From a virus (lineage: Duplodnaviria > Caudoviricetes): a DNA stretch of 52,592 nt. Location of the stretch: IMG/VR virus record IMGVR_UViG_3300010389_000023, positions 1 through 52,592 of that record; one strand, written 5' to 3'. Position numbers and translations under genes: made by a program. Shown in pieces: positions 1-52,592 of the stretch. The first letter of the stretch is position 1, and each line of letters begins with the position of its first letter. The notes beneath the pieces were generated by a model. That model was not told the origin of the DNA and did not search any database. It saw only the letters and a list, made by a program, of their open reading frames with translations.

Positions 1-344
1 ACAAACATAGCATTGTTTGTGACCTTGGTTGGACCTTTCTTTTCCTCATCAAGATCCTTCATCTTCTTATGAAGATCCTGTAGTTTCTCAGTCATGTCTG
101 CAACGTGCTTCATTGCCGCTACAGCGACCTCATATGCTCTCGGGTGTCCACTCTCCTGAGCGACCTCTAAAGCGCCTCTGACCGCCTCCTGACCCTGATC
201 TATGAGGCTGTATAGTTCGCCTCTGGTATATTCATAATCTTTCTGGCGATCGTCATCAGTTTTCTCAACCTTTACTGGTGGTTTTTCTTCCACAGGTTCA
301 GCACTGATATTGAGGATCTCCTCCATGTTCTCTTCTAGGCTCAT
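1..344 (-). CDS. gp16: Terminase small subunit (T4 gp16-like), runs off the window edge
   Basis: Not in ORF track; hand translation from ATG at 344 (ATGA overlap with gp15 stop): MSLEENMEEIL...DYEYTRGELYSLIDQGQEAVRGALEVAQESGHPRAYEVA...TNNAMFV. DYEY and HPRAYEV motifs plus position after gp15. Confidence 0.92.
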   Translation of the reverse strand, partial: MSLEENMEEILNISAEPVEEKPPVKVEKTDDDRQKDYEYTRGELYSLIDQGQEAVRGALEVAQESGHPRAYEVAVAAMKHVADMTEKLQDLHKKMKDLDEEKKGPTKVTNNAMF

Positions 345-1141
345 AAGAATTCAATTCCTTCATTAAATCCAAAGTCATCATCAGCAGTCAATAGAAGATC
401 ATCTAGACCATCAATATTTCCATCATTATTAATATCTGTTGTTGCTTTGGGTGTATATGTTCTTGTAATAGTTCTGCGACTTACGTTATTATCACCAAGC
501 GTTTCGTGAATAATTGCTTTTTTAATAACGTTTGCGGTGTTGTATGGACCGTAGAGATAAGTTTTTGCAGTGAAACTTAATGTATATGTAATATATCTAC
601 GTTGTAAAAAATCACCGTCCCAAGTATCTTCGTGACTAATGTTATTTAAAACAATAGCAACATCTCTCTTTTCATCCATATCTGGAATCATATTAAGAGT
701 TAGAGAAAATGAAGGTTGAAAATATGGAAGTATTTGTTCAACCATTTGCAAAGCATCATCTTGAGATTTGGCAATAAGTCCTAGTTCAAAACTTATATTA
801 TAAGGAACAGGAACATATTGAACTCTGACTTCATTACCATCATCATCAATGATCGTTTTATATTTTTGAATTGGTGATGTCTTACGAGTAGAATCGTAAT
901 CAAGACCTGTCATTTCAAAATAAAGACGTGGTAGAGTGATTGATACTTTTCTTAGGTCTGGATTTTCTTCTAATCTAACAATAAATTTTTGCTTAGGTCC
1001 GTAAGCAAGTGGAACTTTCTGCTGTTCAATAACCGAACCATCAGAAGGATCTATTCTTTTTATTTCTAAGTTATTAAAAAGAGTACCGAAGGCAATAACT
1101 GTTCTTCTTATTGCTTCGTTATAAAAATGAGAACCTAACAT
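341..1141 (-). CDS. gp15: Tail sheath stabiliser / tail completion protein (T4 gp15-like)
   Basis: FYNEAIRR..IAFGTLFNN, VPLAYGPKQKF, LPRLYFEM, VPYNISFEL, QMVEQILPYFQP motifs; gp13-14-15-16 synteny. Confidence 0.95.
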   Translation of the reverse strand: MLGSHFYNEAIRRTVIAFGTLFNNLEIKRIDPSDGSVIEQQKVPLAYGPKQKFIVRLEENPDLRKVSITLPRLYFEMTGLDYDSTRKTSPIQKYKTIIDDDGNEVRVQYVPVPYNISFELGLIAKSQDDALQMVEQILPYFQPSFSLTLNMIPDMDEKRDVAIVLNNISHEDTWDGDFLQRRYITYTLSFTAKTYLYGPYNTANVIKKAIIHETLGDNNVSRRTITRTYTPKATTDINNDGNIDGLDDLLLTADDDFGFNEGIEFL

Positions 1142-2088
1142 TAGAATGGATCAGTAAAGTTACCGTATTCGCCAAATGGATTTCTCTCAGTGAAATCGAG
1201 AATATCGTCAGCAGCTTGCTCAATATATTTATTATCATCATATTCATTATTACCATTATCGATATTCACAGTTGGATCTTGTGTATCAATAATCCATACA
1301 CCATCACTTTCGAAGTATGATCCATTTTCTTTTAGAACTGCTTGTCCAGCAGCAAAATCTCCAGTCACATTAATTAGTTTTAAAATTCTATCTGGAGCAT
1401 ACCAGTTAGCAACTTCTCCTGTGATGCCAAGTGGTACAAAAATAAGTCCTCCCTGTCCATCATCGGAAACAGAATGATATTCAATAGTATCTCCCTTAAC
1501 AAAATCTCCAGTACCACCTTCAGCAAGTAGAATAGAAATTGCATAATCATTTTCTAATTCCACATTATCAACTTCAACAATGTCAGTATTAAATACATCA
1601 TTGCCAACATCATATATCTCACAAGTCATTGTGTAAAAATAGATTTTGCCTAATTGATAAAATGGTGCTTCTCTTTCTACATATTTAATCTCATATAAAT
1701 TTTCTGTTAGAGGAAAGTATATTAAGTCTCCTTCGTTTGGTCTATCTCTTATCTTAATTGCATCTTGTATTTTTAAAACTTCATGCTCCCATCTTCTCTT
1801 AGATACGGTAATTTTAATTTCATCAGTAATCTTTAGACCAAATTTACTAATAAATTCTGTATTATCTCCAAATCCCTGTACATTTTGAAGCATAACTTCT
1901 AATGTAATATGACGATTGAATTCTGAATGAATAATTTCATCCAAAACACCATCTGTAATATTTTGTCTAGGCAAATATACCACATCAGCACCAAACAGTT
2001 TGATCTGTTCGTCTACTAAATCTTGAATTAAGTTTGTTTCTGAACTATTATTTTGAAAGTCCAGAGGAAAATAGTGACTAGTAGGCAT
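1141..2088 (-). CDS. gp14: Neck protein (T4 gp14-like)
   Basis: LIQDLVDEQIKLFG..VVYLPR, SKFG, RPNEGDLIYFP, LYEIKYVE..PFYQLGK, terminal DFTERNPFG. Confidence 0.95.
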   Translation of the reverse strand: MPTSHYFPLDFQNNSSETNLIQDLVDEQIKLFGADVVYLPRQNITDGVLDEIIHSEFNRHITLEVMLQNVQGFGDNTEFISKFGLKITDEIKITVSKRRWEHEVLKIQDAIKIRDRPNEGDLIYFPLTENLYEIKYVEREAPFYQLGKIYFYTMTCEIYDVGNDVFNTDIVEVDNVELENDYAISILLAEGGTGDFVKGDTIEYHSVSDDGQGGLIFVPLGITGEVANWYAPDRILKLINVTGDFAAGQAVLKENGSYFESDGVWIIDTQDPTVNIDNGNNEYDDNKYIEQAADDILDFTERNPFGEYGNFTDPF

Positions 2089-2089
2089 T

Positions 2090-2890
2090 TTATCCGATCA
2101 TGTCCATTGGTGGAATAGCATACTTACTGAGAACTTCGCTTTCTATTTGCTGAATTTCTGCTAGAGCATCTTCATACAATTGTCTTCCATTCATAGTAAT
2201 ACCACCAGGAAGTTGAACATTATTAAACTTGATCATATTCTGTCCCCATTGTCTTTTAATTAAGGAAGTAGCATATCTCTTCAAAAACATATCATTATAC
2301 ATCTCTGTTGCATCACTAGGATCAATAAGACGATGTGCTTCGATCAAAAGATATTTTCCTTCGGAAAGAAAATCGGCATCTACATCAAGATATAAACGAT
2401 CGCGGCGTTGTGTGTATCTAAACTGTTGGAATGATCCATTGTTCAGAACCATATCAAGAGTTTCTAAATATTGTTTAGTCATGAAATAATTTAGAATATC
2501 AAGTGATCCAAAAGCATAGAGATCATTTAGGTATAACTGATATTCAACTCCCCATAAATTTGAGCGGATCGTATTGCTTACTAATCCAAATACTTTACTG
2601 ATGCCAACTACATGATCTGGAATAGGAATATAATTTGTTGCTTCATTCCAAGATGTAGTTCCTTCAGTAGTAGTTACAGTTGCCTTAAATCTTGCAATAT
2701 CATCGGCAGTCAAAGAATGTGTGAGATAGCATCTCTCCATACCGTTATAACAGTTCTCTTGAAAAAATTGAATAGCATCATCAACAAGATCATCAACTTG
2801 ATCTACATCAACATTGATTTCTAATACTGGTGCTCCTAATTTTCTCAGACAATAATCGGTAAACTCTGTCCTAGATGCTGGTTGAGCCAT
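2090..2890 (-). CDS. gp13: Neck protein / head-tail adaptor (T4 gp13-like)
   Basis: YCLRKLGAPVLEINVD..Q, KRYATSLIKRQWGQN..KF, LPGGITMNG motifs. Confidence 0.95.
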   Translation of the reverse strand: MAQPASRTEFTDYCLRKLGAPVLEINVDVDQVDDLVDDAIQFFQENCYNGMERCYLTHSLTADDIARFKATVTTTEGTTSWNEATNYIPIPDHVVGISKVFGLVSNTIRSNLWGVEYQLYLNDLYAFGSLDILNYFMTKQYLETLDMVLNNGSFQQFRYTQRRDRLYLDVDADFLSEGKYLLIEAHRLIDPSDATEMYNDMFLKRYATSLIKRQWGQNMIKFNNVQLPGGITMNGRQLYEDALAEIQQIESEVLSKYAIPPMDMIG

Positions 2891-2911
2891 TATTGCAAAG
2901 TAATTTAGAAA

Positions 2912-2919
2912 TATTTATG
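2912..2919 (-). promoter_or_regulatory. T4-type late promoter (CATAAATA) for gp13
   Basis: 7/8 match to TATAAATA, about 20 nt upstream of the gp13 ATG. Confidence 0.6.
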
Positions 2920-2939
2920 TGTTAACATCATTCATAAAT

Positions 2940-3125
2940 TCAAACTATTATTGCTGGGTCTGTAAACAAACCAGTTTCTTCATCATAAGTCCACCCAATA
3001 TCAACAAGTTGTTCTTCTTGTAATTGTATTAAACTCAATCCTGGTCCTGGTGACCATTCGGAAACTCCATCCCATAAAACAATATTTACAACATAGTTGT
3101 TAGAATCTATGACTGCGTATCTCAT
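2940..3125 (-). CDS. Small tail-fibre-assembly-like protein
   Basis: MRYAVID..VVNIVLWDG..W.P....IGWTYD...F..P pattern typical of small proteins encoded after fibre/Gly-rich adhesin genes. Confidence 0.6.
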   Translation of the reverse strand: MRYAVIDSNNYVVNIVLWDGVSEWSPGPGLSLIQLQEEQLVDIGWTYDEETGLFTDPAIIV

Positions 3126-3178
3126 ATGAAAAATAGAAATAGAAACTCTAAATTAATTTAGGAAAGTATTTTATCCGT

Positions 3179-5683
3179 TTATGCTGGATTTAATGCGATA
3201 GTATATGCTTTCCAAGCATCGTCTCCTGGTGTAGTAAATGCACCAGGATTCTCAGCACCTGCAGTTGATTGGAGTAAGTAAGCAGTCATAATTGTCGCAC
3301 CAGAACCATTATTTGCGCCAGTATCTTCAGTAGGTCCAAGAGTATAACCAGAAGGTGCTGTTGTACCACTTGCGGAGTCATCATCGTCCAAGAATCCCAC
3401 ACTTACAATCATACATCCATCGGTTGTTGTAGTAATGGATGGAGAATTTGGATCTCCGCTGCCTGCAGTGGCTTCTTGAGTTGTTGTATTAAATACGGTT
3501 GTTGTATTTACATTTCTAAACGCCATCATTACATACACTGCGCCAGAGTTTGGATCCGTTAGGTTATTAGCACTTACTGAAGTTCCTGAAGATACGATAT
3601 AGTAGAAGGAGCTATCTGGAACATTATCGTTATCTGGTTGAGCGCCAGTATTATTAGTAGTTCCTTCGCTCCATCCAGTAGGATCAGCTCCCATATTACC
3701 CGAGTCAGTAGCACCAAAAAGAAGAACAACATCACCAGACTGTATGCCTGTTAATGTCATTGTTCCACCAGACTGTGATGTAGTTCCTGTTACATATTCT
3801 ATACCTGATGCGGTTTCAGTTGATAATCCTGCTTGAGATAGTCCGAGAGCAACTGCCTTTGCGTTATAAATTTGTCCGATTTCGGAATGACTGAGTTCTC
3901 TGTTATAAATCAAAACCTTCGCAACTTGACCATCTACATAACCTTCTTCTCCAGCATTAGCACGACCTATGGCAACATTTGTTGACGTTGTAGTATTAAT
4001 GGTTTGAGTTCCAGTATTATAATTCACAAGTTTTTCTGCATTGTGATATAGAGTTATACCTTCAAGATCATTATTTGCTCCTGTACCAATAGTAATGGTA
4101 TTTGTTCCTGTAGTTCCTGATGCTCCTTCTGTGTTTGTATCTGATATTGAGATACTGGAAGAACCACCAGAACTTCCACTATCACCATCTCCACTTCCTC
4201 CGTCTCCACCAGAACCAACGGTTACTGTGTATTGTTGCCCAGCAGATACTGTCCAGCTTCCGTAAGCAAGAGCACCGCCGCCACCGCCACCGCCACCTTC
4301 ATCATCCTTATCGGGGTCATTATCACCACCACCGCCACCACCACCGACTACAACAGCAGAAACAGATGTTACGCCAGAAGGAACTGTGAACGTTCCACTA
4401 GAAGTAAATGTTTGTTGATTTGATATTCCATCTGCTGCATTTGATGGGTACGAATAACTACCCCAAACAAATCTCACAACACCATTTCCACCATCACCAC
4501 CAGAACCAAAACCACCGTCTCCTTCAACGCCGCCACCGCCGCCGCCATAGTTACCACCATCGCCGCCAGTACCATTGGTATTTTGTCCATCAACACCACC
4601 AGAACCGCCACCTCTTGGAGCAGTTCCACTAGAACCAGCTCCATATATTCCTACACCACCACCACCATCACCATCATTAGAACCACCAGCACCACCGCCA
4701 CCAGAACCATTTTGGTTTTCTCCACCACCATTACCAGTATATCCACCAGCTCCAGCGCCACCGCCACCGTCTTCATTTCCACTGCCGCCAGAACCACCAG
4801 ATCCTCCATTAGTCCTCGATAATCCACCAGAAGACCCACCATTACCACCACCACCGCCGCCACCGCTTCCGCCGCCACCGCCTCCAGCAGTTAAGTGGTT
4901 ATTGGTGAAGGTTAAAGTTGTGCCAGATATAGTAGTTGTAAGGTTGTTTGATAGGGTAATAGTTCCTGAAGAGCTATTAAACGCCGTAACTGTTGTGTTG
5001 TTAGGAACTCCTGTTCCAGTGACTACAGTTCCTACCTCAATAAAATCAAAAATGGCATCAGGCGTTCCACCACCCGAACTACCTGGCCAGGTAGCTGAAA
5101 TCATATTCCAACCATTTACTGTGAGAGTTTTTGTTGCTAGTTGAGCACCACCAGCAACTCCCATATTAAACTGATTAGAAGTATTGAGTTCCATTGCCCA
5201 TTTACCACCACTAGTGGCAGGGTCTCCCCAAGTAAGAAGTCTTTGTTGACTTGTAATAGTATTAGAGTCTAGTTTAAAAAATATAATAGATGTTCTTGCT
5301 GTTGTGCCAGTGACTCCATTGTATCCAGACAGGTTTACATAGTCATCAACGCCATCAAATACTAACTTACCAAAGTCACCAGAATTATAAGATGCTCCAT
5401 TTGTAAGTGTTCCGTTTCTATCAAAAGTTCCTATATCTTCAACTCCACCTGTACCAGTGTTACTCTCTGATATTTGTCCATCCCAATGAAGTTGAAGTCC
5501 ACTTGCTGGGACACCATCTGTACCATAAAAATTTGAAAAACTTATGGCACCACTTGTTGGAGCATTATCCTGACCATAATATTCACCAAGTTCCAGTGGA
5601 CCTGCTGTAGTTGGAGCAGTATCTCCACTGAACTCTTGGTGAATAGCTGATAGTGATATTGATCCTGAAGCAGGTAGTGTCAT
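3179..5683 (-). CDS. Gly-rich putative fibre-tip adhesin with LamG/ConA-like domain
   Basis: N-terminal TLPASGSISLS..EF...GAISFSNFYG motif; LamG-like FDGVDDYV and GQVAKVLIYNRELS; long polyglycine tracts; separate C-terminal domain of about 200 aa. Confidence 0.75.
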   Translation of the reverse strand: MTLPASGSISLSAIHQEFSGDTAPTTAGPLELGEYYGQDNAPTSGAISFSNFYGTDGVPASGLQLHWDGQISESNTGTGGVEDIGTFDRNGTLTNGASYNSGDFGKLVFDGVDDYVNLSGYNGVTGTTARTSIIFFKLDSNTITSQQRLLTWGDPATSGGKWAMELNTSNQFNMGVAGGAQLATKTLTVNGWNMISATWPGSSGGGTPDAIFDFIEVGTVVTGTGVPNNTTVTAFNSSSGTITLSNNLTTTISGTTLTFTNNHLTAGGGGGGSGGGGGGGNGGSSGGLSRTNGGSGGSGGSGNEDGGGGAGAGGYTGNGGGENQNGSGGGGAGGSNDGDGGGGVGIYGAGSSGTAPRGGGSGGVDGQNTNGTGGDGGNYGGGGGGVEGDGGFGSGGDGGNGVVRFVWGSYSYPSNAADGISNQQTFTSSGTFTVPSGVTSVSAVVVGGGGGGGDNDPDKDDEGGGGGGGGALAYGSWTVSAGQQYTVTVGSGGDGGSGDGDSGSSGGSSSISISDTNTEGASGTTGTNTITIGTGANNDLEGITLYHNAEKLVNYNTGTQTINTTTSTNVAIGRANAGEEGYVDGQVAKVLIYNRELSHSEIGQIYNAKAVALGLSQAGLSTETASGIEYVTGTTSQSGGTMTLTGIQSGDVVLLFGATDSGNMGADPTGWSEGTTNNTGAQPDNDNVPDSSFYYIVSSGTSVSANNLTDPNSGAVYVMMAFRNVNTTTVFNTTTQEATAGSGDPNSPSITTTTDGCMIVSVGFLDDDDSASGTTAPSGYTLGPTEDTGANNGSGATIMTAYLLQSTAGAENPGAFTTPGDDAWKAYTIALNPA

Positions 5684-5700
5684 AAGTCGTTTCTAACTTA

Positions 5701-5961
5701 TCATGCAGGTTCTTCTTCTGCTGGTGGTTCTTCTACAGCATCTGGATCTACAAAAGAAATTGCACCAATTGCTGCCTTATTCTCAACTCCTCTAAGTTGA
5801 CCTTCGAGAATTTCTTCAAAATAATCCTCATCAATAGAACCATCTTCTAGATGTGGAATGTTGACCGCTCTGGTGTGAGTAAATCCATCAGCATTGGTAT
5901 ATGTAACCTCAACTGTCTTATCTTCTTCAGCATAATCTGCTACTGTGTATGTAATATTCAT
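5701..5961 (-). CDS. Hypothetical acidic protein, possible fibre chaperone/adaptor
   Basis: 86-aa ORF packed between the fibre and the adhesin; function inferred from position only. Confidence 0.7.
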   Translation of the reverse strand: MNITYTVADYAEEDKTVEVTYTNADGFTHTRAVNIPHLEDGSIDEDYFEEILEGQLRGVENKAAIGAISFVDPDAVEEPPAEEEPA

Positions 5962-5965
5962 TATC

Positions 5966-8900
5966 CTATTTTCTAAGTTCAGTAATTTGTTGCTTGAGAC
6001 TATTTATCTGATTTTGTTGCTCTTTAATTGCCTCAATCAATAATCCAACCATATTGCCATAAGCAACAGATTTGATTCCATCTTCATTAGTTTCTACTGC
6101 TTCAGGAAGAACTTCTTCAACCTCTTGGGCAATGACACCAGTGTGGCGCTTATCACTATCCAAATCTGTTCTATCGTAAGTGATGCCTCTAAGTGATTGA
6201 AGTTTATCAAGAGCATTTGGAATAAGTTCAATGTTTTCTTTAAGAGTTATATCCGAATATGCAGTTACATTTCCTGTTGCAGTAAAATCACCTGTAGATC
6301 TTGCAAATGTAAATCTTGTTGTTGTTCCATCTCTCATAAACAATGAACCAACACCAGTGCTGTTCATATCAAAATACATATTCGACCCATTGCAGAACAT
6401 TTCAAAATCATCTCCAGTTCCAAAAGTCTGGATAATATTATCATTGAATCTTAAAGTTCCAGATGTTTTTTGATCAGCAGCATCAGACCTTAAGAACTGA
6501 GAACTATCGACACCATCAAGAGTCCCTGCATTGGTGGCGGTGGCAGCATTGCCAGTGATACTAATACCCCAAGTTCCTGAAGCATTAGCACCAGTTGTAC
6601 TTGGAGCACCAATCGTATTATAAGAAACTGTTAAAGCACTACCTCCATTAAATGTACTGCCAGATGCACCACCACTGCCTCCATTATTAAATGTAACACT
6701 ATTAGAAGTATTAGCAGTAATAGTAATGTTTGCAGAACCATTAAAACTTGTTCCGTTGATGGTTCTTGCGGTTTGTAAAGTAGTTGCTGTAGCAGAATTG
6801 CCAGTGATATTAATACCCCAAGTTCCTGAAGCATTGCCACCAGTTCTTGTGGGGACATCTAATACTGTTCGGAAGTTTGTTGGAGTATAATAACGAATAT
6901 ATCCATCCTGAGAAGCATAAACTCTAGTAATAGCAGTTGTGCCATTATCACCTGAGATTGTATTAATCCAACCTGCTTGAATATATCCATTGCCATCAGT
7001 TCTTACAATTCTATTTGCTACATTGTTTGTTCCTGTATGAACTTGAAGTCCATCAACAGTATCAGCATCTAGACCACTACCAGAACCATCGTTACCAGCG
7101 TGCCATACAATATTAGCATTGCCTGCGTAGATGTTGTTTGAAGCAACTCTTAATTGACCATTAGATTCAATTTGGAATACATTAGTAGTATTATTTTTAA
7201 ATACAAAACCTCTATTAGTTCCTCCAGTCATTCTGAAGTACATATTATAGTCAGAAGTTGAATCTAGTCTTCCACCCCAAGTTGCATTGACCGCAGAGGA
7301 CATCCATATCTTATAACTATCACTATCCCAGAATCTCAAACCGCGACCATCACCCGCAGCAAGTCTTGCATCTACAGAATTTGCAGCATCCGATCTAAAG
7401 AACTGAGTGCTATTAAGACCATCAAGTAAATCAGAATCTGCTGCTTTACCTGTAGTAGATAACTTACCATCTAGAGCAGTTTGGAGACCGTCTACATTAC
7501 TGATGATATGGTTGTGTGAGTCATCTGCAACAACAATAGCATTATAAGTTCCTGATACATCTCCACCAAAACTTGTGGATGTAGTTAGTGCTGTAGATGC
7601 TGGTTGATAATAAGAACTTTGTTGTCCATCAAGTAGGTCGGCATCCAATCCAGAACCAGCTCCTTGATATGAAATTTGTGCTGGGTGAACCATTCCAGTT
7701 CCTTCATATCCAGCATTATCATTCTTTGTCCAGGCAATGCCTGTTAAGTGCAATCTTCCAACTCTATTTAGAATTCTGATAGCAGTAAAATGGTCCAAAC
7801 CACTACCAACATGGGTAATAGACATACCATCATGTTGATCTGGATCACCCTCATTTGTATTTTCTACAGTTTGTCTTGTATTAATCCTTCTTAAAAATAC
7901 CAATCCACCATCAGATTGTACTCCATAACAATCAGCATATCCACCACTGCTCCACTGAAGTTGACTTATCCAACAAGACTTATATCCAGAAGGAATGTTA
8001 TATTGAACATATCCAGAACCATCAACATATCTATATTCATCATAAACATTATTAAACTTGGGATCTCCCCAAGAACTGGTATTTGATGCAGTTGTCCAAG
8101 TTCCAGATACTGCATCTGGAGAGTTGATATTAGTTTCGTAGTAGTTTTGGAGGAATCCAGTCGAATCAATACCATCAAGTAAATTAGAATCTGCTGCTTT
8201 ACCTGTAGTAGATAATTTGCCATCTAATGCTGTTTGGAGACCGTCTACATTACTAATGATATGGTTGTGGGAATCATCGGCAACGGTGGCAGTAATCGTG
8301 ATGTTGGAACTTCCGTTAAAGTTCGCAGAACCACTCAGGTCGCCGCCAAGTGCAATGTTGCGACTGTTGGCAAGAGTAGAGGCAGTTGATGCGTTACCAG
8401 TAATGCTAATGCCCCAAGTTCCCGAAGCATCGCCACCAGTTCTTGTGGGGACATTCAGGGATGATCTCATACCAGTAGCATTATTCTTTCTGATGTAATC
8501 ATCAGTGGATGAGTAAAAGATGGTGTCACTAGAACGAGTTCCAGTGGCGTGAGACATATTAAAGTAAGTTCCAAATCCATATCTTACGGTTAAATCTCCA
8601 GATCCATTTCTCAATGCGATAGTGTTTGCGGTTGCTCCCGTTGCTGTGTTGTATCCATCCAATAAATCAGCATCTAAACCAGATCCAGCACCATCATTAC
8701 CAGCGTGCCAATACTTGGAACCACTATTATCTGCACCGCCTTTCCACAAGTCACCATCTGAACCCATCCAAGCAACAATACCACTAGCACCATTGCCAAA
8801 TCCAACACCTGCAGTTCCAGCATAATAATTCAAGTACATTGCTGATGAAGTAGCGGCATCCATATGAAGATTACCGTTTGTAGTTGCTAAACTTACCGTA

Positions 8901-11900
8901 TTCGCATTACCACCATATCCATTACCTCCAACTCTTAAGTATTTGCCCCAAGTGCTATTAGGTCCGAATAGGATATTTGCGTTTCCGCTGCCAGTTAAGT
9001 TGCCAGTGAAAGTATCATCAGCATCAGACCTTAAGAACTGAGAGCTATCAATTCCATCAAGTAAATTTGAATCTGCTGCTTTGCCTGAAGTAGATAACTT
9101 ACCATCTAGAGCAGTTTGGAGACCGTCTACATTACTGATGATATGGTTGTGAGAATCATCAGCAACAACAATGGCATTATAAGTTCCACTGACATCTCCA
9201 CCAAAGGTTGTGGATGTATTGAGGTAATAAGAACCTTGTTGTCCATCAAGCAGATCGGCATCTAAACCATTGCCAGTTCCTTCATCAGCAGTAGTAAGAA
9301 CCCTAGAAAGAGTCCCAGTTGTTGTTCCTCCAGCATAAATGTTTCCAAGAACCGAAAAAGAAAGAGATCCCGTAGTTGGAAATTGGCTATTATTTGGAGA
9401 TTGTTTTAATATTAATCCATATCCAGAAATAGGAAGTTCGCCATCAAATTCATTATGCTCTAAGAGAACACCTTGACTATTAGCCGTATCAAATTGAATT
9501 GCTGGATAAGATCCAGTAACGGAATCGGTATCGCTAAGAATTAGTTTTGGAGACGTTTTACTAATAGTAATGTTTCCAGTTGTAGTATCACTAGCATCTG
9601 ATCTTAAGAACTGAGAACTATCAAGACCATCAAGTAAATTAGAATCTGCTGCTTTACCTGAAGTAGATAATTTACCATCTAAAGCAGTTTGTAGACCGTC
9701 AACATTACTAATGATGTGGTTATGAGAATCATCGGCAACTACAATGGCATTATAAGTTCCACTAACATCTCCACCGAAACTTGTGGATGTAGTTAATGCT
9801 GTAGATGCTGGTTGGTAATAAGAACCTTGTTGACCATCAAGTAAGTCAGCATCTAAACCAGATCCAGCACCATCATTACCAGCGTGCCAAACAGTATTTC
9901 CTAAGCATGTTGCCCCACTTTCACTCATAGTAAATAAATTATCTAACCCTACAGCAACACCAGAAGTAACATTAGATTTTCCTTCAAACCAAATAGTTGC
10001 TCCTGTTGTAGAGTCAACATTTGTCTCTATCCTAAATGCATTACCTGTTTTATCTGGGACACCACTACGGTGATTAAATGTTAGATTTGCATTCCCATAA
10101 CCATCATTTGTGGTCATTACCACACCACCACCATCACCTGTGATTCCTATATAAGTGCCTGAGGTAAGAATATTACCTGACCCTGTTAAAGTTCCGCTAA
10201 AACTATCATCAACATCAGATCTTAAGAAGCTGCCGCTATCAATTCCATCCAGAAGATTAGAGTCTGCTGCTTTACCTGAAGTAGATAATTTACCATTTAA
10301 AGCAGTTTGTAGACCGTCAACATTACTAATGATGTGGTTATGAGAATCATCAGCAACAACAATGGCATTATAAGTTCCTGATACATCTCCACCAAATGTA
10401 GTTGATGTAGTTAGTGCGGTGGAAGCAGGTTGGTAATAAGAACCTTGTTGTCCGTCAAGTAAATCAGCATCTAGACCAGATCCAGCACCATCATTACCAG
10501 CGTGCCAAGTAGTATTACCACTAATAGTCGCTGCAACCTGACGCCAAGTCTGTTCTGTACCATTCTCACAAGTTCTAATCCATAGATTACCTGGAGCTCC
10601 ACCTTGAGAATACCTTGGAATGGCCATCTCCATCCAATAATCGCTAACGTCAGATCCTAATCCATATTGATTTCCTAGAGAAAATCTTCCCCTGTACCAT
10701 TGAATGGAACTGGTATTTGGTGCATTTGTAGTTCCATTTAAAAAAGTCCATCCCCAATATGTTGGAGGAACATTAAAATCATTATAGGCAGTGTGACCTT
10801 CCCATTGTCCAAAATTGCCTACAGGGGATCTCCCAAGTTCAGTATAACTTAATCTCGCGTCATTTAGTGTTCCTGCATTAATATTTGATGCATTATGATT
10901 GTGTGAATTATCAGCAACAACAATTGCATTATAAGTTCCTGATACATCACCACCGAATTGAGTAGTAGTTGATAGCTTTGTAGCAAGAGAGTTTGTAACT
11001 GTGGTAGCAAAATTAGGATCGTCTCCCAATGCTGCTGCCAATTCATTTAATGTATCAAGTGTAGTAGGTGCAGAATCTACAAGATTTGCTACCGCAGTTC
11101 CAACAAAAGCAGTGGTGGCAATCTGTGTTGTATTAGTTCCAGCAGCAGCAGTTGGTGCAGTTGGAGTTCCTGTAAGAGCAGGTGATGCTAAAGGTGCTTT
11201 AGCATCTAGTGCTGTTTGAAGTCCATCAACATTGCTAATAATGTGATTGTGAGAATCATCCGCAATCACAATAGCATTATAAGTTCCAGATACATCACCA
11301 CCAAAAGTTGTATTTGTATAGAGACCATTAGTTACAGTGGCAGCATTACCAGTAATATTAATACCCCAAGTTCCTGAAGCATTACCACCAGTTCTTGTAG
11401 GAACATTTAAGAAAGTTCTAATTGCTCCAGTATCACTACATACTCTCAGGTAATTATCCGTTGAGTTATTAGTTCTAAAGACCATACCACCAGAAATGGT
11501 TGATTGATTGGGGTATGTTTGTCTAATTAATCGCGCATAGATATCTCCAGCTCCATCTCTTCCAGCTACAGTATTTGCTGTTGCTGCACTATTAACTAAA
11601 TTTTGTCCATCAAGTAAATCAGCATCTAAACCAGATCCAGATCCATCGTTTCCTGCGTGCCAGACAGTATTGCCATGAACCTGAAGACTAGCCGTTCCAG
11701 TTGTTCTTTGAAAGTTTAAAATAGAACTAGTTGCAGTTACATCAATATACGCTGCTCCGTCGTAGTAAGCATGTCTGAAATTAGAAGTAGCACCAGTATC
11801 TGATACTCCGAACCAATGCAATCTTGAAAAATTTGTTGCATCGTCTCTTGCGTCAGCTCTTTGATAAGCAGCGTCCGAAGAGCTTACTTGCCATCCTTCA

Positions 11901-14900
11901 GCGCCAAGATGCATGGCGGCAACTCCAGAGTTTGTAAAGGTTAACTGTGTTCCTGTATAACTATCAGAAGCATCAGACCTTAAGAACTGAGTACTATCAA
12001 TACCATCAAGTAAATTGGAATCTGCTGCTTTACCTGTAGTAGATAATTTACCATCTAGAGCAGTTTGAAGTCCATCAACATTACTAATAATGTGGTTGTG
12101 TGAGTCATCAGCAACTACGATGGCATTATAAGTTCCAGAAACATCTCCACCAAATGTAGTTGATGTATTGAGGTAATAAGAACCTTGCTGTCCATCGAGT
12201 AAGTCAGCATCTAAACCACTACCAGCACCATCGTTTCCTGCGTGCCAGACTGTGTTTGATCCTACTGTTGGAGTAAACCCAAATCTAAATACACCTGCTT
12301 GAGTAACATCAAAAACAGAATCTGCTCTAATTCCAGATCCACCTGTTAAACCATTACGAAGTAAACCGAAATTATTTGTACCATTTTGCCCAAGATTACC
12401 AATTGCCCAAGTATTTGTACTGCTAGTTAAAGTTGCGCTTGTTCTAAAAAATGCAAGAGCATAACCATTATCTGCGGAAGGATGCACTGCAAGTCCTTCG
12501 GACCAACTACTTCCTCCAGATCTTATTCTTACCGCAGGAGTTGCTGAGGAACCACCTAAGAAGTCAATAACTCCATTAGCAGTATCACTGGCGTTAGACC
12601 TTAAGAAACTTGTGGAATCAAGACCATCAAGTAATTCAGAATCTGCTGCTTTACCTGTAGTAGATAACTTACCATCTAATGCTGTTTGGAGTCCATCAAC
12701 ATTACCGATGATATGGTTATGGGAATCATCAGCAACTACAATGGCATTATAAGTTCCTGATACATCTCCACCGAAACTTGTGGATGTATTGAGGTAATAA
12801 GAACCTTGCTGCCCATCAAGTAAATCTGCATCTAACCCAGACCCAGCGCCATCGTTTCCTGCGTGCCAGACTGTGTTTCCATTTGCTGCAGTTATTGAAC
12901 CATATACATTTAGATTTCCACTGGTTGTAAATTCAAACTGTATGCTACTATTAGTTCCGCCTGTATGGGATTCAAATGAAGGTAGAGAATTGCTAGCATT
13001 TCCCCAAATATAAAGATTGTTGGGGGCATCATGAGCACCAATTCCCCAGAAAACATCATTGTCAACATCATCAAATTGTATCTTGGGATTGTTTGTGCCG
13101 TTTCCAAAACCTAAGTTTAATCTTCCACTATTACTTGCTCCAGAATTAGATCTAATACTCAATCCAGTTGTTGTATTTCCACAGTCAATCGTAACAGTCC
13201 CGTTAATATCTAAGACTCCAGTAAATGTATCACTGGTATCAGACCTTAAGAACTGAGAACTATCGATTCCATCAAGTAAATTAGAATCTGCTGCTTTACC
13301 TGTTGTAGATAATTTACCATCTAAAGCAGTTTGTAGACCGTCTACATTACTGATGATGTGGTTGTGGGAATCGTCAGCAACTACAATTGCATTATAAGTT
13401 CCTGATACATCTCCACCAAATGTTGTGGATGTAGTTAGTGCGGTGGAAGCAGGTTGGTAATAAGAACCTTGCTGTCCATCAAGTAAATCAGCATCTAATC
13501 CAGAACCAGATCCATCATTACCAGCGTGCCATATAGTATAAGTAGTAGCTAAATTTCCACCATATATGTCACTTCCCGTTCTCCAAGATAACCCAGAAAT
13601 TCCTCTTTCAATAGAAAGACCATAGTCTGCAGTTGCCGAAGATCCTGCTGCTCTTTGAGGTCCAACATAAAGATGAATACTTCCATCAGTATTGTCGGAA
13701 CTTAAAGTAATAGCAGACATGCCACTATTACCAGAAGAAGAACTTACATGAAGTTGATCATTATCATGACCTGCACGAATATTAAAATTACCAGCAGCAT
13801 CATTTGATGTAATCATCTTCTGACCTTCATCAAATTTCAATAACACTTCATCATGAGATACTGAAATATATCCAGCAGTTAAGTTAAAAGTTGGAGTATC
13901 TGAAATGTCACTTCCCCCACCAGAGAAAGTATAAGTCCCAGAAGCACTATCATTAGCATCGGACCTTAAGAAACTTGCGGAATCAAGACCATCAAGTAAT
14001 TCAGAATCTGCTGCTTTACCTGTAGTAGATAACTTACCATCTAATGCTGTTTGGAGACCGTCTACATTACCGATGATATGGTTATGAGAATCATCAGCAA
14101 CAACAATGGCATTATAAGTTCCTGATACATCACCACCAAATTGAGTAGTAGTTGATAACTTACTATCCAAAGAAGTTTGAAGTCCATCTATATTACTGAT
14201 GATATGGTTGTGAGAATCATCAGCAACAACAATGGCATTATAAGTTCCACTGACATCTCCACCAAATGTTGTGGATGTAGTTAGTGCTGTAGATGCTGGT
14301 TGGTAATAAGAACCTTGCTGTCCATCAAGTAAGTCAGCATCTAGACCACTTCCAGATCCATCGTTTCCTGCATTCCATACTGTGTTTCCACCAACAGTTA
14401 ATACACTGTTGGTCAGTCTCATCATTTCTGTCGTCCCACCATACCATCTGTGTATAGAAGATGTACCTGGAACAGAATACCAAAGTGTACCGCTGTCAAT
14501 ACCTAATGCATAATCGACATTAGAAGCACTGACTTGAGGATATAAGACTAACTTAGTACCAACACTTCTGGTGGTGGTTGATGGAGCAGCAACACCATTT
14601 GTGGTCCAATCTATTCTATTGCCAGTAGCTCCATTCAGAAAGATTTGACCACCACCATTAGCAGTGCTATTTGCTTTCGTGAATATTATCTGACCACTAG
14701 TAGTATCATTAGCATCAGACCTTAAGAAACTTGTACTATCAATTCCATCGAGTAAATTAGAATCTGCTGCTTTACCTGTTATAGATAACTTACCATCTAA
14801 TGCAGTTTGTAGACCATCTACATTACTAATAATATGGTTATGGGAATCGTCAGCAACCACAATAGCATTGTAAGTACCAGATACATCTCCACCGAATTGA

Positions 14901-17233
14901 GTAGTAGTTGATAACTTACTATCCAAAGCAGTTTGTAGACCGTCTACATTACTGATGATGTGATTGTGGGAATCATCAGCAACTACGATGGCATTATAAG
15001 TTCCTGATACATCTCCACCAAATGTAGTTGATGTATTGAGGTAATAAGCACCTTGCTGTCCATCAAGTAAATCTGCATCTAAACCAGATCCAGCGCCATC
15101 GTTACCAGCGTTCCAAACAACATTTCCTGCGATAGTTACATTATTTACTCCACTACCCGTAACATTAATACCGCCAGTTGTTGCGCCACCACCAAAGATT
15201 CTTGTAATTCCACTATTTCCATTTCCATATCCAAGATACATTCCATCTGCCCAACTGCCACTAGAATTTGTATTTCTAATTACTCGCATTGCAGCATAAT
15301 TATCATTTGTCGCCAAATCAATAGCATTAGTTGCACCAGACAAAGCACCAGTCAGTGTGCCAGTAAAAGTATCAGCAGCATCAGACCTTAAGAAACTTGT
15401 GGAATCAATTCCATCGAGTAAATTAGAATCTGCTGCTTTACCTGTTATAGATAACTTGCCATCTAATGCTGTTTGAAGACCGTCTACGTTACTAATAATA
15501 TGGTTGTGGGAATCGTCAGCAACTACAATTGCATTATAAGTTCCAGAAACATCACCACCAAATGTAGTTGATGTAGTTAGTGCTGTAGATGCTGGTTGAT
15601 AATAAGAACCTTCTTGACCATCAAGCAAATCAGCATCTAGACCACTACCGACACCATCGACAGTTTTAATGGCAGTAAGAATTTCAGATGCAGTTTGATC
15701 TGCAGTTGCACCAGATTCAATGCCATCTAGTTTAGCACCATCAGCAGATAAATCACGACCATCTACAGTTTGAGTACCAGAAAATGTAATGTTACCTGTC
15801 ATCTGACCACCAGACAACGACAACTTTCCATCTAAAGCAGTTTGAAGTCCATCTACATTACTAATAATATGGTTATGAGAATCATCAGCAACTACAATGG
15901 CATTATAAGTTCCAGATACATCTCCACCAAATGTAGTGGAAGTGTTTAAGTAATACGAACCTTCTTGACCATCTAAGGTATCAGCATCTAAACCGTTTCC
16001 AGATCCTTCATCTGCAGTTGTTAACAGTCTATTTGCATTGTAATATGGTGCTTTATTAAATACCCACTTATCTCCGCTAGAAGCATAAGTTAATGTAGCA
16101 CTTGCTCCATCAATAGTAATTCCGCCCCCATCTGCAGCTGCCGCATTAGCAGCACCAGAAGCAAGTACTACATTTTTATCGTCGATGGTAACTGTAGTTG
16201 AATTTACAGTTGTAGTTGTTCCATCAATTTGAAGATCACCTTTAATTACAACAAGACCAGTATTGTCTCCAACTGCTGCTGGATCAATAGTTAATGTTGC
16301 TGGTCCACTGATGGTATCTGTTGAGACATTAATGCCAGTACCAGAAGCACCTGTGGAAAGTATAGTTGCTAATGCAGTTCCATTTACTTCAAGTTTCTGA
16401 GTTGGAGATGTGGTGTTTATACCAACATTACCCGCAAAATAGTTAGTAGAATCTGACCAACCAGAATAAATACCATAATTGTTTGTAATAGTAAGTCCAG
16501 TTGAATTACTTGGTGCAGTTAATTTTAATCCATAGTAGTTTGTGATTGTTGCGTTTAATGTTCCTGCTGATCCGCCTGTTCCCCAGAATGAACTAGTTTC
16601 AAATGCTGAATAATTAGTGATGTTATAGTTATGTGTTCCAGCATAAAAGTTACGGAACGATATGTTTATAAGTTTGCCTCTGGCATTTGTAATATTAATC
16701 GTGTCAGTTCCAGTTACAGACTGACCTATAAAAAGAAAATCTTCTGAATTTGCAGTAGTAACTGTTTGTGTGCCGCCTTCGGGTGGTGATAATGTTAACC
16801 TTTGTGCGTTAAGAGAACTTGATGTTCTTCCATTTGCATTAATACCCGAGTAGACAAAATTATCGTCTATGCTTACATATTGCTTACACGTATTTAAGTC
16901 AGTCCAATTAAAATTTTGGGTTATACCAGCAAAATATAATCTTTCAATATCTGAAGTATTTCCTGCACTTTTTGTGAGAGTATTTGTAATTCCTGATACA
17001 AAATTAAACCCACCTGGAGTTGAAGCATCTATTGTTTGAGATGTTCCCATCTCAATATTTTGATTAAATGCAGCAGCAACATTAAAACTGGCAGTTGTTG
17101 GATATATTTTACTTTCAGTACTAGTTACTGACAATCCACCAACAACATTTAATACGCTGTCTGGTAATTTATCAGTCTTACTTTTAATGCCGACATCAAA
17201 AGTTCTTACTCTATTCGAAAGATATTTTGTCAT
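5966..17233 (-). CDS. Giant modular tail fibre (3755 aa) with C-terminal peptidase S74 intramolecular chaperone
   Basis: C-terminal YSDITLKENI...GVIAQEVEEVLPEAV...YGNMVGLLIEAIKE plus coiled coil (S74/ICA signature); repeated GLDADLLDG, DDSHNH and FLRSD fibre motifs. Confidence 0.92.
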   Translation of the reverse strand: MTKYLSNRVRTFDVGIKSKTDKLPDSVLNVVGGLSVTSTESKIYPTTASFNVAAAFNQNIEMGTSQTIDASTPGGFNFVSGITNTLTKSAGNTSDIERLYFAGITQNFNWTDLNTCKQYVSIDDNFVYSGINANGRTSSSLNAQRLTLSPPEGGTQTVTTANSEDFLFIGQSVTGTDTINITNARGKLINISFRNFYAGTHNYNITNYSAFETSSFWGTGGSAGTLNATITNYYGLKLTAPSNSTGLTITNNYGIYSGWSDSTNYFAGNVGINTTSPTQKLEVNGTALATILSTGASGTGINVSTDTISGPATLTIDPAAVGDNTGLVVIKGDLQIDGTTTTVNSTTVTIDDKNVVLASGAANAAAADGGGITIDGASATLTYASSGDKWVFNKAPYYNANRLLTTADEGSGNGLDADTLDGQEGSYYLNTSTTFGGDVSGTYNAIVVADDSHNHIISNVDGLQTALDGKLSLSGGQMTGNITFSGTQTVDGRDLSADGAKLDGIESGATADQTASEILTAIKTVDGVGSGLDADLLDGQEGSYYQPASTALTTSTTFGGDVSGTYNAIVVADDSHNHIISNVDGLQTALDGKLSITGKAADSNLLDGIDSTSFLRSDAADTFTGTLTGALSGATNAIDLATNDNYAAMRVIRNTNSSGSWADGMYLGYGNGNSGITRIFGGGATTGGINVTGSGVNNVTIAGNVVWNAGNDGAGSGLDADLLDGQQGAYYLNTSTTFGGDVSGTYNAIVVADDSHNHIISNVDGLQTALDSKLSTTTQFGGDVSGTYNAIVVADDSHNHIISNVDGLQTALDGKLSITGKAADSNLLDGIDSTSFLRSDANDTTSGQIIFTKANSTANGGGQIFLNGATGNRIDWTTNGVAAPSTTTRSVGTKLVLYPQVSASNVDYALGIDSGTLWYSVPGTSSIHRWYGGTTEMMRLTNSVLTVGGNTVWNAGNDGSGSGLDADLLDGQQGSYYQPASTALTTSTTFGGDVSGTYNAIVVADDSHNHIISNIDGLQTSLDSKLSTTTQFGGDVSGTYNAIVVADDSHNHIIGNVDGLQTALDGKLSTTGKAADSELLDGLDSASFLRSDANDSASGTYTFSGGGSDISDTPTFNLTAGYISVSHDEVLLKFDEGQKMITSNDAAGNFNIRAGHDNDQLHVSSSSGNSGMSAITLSSDNTDGSIHLYVGPQRAAGSSATADYGLSIERGISGLSWRTGSDIYGGNLATTYTIWHAGNDGSGSGLDADLLDGQQGSYYQPASTALTTSTTFGGDVSGTYNAIVVADDSHNHIISNVDGLQTALDGKLSTTGKAADSNLLDGIDSSQFLRSDTSDTFTGVLDINGTVTIDCGNTTTGLSIRSNSGASNSGRLNLGFGNGTNNPKIQFDDVDNDVFWGIGAHDAPNNLYIWGNASNSLPSFESHTGGTNSSIQFEFTTSGNLNVYGSITAANGNTVWHAGNDGAGSGLDADLLDGQQGSYYLNTSTSFGGDVSGTYNAIVVADDSHNHIIGNVDGLQTALDGKLSTTGKAADSELLDGLDSTSFLRSNASDTANGVIDFLGGSSATPAVRIRSGGSSWSEGLAVHPSADNGYALAFFRTSATLTSSTNTWAIGNLGQNGTNNFGLLRNGLTGGSGIRADSVFDVTQAGVFRFGFTPTVGSNTVWHAGNDGAGSGLDADLLDGQQGSYYLNTSTTFGGDVSGTYNAIVVADDSHNHIISNVDGLQTALDGKLSTTGKAADSNLLDGIDSTQFLRSDASDSYTGTQLTFTNSGVAAMHLGAEGWQVSSSDAAYQRADARDDATNFSRLHWFGVSDTGATSNFRHAYYDGAAYIDVTATSSILNFQRTTGTASLQVHGNTVWHAGNDGSGSGLDADLLDGQNLVNSAATANTVAGRDGAGDIYARLIRQTYPNQSTISGGMVFRTNNSTDNYLRVCSDTGAIRTFLNVPTRTGGNASGTWGINITGNAATVTNGLYTNTTFGGDVSGTYNAIVIADDSHNHIISNVDGLQTALDAKAPLASPALTGTPTAPTAAAGTNTTQIATTAFVGTAVANLVDSAPTTLDTLNELAAALGDDPNFATTVTNSLATKLSTTTQFGGDVSGTYNAIVVADNSHNHNASNINAGTLNDARLSYTELGRSPVGNFGQWEGHTAYNDFNVPPTYWGWTFLNGTTNAPNTSSIQWYRGRFSLGNQYGLGSDVSDYWMEMAIPRYSQGGAPGNLWIRTCENGTEQTWRQVAATISGNTTWHAGNDGAGSGLDADLLDGQQGSYYQPASTALTTSTTFGGDVSGTYNAIVVADDSHNHIISNVDGLQTALNGKLSTSGKAADSNLLDGIDSGSFLRSDVDDSFSGTLTGSGNILTSGTYIGITGDGGGVVMTTNDGYGNANLTFNHRSGVPDKTGNAFRIETNVDSTTGATIWFEGKSNVTSGVAVGLDNLFTMSESGATCLGNTVWHAGNDGAGSGLDADLLDGQQGSYYQPASTALTTSTSFGGDVSGTYNAIVVADDSHNHIISNVDGLQTALDGKLSTSGKAADSNLLDGLDSSQFLRSDASDTTTGNITISKTSPKLILSDTDSVTGSYPAIQFDTANSQGVLLEHNEFDGELPISGYGLILKQSPNNSQFPTTGSLSFSVLGNIYAGGTTTGTLSRVLTTADEGTGNGLDADLLDGQQGSYYLNTSTTFGGDVSGTYNAIVVADDSHNHIISNVDGLQTALDGKLSTSGKAADSNLLDGIDSSQFLRSDADDTFTGNLTGSGNANILFGPNSTWGKYLRVGGNGYGGNANTVSLATTNGNLHMDAATSSAMYLNYYAGTAGVGFGNGASGIVAWMGSDGDLWKGGADNSGSKYWHAGNDGAGSGLDADLLDGYNTATGATANTIALRNGSGDLTVRYGFGTYFNMSHATGTRSSDTIFYSSTDDYIRKNNATGMRSSLNVPTRTGGDASGTWGISITGNASTASTLANSRNIALGGDLSGSANFNGSSNITITATVADDSHNHIISNVDGLQTALDGKLSTTGKAADSNLLDGIDSTGFLQNYYETNINSPDAVSGTWTTASNTSSWGDPKFNNVYDEYRYVDGSGYVQYNIPSGYKSCWISQLQWSSGGYADCYGVQSDGGLVFLRRINTRQTVENTNEGDPDQHDGMSITHVGSGLDHFTAIRILNRVGRLHLTGIAWTKNDNAGYEGTGMVHPAQISYQGAGSGLDADLLDGQQSSYYQPASTALTTSTSFGGDVSGTYNAIVVADDSHNHIISNVDGLQTALDGKLSTTGKAADSDLLDGLNSTQFFRSDAANSVDARLAAGDGRGLRFWDSDSYKIWMSSAVNATWGGRLDSTSDYNMYFRMTGGTNRGFVFKNNTTNVFQIESNGQLRVASNNIYAGNANIVWHAGNDGSGSGLDADTVDGLQVHTGTNNVANRIVRTDGNGYIQAGWINTISGDNGTTAITRVYASQDGYIRYYTPTNFRTVLDVPTRTGGNASGTWGINITGNSATATTLQTARTINGTSFNGSANITITANTSNSVTFNNGGSGGASGSTFNGGSALTVSYNTIGAPSTTGANASGTWGISITGNAATATNAGTLDGVDSSQFLRSDAADQKTSGTLRFNDNIIQTFGTGDDFEMFCNGSNMYFDMNSTGVGSLFMRDGTTTRFTFARSTGDFTATGNVTAYSDITLKENIELIPNALDKLQSLRGITYDRTDLDSDKRHTGVIAQEVEEVLPEAVETNEDGIKSVAYGNMVGLLIEAIKEQQNQINSLKQQITELRK
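6001..6008 (-). promoter_or_regulatory. Possible late promoter (GATAAATA) inside the fibre 3' end
   Basis: 7/8 match about 40 nt upstream of the ATG at 5961. Confidence 0.4.
6540..11405 (-). repeat. Second fibre repeat family (VPTRTGG[ND]ASGTWGI[NS]ITGN), 4 copies
   Basis: Copies near 6545-6595 (partial), 6795-6860, 8395-8455 and 11345-11405; shared DNA core CCCCAAGTTCC[TC]GAAGCAT. Confidence 0.9.
7390..16030 (-). repeat. Dispersed intragenic repeat of about 130-310 nt, 16 copies of the SHNH core
   Basis: SHNH-encoding cores near 7510, 8262, 9145, 9718, 10336, 10897, 11245, 12094, 12715, 13360, 14080, 14206, 14836, 14961, 15502 and 15871; nearly invariant peptide FGGDVSGTYNAIVVADDSHNHIISNVDGLQTALDGKLS. 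Confidence 0.95.
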
Positions 17234-17234
17234 T

Positions 17235-17567
17235 TTAGTTAAGTGTTTCTAAGATAGAGATTACGGCTTTTAGATCTGTACTATCACTCCCAGATAATAC
17301 TAGTTGATCTCCAGTCTCCAAAAATAATTTACCATCAATCAAATTTGTAGCATCATTTGGCGGAATTGGAAACCCACTTACAATTTCAGTGTCAGTTCCA
17401 CTTCTTCTATGTTTTAAAGTTATTGTTCTTAATGTAGACGTGCTAATGTTTGAAATATTCACATACAATACAACTCCAGTATATGCTACGGGTGCTGTGT
17501 AAATAACTGTGTCTGATGTATTTACTGTGGGTGTTACCGTCTGGTAAATATTAATTTTTAATGCCAT
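17235..17567 (-). CDS. Small virion/fibre-associated beta-rich protein
   Basis: 110 aa; IYTAP..YTGVVL...N, GKLFLETGDQL..S....LK..ISILE pattern; tightly coupled between two fibre genes. Confidence 0.75.
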   Translation of the reverse strand: MALKINIYQTVTPTVNTSDTVIYTAPVAYTGVVLYVNISNISTSTLRTITLKHRRSGTDTEIVSGFPIPPNDATNLIDGKLFLETGDQLVLSGSDSTDLKAVISILETLN

Positions 17568-17570
17568 GGG

Positions 17571-20500
17571 TTATCCTCCTAGTGCAATAATATATGGCGT
17601 TACTTGAGCTAACAAACTTTGCGAATAAGATTGTCCAGAAACTGTACCAGTTGCCTGATCAATGGAAACCCCATCACCAATATTAAAATTACCAGATTCG
17701 TTTGTACTAGTATATATTACTAGTCCACCATCCTTACTTACGGCTTCATTTCCTGGTATTGGAATTCCTCCAGTTTGAGGTAAAGCAGTATTGATAGAAG
17801 TGCCAGAACCAATATATTGGAACGATTGACCACTTGCAAGTAATCTACTTTGCTTGAAAAAATATCCAACACTACCAGTAGTTAATGCAATAGGAACTTC
17901 ATTTGAAAATGTTACATCATATTCATCAGTTGCCACTTCAAATGCAGATTCGACTATAAAATATGATGGTTTCAATACAGCAGTTGCAGTAGCAGTAGTT
18001 CCAGAAGATGGAGCACTAATCGTTATTGTTGGTGGAGTGACACCATAACCTCTACCCGACGAAGTAACTTCTATTGAAGTTATTATTCCAGTGCTTGATA
18101 TATTAGCAACGGCTTGTGCAGTAATTCCCCAACTCTCTGGAGAATTTGTAATAGTAATATTTGGTGGATTGTTTGAATCATATCCACTCCCGCTATTAGT
18201 AACTACAAATTTATCTACTTCATAATATAAACTATCAAAATACACAACTTGCCCTGCATAAGGTCTCAAAATATTTATTTCTGCTGTTCCACCTGAAACA
18301 TAAGTGTGAGCAATGGTAGATGTTCCTACATTGACCGTAAACTGAGTTGCAGAAGGAGTGCTTAATACCCTGAAGACATATCCGTAGTTACCAGATGGAA
18401 ATACACCTGTTCCACTAGGAGAAGTGCAGCTAAATGTTAAATTCTGAAGTTTGACATCCATCCCAACCTGGAATCCATGTGCGTTAGAAGTTGTTACAGT
18501 TAAAACTCCAGTTGTGTTTACATAAGTAGCAGCACTAACAGTTTTTTGAGGTGTTGATATATCAACTCTTACTGTATCTGCACCAGCAGTTGTTGTCGCA
18601 GACACAGAACCCGTATATTTTAAACTACTTACGCCATCTGCAAGCAGTCCAAAATTACCAAAAGAAGAGTTAGAATTTGTTAGATCACATCCACCACCAG
18701 ATAAGCATTCTACTGATTTATGATTACATATAGTATATAATGAAACTAACTGGGCATATCCTTCATTTGAAATTTTTGCTCCAGTTCCATTTGAATTAAA
18801 TTGTGTATAAGAATCAACAACCATAGACTTAATATCACCAATAGCATTGGCGCCATTTATATCAAGACCAATACTATCAGTAATAAAATTGGTACAATTC
18901 TGAATATATGGAGATTGATTAATAAATGGAGGATCTGAAGGATCAAATGCTACTGTTGCTCCTGTACTTGAAGACGAAGAGTTGAAAGACAAATCAGAAA
19001 TATAACAACCGTTATTTACATAAAATATATCTGTATTTAAATTTTGAGGAATTACAGTAACTTCTCTCAGGGATGTTCCAACAATAGAAGTTTGTGCTGG
19101 CATTACCAAAGGATTGTTTTCTGTATATTCTCCTGGTTGAACTTTGATAACAGTTCCTGCAGTAGCTGCTGCAAGTGCTGACTTAATTGTTAGTTTTGGA
19201 TCTCTCAAAGAATTGCCATCATTACTATCACTTCCATCTTTACTAACATATAAAATATTAGTTTCAGTGATTGATGGTACTGCTGACCATTCTATAGTCC
19301 TTACGCCACTTACATCTTTACTTATAAGAACTTGATTATTAGTTCCACCACCACCAGTATTATCTAATAATGCACCATCAAACCGAATACTACCAGAGGT
19401 ATCAATTGTATGATCTGCTGAAATAGTTCTGTTTATTGATGTATGCACATATTGAGCATGATCGTCATCCGCAAGACCAGATAGAACTCCGTGATCAGTA
19501 ATGACCACTTCTCTGCCGCCTATAAGAGCAGTAAAATTAGATGTTCTTAAATCTTCATATTCAACTAATCTTGTTTTTCTCGCATTGGTATAACTATCAC
19601 TTGTTTGGTAAATAAGTTTATATAATACTCTTAAATCTCTAATTGGTGTTTGATCTGGTTCTATAAAGTTACCAAAATCATATGCTTGGAAAGATGCTGC
19701 CTTTGCTTCAGCAAAAGTTGCATATTCATCTTGACCCAGTAATGAAATAATAGGATTATTAGGATCTGATGTCGCAACAATATACATCACACCATAATAA
19801 TTATTAGTTATTTCTGTTGTTGACCAAGTTCCAGTTACTGATGAGTTATATACCATCCTCCCATTAGTAACATTTTTAATTGGAAATGTAGTTGCAGTAT
19901 CAATTACCCAAGGACCATCTGTTGTTGGTGTCGTTCCTGTGTCTTGTCCAGATCTATACATAACGGGAATAGATCCTGGATTATTAATATCTCCAAGAGA
20001 TTGCTCAAACGGATTTGCTGGAGTTGCATCCGCAACAATAGTAATTTCTAGGTCTTCATTGAAAAAAGTTCCACCTGCCATTCCAATTTGAGCATGTTGA
20101 TCTAGAGATCCATTCTGATCTTCAAAATCATAAAGGATATTAAATCCTTTATATACAACAGCTCCTCTAGTTTTATGAAGATACTCGTGAGTTGCCCAAT
20201 CTAAAACAATTCCATGTCTCGTATCATATACAAATGGTGCAACACTAGTCAATGCATTCCAAAATAATATCGCTACTGGAGTTTCACTCTCCCATACAAC
20301 ATCGGTTGCTGATGATTTATTTTGAAGAACTCCGTCTTGATCAAAATAGATATAATATAATCCAGTGGTGTTTGGAATTGTAGTGGTTTGTGCAGAGGTG
20401 AAAGCAAACCGAATACTTTTGCACCAGACATCAAATCTAGTTGCTACTGGGGCAATACTGAATACCCTAGTAGCATTGCTAAATGAAATAGTACTTTGAG

Positions 20501-20702
20501 TGCGATCTTGATGACCGTTAGGTTCTCCTGTTTCGTGAAATGCTGTGGTATCTACAACGCGCTCTGTACCATTCTGATCTCTTTTGAGAAAGAGTTTTCC
20601 ATCATGTGTATTGATGGCAACTTCTCCCAAATCTATCTGGTTTGTAGTTGGGATATTGCCAGAAGTTGCTGAACGCCTAAGGCGAATTCTTGGTGCTGCC
20701 AT
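17571..20702 (-). CDS. Tail fibre/spike-like protein with Mtd-N-like N-terminus and pectin-lyase-like beta-helix
   Basis: N-terminal RIRLRRS..SGNIPT..IDLGEVAINTHDGKLF; DHGVLSGLADDDHAQY His box; LYVSKDGSDSNDG..PKLTIKSAL....G..I.V.PGEY.E beta-helix entry motif; GSGY repeats. Confidence 0.75.
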   Translation of the reverse strand: MAAPRIRLRRSATSGNIPTTNQIDLGEVAINTHDGKLFLKRDQNGTERVVDTTAFHETGEPNGHQDRTQSTISFSNATRVFSIAPVATRFDVWCKSIRFAFTSAQTTTIPNTTGLYYIYFDQDGVLQNKSSATDVVWESETPVAILFWNALTSVAPFVYDTRHGIVLDWATHEYLHKTRGAVVYKGFNILYDFEDQNGSLDQHAQIGMAGGTFFNEDLEITIVADATPANPFEQSLGDINNPGSIPVMYRSGQDTGTTPTTDGPWVIDTATTFPIKNVTNGRMVYNSSVTGTWSTTEITNNYYGVMYIVATSDPNNPIISLLGQDEYATFAEAKAASFQAYDFGNFIEPDQTPIRDLRVLYKLIYQTSDSYTNARKTRLVEYEDLRTSNFTALIGGREVVITDHGVLSGLADDDHAQYVHTSINRTISADHTIDTSGSIRFDGALLDNTGGGGTNNQVLISKDVSGVRTIEWSAVPSITETNILYVSKDGSDSNDGNSLRDPKLTIKSALAAATAGTVIKVQPGEYTENNPLVMPAQTSIVGTSLREVTVIPQNLNTDIFYVNNGCYISDLSFNSSSSSTGATVAFDPSDPPFINQSPYIQNCTNFITDSIGLDINGANAIGDIKSMVVDSYTQFNSNGTGAKISNEGYAQLVSLYTICNHKSVECLSGGGCDLTNSNSSFGNFGLLADGVSSLKYTGSVSATTTAGADTVRVDISTPQKTVSAATYVNTTGVLTVTTSNAHGFQVGMDVKLQNLTFSCTSPSGTGVFPSGNYGYVFRVLSTPSATQFTVNVGTSTIAHTYVSGGTAEINILRPYAGQVVYFDSLYYEVDKFVVTNSGSGYDSNNPPNITITNSPESWGITAQAVANISSTGIITSIEVTSSGRGYGVTPPTITISAPSSGTTATATAVLKPSYFIVESAFEVATDEYDVTFSNEVPIALTTGSVGYFFKQSRLLASGQSFQYIGSGTSINTALPQTGGIPIPGNEAVSKDGGLVIYTSTNESGNFNIGDGVSIDQATGTVSGQSYSQSLLAQVTPYIIALGG

Positions 20703-20720
20703 TAGTATTACCTATGTAGG

Positions 20721-20963
20721 TTAGAATTCATTACCATCCACATCTGTATCTACAGATTTTTTGCGTGGAGATGGTTTTGATTGAGATTGCTTCGAAGAAA
20801 TCGATTGACTCTCAAGTTCCGAAACTTTATATAAAGCCTCTGTCAAAAGTTTATCATATATTCGTAACTTTGATTTCATAGCAAGTAGTTGACTTTGTAA
20901 TGACTGACATTCCTCAGTCATTACTTCCACCAAAGTTGCATAATCTACTTGAATATTATTCAT
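20721..20963 (-). CDS. Hypothetical coiled-coil protein
   Basis: 80 aa with a heptad pattern; GATAAATA late-promoter-like site at 20986-20993. Confidence 0.75.
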   Translation of the reverse strand: MNNIQVDYATLVEVMTEECQSLQSQLLAMKSKLRIYDKLLTEALYKVSELESQSISSKQSQSKPSPRKKSVDTDVDGNEF

Positions 20964-20991
20964 AATATAAGACTAATTTAAAAATTATTTA

Positions 20992-23280
20992 TCAGAAAAC
21001 TCCACCGTCAATTACGACATTGTGAATATATCTCTCTGCAACAGCATCCGAAACACCAAATTCGGTATTAGCATCACCTGCGGTAAAGTAACGAATTACA
21101 CTTTCATTAGTTCCTGCGGCGTCTGTGATGTTTAGTTGTTTTGCTAGGAATGTGACAGGTGTAATTGTTCCAGCAGTAGTAGATGCACTGGTTTCAGTAG
21201 TTAAACCAGTAACAAACACATCATTATCTTCATCGAAACCAATAAAAACATTATCGCCTGTAGTTCCACGCTCGATAATTAGACCAGAATCTTCCGTAGC
21301 ACCAGCAGATGTGGCACCAGTTGCTAAACCTAGTAATCTATCTGATACATTAGTGTTCGTCGTATTGATGTTGGTAATTGTTTGTGTTCCTTGAACAGTT
21401 AGATTACCAAAAATTGTAACAGTAGTTTGATCTGGTTCTGATGCAGAACCAATATTAACAGCAGTTGTGCTATCAGCAGCACCACTAGTAGCAATATTAA
21501 CTGTTTTGGTAGTACCAGTAGCGGTTGCACCAGTTGCAATGTTTACCGTAGTTGCACCCGTACCATCATTACCAAGATTTAGTGTTGCCGAAGCACCACC
21601 AATATTTACAGTACCAGTTGAAGTATCATACAATGCAGCAGTATTGCCAGTGTTATCTGGATCAGCAACGATGTTTCCACCTTCTACTGCAAGATCTCCA
21701 CCAATTGTGGTATTCTTTGATACTGCAAGACCACCAGCAAGTTGGATTGCACCAGTAGCTAAATTACCAAGAGTGTTATCTGCTGTATTACCATTAGTGA
21801 TTGTTCCATCTACAATTAGATTTGTAGTAACATCAAGAGAACCACCAATACTTACATTCTTTGCAACACCAAGACCACCATCCATCTGGACAGCACCAGA
21901 TGTTACAGTGCCAAGAGTGTTATCATCTGTTCCTAAGAATTCAGTTGTTCCCGCAAAAGCAGATCCAATAGTGACATTTGTTGTGCTTCCTGTAACACCA
22001 TTAGTACCAATATTAATTGTATTGGTACTAGCACTAGCGGTTGCACCATCAGCAATATTGGTTGTTGAACTTGCAGCACCATCATATGCAATATTTGATG
22101 TGGTTGCAGCACCAAATAAGTTTGCAGTACCCGTTGAAGTATCAAATAGTGCAACAGCATTGCCTAAGTTATTTGGATCAGCAACGATGTCTCCACCTTC
22201 AACTGCAAGATCTGCACCAATCGTTACATTACCAGCAACAGAAGCACCACCATCAACAACAAGAGCACCATTTAAAGTGCCAAGAGTATTTGCAGTAGTA
22301 CCGTTAATATTGGTTACGCTTGTATTAGCAGTAGAACCAATTTCAATTGTAGTTGCAGCACCAGCAAAGTTCAGTGTAGTAGCAACAGTATTATAAAGAT
22401 TTTGTGTAGTAGCAGAACCAACAACGATTGGTGAGTTGATTGTTGTCGTGCCATCGTCAGAACCAATATTGATATTGGTAGTGCTACCTGCGGCAGAACC
22501 AGTACCAACATTTACTTCTTTAGTATTACCTGAAGCAGTGGGTTCTGTTGCAAAATTAGTTGTAACCGAAGCAGTATCAGTAGAACCAGTACCAGAAAAA
22601 TATCCAGTAGATGCTACATATTCACCAACAATTTTAAGGCTGGAAATAGTTCCACCAGAATTGCCATCTTTATCTGGTAAGAAAGTTAATTGCCCTTCAG
22701 TGTAAAAATTTTCCGATGCTCCTGGCGAAGCGTTGTTATTTAAAACAAAAGTCGGATAATATACATCAGCAGTAGCATCAGTATCTTCTGGTGCTTGTTG
22801 AACAACTAATGTTGAAGATGCAACTTGCTCTGCAAAACTTAACTGGGACGTTGCTTGATCATATTCAAGAATATAGCTTCCTGCAGCTGCTGGAGCACCA
22901 ACAGGAAGAAACATAGTATAACTATTTGTAGCAGCACCTTGAACTGGGGCTTGAATAGTAATTGTTTCTGCTGTACCAGTTGGTCCGCCTTCTTCAAATA
23001 CTATTTTTGCTCCAGCACTAACCCCAGCATTATCTGCTGGAATTTGATCAACTAAGAAACTATCAACTCTTGCAGTGTAAGAAGATCCACCAATATGAAC
23101 GAACGCGCTTCCGCCATCCGCAATGTAAAAATCTCCAGTTCCAGTTCCTTCTGTTGTAGGAACACTGCCGTCTGTATCAGCAAAAAATGGTTCACCAACA
23201 AGAGCAGGTGACGTTGCAAATAATGCTACGTCTTCTGGGTTGCTTGTTCCTCTACGTAATCTTAAACGTGGTGCTGCCAT
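20992..23280 (-). CDS. Fibre-like structural protein with Mtd-N-like N-terminus and internal repeats
   Basis: MAAPRLRLRRGTS...LVGEPFF; three GA[LVI]x[VML]xGG repeats; duplicated DLAVEGG[DN]IVADP.N.GN..AL[FY]DTSTGT; IFGNLTVQGT..T.NTTN..V.D..L.L...DSGLIIERG motif. Confidence 0.75.
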   Translation of the reverse strand: MAAPRLRLRRGTSNPEDVALFATSPALVGEPFFADTDGSVPTTEGTGTGDFYIADGGSAFVHIGGSSYTARVDSFLVDQIPADNAGVSAGAKIVFEEGGPTGTAETITIQAPVQGAATNSYTMFLPVGAPAAAGSYILEYDQATSQLSFAEQVASSTLVVQQAPEDTDATADVYYPTFVLNNNASPGASENFYTEGQLTFLPDKDGNSGGTISSLKIVGEYVASTGYFSGTGSTDTASVTTNFATEPTASGNTKEVNVGTGSAAGSTTNINIGSDDGTTTINSPIVVGSATTQNLYNTVATTLNFAGAATTIEIGSTANTSVTNINGTTANTLGTLNGALVVDGGASVAGNVTIGADLAVEGGDIVADPNNLGNAVALFDTSTGTANLFGAATTSNIAYDGAASSTTNIADGATASASTNTINIGTNGVTGSTTNVTIGSAFAGTTEFLGTDDNTLGTVTSGAVQMDGGLGVAKNVSIGGSLDVTTNLIVDGTITNGNTADNTLGNLATGAIQLAGGLAVSKNTTIGGDLAVEGGNIVADPDNTGNTAALYDTSTGTVNIGGASATLNLGNDGTGATTVNIATGATATGTTKTVNIATSGAADSTTAVNIGSASEPDQTTVTIFGNLTVQGTQTITNINTTNTNVSDRLLGLATGATSAGATEDSGLIIERGTTGDNVFIGFDEDNDVFVTGLTTETSASTTAGTITPVTFLAKQLNITDAAGTNESVIRYFTAGDANTEFGVSDAVAERYIHNVVIDGGVF

Positions 23281-23305
23281 GTTATTTCTACCTTAGTTAT
23301 ATTGA

Positions 23306-23313
23306 TATTTATA
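23306..23313 (-). promoter_or_regulatory. T4-type late promoter TATAAATA
   Basis: Perfect match in the intergenic gap upstream of ATG 23280. Confidence 0.8.
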
Positions 23314-23315
23314 TT

Positions 23316-23621
23316 CTAAAATGTTCCATAATCAATGTAATTATCAGCAGGATCTACTGGTTGTCCTAAAGAACTATCTGCTCTATCAACAACAACAAAT
23401 GGAGGAACATATTCATGCTTACCTTTTGAGGCATTCCATATTAATACATACCCTTCTTGTCTGTTGGAAGGATCAACATCTTGAAGGTCGGAAACTTTTC
23501 CTGATATATCAGCCTTAAGCAAATTTACATCTACTAATTTTCTCGTAGCTGCTCTTGGTAATCCAACTTGAATATTGGATGAATTTTCTAAAGTTATTTG
23601 ATATTTATATGATGAGCTCAT
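23316..23621 (-). CDS. Small virion structural protein
   Basis: VSDLQDVD....GYVLIWN...K motif typical of fibre-associated repeats; ATGA overlap with the upstream gene. Confidence 0.7.
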   Translation of the reverse strand: MSSSYKYQITLENSSNIQVGLPRAATRKLVDVNLLKADISGKVSDLQDVDPSNRQEGYVLIWNASKGKHEYVPPFVVVDRADSSLGQPVDPADNYIDYGTF

Positions 23622-23974
23622 AGAACTGATCCTTTAACTGTTATTATTCCTTCTACAACTTTTTCAATTTGAGTTAATGCAGGATTTAATACTCTTATAT
23701 TATATACATATCTACCCTCGGGAATATCTTGTGTTTTTGTAACCAGAGATCCACCAGAGGCAGGAATACTGAGTTTTATTAATCCTTCATCTGGAATTAT
23801 CACTTGTGGATTTAAATCATACTGTGTATCTTTATTTGTGTAGTTCTTTGCCATTTTGGCTTCTACATTAAATTGATTCAAGTTAATAAAATTTCCCGAA
23901 GCATCTCTTAAATTAAAAATTACTTCAAAACTATCTCCTTTCTCCATTACTAAGTTTAATGGTATTGCTGCCAT
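23618..23974 (-). CDS. Virion structural protein, BppU-N/Ig-like
   Basis: NL.MEKGDSF...F......INL......MAKNY...I.LSI...T....GRYVYNI...KVVEGII.V pattern conserved in T4-like marine phages. Confidence 0.7.
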   Translation of the reverse strand: MAAIPLNLVMEKGDSFEVIFNLRDASGNFINLNQFNVEAKMAKNYTNKDTQYDLNPQVIIPDEGLIKLSIPASGGSLVTKTQDIPEGRYVYNIRVLNPALTQIEKVVEGIITVKGSVL

Positions 23975-23997
23975 GTCTTATATCCTCCCCTACATTA

Positions 23998-24005
23998 TAT
24001 TTATA
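23998..24005 (-). promoter_or_regulatory. T4-type late promoter TATAAATA
   Basis: Perfect match just after a terminator; GGAGGA Shine-Dalgarno before ATG 23974. Confidence 0.8.
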
Positions 24006-24014
24006 AAAGAGCAT

Positions 24015-24037
24015 AAAAAATGCCCCTTTCGGGGCAT
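24015..24037 (-). terminator. Rho-independent terminator
   Basis: Minus strand ATGCCCC-GAAA-GGGGCAT followed by a T run. Confidence 0.9.
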
Positions 24038-24041
24038 CTGA

Positions 24042-24254
24042 TCATTCTTCTACTGGACTATTCTCTTTAATTTCTTCTGGAGATGGTTCTCCTGTTGCTG
24101 GTTTATCCTCTAGAAGATTTAAAGTTTCAATACCACCAACTAATTTGGTTCTATATTCTCTTGCTTTTAGTAAATTAATTTCCAACTCTTCAATTTGCTT
24201 TTCTGCTTGTGAAAGTTGATCTTCGAAATTTTTTCTAAGTGCTTCAATTTCCAT
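24042..24254 (-). CDS. Hypothetical coiled-coil protein
   Basis: Likely starts at MEIEAL (24254); the upstream ATG at 24275 is too close to the late promoter. Confidence 0.75.
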   Translation of the reverse strand: MEIEALRKNFEDQLSQAEKQIEELEINLLKAREYRTKLVGGIETLNLLEDKPATGEPSPEEIKENSPVEE

Positions 24255-24283
24255 TTTTGTTATATAGAATGACAATGCATTAT

Positions 24284-24291
24284 TATTTATA
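24284..24291 (-). promoter_or_regulatory. T4-type late promoter TATAAATA
   Basis: Perfect match in the intergenic gap. Confidence 0.8.
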
Positions 24292-24293
24292 CT

Positions 24294-24785
24294 TTAAAAT
24301 ACAGTGAATATTCTGGTAATTTTTGTCGTAGTATCCGAAACAAGTCCCGTAAAAGTTACTCTCACATCTACGTTATTTCCATTTGCAATAAAGTTAATAG
24401 CAGATACAGGATTTACTCCTATAGACACAGAATTTAATAATTGCGAGTTTACTGTTGTCGCAGGAACAGTTCCTGTTCCATCATGAACTACTAAGTATTC
24501 TGCAAAATACACATCGTTTCCTGGTCTAATGACAGTATCATCAACAACTTCAATAATAAGTTTTAAAGATCTGTATGTGAGACTATCAAAACTAGATACT
24601 ACAACTGGAGCACCGTTATTATCTACAAAAACTTCTGCATCTATAAAAGTTCCAGTACCAAGATTAATACCAGATATTTCATTAGTACCAGTCAGAACAT
24701 TGTAGACATCCTCACCAATTTCATTAATTTTCTGCCTCTGAATTTCAAATGTATCTGTTTTAGCTACGATTTTCTGTGTTGCCAT
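24294..24785 (-). CDS. Virion structural protein
   Basis: N-terminal VAKTDTFEIQRQKINEI motif seen at the start of cyanophage structural proteins; YRSLKLIIEV...EYLVVHDG beta domain. Confidence 0.7.
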   Translation of the reverse strand: MATQKIVAKTDTFEIQRQKINEIGEDVYNVLTGTNEISGINLGTGTFIDAEVFVDNNGAPVVVSSFDSLTYRSLKLIIEVVDDTVIRPGNDVYFAEYLVVHDGTGTVPATTVNSQLLNSVSIGVNPVSAINFIANGNNVDVRVTFTGLVSDTTTKITRIFTVF

Positions 24786-24975
24786 TTCTTATTAGTTCCT
24801 TCAAGAGGTTTTTTATTTCGGACATTTCCGCCTTCAAATTATTTATGTCTTCCATGGCATTGTTAAATGTTTCAGCAAATTTTCTCTTTGATGGTGTTTG
24901 TGTATTGACAATAGCACCTGTTGAGGGGTCTCTATACAACCCCTCATAACCTTTTACTTTTATGTAATTATTCAT
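24760..24975 (-). CDS. Conserved hypothetical protein downstream of VrlC
   Basis: IKVKG..GLYRDP.TGAIVN plus coiled coil INNLKAEMSEIKNLL; TAATG coupling to VrlC. Confidence 0.8.
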   Translation of the reverse strand: MNNYIKVKGYEGLYRDPSTGAIVNTQTPSKRKFAETFNNAMEDINNLKAEMSEIKNLLKELIRNGNTENRS

Positions 24976-27900
24976 TAGAAACCTGCTACAGCTCTTATGT
25001 CTTGAATTTTAGGCACATATGCTGGATCATTACTCTTCATTACAATCTTAATAGCAAAATTTGAAAATTCTGGCAAGTTAGAAACACTATACTTGAGATC
25101 TTGATAAGAAGATTGTTTTTCTACAACACCTGAGATTGTATTTTCTGGCGTGGCAATTACCAATGAATCTGGTTGTCCATTTCCATTAAAGTAAATCCAA
25201 TCTAAATCTTCTAAAGATTCTTCACTTGATGCATTCTTGTATTTGTATAGAACTTCAATATCTGAAATGTCCTTACAGTTTGCAGTTAAATGTACATCAA
25301 TAGCAACAGCTGGATTTGTAATTGATATTTCTTTTGTTACATACTTAGCAACAGAAGATCCATTCTTAGAAGTATTTTCTTCTACAAAATCAAATCCATT
25401 TGTGTAATCTACACTCTTAATTTCAAAGAACGCTTCTTCATCGTCTGGTTGATCTGGATACTTTATAATATCTCCTGTACGGAAAATATCCTTAATTTGA
25501 TCTCCAATATCAGCATTTCTATTATATAAAATATTGTCTGCTATTGCACCAGTAAAGTCATCATTAATTGGGTTTGCATCAACCTTCAGAGTTATTTGTT
25601 GTGTTTTGTTATTCCAAATAACTACACGACCAGTAATAATATTGTCGTAAGTTTGTGCTAAGTTGGATGGATTTCTAGCTACAATTACAGCAGAATCATT
25701 AATGTCTACAAACAATTGTGATGGGGGAGAATTGACAGTTACTGAAGTTAATGCAGTTTGATTGGAAAGAGTTACAGTTTCACCAACTTGGAATATAGAA
25801 GGTGTTTTTACTCTTACCCAAACAGTAGACTCATCAACTTTTGCAATAATACCAATTGCTTTTGAGTTTTCACCTTTTATAACTTGATCAGATTGTAGTG
25901 GAGCAGTTCCATTGCCAGTTAATGTAAACTGATATACAGGATAGAAAGTAAGAACTTGATCTCTTCTTCCAAATCTATCTTCTTTTCCTGAAGGTTTATC
26001 TACTCTATTTGAAATTGCTTTTACACTACAAGTAGATAGATCAATTACTGGAGATAAGTATGATACATCAGAAGAAAGAATCATCTTATATTCTAAAGAT
26101 CTATTGACATTATTAAGTACTTCGTTAATCTCAGAAGCAATTACTTTTTGATTGCCAAAATAATGAGGTTCATTGAGGAAAGTTTTTTCGTATTCTGATT
26201 GTGAATATGATACATAATTTGTAGTATTCGAATCTACTGGCACTATGTTAGTAGTCTTAACCATTGTTTCAATTTTAGTATTAGCAAAATTCAAGTATCT
26301 GATTTGTGGATATAAAGTTTCGAATTTTCTATTGTAGGAAGCATATACTTTTTCACCACCACCAAAAGAATTTCCAGAAGATTTAATTGGAGAATAAATT
26401 GTATAAGTGTCTACTCCAGAATTCTTGACTTTAAACAGTGTGTTATTTAAAACATCTGCAGTAATTCCACCCGTAGCATCTGCTGTTCTGAAGAAAACAT
26501 ATGAATTTTCAGAGTCTTCAAAACCATGATCACGATGCTTGACTTTTACTATGTTATTGTTACTTCTGAATAGTTTTGCTGTTGCATTGGTACTTGCAGC
26601 TGCGTTAGTTTCAAAAGGATTTTTGTTGAGCAATTCATATCCGAGATTTTCATTTTTAAGTAAAATCTCAGCACTTCTATTCGTAACAAACTCTGCTCTG
26701 TATAGTTTGAATTTAATATCTTCAAAGTTATCTTCTGTCCAGTTATCTACATTCTGTGATCTATAAACAGAACCAAGAGATGGTTGTGTAGTAATAACAG
26801 TGCTGGTAGAAATATCAATCTCACCGAGTCTAGATGCCCATAGATCATAATCTACAGAATCTGTTTCAATAGCCATTGCATATTCTGTATTGTTTTGTAG
26901 ATAAACTGGATGATCAAATTCAAAATAAGTAGGAACAGTTGATTGAGTAGTATTCTCATTATCAGTTGCTACTCCCATTCTTACAGCAGGAGTATCAATT
27001 TCCAAAACAGTTTCTAGAACACAACCACCAGAACCATTACCAATACCACGAATAACTACAGAAGGTGCTTCTGTATATCCAAATCCATTCAGAGCAATTT
27101 TTGCATTATAAATTTTTCCATCGGAAATATTTACACTTGCTGTTGCTATAGATCCACCTGGAAGTTGTGGACTTTCAATTGTAAGAACAGCTCCTGTGTA
27201 ATTTTGACCAGTGCTAACAACTCTGATATCAGAAATTTTTCCACTATTTTTTGCAATGCTTAAAGTTAATTGCGTTCCATTTGCAACATTATAGGCATTC
27301 AGAGAATCAACAGAAAGGTCTTCATTTTGTGCAAATGATCTGCCATTATGATTTGATAAAACTAAAGTATAAACTTGCTCATTTGTAAGTGTGTAAATTC
27401 CTCTTGAAGAAGGAACTAAGTCAACTCCATTTTTATCAATAACTTTTTCAATAGGACCACTAGCAGCAGATGACGTTCCAGTTACAAATTCTCCCTTGGT
27501 AATACTTACATTGCCATTAGTAAAACACTTAAGTAAGGTATATGGAAGTAATGTTTTTTCCGATCCAGGAATAATATTTTTTCCTGGTTTGTCGGAATCT
27601 ACATTAGTCAAATATACTTTTACTGGAATTACGTCGCTCTTCTTATTGAAGAAAAGGTCAACTCCAGTAGCAAACAATCCACCCTCATAATTTTCTATTT
27701 TAAATGTTTGCGCTAGTGGATTTGGTCTTATTGGGTTATCAGTATTACTTTCAATAAATTGAACACCTTCATTAGCTTTAAAGAATGATGGTTTTGTGGA
27801 AATAATTCCAGAAGGATTATCTGGCAAAATGCCAGTAGCATAATATTTTACTTCCGCATACGTATCTACAGTTAGTTTATTCTCATTTGTTGAACTAGAA

Positions 27901-30900
27901 GTAAATCTAAATGTCTTAACTCCAGTAGTAACTCTAACCTCTTCAGCTGAACTATCATAATCAATTGTGTCAACATCTCCAGTCCACAAAGCATTCTCTC
28001 TTGGAGGCAATCCAGCTGGAAGTAAAATAAGTCCACTTGCATTACCATTTTCATCTGTAACTACATCTCCATTAAATGCAGACAAAGAGTTTCCTGCGAC
28101 ACCTGTGAATCTAAGATCTGGGTTTACCCAACGAGAAACGTTTCTACCCTCTAAGAAAACAGAAACTTTTGTATTTGGTTTTAGTCTTCTTATAACAAAT
28201 TTTACTGGTATACTTCTAGCAAAGAATTGTATAGCAGTAGAAACAGAATTGCCTCCAATTGATGTTGTCTGTATTCCTTTTCCTACTTCATTATTTTGTG
28301 GACTGATATTAGAAGAACTGGACACAGAAGCGCCAGCAACACTGGAAACTGAATTCTCTGTATTATTTTCTCCCAAAGAATTAATAGAATTAAAAGAGAG
28401 TTTTGCGCCAATAAAGTTAACGATATATGAATTGTGGATGCTAGAGAAACTTTCCTTTACATCATCTTTTGCGAGGAAGACTTTATATACATCGGTATTT
28501 GTATCTACAATAATTGGTTCAGTAGTATCATCATACCACTGATCAATGCTAGGTTTGATTTCTGCATCTCCAACATATTGAAGGACAACAAATGGATTTG
28601 GGTTTAATGTCTTAGAAGCAAAATCATTTCCAATAACTTCTAAATTTGTGAATGGTAGAGTAACAATATCTCCAGATCTCTTATATCCAGAAATAACTCT
28701 TTGATCTTCTCTTTGATTGACTTCTTTTAGCGCAAAAGAATTTTCTTTAGATTGCGGACGAAGAACAGATTGCTGAGTATCAATAGCGCACTGATAGTCG
28801 AGAGATTTTAAATTACCAGTTTTGTGAGATTCAAAGTTATCTACAAAGAATCCACTCTTAAATCTATCAAATCCAATATCATCCTTAACTTGCATATTAA
28901 GAGCTTGCTGCTCTAGAATACTGAGAGTAGTGTAATACTCAAGACGTTCGATACGTTTTTCAAGTTTACCAATATCCCTCATTGTGTAACGACGATTATC
29001 TACATTAGTAATCCTTACATTCTTACTCGATTGTGTAAATGCAGGAATATACGCATAGAATAGAGGAATAGAATCTTCAATAGCGTCTGGTTTTGTTGGG
29101 TTTAGTGAAGAATTTCCTTCTTTAATAATAAACTCACCTTTATTGGTAAGGAAAATACCATCAATTCTATCTAAATATTGAACCTGATTAAAAGAAATTG
29201 AATACTCTAAGTTTGAATCTGATGCAGGTGAATTTGCAATAATTGCTCCAGGACCAGAGAAATTGCCAGAAGTTTGTGCCAGAGAAGTTGCGTCTTGGAA
29301 TCCAGCAATAATTTTGTTGTTATCTACTTTTGGTCTGAAATCAATAACATTTTTCAAATTAACAATTCCATGAACAGAAGAATTGAATGTTGGAATCTCG
29401 TCTTCTGTAACACCTGCTTCGTGCAGATAACTATCAATTACACAGAAATCTCCTTGAGACTGTTCAAAATAATCAAAGGCGATAACTAATTGACCAGAAG
29501 TTGGTTCAAATCCAGGCTTTAATACAATTCTAGAAACATCGTAAATAGTATCTCTTTGACCATTATCAAAAGTAAACCTATCTGTAACATCTGTTCCTGA
29601 AATTAAGTTACCAGCAGTATCCACATCTGGTGCAGCCGCTGTAGTTCCTTCATAAACATATCTTAACTTATATGCATCAGAGTAAGAAACAAGTTCAATA
29701 ACTTCGCTATCATAATCTTGACCTCTAAATGGAACTACTCTATCACCAGACGAAGTAACTAGAATCCTCTTATTTTTAATAGAAGTCTTCAATCTTGGTT
29801 TTGCATTAGCTACTTCTAGAGTAGCTGTAAGTTTTAATTTGGGGAAAGATCCGTTAAGTGCTATATTACCAAAATAATCTGATGGGAACTCTAAACTAAT
29901 AGATCCAGATGTCAATCCGCTAGATGTGTCTGTAGAAGAAGAAATATTGACATTCTCGGAAGAAATATAAATAATATCTCCAACTGAGATATTTGTAGCA
30001 TCTCCAGGATCTAATACAGTAATAACATAACTTTCTTCAGAGAAAGAAACGAATCTCTGTGTTCCAAATTCAAGTTGAGCGGCAAATGTAATATATCCTC
30101 CAGAACTAGAAGCAGTAGTGACAAAATCTCTTCTGAAGAAATACTTAATCTTAGTATCTTCAGTGCTAGCAGAAATTTTTTGAATCTGCTTACTTCCTGT
30201 TGGGAATATTAAACTACCAGAATTTGGATTATCTATTCTGGGGCGTAATCTAACGATACTAGTATTAACGACATCATTTGGCAAAGGATTATCTAGATAT
30301 ACTCTGGTCTTGAAAGAACCCTCTCTTTCAGTTGCATATTGTACAATAGATCTTACGAGATTATTCTGTTCGTCAGTGAACTGTACAATATCTCCTTGTT
30401 GTAAGAGAGGTGTTGCGTCTGCATTAAAACTAGTAGACTCAATAAATTTATATCCTTTAGATCCAAAGAAACTAAATTCTGTTATTGATTTAATCTCTGC
30501 AAATTGCTGATCTTCTACTACAACATCAGCAGTAAATTTGTTTGCATTTCCAGATCCATATCTAGAACTCATAGACTTAACATTCTGTGGACCATAAGTA
30601 ATCACAGAATTTCTGAATAGAACGGGAATAATATTCGCAGCGTCAGCTGACCCTCCACTTGGATCTAAAACACCAACTGTGGGTGGTTGGGAATATTCTT
30701 GCCTAAATTGTACTCTGTTTTCAATAGATGCTCTGTAAATTGCTCCTGTATTTGTCTTAGAAAGATTTACAACAGAAGAATCATAACTAACACCATTAAT
30801 TAGGATGCTCGAAAGATTGTCATAACCTGTTCCTCTCTTTTGTACAATAAAATGAGAAATAGTATTATCAGTTGCAATTTTTGCAGTGTTGCTTAACTCA

Positions 30901-33053
30901 TCTCGAATAGTTTCTCCAGAAACAAATCTACCAGACAAAGTTTTTACAAACAAAATATTATTTGTTGAGTATACTCCAGTTCCAGAACCTTCAATTACTC
31001 CATACGCACCACTATTCAATCCAAAAACATATTTGCCAGCTTCAAATCCATCAATAGGATCAGCTTCTAAAAGAATTCTTGTGTAGAACTCTGGATCGAA
31101 ATATGATAATCCATAAACAGAGTTATAAGATGGTGTTCCATCACCAAGTCTTCCTCTTGAAAGAACAATATCAGTATCTTGATTGAAACCAGCACCCCTC
31201 TTTTTCAAGAAGAAATTATTTGGTTTTGCACGTCCTATAATAGGAGTAATTGTATCACTGTAATCAACAATAACACCAAACTCATTACTATCTGTATTTG
31301 CATCAACTTGAGATGTGAATATTTTTCTTCTAAAACCAGCATCTCCCAAATCAAACTCTTTAAAAATTAATTCAAGTTCATCTTTTGGACCAACAACTGT
31401 AACTTCGATGTAATCCCCAGAAGAAGAAATAAGTGGTCTTTGTCCAATAGAATATGATAGAGCTCTTACAGTTCCTGTTGAACTTGGAATATTACCTGAT
31501 CCTCTGGACTTGATATAATAGAGAGTTCCTAAAATAGATTCAAACGTCCCATCTGTAATAGACTGAATAGGATTTGTTGAACTAGTTACGTTAATAGTAA
31601 TAGTTTTTATTCCTTCATTTATATCAAAAACTTTACCTCTTCCGCTGAGAGTTTGCTTATAGAAAGTAGCAGTCTCTGTATTGTTAAGACCTACAGATCC
31701 ATCACTAAAAACAGAATTTAAATATACAAAGGGATATGCAGTTAAGTCAGATCCTTCTTTATTCAAAGGAACACTACCATATACATTAAACACATTATAT
31801 GTTGGTAGACCTTTTGTTTTTAAATTGATATTGTTACTAGCAAGACTTTCTCTTGCTTTGTTTAACTCTAGATATTTTGTTTCTTTATTGACAATTTCGT
31901 ATCCTTTAATATAGGCTTTTCCAGGACCTATACTTGCAATCATTTTTCTTGACGCTTCCCCAGCAGTCAAACCATTATAATTTCCATTGCTGTCTGCTGC
32001 ATATACACCTCTGTTGCCATCTTTCTGTGCATACTCTCTGATATCAATAGAAAAATTATCAACAACATAATCTCCACTTTCATCAAACGTTCTTCTAGCA
32101 AGTGTTTGCTCTAAAAGATTGTAATCTGTTGGAGTAATTTTTTTCTGAATTGATCCTTTACTGACAGTAATTAACTGAATAAAATTCTTATCAGTAATTT
32201 CCTTTAAACCAAACTTTTTAAGATTTAAAGAAATTTTTAGTCTATGGGCTCCAGGAGCAGTAAAGTTTGAACTGCCAATAGAATTATCATATAAAGAAGA
32301 ATCTTGTTCTGGAGTAATGATATCTTCTTTAATCGTAAATCCTACCTTTGCAGATGGGCGATCATAATAAGAATCAATTATCAATAGTTGATCATCATTT
32401 CTTACAAAAAATCCATTAATAAAGTAAATACCTTCCTTAACTTGAACAGCTGAAGCATAACCTGTAGCTGGACTATCTAAGTTAGAAATATCTCCTGTAT
32501 CTGGATCTTCTACTCTAATAGAAGTTGGCAAAACGCTACCATCTGTACCAACAACCATCAGTGGAGTGTTAACTCCATCGATTACTTCTAAAGTTTCTCC
32601 TTGTCTAAATTTTTCTTCTGTGTTAGAATCACCACTGTTTAGATAATTCACATAAAGAGTATCAGAAGAAGAATCAGTTGCATTTGCCGTTGTCAATACC
32701 GTAGCTAATACACCAGAACTTAAACCTCTTAGTTGAGTTCCTACTAGTTGAGAAATATCATATTTTTTATATACAATGCCAGTGCCATCATTTATGGCAA
32801 CCTCAGAGACAGAAGATAACTTTACATAGTCTAATCTAGTGTTTAGACTAACTTCACCAGGAATTACTAATTCTCCCTGCTTGAAAGCAAATTTCCCAAA
32901 ACTTTCAACTTGATTCTGAAGAATCGATTGAAGCTGTGTTAATTCTCTACCTTGAATAGAGTACCCAGGACGGAATAGAATCTTATAAAAATTCTTATTC
33001 GCGTCAAAGTCCTCATAATAAGGATTTACATTAAGGTTAGTCTTCTGAGGCAT
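24975..33053 (-). CDS. vrlC: VrlC-like / DUF4815 large virion structural protein
   Basis: MPQKTNLNVNPYYEDFD..KNFYKILFRPG..IQGRELTQLQSILQNQ; LARRTFDESGDY; RRYTMRDIGKLEKRIERLEYYT; RFKSGFFVDNF; PLAQTF; PKIQDIRAVA. Confidence 0.9.
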   Translation of the reverse strand: MPQKTNLNVNPYYEDFDANKNFYKILFRPGYSIQGRELTQLQSILQNQVESFGKFAFKQGELVIPGEVSLNTRLDYVKLSSVSEVAINDGTGIVYKKYDISQLVGTQLRGLSSGVLATVLTTANATDSSSDTLYVNYLNSGDSNTEEKFRQGETLEVIDGVNTPLMVVGTDGSVLPTSIRVEDPDTGDISNLDSPATGYASAVQVKEGIYFINGFFVRNDDQLLIIDSYYDRPSAKVGFTIKEDIITPEQDSSLYDNSIGSSNFTAPGAHRLKISLNLKKFGLKEITDKNFIQLITVSKGSIQKKITPTDYNLLEQTLARRTFDESGDYVVDNFSIDIREYAQKDGNRGVYAADSNGNYNGLTAGEASRKMIASIGPGKAYIKGYEIVNKETKYLELNKARESLASNNINLKTKGLPTYNVFNVYGSVPLNKEGSDLTAYPFVYLNSVFSDGSVGLNNTETATFYKQTLSGRGKVFDINEGIKTITINVTSSTNPIQSITDGTFESILGTLYYIKSRGSGNIPSSTGTVRALSYSIGQRPLISSSGDYIEVTVVGPKDELELIFKEFDLGDAGFRRKIFTSQVDANTDSNEFGVIVDYSDTITPIIGRAKPNNFFLKKRGAGFNQDTDIVLSRGRLGDGTPSYNSVYGLSYFDPEFYTRILLEADPIDGFEAGKYVFGLNSGAYGVIEGSGTGVYSTNNILFVKTLSGRFVSGETIRDELSNTAKIATDNTISHFIVQKRGTGYDNLSSILINGVSYDSSVVNLSKTNTGAIYRASIENRVQFRQEYSQPPTVGVLDPSGGSADAANIIPVLFRNSVITYGPQNVKSMSSRYGSGNANKFTADVVVEDQQFAEIKSITEFSFFGSKGYKFIESTSFNADATPLLQQGDIVQFTDEQNNLVRSIVQYATEREGSFKTRVYLDNPLPNDVVNTSIVRLRPRIDNPNSGSLIFPTGSKQIQKISASTEDTKIKYFFRRDFVTTASSSGGYITFAAQLEFGTQRFVSFSEESYVITVLDPGDATNISVGDIIYISSENVNISSSTDTSSGLTSGSISLEFPSDYFGNIALNGSFPKLKLTATLEVANAKPRLKTSIKNKRILVTSSGDRVVPFRGQDYDSEVIELVSYSDAYKLRYVYEGTTAAAPDVDTAGNLISGTDVTDRFTFDNGQRDTIYDVSRIVLKPGFEPTSGQLVIAFDYFEQSQGDFCVIDSYLHEAGVTEDEIPTFNSSVHGIVNLKNVIDFRPKVDNNKIIAGFQDATSLAQTSGNFSGPGAIIANSPASDSNLEYSISFNQVQYLDRIDGIFLTNKGEFIIKEGNSSLNPTKPDAIEDSIPLFYAYIPAFTQSSKNVRITNVDNRRYTMRDIGKLEKRIERLEYYTTLSILEQQALNMQVKDDIGFDRFKSGFFVDNFESHKTGNLKSLDYQCAIDTQQSVLRPQSKENSFALKEVNQREDQRVISGYKRSGDIVTLPFTNLEVIGNDFASKTLNPNPFVVLQYVGDAEIKPSIDQWYDDTTEPIIVDTNTDVYKVFLAKDDVKESFSSIHNSYIVNFIGAKLSFNSINSLGENNTENSVSSVAGASVSSSSNISPQNNEVGKGIQTTSIGGNSVSTAIQFFARSIPVKFVIRRLKPNTKVSVFLEGRNVSRWVNPDLRFTGVAGNSLSAFNGDVVTDENGNASGLILLPAGLPPRENALWTGDVDTIDYDSSAEEVRVTTGVKTFRFTSSSTNENKLTVDTYAEVKYYATGILPDNPSGIISTKPSFFKANEGVQFIESNTDNPIRPNPLAQTFKIENYEGGLFATGVDLFFNKKSDVIPVKVYLTNVDSDKPGKNIIPGSEKTLLPYTLLKCFTNGNVSITKGEFVTGTSSAASGPIEKVIDKNGVDLVPSSRGIYTLTNEQVYTLVLSNHNGRSFAQNEDLSVDSLNAYNVANGTQLTLSIAKNSGKISDIRVVSTGQNYTGAVLTIESPQLPGGSIATASVNISDGKIYNAKIALNGFGYTEAPSVVIRGIGNGSGGCVLETVLEIDTPAVRMGVATDNENTTQSTVPTYFEFDHPVYLQNNTEYAMAIETDSVDYDLWASRLGEIDISTSTVITTQPSLGSVYRSQNVDNWTEDNFEDIKFKLYRAEFVTNRSAEILLKNENLGYELLNKNPFETNAAASTNATAKLFRSNNNIVKVKHRDHGFEDSENSYVFFRTADATGGITADVLNNTLFKVKNSGVDTYTIYSPIKSSGNSFGGGEKVYASYNRKFETLYPQIRYLNFANTKIETMVKTTNIVPVDSNTTNYVSYSQSEYEKTFLNEPHYFGNQKVIASEINEVLNNVNRSLEYKMILSSDVSYLSPVIDLSTCSVKAISNRVDKPSGKEDRFGRRDQVLTFYPVYQFTLTGNGTAPLQSDQVIKGENSKAIGIIAKVDESTVWVRVKTPSIFQVGETVTLSNQTALTSVTVNSPPSQLFVDINDSAVIVARNPSNLAQTYDNIITGRVVIWNNKTQQITLKVDANPINDDFTGAIADNILYNRNADIGDQIKDIFRTGDIIKYPDQPDDEEAFFEIKSVDYTNGFDFVEENTSKNGSSVAKYVTKEISITNPAVAIDVHLTANCKDISDIEVLYKYKNASSEESLEDLDWIYFNGNGQPDSLVIATPENTISGVVEKQSSYQDLKYSVSNLPEFSNFAIKIVMKSNDPAYVPKIQDIRAVAGF

Positions 33054-33087
33054 CGTACTCCGCCAAATACTAGTATCTAGTCTCTAG

Positions 33088-33095
33088 TATTTAGT
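33088..33095 (-). promoter_or_regulatory. Late promoter variant (ACTAAATA)
   Basis: TAAATA core between the terminator and the VrlC ATG. Confidence 0.6.
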
Positions 33096-33101
33096 AGAGA
33101 T

Positions 33102-33129
33102 AAAAAAAATCCCCCGATTTCTCGGGGGA
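33102..33129 (-). terminator. Rho-independent terminator after gp8
   Basis: Minus strand TCCCCCGA-GAAA-TCGGGGGA followed by T8. Confidence 0.92.
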
Positions 33130-33150
33130 CTTTAGAATGTTTATTTTAAA

Positions 33151-34968
33151 TCAGAACTCGATGACTAGTTTGATATCTTCGATCTGATCTGCAGCGCGAG
33201 TAATAAGACGGCGGTTCTCGATGTAAATAAACTCCCCAGAGTTATTTTCAATTTCAGAACCAGCAATACCACTTGCAAATGTTACACCCAAAATAGTATC
33301 GGAATTTCCAGTGTCAATTGTTCCTTGTGCAGACGATAGAACACCAGTGATGTTATTTCCTCCACCAAAGTCTCTTACAACACCCGCATCTGTGTGAGTT
33401 TCTACAGTTTGGATATACTTAAGAACTCCATCGCCAGTTCTTGGAGATGCTTCTGGATCATCAAGTGTCCAGGAAACAACAGTTGCAAATGCAGTACCAC
33501 CTGCAACAGTCTGACTAATTCTTTCATCTGGAATATAATCAGCAGTAGATCCACTTATTTTCACTGCTTTCAGACCACTAGCACTTTGTGATACAAGTGG
33601 ATTAGTTGTTCCTGCTGCAATAGGATCTTTTAGAATTCCAATTCTGCGGAAGTCATTATCAACAGGGAAGTCTCCGTCTCCTTCTGCGTATGTCAGGCGA
33701 ATATTTGTCATGACACGCTTTGCATTAAGCTCTTGCTCAAAATCTGCTCCATGACCACCCTGAGGAGGTAGAATTGCTTCTAGCGAAGCATTACCAGTAT
33801 GTGCTGGTGCTGCAGCAGTCAATCCTACATCATTGAATAGATTACCACTGGTAACATCAATATTAACATAAGTGTAATCTTGACCTCTCTGAGCAACTGC
33901 TGCTTTGGTGATAGATCCACCAGCGTTAGTCCAAATTTCTACAACACCACCAGTTCCATCTCCTTTTAGTTCTGCATAGAGTGGGTTTCCAGATCCTCTG
34001 TTAGCTGGGAGACCTGATCCTGCATCCTCGATGAAAACAACGTCAATTCTATCTGGTTGAGCAGCTGCAGCAGCTTCAGTTGCTACTCTGGATGAATTGG
34101 ATGGAAGTACAATTGGCATAAAGTCTGAAGATAAGAACTTCAGAACATCATCGGTTTGAATAGTGTACATATACTTCCAGATATAACCAGCACCCGTGGT
34201 TTCTGTATAAAGTTGTGCTGCAGCGTCCCATCCTGGTCCACCTATGATTGGTTCTTCTGTTGCTGCAGCACCACCAGGAGTCAAGTCTTCGCCATTATAG
34301 AGGCACTTAAATACCTCATATTGGGAATTCATTACATAGAACTTAGCATTAGAAATATTGTCTTGACCAGTCGCAGTTTCTTTTCCTACAATACTGCCAG
34401 ATCCAGGAGTTGCTGAATAATCTGGCTTCCACATGTCATACTTAGGATTAGCAACAACATCCCAGTTATATCTACGAATTACTGCTCTTGCATATGGTGT
34501 TGTAATGCGCTTTGCTGCGATAATTTCGTCATAGATAGACTTCTTCTCTTTTAGGTTATCTAGAGGTAGAGGAGGAATCTCTTCTGTCGCATAGCGATAA
34601 ACTCCAGTCTTTGCTGTAGCACCACTAATTGATCCAGTCAAGGTTGAACCAGATGGAGGAACTGATTGTGTGCTTGGGAAAACATCATAAAGGATGAGAG
34701 CATTCTCTGCAACTTGTCTGACTTTAGCAATAAAAGTACCACCTACAGTGACTTGTTCATCAACTTGAAAAGGAGTAGCACTCTTATTATAAATCTCTAA
34801 ATATGCATCCCAACGTTGAGGTCTTCCAACAAAGAAATACATTCTGGATCTTTCTTCGCCTGGATTTACAACAAGATTTCCGTTACTGTCATAGACATCA
34901 TCTCCGAGAGATGTCAGGAATTGTTTCGCATTAAAAATTCTAAATTTATCAGAGATGATAGCAGCCAT
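33151..34968 (-). CDS. gp8: Baseplate wedge subunit (T4 gp8-like)
   Basis: MAAIISDKFRIFNA..F, YFFVGRPQ.W, FYVMNS.Y.VFKCLYN, GYIWKYMYTI, YIENR..ITRA.DQ.EDIKLVIEF. Confidence 0.93.
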   Translation of the reverse strand: MAAIISDKFRIFNAKQFLTSLGDDVYDSNGNLVVNPGEERSRMYFFVGRPQRWDAYLEIYNKSATPFQVDEQVTVGGTFIAKVRQVAENALILYDVFPSTQSVPPSGSTLTGSISGATAKTGVYRYATEEIPPLPLDNLKEKKSIYDEIIAAKRITTPYARAVIRRYNWDVVANPKYDMWKPDYSATPGSGSIVGKETATGQDNISNAKFYVMNSQYEVFKCLYNGEDLTPGGAAATEEPIIGGPGWDAAAQLYTETTGAGYIWKYMYTIQTDDVLKFLSSDFMPIVLPSNSSRVATEAAAAAQPDRIDVVFIEDAGSGLPANRGSGNPLYAELKGDGTGGVVEIWTNAGGSITKAAVAQRGQDYTYVNIDVTSGNLFNDVGLTAAAPAHTGNASLEAILPPQGGHGADFEQELNAKRVMTNIRLTYAEGDGDFPVDNDFRRIGILKDPIAAGTTNPLVSQSASGLKAVKISGSTADYIPDERISQTVAGGTAFATVVSWTLDDPEASPRTGDGVLKYIQTVETHTDAGVVRDFGGGNNITGVLSSAQGTIDTGNSDTILGVTFASGIAGSEIENNSGEFIYIENRRLITRAADQIEDIKLVIEF

Positions 34969-35003
34969 GGGTTTATATTTCCGACGTTAATTTATGCCTG
35001 AGT

Positions 35004-35017
35004 TATTTATATTTATA
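35004..35017 (-). promoter_or_regulatory. Two overlapping TATAAATA late promoters for gp8
   Basis: Perfect matches at 35004-35011 and 35010-35017. Confidence 0.75.
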
Positions 35018-35024
35018 CCGATAT

Positions 35025-38000
35025 TTATGAAATTGAAAATGGTATCAAATCATCATTCGTTGCAATCAAATTAGGACCTCTGAACAAGGTACAACCAGTA
35101 AAGCTAGTTGCTGTAATTCCTGTGTATTGAATTACAGATCCACTGCTAGTAAATAAGTATCCTTCTGAAGGGAAATTGGTTGTATTTTCTGCTAAAACAG
35201 TGGAAGGGATAGTTCCATTTGAAGTTGTCTTAGTTACTGGATTTTGAATAGAAACATTTGCTAGATTAAAATATTGACCTAAGAATGTGAAGCTAGACTG
35301 TGGTCTTTCTTCAAAATCAATAATTCTGAGTGTTGGGAAGTATGTATCTACCTCTCCAATACTAATACTAGATACATCAGTAAAACCTCCATCGAGAATC
35401 TGGTTAAAGTTTCCAATACCAGGACCAACATTTCCACGTAGATATGAGAAGTTAAGTTGATATGCGAGAGAAGAATTATTTAAAACAAATACTTCAGAAC
35501 CATCTCTTCTTTCAACTCCATATATTTCTAACAAGTCAACTAAATTTGTGTCTCTTTGGAGTAGAGGATCTTCAATCAAAATTTCATTAGCATATCCATC
35601 TGATATACCAGATGGAGGAGGAGTGATGACAATTTCTGTAGTTGTTTTTTCATCGAAAGTATTTTTAGATACAATCTGATATTGATAGAAGATTTCTACT
35701 TCTGTTTTTTGTACATCTACTTTCTGACTTGTTAGACCTGAAGTGGATTCAATACCAGCAATACCAGCATATGTTACTGTAATTGGACGTGGAATCTGAC
35801 GTAAGAAAGTTCCAGATGGCCAGAACTGAGGAGAAGTATTATCTTCTCCTCTTTGTACATTTAAGAAACGATCGCTCAGTTTGGCAGTGTAAAATACAAT
35901 TTCATCTCCAATCAGTAGGTAACCATATGGTTCAAATTTACTAGTATCAGCAACATAAACAATATTTTCGTCTGGATCCAAATCAATATCTAAATATGCA
36001 CCATTATAATGATAATTTAGATCTGTTATTATATTGTTTGGAAGTAGATACTGTGTTGATGTTGTCAATACTGGTCTAGTTGATACAATACTCTCGCTTT
36101 GGATAATTTTTTCTATAAACTTAACATATGGGGATTCGTCAACAGTATCAATCATATCCATATCAACTACATCTTCTTCATATGTTTCATATGGTCTAAT
36201 TATTTCTAGATGCTCTTTCTTTAAATTTTTTCCAGAGTTTTCAACTAACTGTATTTCTGCAGTCAAGATTTTTTCTGTGTTTTTAATACTGTTTAAAACA
36301 ACAGAGAATCTTAGATTTTGCACATAACTAAAAGTCTCTGCCGTTTGTGTAGTAGTAGAGATATTCAACATAGAAACAGATTCAGCATCTGGATTGACGC
36401 CAACTGTAATTAATGAAACACCAATTTCCCTTTCTGATAAAATTTGATATCTTCTACCCACTTCAATTCGTGGAGCTTCTGTATATCCAGAACCTTTATC
36501 GGTCAAATCTACACTAACAACTTGTCCATTGCTGACAAGAACCGTGCCTCTAGCACCTCCTCCGTCTCCATTAGTAGGAACAAAATTTAATACTGGTGGA
36601 GTATAATATTGATATGCAGTAGGTTGTGTAAGAGGATCAAAACTACGTTGATTCCACTCAAGTCTATCAACTCTTCCAGTTAAATTTCCGTTGCCATCAG
36701 TTTCCATTATAGCAACAACACTCAATCCTTCTCCTATAGTAACACCATTATACAATCCAACGTTAACAGAAGCAACTTGAGTATTAGAGACTTGTTTGTT
36801 TGGTCTCTGTTCTCTTGTGAGTGCTTTTCTTGGTAACTGTTTTACTTTTCTAAAATCACTTTCGCCTTCAAGTTTTATTAGATCACCATTAGACAAGCTC
36901 AAGAAAGGATTTCTATATGATTTTGATAAAGAAGTTCCTCTCCAAACTTCATAAGTTTCTGTTATGATTCTTCCATCATCATCTCTTTCATACACAAGAC
37001 TATAATCAGAAAATGTTACTGTAGTGTTTAGATTATATCTTCCTTTGACAGCAAAGTATAAATCTCTGGTTACATCTAATTCGCATTCAAAACCAAAGAC
37101 ATCAAATTGCATCTGACTACCAACATAACGAATATTAGATAATTCTCCTAATACATTGTATGTTCCATCATCATTAATTTGATATCCATGTAGTGGTTCG
37201 TGCTTAAAATCACCCATCCAATCATATGCATACAAATTCAGCAATCCAGAAGTAATATCAATAGTTCCTTTTGCTCTTGCATAGTAAGTATCAACAGAGA
37301 AATCATAAAGCTTCAAAGTTTGCTCTAAAGTCTGACCATAAAGAAGACGCATGTCAACATTCATTTCTTTTTGAACAGGAAATTTGAAATAAATGTTTGG
37401 TCCTATAATAGTGTAACTATAATCTCTTCTTTGTAAAACACCATCTAAAAATACATATACAAATTCATCATCTTCTATATTCTGAACTCTTCCATCTTCA
37501 ACATCTAAAATCAAGAATGGTCCTGTTTTAACGCCATCCACTAGATTTTTATCAATAGTTAATCTCTTGTAATTTCCTACACCAATGCCAGTTATTTTTT
37601 CAACTGCAGTTGGTTCACCAATTGTTTTAGCACTAAAATCTTGATCCCAAATAGGAGCGACATCAAATACAATTTTATTTGGAGATACAGTTCTGTCAAT
37701 ATAGTAAGAATCTGATCCTGGATATTCTGCGTTATATTTTGGTCTCTGCAATACAGCATTGATTAAAATAAAGAGATCTTCATCTTCTTCGGTAATAACC
37801 TCAGTAGAATCATCCCAATATAATTCAAATACTTTAGTTTCACCGTCAACATAATCTGGTAAAGTTCTAGATACTTTATTTTGATTTAATACATTCTCTA
37901 CATTACTGAATAGAGAATCCACGGAAGAAGTAACATCAGCACAAACTGGATTACTTGGATCTACTATGATATTTGAATTGATATAAGAATCTTCACTTGT

Positions 38001-41000
38001 GTATGTGCCAACATACTGAACGTTATTCCAATTGATTATGGCAAGTTTTACTAAGTCTGTAGCGTATTCTATAAGATTGATAGATTCTGCTAGATTTTGA
38101 TCAAAATAATAATATTTTTCATCTGTAATCAGAATAGAAGCTAAATCGTAAGACTTTACGTTGCCGCCAAATCTAATATCATGCTCATATGCTTCTAGTA
38201 AATATCTTATAATTTCAATATAATCGTTTAATTTTGTACTCCAGTCAATAGAAGTCTGTGTTGCTTTACCATATCCAATAGTTTCTTCTATAATAAATTT
38301 TTTGTTTCTTTCAATTTGATTAGATGCATCTAACCATCTTCCAGATCTTTGGAAAATATTTCTTATCTTTTTAAAGTATTTGTTGTTATTTTCATCTAAT
38401 TTAAATTTAAAGTATCTTCCATAGAACTGAACACCTTTGTACTCACTTAATTCTGACAAATTATTGCCAGTGAGTTTTTGATTATCTCCTAAAGGTGGTT
38501 TAGAAAATATAATATTGCTACCAGAAACAGTATAAGATACTTCTGGTTCTTGCAAGACACCATCTAAAGTTATGAATAAATGTTTTGCATTTGGTGGGAA
38601 AAATGGGAGATTATTTTCATCTCTTAATTGGAAAGTTGTAGTTCCTTGTAGTATTCCATCTGTATCATAGTAACCATCAAAAGGATCAGAAAGAGTAAAA
38701 TGGAATGCTCTGTATCTGTTGAAATCAAATTCAGATGTAGAAGCAGATCCAATACCATTCTTTAGTCTATAATTTTCAAGTTTCTCTATATTTTGGGTAA
38801 CTACTAGTCTAGTATTATCTACTGTAATTTTATTTTTTTCTGGATTCCATAGTTGAATAATGCTGAAATGATCAACTTTGTTGAGATTTTCGGGTAATGT
38901 TCCTGGTACTACCGCAGAAGCACTTGACTCAATATCAACTTGACCAAATAGTTTGAATCCTGCAGGATGAGTTGTTGACTTAATTAACTCTCTCCACTGT
39001 TCTATTGAAGTTTTTGATTTTATAACATAAGAATAATCTTGATAGAAGAAGCTATCAGTAATTTTTTGATTAGATACTCCAAGTATTCCTCTATCTGAAG
39101 TATAATATCCTAAATTGTTATAAAAACTTTTAACGACATTATTGAAAGTAGTAACAAAAATGGATGTTACTATTCCATATGCTTTTGATACTAGACCTCT
39201 GATTTCAATATTTTCTCTGATAACTCCTTCAATTTTTTCCAGTTTTAAGAGATTTGATCCAGGTCTCCATTCAGAGACTTTTGCACGAAGTACCTCTTCG
39301 TTTCCAATATACTGAACAACAGTTTCTCCAATATTGAATACGCCAGAAAAATTTTTAAGTGATGCAGTATACTTCGAAGTAAAAGTAGATGCTACTGTTT
39401 CGTCTAAATGGAAAGATCCGCCATTTTGAATAATAGAAACACTTACTGGAACTCCAATATCACTGCTGCCAGCATATGCTTGAACATCTCCTTCTATAAC
39501 TTTTATACTAGGAGGATAAGTATATCCTACTCCAGGATCAGTTATAACGATAGAAAATAGTTTTCCACTATTTTGCGTTGCTTCAAATTTAGCACCAGAA
39601 CCATCACCATCAGTTATTACTACTATTGGATTTGAATAACCAGATCCAGATTCTGTAATTGTAACACTATCAAGTTTATTCAATACGGTGTCATAAATTA
39701 CAGAAACTTTAGCTTCTGTAGAATTAGATGTAGATACACCAGTAACAATTGGCACTTTCTTATAGTTAAATCCAGAATTTGTAATCTGTACTGTATTAAT
39801 AGAACCAATTGCAAATTGACCAGTAGTGGTGTAAGTAATAGTCCCAGAACCATCCCAAAGGGGAATTGCATTTAAATCATATACAAATCTATTTGAAGTT
39901 ACATAAGAAACTCTCTTTCTTCCTTGAAGAGGATCTGTAATCAATCTAATATACTGATTATCAGAACTCACAACTCCATTTCTATCAAAATAATAAAAGT
40001 TAGTAAAATCTGTTCCTACTTTGGTTTGATAATTATTTGTTTGTAATCTAGGTCCGTATCCAAATTTAAGATCGATATGGGTAGATGTTTCAATTTTTTC
40101 TACAGTTTCTAAATTGAATAGATTACTAGGACTGACATCAAAATTAACACCATTCATAGAAACATGAGAAGTGTCAAAAATATATCTGTAAAATTCTTGT
40201 ACCTCTATAGATGGATTTGGAGTAAATATTATGTTATCTTCTGAGATTTCAAATTTATATTCCAAATCACCAACTTCTCTTACACTCACTAATCTTGGTG
40301 ATGGAGTGCTTATATCAAAGAAATTGGTAGTTGTTTGAACTTTTTCTGCGGAAAGTGGATTGATTGCATATCCATAAATGATGACAGCTTCTTGTGTTTC
40401 TGGATTATAAGATTTTATAGTTCCAGATCCAACAGCATTGGAAATGCTATAATTTGATGTGAAATTATACTGTGCCTTGTAAAGTGTTACTGGTTGATTA
40501 TTATAATGATCTACTGCAGTTGTATTTTCTACTGCTCTAGTAACGTTTACATTACTACCATTGATAGATCCGACCAGAACAATTTCTTCACCTATCTTTA
40601 ATAGATCTCCATTTGCAATATTATTAGAGGATGCTAGAGGTATAAGAGTAGAATCTACAGAAACTCCAACATGATCTACATAGATTGCTAGTCTCGCAAA
40701 ACCCAAAGATCCTCCAGATCTTTGTAATGACTCGTCATCTACGCTGAGATAATCTCCTTTTGCATAACCAGATCCACCTGTTTGAAGAACAACAGAAGAA
40801 ACAATTCCAGCAGAAGAAACTGTGATTATTGCAGTAGCACCTTCACCAGAACCACCTGTAAGAGGAATATTGTTGTATGTTCCTTCTGTGTAATCAGCTC
40901 CACCATTTAGTACTTGGAATCTTCCAACACCAGTAAAATCAATTCTCGTGTTAACTTTAGGTGTTCTAAATTTTACAGTTTGATATAATCTTTTTCTTAC

Positions 41001-44000
41001 ATAGTAAGTTTTTGTTTTTGTATCATCTGGTATAATATCAACATTTACAATATCACCTATTCCCAATCCATGTGGTGAGTCAGTTTCAATTAATGCTACA
41101 TTTTGATTTACATCAAATGGTTCTAGGTTATCACTTAAAGAAGAGATTGTTGTAATTTTAGATCCAGAAGTATTAAACAAGTTAGATGATTGAATAAAAT
41201 AATCATCATCTATGATCCAAGTTCCAGATAAAAGTTTAATAAGAACAACGTTTTGTCTTTGTGTACTCTCTAGAACTTCACCTGTAGCTATAGGTGGATT
41301 CTGTCCATCTGTTAGACTTAGAATAGCACCTTCTGTGTAAGAACTATCTTGGTCTAGTAATAAATTGAATGTTTTGATATCCGCAGAGAAAGTTCCAGTA
41401 TTATCAAAATTTCCTATAACATTTCTCAATACTATGGTGTTATCATTTTTTACTGTTCCTACTATTTGACCAGATGCATTTGAAGATGGTTGTCTTAAAA
41501 CATCATCTTCAAATAGGTATGCATTTTGAATGGTAGTCAGTCTTACTACTTTATCTTCTTTACTTTCTAAGTAATTTACATTTTTTCCATTTACAGAGGA
41601 TACAATTGCTTCTGCATCAGAACCTTCAGTTCCTGAATTTTCAAAATAAAACTTTGAATTTACAGAAAAATTTTCAGAAGAAGAATCTACAGATACAGTT
41701 TCAATAGATCCAGATCTAACAGTATTGACATTAGCAAGAACACCAGAACCATTACCAGGCATTCCTTCTATAAAATATCTTTTCGAAGTTCTAGGAATAT
41801 CATTCTGATTTATATTTGAATTGTAATTACTATCTACTGGTAAAGAATAGAAATTCTCTCCCAGAATGTATGGGAATACTGGATTTTGTGATGCATCTAT
41901 GGTAATAAAGTATGCATAAGTTCCATTTGGAAATTCTGGAGTAACACAGTATCTTCCATTATTTTGATCTAAAGATCCACTCTTAGGAACGTAAGTATAA
42001 TCATTTGTAAAAGATCCTAGTGGATATGTTGATCTTGGTGGACCGCCAGTTCTACTTCCATTCAAAGAATAACTAGAAGTCATTCTTGTAATAGAAGAAG
42101 TAGAATCTAATGGATTACCATATCCATATGGTCCATAAATCGGATTGCCATCATATGCAAATCCCAATATAGGTGAGTGTGTTAAAACTGGTGGAACAAC
42201 TTCAGAAGATGATAAATTGTCGCCCAAAATAATTCTTAAAGACTTTGGATTTGCATAATGAGCGTATCCATTATCCAAAAGTCTATTGTAGTTATCAAAG
42301 AGATAACCATAATTATTATCTAACTTAGATTTGTATTTTTCAAATCGATTAAAGTTCCACTCTTTCAAAAATGGAATAGCAGATCCATCACCACCAACAG
42401 GAATTATACGAATAATAACATTACCTTGAGTGTAGAAGTTTCCACCAGAAATTTTTTCAAATTCAACTATTCCACCATTTGTATCGATAACTGCATTATA
42501 TTCAGCAAATCTTCCTCTTCCTGATGCATCAGTTATTTGAACAATTGGAGGAGTAGAATAATATTTTCCAGGGTTATCAACTACAATACTAGTAATTTCT
42601 CCATTAGTAACAATTGCACTTGCTTCAGCACCATATCCAGACGTGATAAGTATAGTTGGATCTGCAATAAAAGTATCTTCTGTATCAACAATAATACGAT
42701 CAATAACTTCTCCCGTTAAAATTGCTCTTGCTTTATTTGCCAATCCATCAACTAAAACATAAGGTGGATTTTTATAACCTCTTCCTTTGTTTGTTAATCT
42801 AATTTCTTCTAATATTCCGTATCTGATACTTTCTTCGTCTTTATTTCCATAGAGAGGAACGCCATTAACTAATATACCAACATCTCTTTTTGGAGTCTTA
42901 TAGATCTCAGTAGTTCTTATAGATTCTTTTCTGATTAACTTAAGAAGCTTCTGATCTTTTACTGGATCTGTAATTATAGATCCATCAAAAATTTTATATG
43001 ATGGAAAACCAGAACTAGCAATATAGTAATAATTATCATCTTCAAATATTGCAGATACATCTGTTTTTACTTGATCTAATGCAGTTTCTACATTAGTATT
43101 AGTGGGTGCATCAACAGGTAATCCTTGATTTAAAAACCACCTAGTATTATTTGTACCAAACTCTACAATTTTTGGATTTGAAGTTTTAAATCCAGGATTT
43201 GAAATTTGTATACTATCACCAGAGAATGAATAAGGGGCTTCGTCTTTTGTAGAAATATTATAAACTACACCAAGTGTTAGTAATGATGCACTAGTATTTT
43301 CAATGATGACAGGTTTGTATACAGATTCTCCAGATTGATGATTAAGTGGATTTGTTCTATTTTCAATTATAAACTGATTTACAGTCTTATCACTAAAAGT
43401 AATAATCTCTTCGCCTATTAATATTTCGCCAGATGGTGTCCATCCTATAGTAGAAAATACATCTACTCTATCACCAGTAAGACTGGAAGAACTTAAATCT
43501 GCTTCTAGTCTTGTTTTTGTAGAAATAGCGAAAGTGCCATTAACAGTTTCTGGAGCTAGAATAATATTCCAAATTAATTCATTATCAATAGTTCCTTCAA
43601 TCTGAACGTTATCTACAGTTGCAGAAGCATAGTCATATTCGGAAGTTGGATTTTGTACAATCTTTGTACCAATAAGATCTTCTGGATTGCCAGATACTAC
43701 CTTTACTTTTAGTGAATAAACATTAACCCAATCAGACTTAGAAACTTTATACGTAAAGTCCTTTGGATTATATACTGATGGTTTATTATCAGCATCTTGC
43801 GAAACAATACTAGTGAAGATAAATTTAATCGAAGCATCAGTTCCTTTTGCTTTGTAAAATTTATTAATATTCTTAATTAAAGTTCTTTTATCTACTTCTC
43901 CACGCAAATATTTTTCGGGGAAAGAACCAAGATATTGTGATTCAAAGTTTTTTACTAAAGCGTATAAGAAAAGATTGCTAACGTTATAAACTACAGAACC

Positions 44001-44441
44001 AGCAATATGAGATTGTGCTTCTGTAGATTTAAAGTTTGACGATGTGTATAGATCTCCTAATGTAGTATTACCACTTACACCTCTATAACAATTTTTAAAT
44101 TCTGTATCTGTTCTAGTAGTGTAAAAAATAATCTCATCATCAATACGGATATATCCGTTCTTCTCTGGAAATGATGATGCATCATTCACTATAATAGTTG
44201 TATCTGCATCACCTACTGATATACTTAAAGTATCGCTCTGTTTTAATAAATTTTTCTCATAAAAATCAATATCAGCATATTTTTGGATATTGCTTATGAT
44301 ATCTAAAGTTCCACCTTGAACTTCCTGAGATTCATAATACTTCTGAACGAACTTCGTAAAGAGTTCGTATTCAGTAGAAATGAATTCAGGAAGCTGGGAC
44401 TCAATTAGAGTGGAGATTCTCTTAGTCTTAACAGCAGGCAT
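35025..44441 (-). CDS. gp7: Baseplate wedge initiator (gp7-like, cyanophage giant form, 3138 aa) with YHYH-like domain
   Basis: IESQLPEFI..EY..F..F..KYY, LIKNI.KFY.AKGT, ITDSFFYQDYSYVIKS...W....THPAGFKLFG; HSPILGFAYDGNPIYGPYG...LDQNNGRYCVTPEFPNGTYAYF; lies between gp6 and gp8. Confidence 0.87.
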   Translation of the reverse strand: MPAVKTKRISTLIESQLPEFISTEYELFTKFVQKYYESQEVQGGTLDIISNIQKYADIDFYEKNLLKQSDTLSISVGDADTTIIVNDASSFPEKNGYIRIDDEIIFYTTRTDTEFKNCYRGVSGNTTLGDLYTSSNFKSTEAQSHIAGSVVYNVSNLFLYALVKNFESQYLGSFPEKYLRGEVDKRTLIKNINKFYKAKGTDASIKFIFTSIVSQDADNKPSVYNPKDFTYKVSKSDWVNVYSLKVKVVSGNPEDLIGTKIVQNPTSEYDYASATVDNVQIEGTIDNELIWNIILAPETVNGTFAISTKTRLEADLSSSSLTGDRVDVFSTIGWTPSGEILIGEEIITFSDKTVNQFIIENRTNPLNHQSGESVYKPVIIENTSASLLTLGVVYNISTKDEAPYSFSGDSIQISNPGFKTSNPKIVEFGTNNTRWFLNQGLPVDAPTNTNVETALDQVKTDVSAIFEDDNYYYIASSGFPSYKIFDGSIITDPVKDQKLLKLIRKESIRTTEIYKTPKRDVGILVNGVPLYGNKDEESIRYGILEEIRLTNKGRGYKNPPYVLVDGLANKARAILTGEVIDRIIVDTEDTFIADPTILITSGYGAEASAIVTNGEITSIVVDNPGKYYSTPPIVQITDASGRGRFAEYNAVIDTNGGIVEFEKISGGNFYTQGNVIIRIIPVGGDGSAIPFLKEWNFNRFEKYKSKLDNNYGYLFDNYNRLLDNGYAHYANPKSLRIILGDNLSSSEVVPPVLTHSPILGFAYDGNPIYGPYGYGNPLDSTSSITRMTSSYSLNGSRTGGPPRSTYPLGSFTNDYTYVPKSGSLDQNNGRYCVTPEFPNGTYAYFITIDASQNPVFPYILGENFYSLPVDSNYNSNINQNDIPRTSKRYFIEGMPGNGSGVLANVNTVRSGSIETVSVDSSSENFSVNSKFYFENSGTEGSDAEAIVSSVNGKNVNYLESKEDKVVRLTTIQNAYLFEDDVLRQPSSNASGQIVGTVKNDNTIVLRNVIGNFDNTGTFSADIKTFNLLLDQDSSYTEGAILSLTDGQNPPIATGEVLESTQRQNVVLIKLLSGTWIIDDDYFIQSSNLFNTSGSKITTISSLSDNLEPFDVNQNVALIETDSPHGLGIGDIVNVDIIPDDTKTKTYYVRKRLYQTVKFRTPKVNTRIDFTGVGRFQVLNGGADYTEGTYNNIPLTGGSGEGATAIITVSSAGIVSSVVLQTGGSGYAKGDYLSVDDESLQRSGGSLGFARLAIYVDHVGVSVDSTLIPLASSNNIANGDLLKIGEEIVLVGSINGSNVNVTRAVENTTAVDHYNNQPVTLYKAQYNFTSNYSISNAVGSGTIKSYNPETQEAVIIYGYAINPLSAEKVQTTTNFFDISTPSPRLVSVREVGDLEYKFEISEDNIIFTPNPSIEVQEFYRYIFDTSHVSMNGVNFDVSPSNLFNLETVEKIETSTHIDLKFGYGPRLQTNNYQTKVGTDFTNFYYFDRNGVVSSDNQYIRLITDPLQGRKRVSYVTSNRFVYDLNAIPLWDGSGTITYTTTGQFAIGSINTVQITNSGFNYKKVPIVTGVSTSNSTEAKVSVIYDTVLNKLDSVTITESGSGYSNPIVVITDGDGSGAKFEATQNSGKLFSIVITDPGVGYTYPPSIKVIEGDVQAYAGSSDIGVPVSVSIIQNGGSFHLDETVASTFTSKYTASLKNFSGVFNIGETVVQYIGNEEVLRAKVSEWRPGSNLLKLEKIEGVIRENIEIRGLVSKAYGIVTSIFVTTFNNVVKSFYNNLGYYTSDRGILGVSNQKITDSFFYQDYSYVIKSKTSIEQWRELIKSTTHPAGFKLFGQVDIESSASAVVPGTLPENLNKVDHFSIIQLWNPEKNKITVDNTRLVVTQNIEKLENYRLKNGIGSASTSEFDFNRYRAFHFTLSDPFDGYYDTDGILQGTTTFQLRDENNLPFFPPNAKHLFITLDGVLQEPEVSYTVSGSNIIFSKPPLGDNQKLTGNNLSELSEYKGVQFYGRYFKFKLDENNNKYFKKIRNIFQRSGRWLDASNQIERNKKFIIEETIGYGKATQTSIDWSTKLNDYIEIIRYLLEAYEHDIRFGGNVKSYDLASILITDEKYYYFDQNLAESINLIEYATDLVKLAIINWNNVQYVGTYTSEDSYINSNIIVDPSNPVCADVTSSVDSLFSNVENVLNQNKVSRTLPDYVDGETKVFELYWDDSTEVITEEDEDLFILINAVLQRPKYNAEYPGSDSYYIDRTVSPNKIVFDVAPIWDQDFSAKTIGEPTAVEKITGIGVGNYKRLTIDKNLVDGVKTGPFLILDVEDGRVQNIEDDEFVYVFLDGVLQRRDYSYTIIGPNIYFKFPVQKEMNVDMRLLYGQTLEQTLKLYDFSVDTYYARAKGTIDITSGLLNLYAYDWMGDFKHEPLHGYQINDDGTYNVLGELSNIRYVGSQMQFDVFGFECELDVTRDLYFAVKGRYNLNTTVTFSDYSLVYERDDDGRIITETYEVWRGTSLSKSYRNPFLSLSNGDLIKLEGESDFRKVKQLPRKALTREQRPNKQVSNTQVASVNVGLYNGVTIGEGLSVVAIMETDGNGNLTGRVDRLEWNQRSFDPLTQPTAYQYYTPPVLNFVPTNGDGGGARGTVLVSNGQVVSVDLTDKGSGYTEAPRIEVGRRYQILSEREIGVSLITVGVNPDAESVSMLNISTTTQTAETFSYVQNLRFSVVLNSIKNTEKILTAEIQLVENSGKNLKKEHLEIIRPYETYEEDVVDMDMIDTVDESPYVKFIEKIIQSESIVSTRPVLTTSTQYLLPNNIITDLNYHYNGAYLDIDLDPDENIVYVADTSKFEPYGYLLIGDEIVFYTAKLSDRFLNVQRGEDNTSPQFWPSGTFLRQIPRPITVTYAGIAGIESTSGLTSQKVDVQKTEVEIFYQYQIVSKNTFDEKTTTEIVITPPPSGISDGYANEILIEDPLLQRDTNLVDLLEIYGVERRDGSEVFVLNNSSLAYQLNFSYLRGNVGPGIGNFNQILDGGFTDVSSISIGEVDTYFPTLRIIDFEERPQSSFTFLGQYFNLANVSIQNPVTKTTSNGTIPSTVLAENTTNFPSEGYLFTSSGSVIQYTGITATSFTGCTLFRGPNLIATNDDLIPFSIS

Positions 44442-44445
44442 TTAC

Positions 44446-46242
44446 TTACTCTTTATATGCGGTGAAACTTGAATTCTCTACATCAACATCCAGATAAACC
44501 TCACGGAGTGCCTGGATATCATTAGATAGTGGTTTTACTCTAACTGAAATTCTATTATCAAAGAATGATCCCTTGATAATAGTCAAGTCATATATTTTCA
44601 ATTCGCCCTTTGCATAATCAATATCCCCAACTTCCTTGTCAAGGACAACTTTTTCACCAGTTATAGTCTCTAGTCTATATAGGACAATTTTGCCATCCCT
44701 ATCTTCTAGATATACATCAAAGTTTGGATATTCTGTAACCCTAAATCCAGTAGTGGAAAGGGTTGGACCATCACAATCTTTATCAAATGCATTCTGGAAA
44801 CAGATCTCATAGTAAAAAGTAGAATTCAATTGAGGATAAAAATCTTTTCTCATTGTTACTTGAGTAAGATTTGAGTTGATACTACGATCAGCATCATCAA
44901 TTACACCAATAAACTTACTGTATCTAAATTTACCATTAAATCTCTCTGTATCAGATGTATCAATGTAATTTTGAACAGAACCAATAACTTTATCTCTAAT
45001 TTGTGCTGGAGTTTGATCTGTAACACTACGGTCGTAATAAATCTTACTACTTAACTCTACGTAAAGAATAGATGGATCGACAATAACTGGTTCTACAGAA
45101 GCAATAACATATTTGTCAAGTTCTGAAAGAATTTCTTGTTTTGTAAAAGAAGTAAGGTATGAAGCATCTTGTGGTTTCAATACAATGAATACTTTACCAT
45201 ACTCTGGAGGGTCTTGATCTTCGCCTCCAAAGATAATTATGTCGCTCGTGGCAGGGTATACCTTACGAACGATAGAAGCGTAGTCCTGGGCGGTTACAGC
45301 GCGGTCCTGTGTGCCATATGCCTTAGGAGCATTGTACTTAATTCTATTGGTAGATTCCATCTCTTCTCCACCAGATGATGCTACTGTCGAATTGATAGTA
45401 ACATCAAATGAATTTGGCGAAATGCCATCAGGATTTTCTAGGACACCAGAAAATACAAATGTTCTAACACCATTAGACTCTGGACCAGATGTGGTGATAT
45501 AAGAAACTTCAATTCTTGCACCGTTATCAAGTTTCTTACCTATAACACCATCACCAAATAGTAATTCATATCTTTCATCTTCAATTTCTTCTAAGAAGAA
45601 GACTTTTGAATTGGCATCAACTCCTAAGATATTATCTGCTACAAGATATGGTTCGCTAAAAGAACCACCAGTTGGAAATACCTTGACCCTAATGGTATTG
45701 GTATCAATATTTCTGTTGTCAAGTACAAATCTCTGTGACTTGAGTGAAGTATTGACAGTAAATGTATTGATTAGTTGTGTTCCCTCTCTGATAGGAACAT
45801 TTTCAAAAACTGCAGTTTGGTTTAATACTTGTGCCTTGGCATCATCAATCGCAACATACTGATAGATATTATTATCATATGAAGCAATAAACCCCGTGCC
45901 CTTCTTTAAGAAGAGTTCTGTATCGGTCGTGGGGTTGCTATAAGTAACTGTAAATGAAATATATGCTGTAGGAGAAGTAATGCTCTTAGGTCTGTACCCT
46001 AATTGCTTCGCAATCGCTACTACGTTGTCCCTCAAGGTGGCAGAATCAATGAATAGTTCATTGACTACCATGTTAGTGTTAAATGCCGTATAATAGGTGT
46101 TATAGGCGAGTGTATCGATTAGAGTCGATAACGCAGATCCATCAAAATCATAGTCAGTAAAATCTGACTGTGCTCTGAGATACTCTTTCAGAGATGCTTT
46201 GATATCTTCAAAATCTAGATTGGCAACCTGAGTATAAGGCAT
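44446..46242 (-). CDS. gp6: Baseplate wedge subunit (T4 gp6-like)
   Basis: LDFEDIK..L..YL..Q..FTDYDFDGS.LS.L.D.LAYNTYY; LGYRPKS; FGDGVIG; QDRAVT..DY. Confidence 0.95.
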   Translation of the reverse strand: MPYTQVANLDFEDIKASLKEYLRAQSDFTDYDFDGSALSTLIDTLAYNTYYTAFNTNMVVNELFIDSATLRDNVVAIAKQLGYRPKSITSPTAYISFTVTYSNPTTDTELFLKKGTGFIASYDNNIYQYVAIDDAKAQVLNQTAVFENVPIREGTQLINTFTVNTSLKSQRFVLDNRNIDTNTIRVKVFPTGGSFSEPYLVADNILGVDANSKVFFLEEIEDERYELLFGDGVIGKKLDNGARIEVSYITTSGPESNGVRTFVFSGVLENPDGISPNSFDVTINSTVASSGGEEMESTNRIKYNAPKAYGTQDRAVTAQDYASIVRKVYPATSDIIIFGGEDQDPPEYGKVFIVLKPQDASYLTSFTKQEILSELDKYVIASVEPVIVDPSILYVELSSKIYYDRSVTDQTPAQIRDKVIGSVQNYIDTSDTERFNGKFRYSKFIGVIDDADRSINSNLTQVTMRKDFYPQLNSTFYYEICFQNAFDKDCDGPTLSTTGFRVTEYPNFDVYLEDRDGKIVLYRLETITGEKVVLDKEVGDIDYAKGELKIYDLTIIKGSFFDNRISVRVKPLSNDIQALREVYLDVDVENSSFTAYKE

Positions 46243-46637
46243 TATCGTGTACGCTCTAAGAAGAATTCTACTGCTACTGGAGTATCGTCGTTTCTACCAA
46301 TAATATTGTATTGCAATTCAACTTCATAACCATTATTCATATAATCTGGAGTGCAAATTACACTCTCTACGATAATTCTTGGTTCATACTTATTCAATAC
46401 ATCAACAATTTCAGATCTGATAATCGAACCAGATGCATAATCTAGAGGTTCGAATAACACATTTTGTATTCCACAACCAAGATTAGGTTGAAATGGTCTT
46501 TCACCCTTTCTAGTAAGAAGCAAGGCAGTGATCGCTTGAACGATAGCTGCCTTATCCTTTACTGTTACCAAATCATCGGAAACAGGATGCTTCTTGAAAG
46601 TAACACTCAAATCCTTGAATGTCTGAAAGGTTGGCAT
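46242..46637 (-). CDS. gp25: Baseplate wedge subunit / sheath initiator (T4 gp25-like)
   Basis: FKDL...F..HP...DL, LLT.KGERPFQP.LG, LFEP, YEPRI motifs. Confidence 0.95.
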   Translation of the reverse strand: MPTFQTFKDLSVTFKKHPVSDDLVTVKDKAAIVQAITALLLTRKGERPFQPNLGCGIQNVLFEPLDYASGSIIRSEIVDVLNKYEPRIIVESVICTPDYMNNGYEVELQYNIIGRNDDTPVAVEFFLERTR

Positions 46638-46661
46638 TTAGACACAGCAATAGGCTGCTAT

Positions 46662-46669
46662 TATTTATT
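46662..46669 (-). promoter_or_regulatory. Late promoter variant (AATAAATA) for gp25
   Basis: 7/8 match in the intergenic gap. Confidence 0.55.
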
Positions 46670-46884
46670 CACTCGTGCCAACGCTCTACAAAGTCATCAA
46701 ATCCACCAGCACCTCCACAATGGCGTTCTAGGCGGTCTTCTGGAAGTGGGTATAGTTCTTCCTTCATCTTTGACCTGCGACGCTTTGTAGCAGCATCTAG
46801 AAGACGATCACTATCAGTTTCGCTGATAAGGGTCATACCCTCATCGATAAACTCTTTACTTTTGTCTACTGGAAATAATCCCAT
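46669..46884 (-). CDS. Conserved-type cyanophage hypothetical protein
   Basis: GGAGG Shine-Dalgarno supports the start at 46884 (MGLFPVDKS..F..EGMTLI.E). Confidence 0.75.
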   Translation of the reverse strand: MGLFPVDKSKEFIDEGMTLISETDSDRLLDAATKRRRSKMKEELYPLPEDRLERHCGGAGGFDDFVERWHE

Positions 46885-46950
46885 TAAAAAAACCTCCATA
46901 AAGTCTGTTTCCAGAACTTTTAGAGAGGTTGCTATCTCTAATATTATGTA

Positions 46951-47502
46951 TTAAAGTAAAAAATTATAATTGCAAACTATTCTAATATTAGATTTTTCTG
47001 GACATGATGATGCATGATATGTTTCTCCTGGAAATAAAACACAACGACCTCTCTTTGGTGAAATAGAATTTATAATAGTTAAATCATCAAAAAAAGTTGT
47101 TGGACCATCACTATCATTTACATAATATAACATCGTGTAATGCGAATAATACTGATCGATGTGTGGTGTGTGAGATCTACCATTGTTCTGGTTTTTTATA
47201 AACATCCCAAGACGCACTCTTTTTAAGACAGATACTTTCTTATCATATGCATCTTTTACTGCTTTGTATAATATGGGTATTAATGCAGCAAGTGCTTGCT
47301 TTTCCTTGTAATTTTTTTCGAACTTAGATGAATATGCATCTGAATAAAGAAGATTTGCAAATCCGCTATTTGCATCCCCCAATCCCCCACCAGTGCTAAT
47401 GCCTGGTGTATAATGCCATGGAAAATTATTTTTAAAAATATCTTCTACTGATTGTTGAATAAATTCTGGAATAGAATTATCTAGTACAATAATATTACTC
47501 AT
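46951..47502 (-). CDS. 2OG-Fe(II) oxygenase superfamily protein
   Basis: PHID (HxD), LYYVNDSDG.T, PKRGR.VLF.G..YHAS, distal R..NYNF. Confidence 0.88.
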   Translation of the reverse strand: MSNIIVLDNSIPEFIQQSVEDIFKNNFPWHYTPGISTGGGLGDANSGFANLLYSDAYSSKFEKNYKEKQALAALIPILYKAVKDAYDKKVSVLKRVRLGMFIKNQNNGRSHTPHIDQYYSHYTMLYYVNDSDGPTTFFDDLTIINSISPKRGRCVLFPGETYHASSCPEKSNIRIVCNYNFLL

Positions 47503-48008
47503 AAAGTATTCCAGTGGTTATTTGGTCTTTCCCACCAAAAATGAAGATCTTTAACTGAGTCATCATAGTATAGTGAAACAATATCACTTTTAAATTTACT
47601 GTGAATATTCTCACATAATGAAAGCGTGTAATAATTCTTTTGTATGAACTTTTCCATACTCTGAGTAATCCATGTATAGTTGCCACCTCTGATGACACCT
47701 GCCTCACATAACACAAAGTTATCCCAGTCTAATACCCAATCAGCAAAATTAATTTCAAAATCAAGTTTATACTTCTCTACATTCTCATCTGGGAATGGCA
47801 CATTTACTGCCTCAATATGAAAAATCTCTCGATCCATTGACAATGAATGAGAGAGATGCTGAGTTACAATACTAGAGTAATCAGGAGATACGCACAAAAA
47901 ACAAGTCTTACTGGGATGAATATCCCAATCAGACATCTTAATCTTGTATGACATCTCCTGAATGAGTGCCATCTCGTTATCCTGTGAGATGAACAGTAAA
48001 TCTTTCAT
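47499..48008 (-). CDS. Divergent type I phosphoribosyltransferase-like protein
   Basis: FVLCEAGVIRGGNY sits where the PRPP loop would be; C-terminal FWWE resembles the FPWE end of xanthine-guanine PRTases. Confidence 0.5.
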   Translation of the reverse strand: MKDLLFISQDNEMALIQEMSYKIKMSDWDIHPSKTCFLCVSPDYSSIVTQHLSHSLSMDREIFHIEAVNVPFPDENVEKYKLDFEINFADWVLDWDNFVLCEAGVIRGGNYTWITQSMEKFIQKNYYTLSLCENIHSKFKSDIVSLYYDDSVKDLHFWWERPNNHWNTL

Positions 48009-48154
48009 TACTTTCCTTGTCCGCGATAACGCTTTTTAGCATTGTTACGAGAAGTGGCAGCATATAGAGTATGCTTTGAATTCCCTTGGCGAGTCTTCTT
48101 CGGTTTCGACTCAATAATCTTCTTGCCGCTCAGACCAACTTTTGCTCGTGCCAT
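48008..48154 (-). CDS. 48-aa highly basic micro-protein
   Basis: Below the ORF-track cutoff; MARAKVGLSGKKIIESKPKKTRQGNSKHTLYAATSRNNAKKRYRGQGK; stop overlaps the next ATG (TAATG). Confidence 0.85.
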   Translation of the reverse strand: MARAKVGLSGKKIIESKPKKTRQGNSKHTLYAATSRNNAKKRYRGQGK

Positions 48155-48178
48155 AGTGTTTTATCAATTGACTTCTAT

Positions 48179-48207
48179 ATTATACACCAATAAAGACATT
48201 ATGTGAA
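48179..48207 (-). promoter_or_regulatory. Sigma70-like promoter TTCACA-N17-TATAAT
   Basis: -35 at 48202-48207 and -10 at 48179-48184, overlapping the end of the PAAR gene. Confidence 0.55.
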
Positions 48208-48476
48208 CCCTCTGCAACAGTTCCACCAGGAAGCAATGTACCCCCAATCGGCATTGCTTGCTGACCATTGATCATAACTGTCGGACTTCCAACAGTATAA
48301 GTGTCAGGATGCACGTCTGTGCCGCATGTATGGGGCGCTGTGACGTTTGTAGCACAGTGGGCAGGCAGATTATTCACATAAACGTTTGGAGACGATGTAA
48401 CGCCAATTACAGGTGCATGGCATCCATGACCTGTTGTGATGTCCCCTAATCTTGACATTCCCCTAAGTGCTGGCAT
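48180..48476 (-). CDS. PAAR-domain spike tip protein (T4 gp5.4-like)
   Basis: SRLGD.TTGH, SPNVYVN, H.C...H, GSPTVMING, GSHNVFIG. Confidence 0.92.
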   Translation of the reverse strand: MPALRGMSRLGDITTGHGCHAPVIGVTSSPNVYVNNLPAHCATNVTAPHTCGTDVHPDTYTVGSPTVMINGQQAMPIGGTLLPGGTVAEGSHNVFIGV

Positions 48477-48477
48477 C

Positions 48478-49377
48478 TTACTTTGGATCGGGTATAATTC
48501 CTGTTGCCTTATTTAGATAGTACGCTAATCTCTTCTGTACAGGATCCCAATTGTTATTCACAACCATTGATCCATAGAATCTTGTAATATATGGTGGACA
48601 TGTATGAGTTACTGTCAACACATAATGATACGTCATTTTGACAATTTCTGATGGTTTCATCTTGACCCATGCAGAAACATCTGCTGTGAGACTCTCTATA
48701 AGGGCATTACCGCTCGTTACGACTGCTTCTTGATCATCGTTAGCAATAGAGTTTAGAAGTACGTTCTTGCCGCTTCTAGGGAAGAGTTGTGAAGTAATCC
48801 TCCCAGTATCTTGTTTTGCTAAAAGTTCTGTAAGTTCATTAAGCGGTATAGTCTTATTACCATTGATAAGATCAACATACGTCAACTTATCAAACCTGCT
48901 CGGCGTCTGGGTCTCATAATATGTTGCAAAAATATACTCCTGATCATAAAAATATTTCTCGGAGTAATACCCCTTAAGAGGTGCTACAAGTGTACCCACA
49001 GGAACTCCTGGCGGAGGGAATGTGATACTTCCATACTCCATCTGAGGTTCGTTGAATAATGGTAAACTAAACTCAGAAAGGTCTGTAACACCCACAGGCC
49101 CCTCTAGGATGGAACACCCCTTGCCTGCCGCAAAACTTTGTCCAGGTGACAGAGAGATGCCTGTGATGAGGTTTGGAGTGCCAGGGGGGATTGGTGGGCA
49201 GACTCCTGCAGCAACTACTTCAATGGACAATGTAGGATTGATTGTCTCATAAAGTACAGGGTCAAATCCACTACGTACTGCTGCAGAATACAGAGGTTTT
49301 GTTGCTGTAGGTTTCAGAGTGAACGTAGTGCCACTGACAAGCACCTCTTCATTTGGTGTGATTGTTATTGTCGTCAT
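48478..49377 (-). CDS. Baseplate-hub-associated protein, possibly T4 gp5.1-like
   Basis: Position before PAAR; C-terminal V.NNW....RL..Y resembles the gp5.1 end as I recall it. Confidence 0.55.
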   Translation of the reverse strand: MTTITITPNEEVLVSGTTFTLKPTATKPLYSAAVRSGFDPVLYETINPTLSIEVVAAGVCPPIPPGTPNLITGISLSPGQSFAAGKGCSILEGPVGVTDLSEFSLPLFNEPQMEYGSITFPPPGVPVGTLVAPLKGYYSEKYFYDQEYIFATYYETQTPSRFDKLTYVDLINGNKTIPLNELTELLAKQDTGRITSQLFPRSGKNVLLNSIANDDQEAVVTSGNALIESLTADVSAWVKMKPSEIVKMTYHYVLTVTHTCPPYITRFYGSMVVNNNWDPVQKRLAYYLNKATGIIPDPK

Positions 49378-49604
49378 TGTGTCTGCAAGACTCTAAATAT
49401 ATCACTTTTGATCTCTTTGACGTTATTGTGCAAATAATCTAACGTCTCTGAAAGGGTCTCGTAATCAGTTCCCGAGGGGCGGCGGTACATCAACGTGGGA
49501 CGCTCCAATTGCGATATCCGTTGGTCCAGGCTCTGCAATCTCTCGGACAGCACTAGGAGTGCTTTCTCCAGACTCTGCTGCTGCTTTTGTAACTCTTCCA
49601 TCAT
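49374..49604 (-). CDS. Hypothetical coiled-coil protein
   Basis: GAGAGGAG Shine-Dalgarno at 49611-49618; ATGA coupling to the next gene. Confidence 0.8.
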   Translation of the reverse strand: MMEELQKQQQSLEKALLVLSERLQSLDQRISQLERPTLMYRRPSGTDYETLSETLDYLHNNVKEIKSDIFRVLQTQ

Positions 49605-49710
49605 TTTGGTCTCCTCTCATAAATGCCTCAGCGGCGCGACTTTCGAACTCATCACAAAATCCATCAAAGTTATTCAGAATTGCTTCGAAGTTCTCAAAAG
49701 GGTTTTTCAT
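49465..49710 (-). CDS. Hypothetical protein, first gene of the late operon
   Basis: 81-aa ORF behind a late promoter; its 3' 140 nt overlap the next gene. Confidence 0.65.
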   Translation of the reverse strand: MKNPFENFEAILNNFDGFCDEFESRAAEAFMRGDQNDGRVTKAAAESGESTPSAVREIAEPGPTDIAIGASHVDVPPPLGN

Positions 49711-49770
49711 GATTTTTTTGCTGGGAAAATTTTTTAGAATTCAAGGTTTTAAAAAAACCATTTTCAAAAA

Positions 49771-49778
49771 TATTTATC
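49771..49778 (-). promoter_or_regulatory. Late promoter (GATAAATA) at the head of the baseplate operon
   Basis: 7/8 match at the boundary between GC-rich and AT-rich DNA. Confidence 0.6.
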
Positions 49779-49841
49779 GGTCGTTGGGATACTTTTGTAG
49801 GTTAGGGAAGTAGGGCATTTTCGCTTGGCGACCCTAAGTAT

Positions 49842-49869
49842 AACAAAGGGGGCATAATTAACTGCCCCC
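49842..49869 (-). terminator. Terminator closing the early gene array
   Basis: GGGGGCA-N8-TGCCCCC hairpin followed by TTTGTT on the minus strand. Confidence 0.7.
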
Positions 49870-49879
49870 AGGTATACTG

Positions 49880-50050
49880 TCAGACTGCTGCTAGTTTCTT
49901 ACTTAGTAGCACCGCTGTGTGTTGCTTAGGGCGATACGGCAATGTGATGATCTTGCCTGAAGGATGTGCCCATAGTTGATGCTTTGCTCCGTTGCGTTGT
50001 TTAATCCAACCGTTGATCTTAGCGATCTTCTGTAGTTGCTTGTCTGTCAT
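49880..50050 (-). CDS. hicA: HicA-like (dsRBD-fold mRNA interferase) protein, 56 aa
   Basis: Not in ORF track; MTDKQLQKIAKINGWIKQRNGAKHQLWAHPSGKIITLPYRPKQHTAVLLSKKLAAV matches the HicA pattern of helix, GW...R.G..H....HP.G...T.P, helix. Confidence 0.75.
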   Translation of the reverse strand: MTDKQLQKIAKINGWIKQRNGAKHQLWAHPSGKIITLPYRPKQHTAVLLSKKLAAV

Positions 50051-50067
50051 CAGTTAGTGTAGAGAAA

Positions 50068-50256
50068 TCAACCGAATGTGGGCAGGGCGTTGATCGCTTC
50101 CTCTTGATAGCGGTCAGCATAGCACCCTGCCCACCACCAACCCTCAGCGGGGTTGATCATGCCAGCGAAGCGGGTCTGGGGTGCGGTCTCTGTCTTGCGA
50201 GCGACCCACATGGTCTCGCGGGTCTTGAGGTCGCTGCACTGTGAATAGATTGCCAT
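50068..50256 (-). CDS. Small early hypothetical protein
   Basis: 62 aa; own -10 TATACT at 50284-50289. Confidence 0.75.
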   Translation of the reverse strand: MAIYSQCSDLKTRETMWVARKTETAPQTRFAGMINPAEGWWWAGCYADRYQEEAINALPTFG

Positions 50257-50328
50257 GCTGTGTGGGGTGTGTTGTCTTGAGGTAGTATAGAGGCAAGGGG
50301 GGCAGCAGAGACCCCCCTAGTGTGCGGT

Positions 50329-50598
50329 TCAGAGATCGACCATCATCTCATTCATCTCGTCTGCATCGATGGCGCACGAATCCCAACGCACCCCATCCTT
50401 AGTCTGCACGAGGTGGCGACCGATCTCCCCATCGGTCATGCAGCGCACGAACTTCTCCCAAGGGGTCTCATCGTCGCCACAGTACTCCACACACGCCTTA
50501 GCGGTGTTGTAAAGGAATTGATCGTTGCCAATCCAGAGGGCAGCGTTCCAGGTCTCGTAAGTTGCCCAACCGTTGTAGGTGCTGAGGGTGCTGGTCAT
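50329..50598 (-). CDS. Small early hypothetical protein (YNGW.xYETW family)
   Basis: YNGWATYETWNAALWI.ND..LY motif common in small phage proteins; -10 TAGAAT at 50626-50631. Confidence 0.85.
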   Translation of the reverse strand: MTSTLSTYNGWATYETWNAALWIGNDQFLYNTAKACVEYCGDDETPWEKFVRCMTDGEIGRHLVQTKDGVRWDSCAIDADEMNEMMVDL

Positions 50599-50636
50599 GT
50601 CGTTGTGTTTGTTTGGTATGTGAAAATTCTACAGGG

Positions 50637-50807
50637 TCAGGCGGCAGCAGCAGCGCCCTGGTGGACAGTAGTCAGATTGACCTCTGCCCAGTCGTATTCA
50701 TCACGCAGGCGGGCAGCGGTTGCCTCTGCTGCATCCTTATCCATCCACAGGGAGCAATGGTCGTCGGACTCGTAGAAATCGCCAGCGGTGACAACGTAGA
50801 TTTGCAT
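50637..50807 (-). CDS. Small early hypothetical protein, 56 aa
   Basis: Hand translation MQIYVVTAGDFYESDDHCSLWMDKDAAEATAARLRDEYDWAEVNLTTVHQGAAAAA; -10 TAGGAT at 50831-50836. Confidence 0.7.
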   Translation of the reverse strand: MQIYVVTAGDFYESDDHCSLWMDKDAAEATAARLRDEYDWAEVNLTTVHQGAAAAA

Positions 50808-50849
50808 CGGTTCGTTTGTGTGTTGAGAGTATCCTAGACGGTCTGCCGC

Positions 50850-51020
50850 TCAATCGCGGTCGCTGATGTTCCAGTTGGTGGATTGGACCTCAGGGGCAGG
50901 GAAGGGGAAAGGGCGACCCTCACGATGGGCGGCAACGTTGGCGGCAGACTGTGCCATCATGGCGCTGTAGGTCTTGGTATAGTCTGCCATGATGGCGGCG
51001 AGGTCGATTTGTTTTTTCAT
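50850..51020 (-). CDS. Small early hypothetical protein, 56 aa
   Basis: Start re-assigned to MKKQIDL because TTGATT-N17-CATACT (51050-51055, 51027-51032) lies immediately upstream; likely leaderless or nearly so. Confidence 0.7.
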   Translation of the reverse strand: MKKQIDLAAIMADYTKTYSAMMAQSAANVAAHREGRPFPFPAPEVQSTNWNISDRD

Positions 51021-51070
51021 GAGACTAGTATGGCAGGGATGGGGGCAGAAATCAAGCGATAGTGGACAGT

Positions 51071-51259
51071 TCAGAGATTGCCCCACAAGGCATTGGCGAT
51101 GATGTCGCCAGCACCTGCCAGATCATCACGCACGATCAACCGCAGCATCTCTGCACCCTCGGTAGACTGGTGAAGCATCCGAACGTGCCCATCAGCAGCG
51201 TTAGGGCAGTTGCTGTGAACAATGGCAATAGCAAGGGCAGTTGCTTCGGTCTTAGTCAT
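51071..51259 (-). CDS. Small early hypothetical protein, 62 aa
   Basis: Start re-assigned to MTKTEATAL; -10 TATAAT at 51284-51289. Confidence 0.7.
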   Translation of the reverse strand: MTKTEATALAIAIVHSNCPNAADGHVRMLHQSTEGAEMLRLIVRDDLAGAGDIIANALWGNL

Positions 51260-51408
51260 TGGTGGTTTCGTTTGACTGAAGTCATTATAAGCACGCCCAG
51301 GGCACGCTTGGTGAGATTGTAGACCAGTTTGAGCACTGTCACATCGCTGCCCATGGCAGGCAGCGAAGGCATAGAATAGTGAGACAAGTTGCCGCGGCCA
51401 ATGAGTAC

Positions 51409-51433
51409 AAAAAAAGGGGCAATTGATGCCCCT
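51409..51433 (-). terminator. Rho-independent terminator
   Basis: AGGGGC-N7-GCCCCT stem followed by a T run on the minus strand. Confidence 0.8.
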
Positions 51434-51442
51434 ATGTGTCAC

Positions 51443-51805
51443 TCAGGACAGCAGCAGAGAGTAGGGCAGATCACCAAGTTTCATACCATTGCGAAACTCA
51501 GTCACGAAGAACTCAGTGCCATTGTAGAGACGAATGAACCACTGATAGTTCTTCTGGAATACACCCTCGCCTGCAATACCATGCTCACCGAGAATAGCAT
51601 TGATGCGAGATTTGGTAGTGTTGGATTGCCAACCACCATCAAACAGACGCACATAGTTCTCACCTACGTCTGCAATGTGGTTGCCGTGCAGATACACTTT
51701 AGACTCACCAGTTTCAGGGTCAAACTCTACACGAGTGTTTGCTTTAGACCAGTTGAGGTTGTTGCTGATGGCAGCATTCATCTCACGTTCGATCTTGCGG
51801 GTCAT
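51443..51805 (-). CDS. Early hypothetical protein, 120 aa
   Basis: MTRKIEREMNAAI....NW...NT.V...VYLHGNHIA...GGW...TTKSRINA motif; TTGCAA-N17-CATACT promoter (51855-51860, 51832-51837). Confidence 0.85.
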   Translation of the reverse strand: MTRKIEREMNAAISNNLNWSKANTRVEFDPETGESKVYLHGNHIADVGENYVRLFDGGWQSNTTKSRINAILGEHGIAGEGVFQKNYQWFIRLYNGTEFFVTEFRNGMKLGDLPYSLLLS

Positions 51806-51886
51806 GTGAAGCGGTTTGTTGAACTGTGGTTAGTATGGACGAGAATGGGGGCAATTGCAACCCCCTATGTGACACTTCCTAGACTG

Positions 51887-52060
51887 TCACCCCAGGAAGG
51901 TGGCAGGGTTGCCGTAGTCTGCAATATGGTGCCCGTTGAGACGGATCTCAGCGTAACCAAACTCCTCAGCGAGGGACAGGCACAGATCGTAGGCGCGTCC
52001 CTCATCACAGACGGACTCGGACTCGTAAGGGGCAGAGGGGACTAGGACTTCGTAACGCAT
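51887..52060 (-). CDS. Small early hypothetical protein, 57 aa
   Basis: Hand translation MRYEVLVPSAPYESESVCDEGRAYDLCLSLAEEFGYAEIRLNGHHIADYGNPATFLG; -10 TATAAT at 52082-52087. Confidence 0.75.
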   Translation of the reverse strand: MRYEVLVPSAPYESESVCDEGRAYDLCLSLAEEFGYAEIRLNGHHIADYGNPATFLG

Positions 52061-52163
52061 GTGTTTGTTTGAACTTCAGTCATTATAAGCACGGGGTCGG
52101 ACGCTTTGGGGTCAATGGTGGACACTGTGCCAACCGTCCACTCGCGGCCGAAAGTTTGTATAC

Positions 52164-52418
52164 CTAACTCTGTGTGGTGTAATCTATATCAAACTCGATC
52201 GAACGTTCGGGCATATCGATGTCATCCAGGATGATACGATAATCAATCGATTTGATACACCAACCAGACGCACATGTGAGTTCTTCGATTAGATCATCAG
52301 CATCATCTGCCTCCCAAATAGTGCCAATGTATTCGCTGTTAAGTTCATCCTTATCATAGGCGGTCATCTCATCATCGCCCTCAGTATCAAACTCGATGTA
52401 GGTAACTTGGAATTGCAT
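52164..52418 (-). CDS. Small acidic hypothetical protein
   Basis: MQFQVTYIEFD...WEADD.DDLIEELTC.SGWCIKSIDY. Confidence 0.8.
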   Translation of the reverse strand: MQFQVTYIEFDTEGDDEMTAYDKDELNSEYIGTIWEADDADDLIEELTCASGWCIKSIDYRIILDDIDMPERSIEFDIDYTTQS

Positions 52419-52437
52419 GAGTTTGTGTTAGTTAGTG

Positions 52438-52592
52438 TCAGACAGTGGCGGGAGAAAGACTAACCTCAACCCTCTTGAGATTGAGACCAGCGAGTTGATC
52501 TAAAACACGATTGTGGATGCGATCACATGCATTTTTGAGGCGAGACTTCTCATACCAAATAGTTACACAACCATCGTTAGTCTCAACCTGAA
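52438..52592 (-). CDS. Hypothetical protein, 5' end outside the window
   Basis: Open frame ...QVETNDGCVTIWYEKSRLKNACDRIHNRVLDQLAGLNLKRVEVSLSPATV-stop. Confidence 0.65.
   Translation of the reverse strand, partial: QVETNDGCVTIWYEKSRLKNACDRIHNRVLDQLAGLNLKRVEVSLSPATV

Follow-up and report, generated by a model that had tools for sequence, protein, structure and literature searches.

A giant cyanophage tail-fibre gene of near-constant spacers and diverged bead domains, probably a modular mosaic built by ordinary recombination

Introduction

Why does a single phage gene carry a nearly constant block between a dozen variable segments, and does this arrangement serve the exchange of receptor-binding parts? 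The gene lies in a DNA stretch of 52,592 nucleotides (positions 1 to 52,592 of IMG/VR record IMGVR_UViG_3300010389_000023), here called the window and analysed as a whole; it is a metagenomic viral contig with an estimated completeness of ~27% of the genome. An earlier note, made from the letters alone, had read the blocks as handles for homologous recombination that add, delete or swap knob domains, in a recombinase-free system of host-range diversification. Cyanophage fibre genes of this group are long, repetitive and hard to identify by homology (PMC1079782). The analysis reported here favours a modular mosaic fibre whose parts were probably joined through short junction motifs, by gene conversion and homologous recombination of the ordinary kind.

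Results

The contig is, by its gene content, a genome fragment of a T4-like Synechococcus cyanomyovirus (Kyanoviridae) of marine or freshwater habitat. ORFs adjoining the giant fibre gene were assigned to T4-type baseplate, neck and sheath genes in a PHROG scan of 23 ORFs; the gp6 homologue in the window is 87% identical to that of Synechococcus phage S-B43 (Kyanoviridae), and a Kyano_Gp96 domain was found at 51443-51805 in a Pfam scan of 10 ORFs. S-B43, the nearest isolate by gp6, lacks synteny downstream of gp6. A search with the neighbouring genes gave 7 loci with a single syntenic orthologue among them, L056, which is cut by its contig end after 1151 aa and has a body unrelated to the giant fibre. 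The fibre locus appears to be hyperplastic: of the giant protein, L056 retains just ~32 aa at the N-terminus and one module, and an unrelated fibre of 3219 aa occupies the corresponding position in the isolate S-WAM2.

The alternation of constant and variable parts in one 11.3-kb frame was found as described in the earlier note: a single open frame at 5966..17233 (-), of 11,268 nt, encodes 3755 aa (P0001). The protein scored 93.1 bits against Pfam PTR (PF12789, 'Phage tail repeat like'; cut-off 27) and 57.4 bits against Peptidase_S74 (cut-off 22), the latter at aa 3660-3713, and matched 24 PHROG families, mostly of tail fibres, with E 4e-72 for 'tail fiber protein proximal subunit'. By these matches the product is a tail fibre that ends in an S74 chaperone; AYSDITLKENIE, within the first part of the S74 domain, is a putative autocleavage motif (conserved Ser with a Lys partner). 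GLDAD occurs 14 times, D[DN]SHNH 16, KAADS 11, F[LF][RQ][SN] 12 and [HN]AGNDG 10 times. The 16 HxH motifs (DDSHNH in 15/16) lie within PTR-scoring repeats, whose 40-aa core is present in 15 copies; GLDAD, HxH and KAADS motifs were found in none (0/7) of the other large ORFs of the window. The gene has an even composition (GC 0.38-0.40 throughout). Its features are as follows.

16022..17233 (-): N-terminal region, aa 1-404; the first ~32 aa are the sole part common to the syntenic orthologue
within 16022..17233 (-): widespread TLTIDPAAVGDNTG fibre module, aa ~300-404
15818..16006 (-): partial block, A+B modules only, aa 410-472
15383..15655 (-): constant block aa 527-617, QPASTALT form
15098..15382 (-): bead V618-712; top outside homologue P0002, 78%
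14717..15097 (-): constant block aa 713-839, 42-aa PTR/HxH module doubled
14360..14716 (-): bead V840-958; top outside homologue P0016, 67%
13961..14359 (-): constant block aa 959-1091, PTR/HxH module doubled
13514..13960 (-): bead V1092-1240; top outside homologues P0007 88%, P0005 79%, P0003 78%
13241..13513 (-): constant block aa 1241-1331
12851..13240 (-): bead V1332-1461; P0003 83%, P0005 82%; unit used for the trimer model
12596..12850 (-): constant block aa 1462-1546, LN form
12230..12595 (-): bead V1547-1668; top outside homologues P0009 80%, P0019 78%
11975..12229 (-): constant block aa 1669-1753, LN form
11645..11974 (-): bead V1754-1863; top outside homologue P0095, only 52%
10877..11644 (-): composite stretch aa 1864-2119, with GLDAD, insert X1877-1975, PTR/HxH, APLASPALTGTPTAPT-type module and a second HxH (DNSHNH)
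10490..10876 (-): bead X2120-2248; top outside homologues P0002 91%, P0006 88%
10217..10489 (-): constant block aa 2249-2339
9872..10216 (-): bead V2340-2454; top outside homologues P0025 and P0029, 69%
9599..9871 (-): constant block aa 2455-2545
9281..9598 (-): bead V2546-2651; top outside homologue P0016, 79%
9026..9280 (-): constant block aa 2652-2736, LN form
8693..9025 (-): bead V2737-2847; top outside homologues P0002 85%, P0003 78%
8144..8692 (-): composite stretch aa 2848-3030, with GLDAD, insert X2861-2980, partial HxH module and KAADS..FLQN junction
7664..8143 (-): bead V3031-3190; top outside homologue P0030, 75%
7391..7663 (-): constant block aa 3191-3281
7088..7390 (-): bead V3282-3382; P0012 and P0021 81%, L005 family 84%
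6485..7087 (-): composite stretch aa 3383-3583, with GLDAD, insert X3396-3560 and LDGVDSSQFLRS junction
5969..6484 (-): distal tip and C-terminal intramolecular chaperone; P0003 71%, P0083 68%
6095-6256 (-): Peptidase_S74 (Pfam), aa 3660-3713

Eight simple full blocks (starting at aa 527, 1241, 1462, 1669, 2249, 2455, 2652 and 3191) measure 85 or 91 aa, shorter than the 'about 100 aa' first estimated; two further blocks (aa 713-839 and 959-1091) contain an internal duplication of 42 aa (TRF: 126-nt period, 85% matches), and four are partial or composite. The 12 variable segments first listed agree with the new boundaries to ~25 nt. The blocks are indeed nearly identical as protein and differ mostly at third codon positions. 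In 13 copies of the 40-aa core the protein identity is 88-100% and the DNA identity 80-92%; over the 8 full blocks the variable columns number 88 out of 273, of which 19, 9 and 60 fall at first, second and third codon positions, respectively. The 28 pairs of full blocks gave pS 0.435, pN 0.056 and dS 0.67, and the dN/dS of ~0.09 across the pairs demonstrates strong purifying selection on the block. At codons for the same amino acid, DNA identity between blocks is 0.881 (range 0.833-0.937) versus 0.79 (sd 0.032) expected from random synonymous codons; on the scale between synonymous saturation and complete identity it stands at only ~44%. The block copies cannot be called young, drift having carried their DNA about half the way to saturation at synonymous sites.

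T4-like phages are highly recombinogenic, and a protein 88-100% identical over DNA 80-92% identical, with 60 of 88 variable sites at third positions, might be read as recoding, selected to lower DNA identity and so guard an essential repeat gene from unequal crossing-over. This reading is highly improbable: runs of identity between blocks are longer, not shorter, than under site shuffling, and an identity of 0.881, well above that for free synonymous choice, fits drift and conversion rather than maximised divergence.

Exact DNA repeats of 78, 75, 63, 54 and 54 nt join non-adjacent block copies; the longest is 78 nt, and only these 5 pairs measure at least 54 nt. When the order of sites was permuted (Sawyer-type test), 0-1 of 2000 shuffles came up to the observed sum of squared fragment lengths, and 3-39 of 2000 to the longest fragment. 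The LN/QPASTALT indel and the N-I/E-L variants of the C-module occur in every possible pairing (4/4). The blocks are a mosaic of shared patches, in keeping with the earlier description of variants reused in 'shuffled combinations'; occasional intragenic gene conversion would explain the third-position mosaic. Given the mosaic and exact repeats of up to 78 nt, recombination between blocks is feasible, and its rate may be higher than inferred here.

The linkers in the giant fibre are all of one composite type; relatives mix linker types. Constraint alone does not account for such a uniform linker; either conversion must have spread the insert, or units were duplicated in series and their beads then replaced.

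Modules of the block are widespread. With a 96-aa block as query, the cluster representatives matched numbered 5369 at E<=1e-3, falling to 1647 at <=1e-10 and to 236 at <=1e-30. The complete composite block was found elsewhere as a single copy in P0205 (92% over query residues 9-94), and a single-copy composite in P0222 (85% over query residues 25-96). The 40-aa core is present in 40 of 252 other proteins; in 19 of the 252 a core copy is at least 90% identical to one in the giant fibre, and in 2 it is identical. P0124 and P0126 carry the PTR/HxH module in tandem arrays, and P0004 has a related DDSHNH repeat; the ESM Atlas gave viral clusters and weak leads to Phage_fiber_rpt and gp37_trimer. 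A nearly identical block protein is a trait of the module family everywhere, unrelated phages included, so that selection for 'handles' need not be invoked.

The motif KAAD..LLDG.DS..F.R.D, of the gp34 type, is present in 11 copies; its match to T4 gp34 is short and of marginal E (0.015), and KAADSNLLDGIDSSQFLRSD aligned with KAADTNLLDGLDSSQFIRRD of T4 gp34 (phmmer, PDB 5NXH/5NXF, E 0.015-0.024). In T4 gp34 a triple-helical neck precedes the triple beta-helix (Granell et al., 2017, PMC5537660, excerpt), and by our reading the aligned segment probably lies at or near this neck, depending on construct numbering.

Beads start at FLRSD and end at GNTVWHAGNDG. The segments had been called mutually dissimilar; most in fact align pairwise over their full length (25-33% identity, E 1e-5 to 1e-12, 16-sequence database), and they are weak paralogues within one bead-domain family. 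The inserts at aa 1877-1975, 2861-2980 and 3396-3560 are 45-53% alike. Versus the 25-33% inside their own gene, the beads have top homologues outside it at 52-91% amino acid identity (at least 64% in 11 of 12), and the top partner varies by bead (P0002, P0003, P0005, P0007, P0009, P0016, P0025/29, P0030, P0012/21). Variation in cassette order among relatives, which the handle proposal calls for, was seen in P0003, P0006, P0016, P0025/29 and the L005 family; P0005, and P0002 for the five beads scored, are collinear with the giant fibre. One further module of P0002, spotted by eye, is out of order.

P0005 keeps the V1092-V1332 adjacency, but with a linker of 22 aa. Before 47 close bead homologues elsewhere the linker was minimal (20 aa) in 14, HxH-only in 5, KAAD-only in 1 and of other kinds in 27; the composite block preceded none (0/47). 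Only short junction motifs appear to be common to the bead-sharing fibres. The idea of blocks as recombination handles thus survives in so far as the mosaic points to recombination in and around conserved parts, and fails for the ~90-aa block as a shared handle. Shared beads are only 71-80% identical as DNA, and no recent swap was seen among them.

No close relative of the giant gene was found among phages or viral and metagenome contigs. Megablast against 50,697 phage records gave no match. The N-terminal 404 aa matched 43 loci in viral contigs, all over aa ~204-404 only, so there is no orthologue there; bead V1332 matched 2 loci in viral contigs, both merely through the terminal motif, and the N-terminal 300 aa gave 82 pattern matches and 0 relatives among metagenome contigs.

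Three copies of the bead unit were modelled together and gave ipSAE 0.84 versus 0.00 for the best control, with partner pLDDT of at least 77 and contact agreement between runs of at least 92%. In the calibration of the method the mark was reached by 20 of 30 solved same-chain pairs versus 1 of 23 solved single chains, counts that apply to the trimer only roughly, as the calibration was made with two copies and with alignments of its own. Residues 19-20 and 146-148 contact their own copies across chains, with an i/i+6 stagger. The beads are predicted to form an intertwined trimer, although resemblance to fibres of this type with solved structures may have contributed to the result. An AlphaFold2 monomer of the unit (11-row paralogue alignment) was unusable (pLDDT 56.5, pTM 0.24). 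The 'knob domains' of the earlier note model as an intertwined trimer, and the motif before each of them matches a shaft protein, T4 gp34. Beads are probably shaft elements in the main, with outer loops that may or may not bind the host surface; the HxH motifs would bind metal.

Could the blocks nevertheless be kept as handles, in an array that often adds, deletes or swaps receptor-binding knobs for host range? Mosaic blocks with 54-78-nt exact repeats, beads common to other phages in other orders, a hyperplastic locus and the T-even adhesins, in which crossovers in conserved motifs change specificity (PMC3157838, excerpt), would all suit such a cassette. The block dS of 0.67, however, argues against frequent homogenising exchange, and close bead homologues lie behind other linkers (0/47 behind this block). 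Shared beads are only 71-80% identical as DNA, and the block protein is equally conserved in unrelated genes. The modelled beads intertwine with junction residues on the axis, and no evidence ties any bead to a receptor. Nor does the window, ~27% of the genome, contain a dedicated enzyme or site: no recombinase, invertase or reverse transcriptase was found among 23 ORFs (PHROGs) or 10 ORFs (Pfam). An active cassette is thus unlikely, and a dedicated host-range diversification system is not supported.

Inverted repeats amounted to 17 weak pairs (19-32 nt, 70-90% complementary), none convincing. An invertible segment or shufflon (Mu G, P1 C, R64) was rejected, all copies being direct and in one frame with no recombinase in the window. 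A DGR was rejected on the lack of a reverse transcriptase in the ORFs scanned (23 and 10, in ~27% of the genome) and on the spread of inter-block differences over synonymous third positions. The array is one translated frame of protein repeats, and the CRISPR-like 'repeat-spacer' reading was discarded.

The frame, or its bead order, could also be an assembly chimera of several phages' fibre genes, since the record is a metagenomic contig, ~27% complete, and joins inside blocks would stay in frame. Logan contigs of runs X1, X5, X8 and X9 (four studies), placed at 90% likeness, gave short pieces only (those listed cover <=561 nt of the gene); no listed piece spans a bead, the whole block and the next bead, and related beads stand at very different depths in these runs. 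Against this, exact repeats of <=78 nt (5 pairs of at least 54 nt) allow larger k-mers or read pairs to resolve the block copies, GC is even along the gene, and X1 contigs at 12762-13298 and 13476-14036, with 0-3 differences, cover V1332 and V1092 with both junctions, though X1 may be the source sample and this support is then not independent. Comparable genes also occur in independent assemblies: shared modules recur in 357 proteins of 2065-6572 aa, and five contigs yielded a fibre of 4342-4387 aa. A chimera is accordingly considered very unlikely. None of the 24 public runs listed contained half of the sampled words (top share 0.24).

Many Logan joints end at or near a block or junction (7047-7115, 9889-9901, 11665, 12190, 13487, 13938-13955 and 15058-15369). 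They may come from cross-mapping between repeat copies or other phages, and nothing was drawn from them; cover is nearly absent over 16275-18500, which carries no inference.

Discussion

We favour, as the probable explanation, a very long homotrimeric fibre of one chain with its own S74 chaperone end, as the trimer model suggests. The constant block would be a fibrous spacer of modules found in thousands of phage fibre proteins, namely a GLDADxLDG turn, one or two PTR repeats on HxH (DDSHNH, the kind of motif that binds iron in T4 gp37) and KAADSxLLDGxDSxxFLRSD. Strong structural constraint would keep its protein almost invariant, also in unrelated phages, as its DNA drifts and is patched by occasional intragenic conversion. 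We infer that the bead set accumulated over evolutionary time as phage fibre genes recombined in the ordinary way, through homology or microhomology, at short junction motifs. No new mechanism is involved; the fibre is a striking but ordinary example of recombinational tail-fibre evolution, and the 'recombinase-free system' is general homologous recombination, a mechanism known for T-even fibres (PMC3157838, excerpt) and a cyanomyophage (PMC6224464, excerpt).

The long tail fibre and adhesin genes of T-even phages (gp37/gp38) are mosaic, their variable segments being exchanged through recombination between conserved motifs (Tetart et al., 1996, 1998, via Trojet et al., 2011, PMC3157838, excerpt). 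Here too a single frame of a T4-like tail fibre interleaves variable segments with conserved motifs, and exchange would take place in or near the conserved motifs by general recombination; to the motif-flanked segments with exchange at motifs of Tetart and Krisch correspond the mosaic blocks and the shared beads with common junction motifs. Unlike the short loops of the monomeric T-even adhesin, the units here are 12 or more whole, predicted trimeric bead domains of ~100-160 aa, and the conserved spacer is a ~90-aa composite.

With T4 gp34 (PDB 5NXH/5NXF) the fibre has the KAAD.NLLDG.DSSQF.R.D motif in common and, in the model, an intertwined trimeric fibre of repeated small domains and beta-structure (PMC5537660, excerpt); it differs in being a single chain with its own S74 end, a different N-terminus and many more repeats. 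As it has this chaperone end, matches the PDB entries through a motif only and has no gp35, gp36 or gp37 partner named among the 23 ORFs scanned, it appears to resemble a gp34-like shaft without being a gp34 orthologue.

HxH iron sites occur in the T4 gp37 tip and HxH motifs in marine phage fibres (Bartual, 2010; Bonnain, 2016; via Yu et al., 2024, PMC11705849, excerpt). Like PTR/HxH fibres, the giant fibre carries its HxH motifs inside PTR-scoring repeats; unlike their tandem arrays, it spaces single or double PTR units between beads. A closer parallel in mechanism is S-TIM4 ORF108, a 2235-aa YadA-domain structural protein of a cyanomyophage, in which a 120-bp stretch gained 15 synonymous SNPs during laboratory evolution, matching genome stretches upstream and downstream; the authors put this down to two or more events of recombination (Enav et al., 2018, PMC6224464, excerpt). 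Both are giant cyanomyovirus structural proteins with clusters of synonymous differences explained by intragenomic recombination, but the gene families differ, and what was observed there in the laboratory is inferred here from one sequence.

Homologous domains are common to otherwise unrelated phage receptor-binding proteins across groups (Smug et al., 2023, PMC10684548, excerpt), as they are to the fibres compared here. What the giant fibre adds to the cases in that excerpt is that its domains alternate regularly with a linker of one type, specific to the gene. Under the >=70% criterion used there, several bead matches (75-91%) would be 'recently emerged', though their DNA is only 71-80% identical. 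No description of such an architecture was found in searches of the open-access literature (PF12789/PF22337; His boxes with gp37).

It is also conceivable, though we think it quite doubtful, that the fibre is a multivalent 'Swiss-army' device: several beads would bind different host ligands via exposed middle loops, iron-stapled spacers would set the spacing and keep patchy DNA identity, and co-infecting cyanophages would exchange, duplicate or drop beads at appreciable rates. Bead content would then track host range in natural populations.

On the favoured reading of a modular mosaic, the gene gives an unusually clean view of how fibres are constructed, and tail fibres decide which cyanobacteria a cyanophage infects. 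Its junction 'grammar' (GNxVWHAGNDGxGSGLDADxLDG and LDGxDSxxFLRSD) lets about a dozen beads be strung together and exchanged between phages, and also allows a spacer with a presumed metal site between them. The 16 HxH motifs per chain bear on iron binding by the tails of marine phages, as has been proposed (PMC11705849, excerpt), and the grammar could aid the annotation of hundreds of metagenomic giant fibres and the location of recombination breakpoints in them.

Source phage and gene neighbourhood

The record (52,592 bases) is viral, of the linear class and estimated to be 27% complete (IMG/VR). Almost all large open reading frames (ORFs) of the window are on the minus strand, and the window carries a T4-type structural module. 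The features are as follows.

341-2890: sheath stabiliser, head closure and head-tail adaptor
5966-17233 (-): giant tail fibre gene (P0001), a single open frame of 3755 aa
24975-33053 and 35025-44441 (-): giant structural ORFs of 2692 and 3138 aa, matching phrog_358 and phrog_4406 or baseplate-wedge families
33151-34968, 44446-46242 and 46242-46637: baseplate wedge subunits
51443-51805 (-): ORF with the Pfam domain Kyano_Gp96

The gp6 homologue of the window is 87% identical to that of Synechococcus phage S-B43, 84% to that of S-WAM2 and 83% to that of S-RSM4, all T4-like cyanomyoviruses, two of whose records are filed under Kyanoviridae. Because of the structural module, the gp6 identities and the Kyano_Gp96 domain, the source phage was assigned, on sequence grounds, to the T4-like Synechococcus cyanomyoviruses.

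Three further observations concern the neighbourhood. The GC content of 50001-52592 reaches 0.535, against 0.31-0.44 in the remaining window; this stretch holds the Kyano_Gp96 ORF and overlapping opposite-strand ORFs without a family. Downstream of the fibre gene, an 834-aa ORF (3179-5683, minus strand) with a Gly_rich_2 Pfam domain shows a higher local GC (0.44), a 15-nt tandem repeat at 4845-4885 and a PHROGs match to 'tail fiber assembly' (E 9e-14). In S-B43 (MN018232.1, 129000-178000), the closest isolate by gp6, the first giant structural gene after gp6 gives way to small non-structural genes where the window has gp8 and the fibre block, and the order is unlike that of the window and of S-WAM2.

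Anatomy of the giant fibre gene

The alternation of constant blocks and variable segments within one tail fibre frame, described in the earlier note, is real, and all boundaries of the 12 variable segments (here called beads and named by their first residue) agree within about 25 nt. The fibre ORF contains 14 GLDAD, 16 D[DN]SHNH, 11 KAADS and 12 FLRS-type motifs; of the seven remaining large ORFs none has GLDAD, HxH or KAADS, and the two giant structural ORFs (24975-33053 and 35025-44441) lack the fibre's motifs altogether. Cutting the protein at its motifs gave eight simple blocks of 85 or 91 aa, somewhat shorter than the 100 aa first estimated, two blocks with an internally duplicated 42-aa module (126-nt period at 14022-14267 and 14784-15023 by TRF) and four partial or composite blocks. 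The block copies are near-identical as protein and differ mostly at third codon positions, as the earlier reading had it: the 40-aa core (13 copies) is 88-100% identical in protein and 80-92% in DNA, the 22-aa C module (11 copies) is 68-100% and 68-97% identical, respectively, and 60 of the 88 variable columns (out of 273) in the eight full blocks are third positions.

The gene matches the Pfam families PTR ('Phage tail repeat like'; 93.1 bits, cut-off 27) and Peptidase_S74, a C-terminal chaperone (57.4 bits, cut-off 22, aa 3660-3713), and 24 PHROGs families, mostly tail fibre ('tail fiber protein proximal subunit', E 4e-72). A DUF1842 match (11195-11344, aa 1964-2013; 39.7 bits, cut-off 23) spans the end of insert X1877 and the following PTR/HxH module, inside a composite stretch.

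In four sequencing runs the region was present only as short Logan contigs, and none of the pieces listed joins two beads through an entire block. Contigs of the run X1, which may be the source sample, show 0-3 differences and cover V1332 and V1092, each including its two junctions.

Exchange between block copies

Exact repeats of at least 20 nt form 179 pairs in the gene, the longest of which (78, 75, 63, 54 and 54 nt) link non-adjacent copies. Site order was permuted in a Sawyer-type test (2000 shuffles per data set), and in all four data sets the shared fragments were longer than in almost every shuffle.

Table. Permutation test for mosaic structure (observed versus shuffled; number of shuffles reaching the observed value)
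Data set; sum of squared fragments; longest fragment (sites)
8 full blocks, all variable sites; 5429 versus 4320±207, 1 shuffle; 18 versus 12.3, 39 shuffles
8 full blocks, silent sites only; 3337 versus 2625±146, 0 shuffles; 18 versus 10.7, 10 shuffles
13 core copies, all variable sites; 10170 versus 8059±414, 0 shuffles; 23 versus 14.7, 15 shuffles
13 core copies, silent sites only; 6684 versus 5343±278, 1 shuffle; 22 versus 13.4, 3 shuffles

The LN/QPASTALT indel and the two C-module variants also occur in each of the four possible pairings. The reuse of a few variants in shuffled combinations is thus borne out, and since repeats, permutations and variant combinations agree, patches have been exchanged between the copies, through gene conversion or recombination.

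In the 28 pairwise comparisons of the full blocks, pS was 0.435, pN 0.056, dS 0.67 and dN/dS about 0.09. Core DNA identity at codons for the same amino acid was 88.1% (range 83.3-93.7%), against 79% (sd 3.2%) expected for random synonymous choice under the gene's own codon usage; the core copies are therefore about 44% of the way from synonymous saturation to identity. They are neither recent duplicates nor homogenised by frequent exchange, and purifying selection on them is very strong.

The constant block as a structural module

A phmmer search with a 96-aa block against 1.84 billion cluster representatives returned 5369 matches at E<=1e-3, 1647 at <=1e-10 and 236 at <=1e-30. Other proteins contain the complete composite in single copy (P0205, 92% over query 9-94; P0222, 85% over 25-96) or the PTR core in tandem arrays (P0124 and P0126). 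The 40-aa core was found in 40 of 252 other proteins compared. Because 19 of the 252 carry a copy at least 90% identical to one in the gene, and two an identical copy, near-identity as protein is a property of the module wherever it is found and no evidence for anything special in this gene.

The C module KAADSNLLDGIDSSQFLRSD aligns to KAADTNLLDGLDSSQFIRRD of T4 gp34 (PDB 5NXH/5NXF, E 0.015-0.024). In gp34, a tight triple helix and turns precede a triple beta-helix (PMC5537660), and by our own mapping from the start of the construct the aligned positions are estimated to lie at or near that helix and the turns.

Beads and the predicted trimer

The beads, which had been taken as mutually dissimilar, can mostly be aligned pairwise from end to end at 25-33% identity (V1332/V3282, 33% over 108 aa, E 3e-10; V2340/V2737, 29% over 130 aa, E 7e-12). 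All begin with DxxDxxxG after FLRS and finish with GNxVWHAGNDG. A second insert family (aa 1877-1975, 2861-2980 and 3396-3560) shows 45-53% mutual identity.

The AlphaFold monomer of a bead was poor (pLDDT 56.5). When three copies of a construct (C module, bead V1332 and the GLDAD that follows) were modelled together, the result was a confidently predicted, heavily intertwined trimer (best-run and median ipSAE both 0.84, best control 0.00; partner pLDDT at least 77; at least 92% contact agreement between runs). In a calibration this mark was reached by 20 of 30 proteins solved as one-chain pairs and by 1 of 23 solved as single chains, counts that are only rough, two copies and the calibration's own alignments having been used there. 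The score may owe something to likeness with solved fibres. In the model, two residues meet their own counterparts on the axis, namely Phe 19, invariant in FLRS, and Trp 147 in VWHAGNDG; many inter-chain contacts are staggered by six residues, as expected of a triple beta-helix, and residues ~105-121 are mostly outside the listed interface. By this model, the beads look like integral trimeric fibre domains with structural ends and middles that are free to vary.

Relatives and bead sharing

Megablast of the gene against phage records gave no match, no relative was found in metagenome contigs, and the N-terminus recovered a shared module alone from viral contigs, with no close relative. The one syntenic orthologue found (locus L056, neighbouring ORF 69% identical) matches the gene in its initial 32 aa (69%) and in the TLTIDPAAVGDNTG module; the remainder is an unrelated body without GLDAD in 1151 aa. 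The isolate S-WAM2 has the same gene order and an unrelated 3219-aa 'tail fiber protein' at the fibre position. The fibre locus is hyperplastic.

A size-restricted search returned 357 proteins of 2065-6572 aa with shared modules. Since many of them carry 8-16 GLDAD and 4-10 WHAGNDG motifs, beads on a string with these junctions are a common architecture. The cultured cyanophage S-TIM66 has a 1848-aa virion protein with two such units and, by eye, an S74-type C-terminal chaperone sequence.

Every bead is far closer to an outside homologue than to any bead within the gene.

Table. Closest outside homologue of each bead (P handles, other phage proteins)
V618; 78%, P0002
V840; 67%, P0016
V1092; 88%, P0007
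V1332; 83%, P0003
V1547; 80%, P0009
V1754; 52%, P0095 (exception)
X2120; 91%, P0002
V2340; 69%, P0025 and P0029
V2546; 79%, P0016
V2737; 85%, P0002
V3031; 75%, P0030
V3282; 81%, P0012 and P0021; 84%, L005 contig family

The earlier note had asked whether cassette order is fixed among relatives. It differs in P0003 (V1092, V2737, V1332), P0006 (X2120, X1877, V2340), P0016 (V840, V2546, V2340) and the L005 family (X1877, V2737, V3282, X2861), and is collinear in P0005; P0002 is collinear for five scored beads, with one more module (a APLASPALTGTPT-type stretch, matched by eye) out of order. Because shared beads are 71-80% identical in DNA, the exchanges between phages are not recent.

The L005 family comprises giant fibres of 4342-4387 aa from five viral contigs (L005, L006, L007, L010 and L011, at about 4,600-17,850 in each locus), with long collagen-like GTQ arrays and five V3282-like beads behind minimal linkers; length varies between contigs by 3-45 codons. 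The last ~600-750 aa of P0002 and the L005 fibre (aa ~2150-2771 and ~3596-4345) read as nearly the same and the N-terminal two thirds are different, a clear case of a common distal end on different shafts.

Linkers and the mode of exchange

The ~90-aa block had been proposed as the handle by which beads are swapped. The linker preceding each of 47 close bead homologues in other proteins (at least 60% identity and 70% coverage) was classified. The HxH+KAADS composite precedes none of the 47; a minimal 20-aa linker (GLDADxLDG fused directly to xxSxxFLRSD) precedes 14, an HxH-only variant 5, a KAAD-only form 1 and others 27. P0005 retains the V1092-V1332 adjacency with a 22-aa linker. The same segments are thus not flanked by the block elsewhere, and only a short junction at each bead end is common between genes. 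The long central part of the block, between two LLDG motifs, has the look of an insert specific to this gene, and other genes repeat insert types of their own (P0002 has several LNYNNLSNKPTIP-type linkers). One insert type may have come to occupy nearly every linker by conversion via the flanking junctions; alternatively, serial duplication of a unit may have been followed by replacement of the beads. The uniform insert type is the sole feature that the preferred explanation covers by inference alone.

No reverse transcriptase, invertase or recombinase was found among the scanned ORFs, the window being about a quarter of the genome, and no convincing inverted repeats and no tRNA were found in the window. 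Nothing found in the window suggests dedicated machinery.

These findings agree with the mosaic mode of evolution known from tail fibres: gene-fragment swapping between fibre loci, a source of difficulty in cyanomyoviruses (Sullivan et al., 2005; PMC1079782), the work of Tetart et al. as summarised by Trojet et al. (2011; PMC3157838), and domain mosaicism quantified in receptor-binding proteins (Smug et al., 2023; PMC10684548). In evolved S-TIM4 populations, 15 synonymous SNPs arose within 120 bp of the gene for a 2235-aa structural protein and match genome stretches upstream and downstream of it, from which the authors deduced at least two recombination events (Enav et al., 2018; PMC6224464); this synonymous mosaic is a direct precedent for that of the blocks.

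The feature is a modular, mosaic, predicted-trimeric tail fibre of a known kind, unusually regular. The mechanism first proposed was right in kind, because recombination at conserved sequence shuffles domains, but its emphasis was wrong: the long block is a structural spacer under constraint and not the handle common to these genes, and there is no indication of a host-range system that is active and dedicated.

At the centre of the block is the HxH motif (DDSHNH). Each chain carries 16 HxH motifs, 15 of them DDSHNH. In the tip of T4 gp37, HxH motifs bind seven iron ions, and they are found again in fibres of marine phages (PMC11705849, citing Bartual 2010 and Bonnain 2016). If each were a trimeric metal site as in gp37, a fibre could hold up to 16 ions, which would bear on the proposal of iron binding by marine phage tails (PMC11705849).
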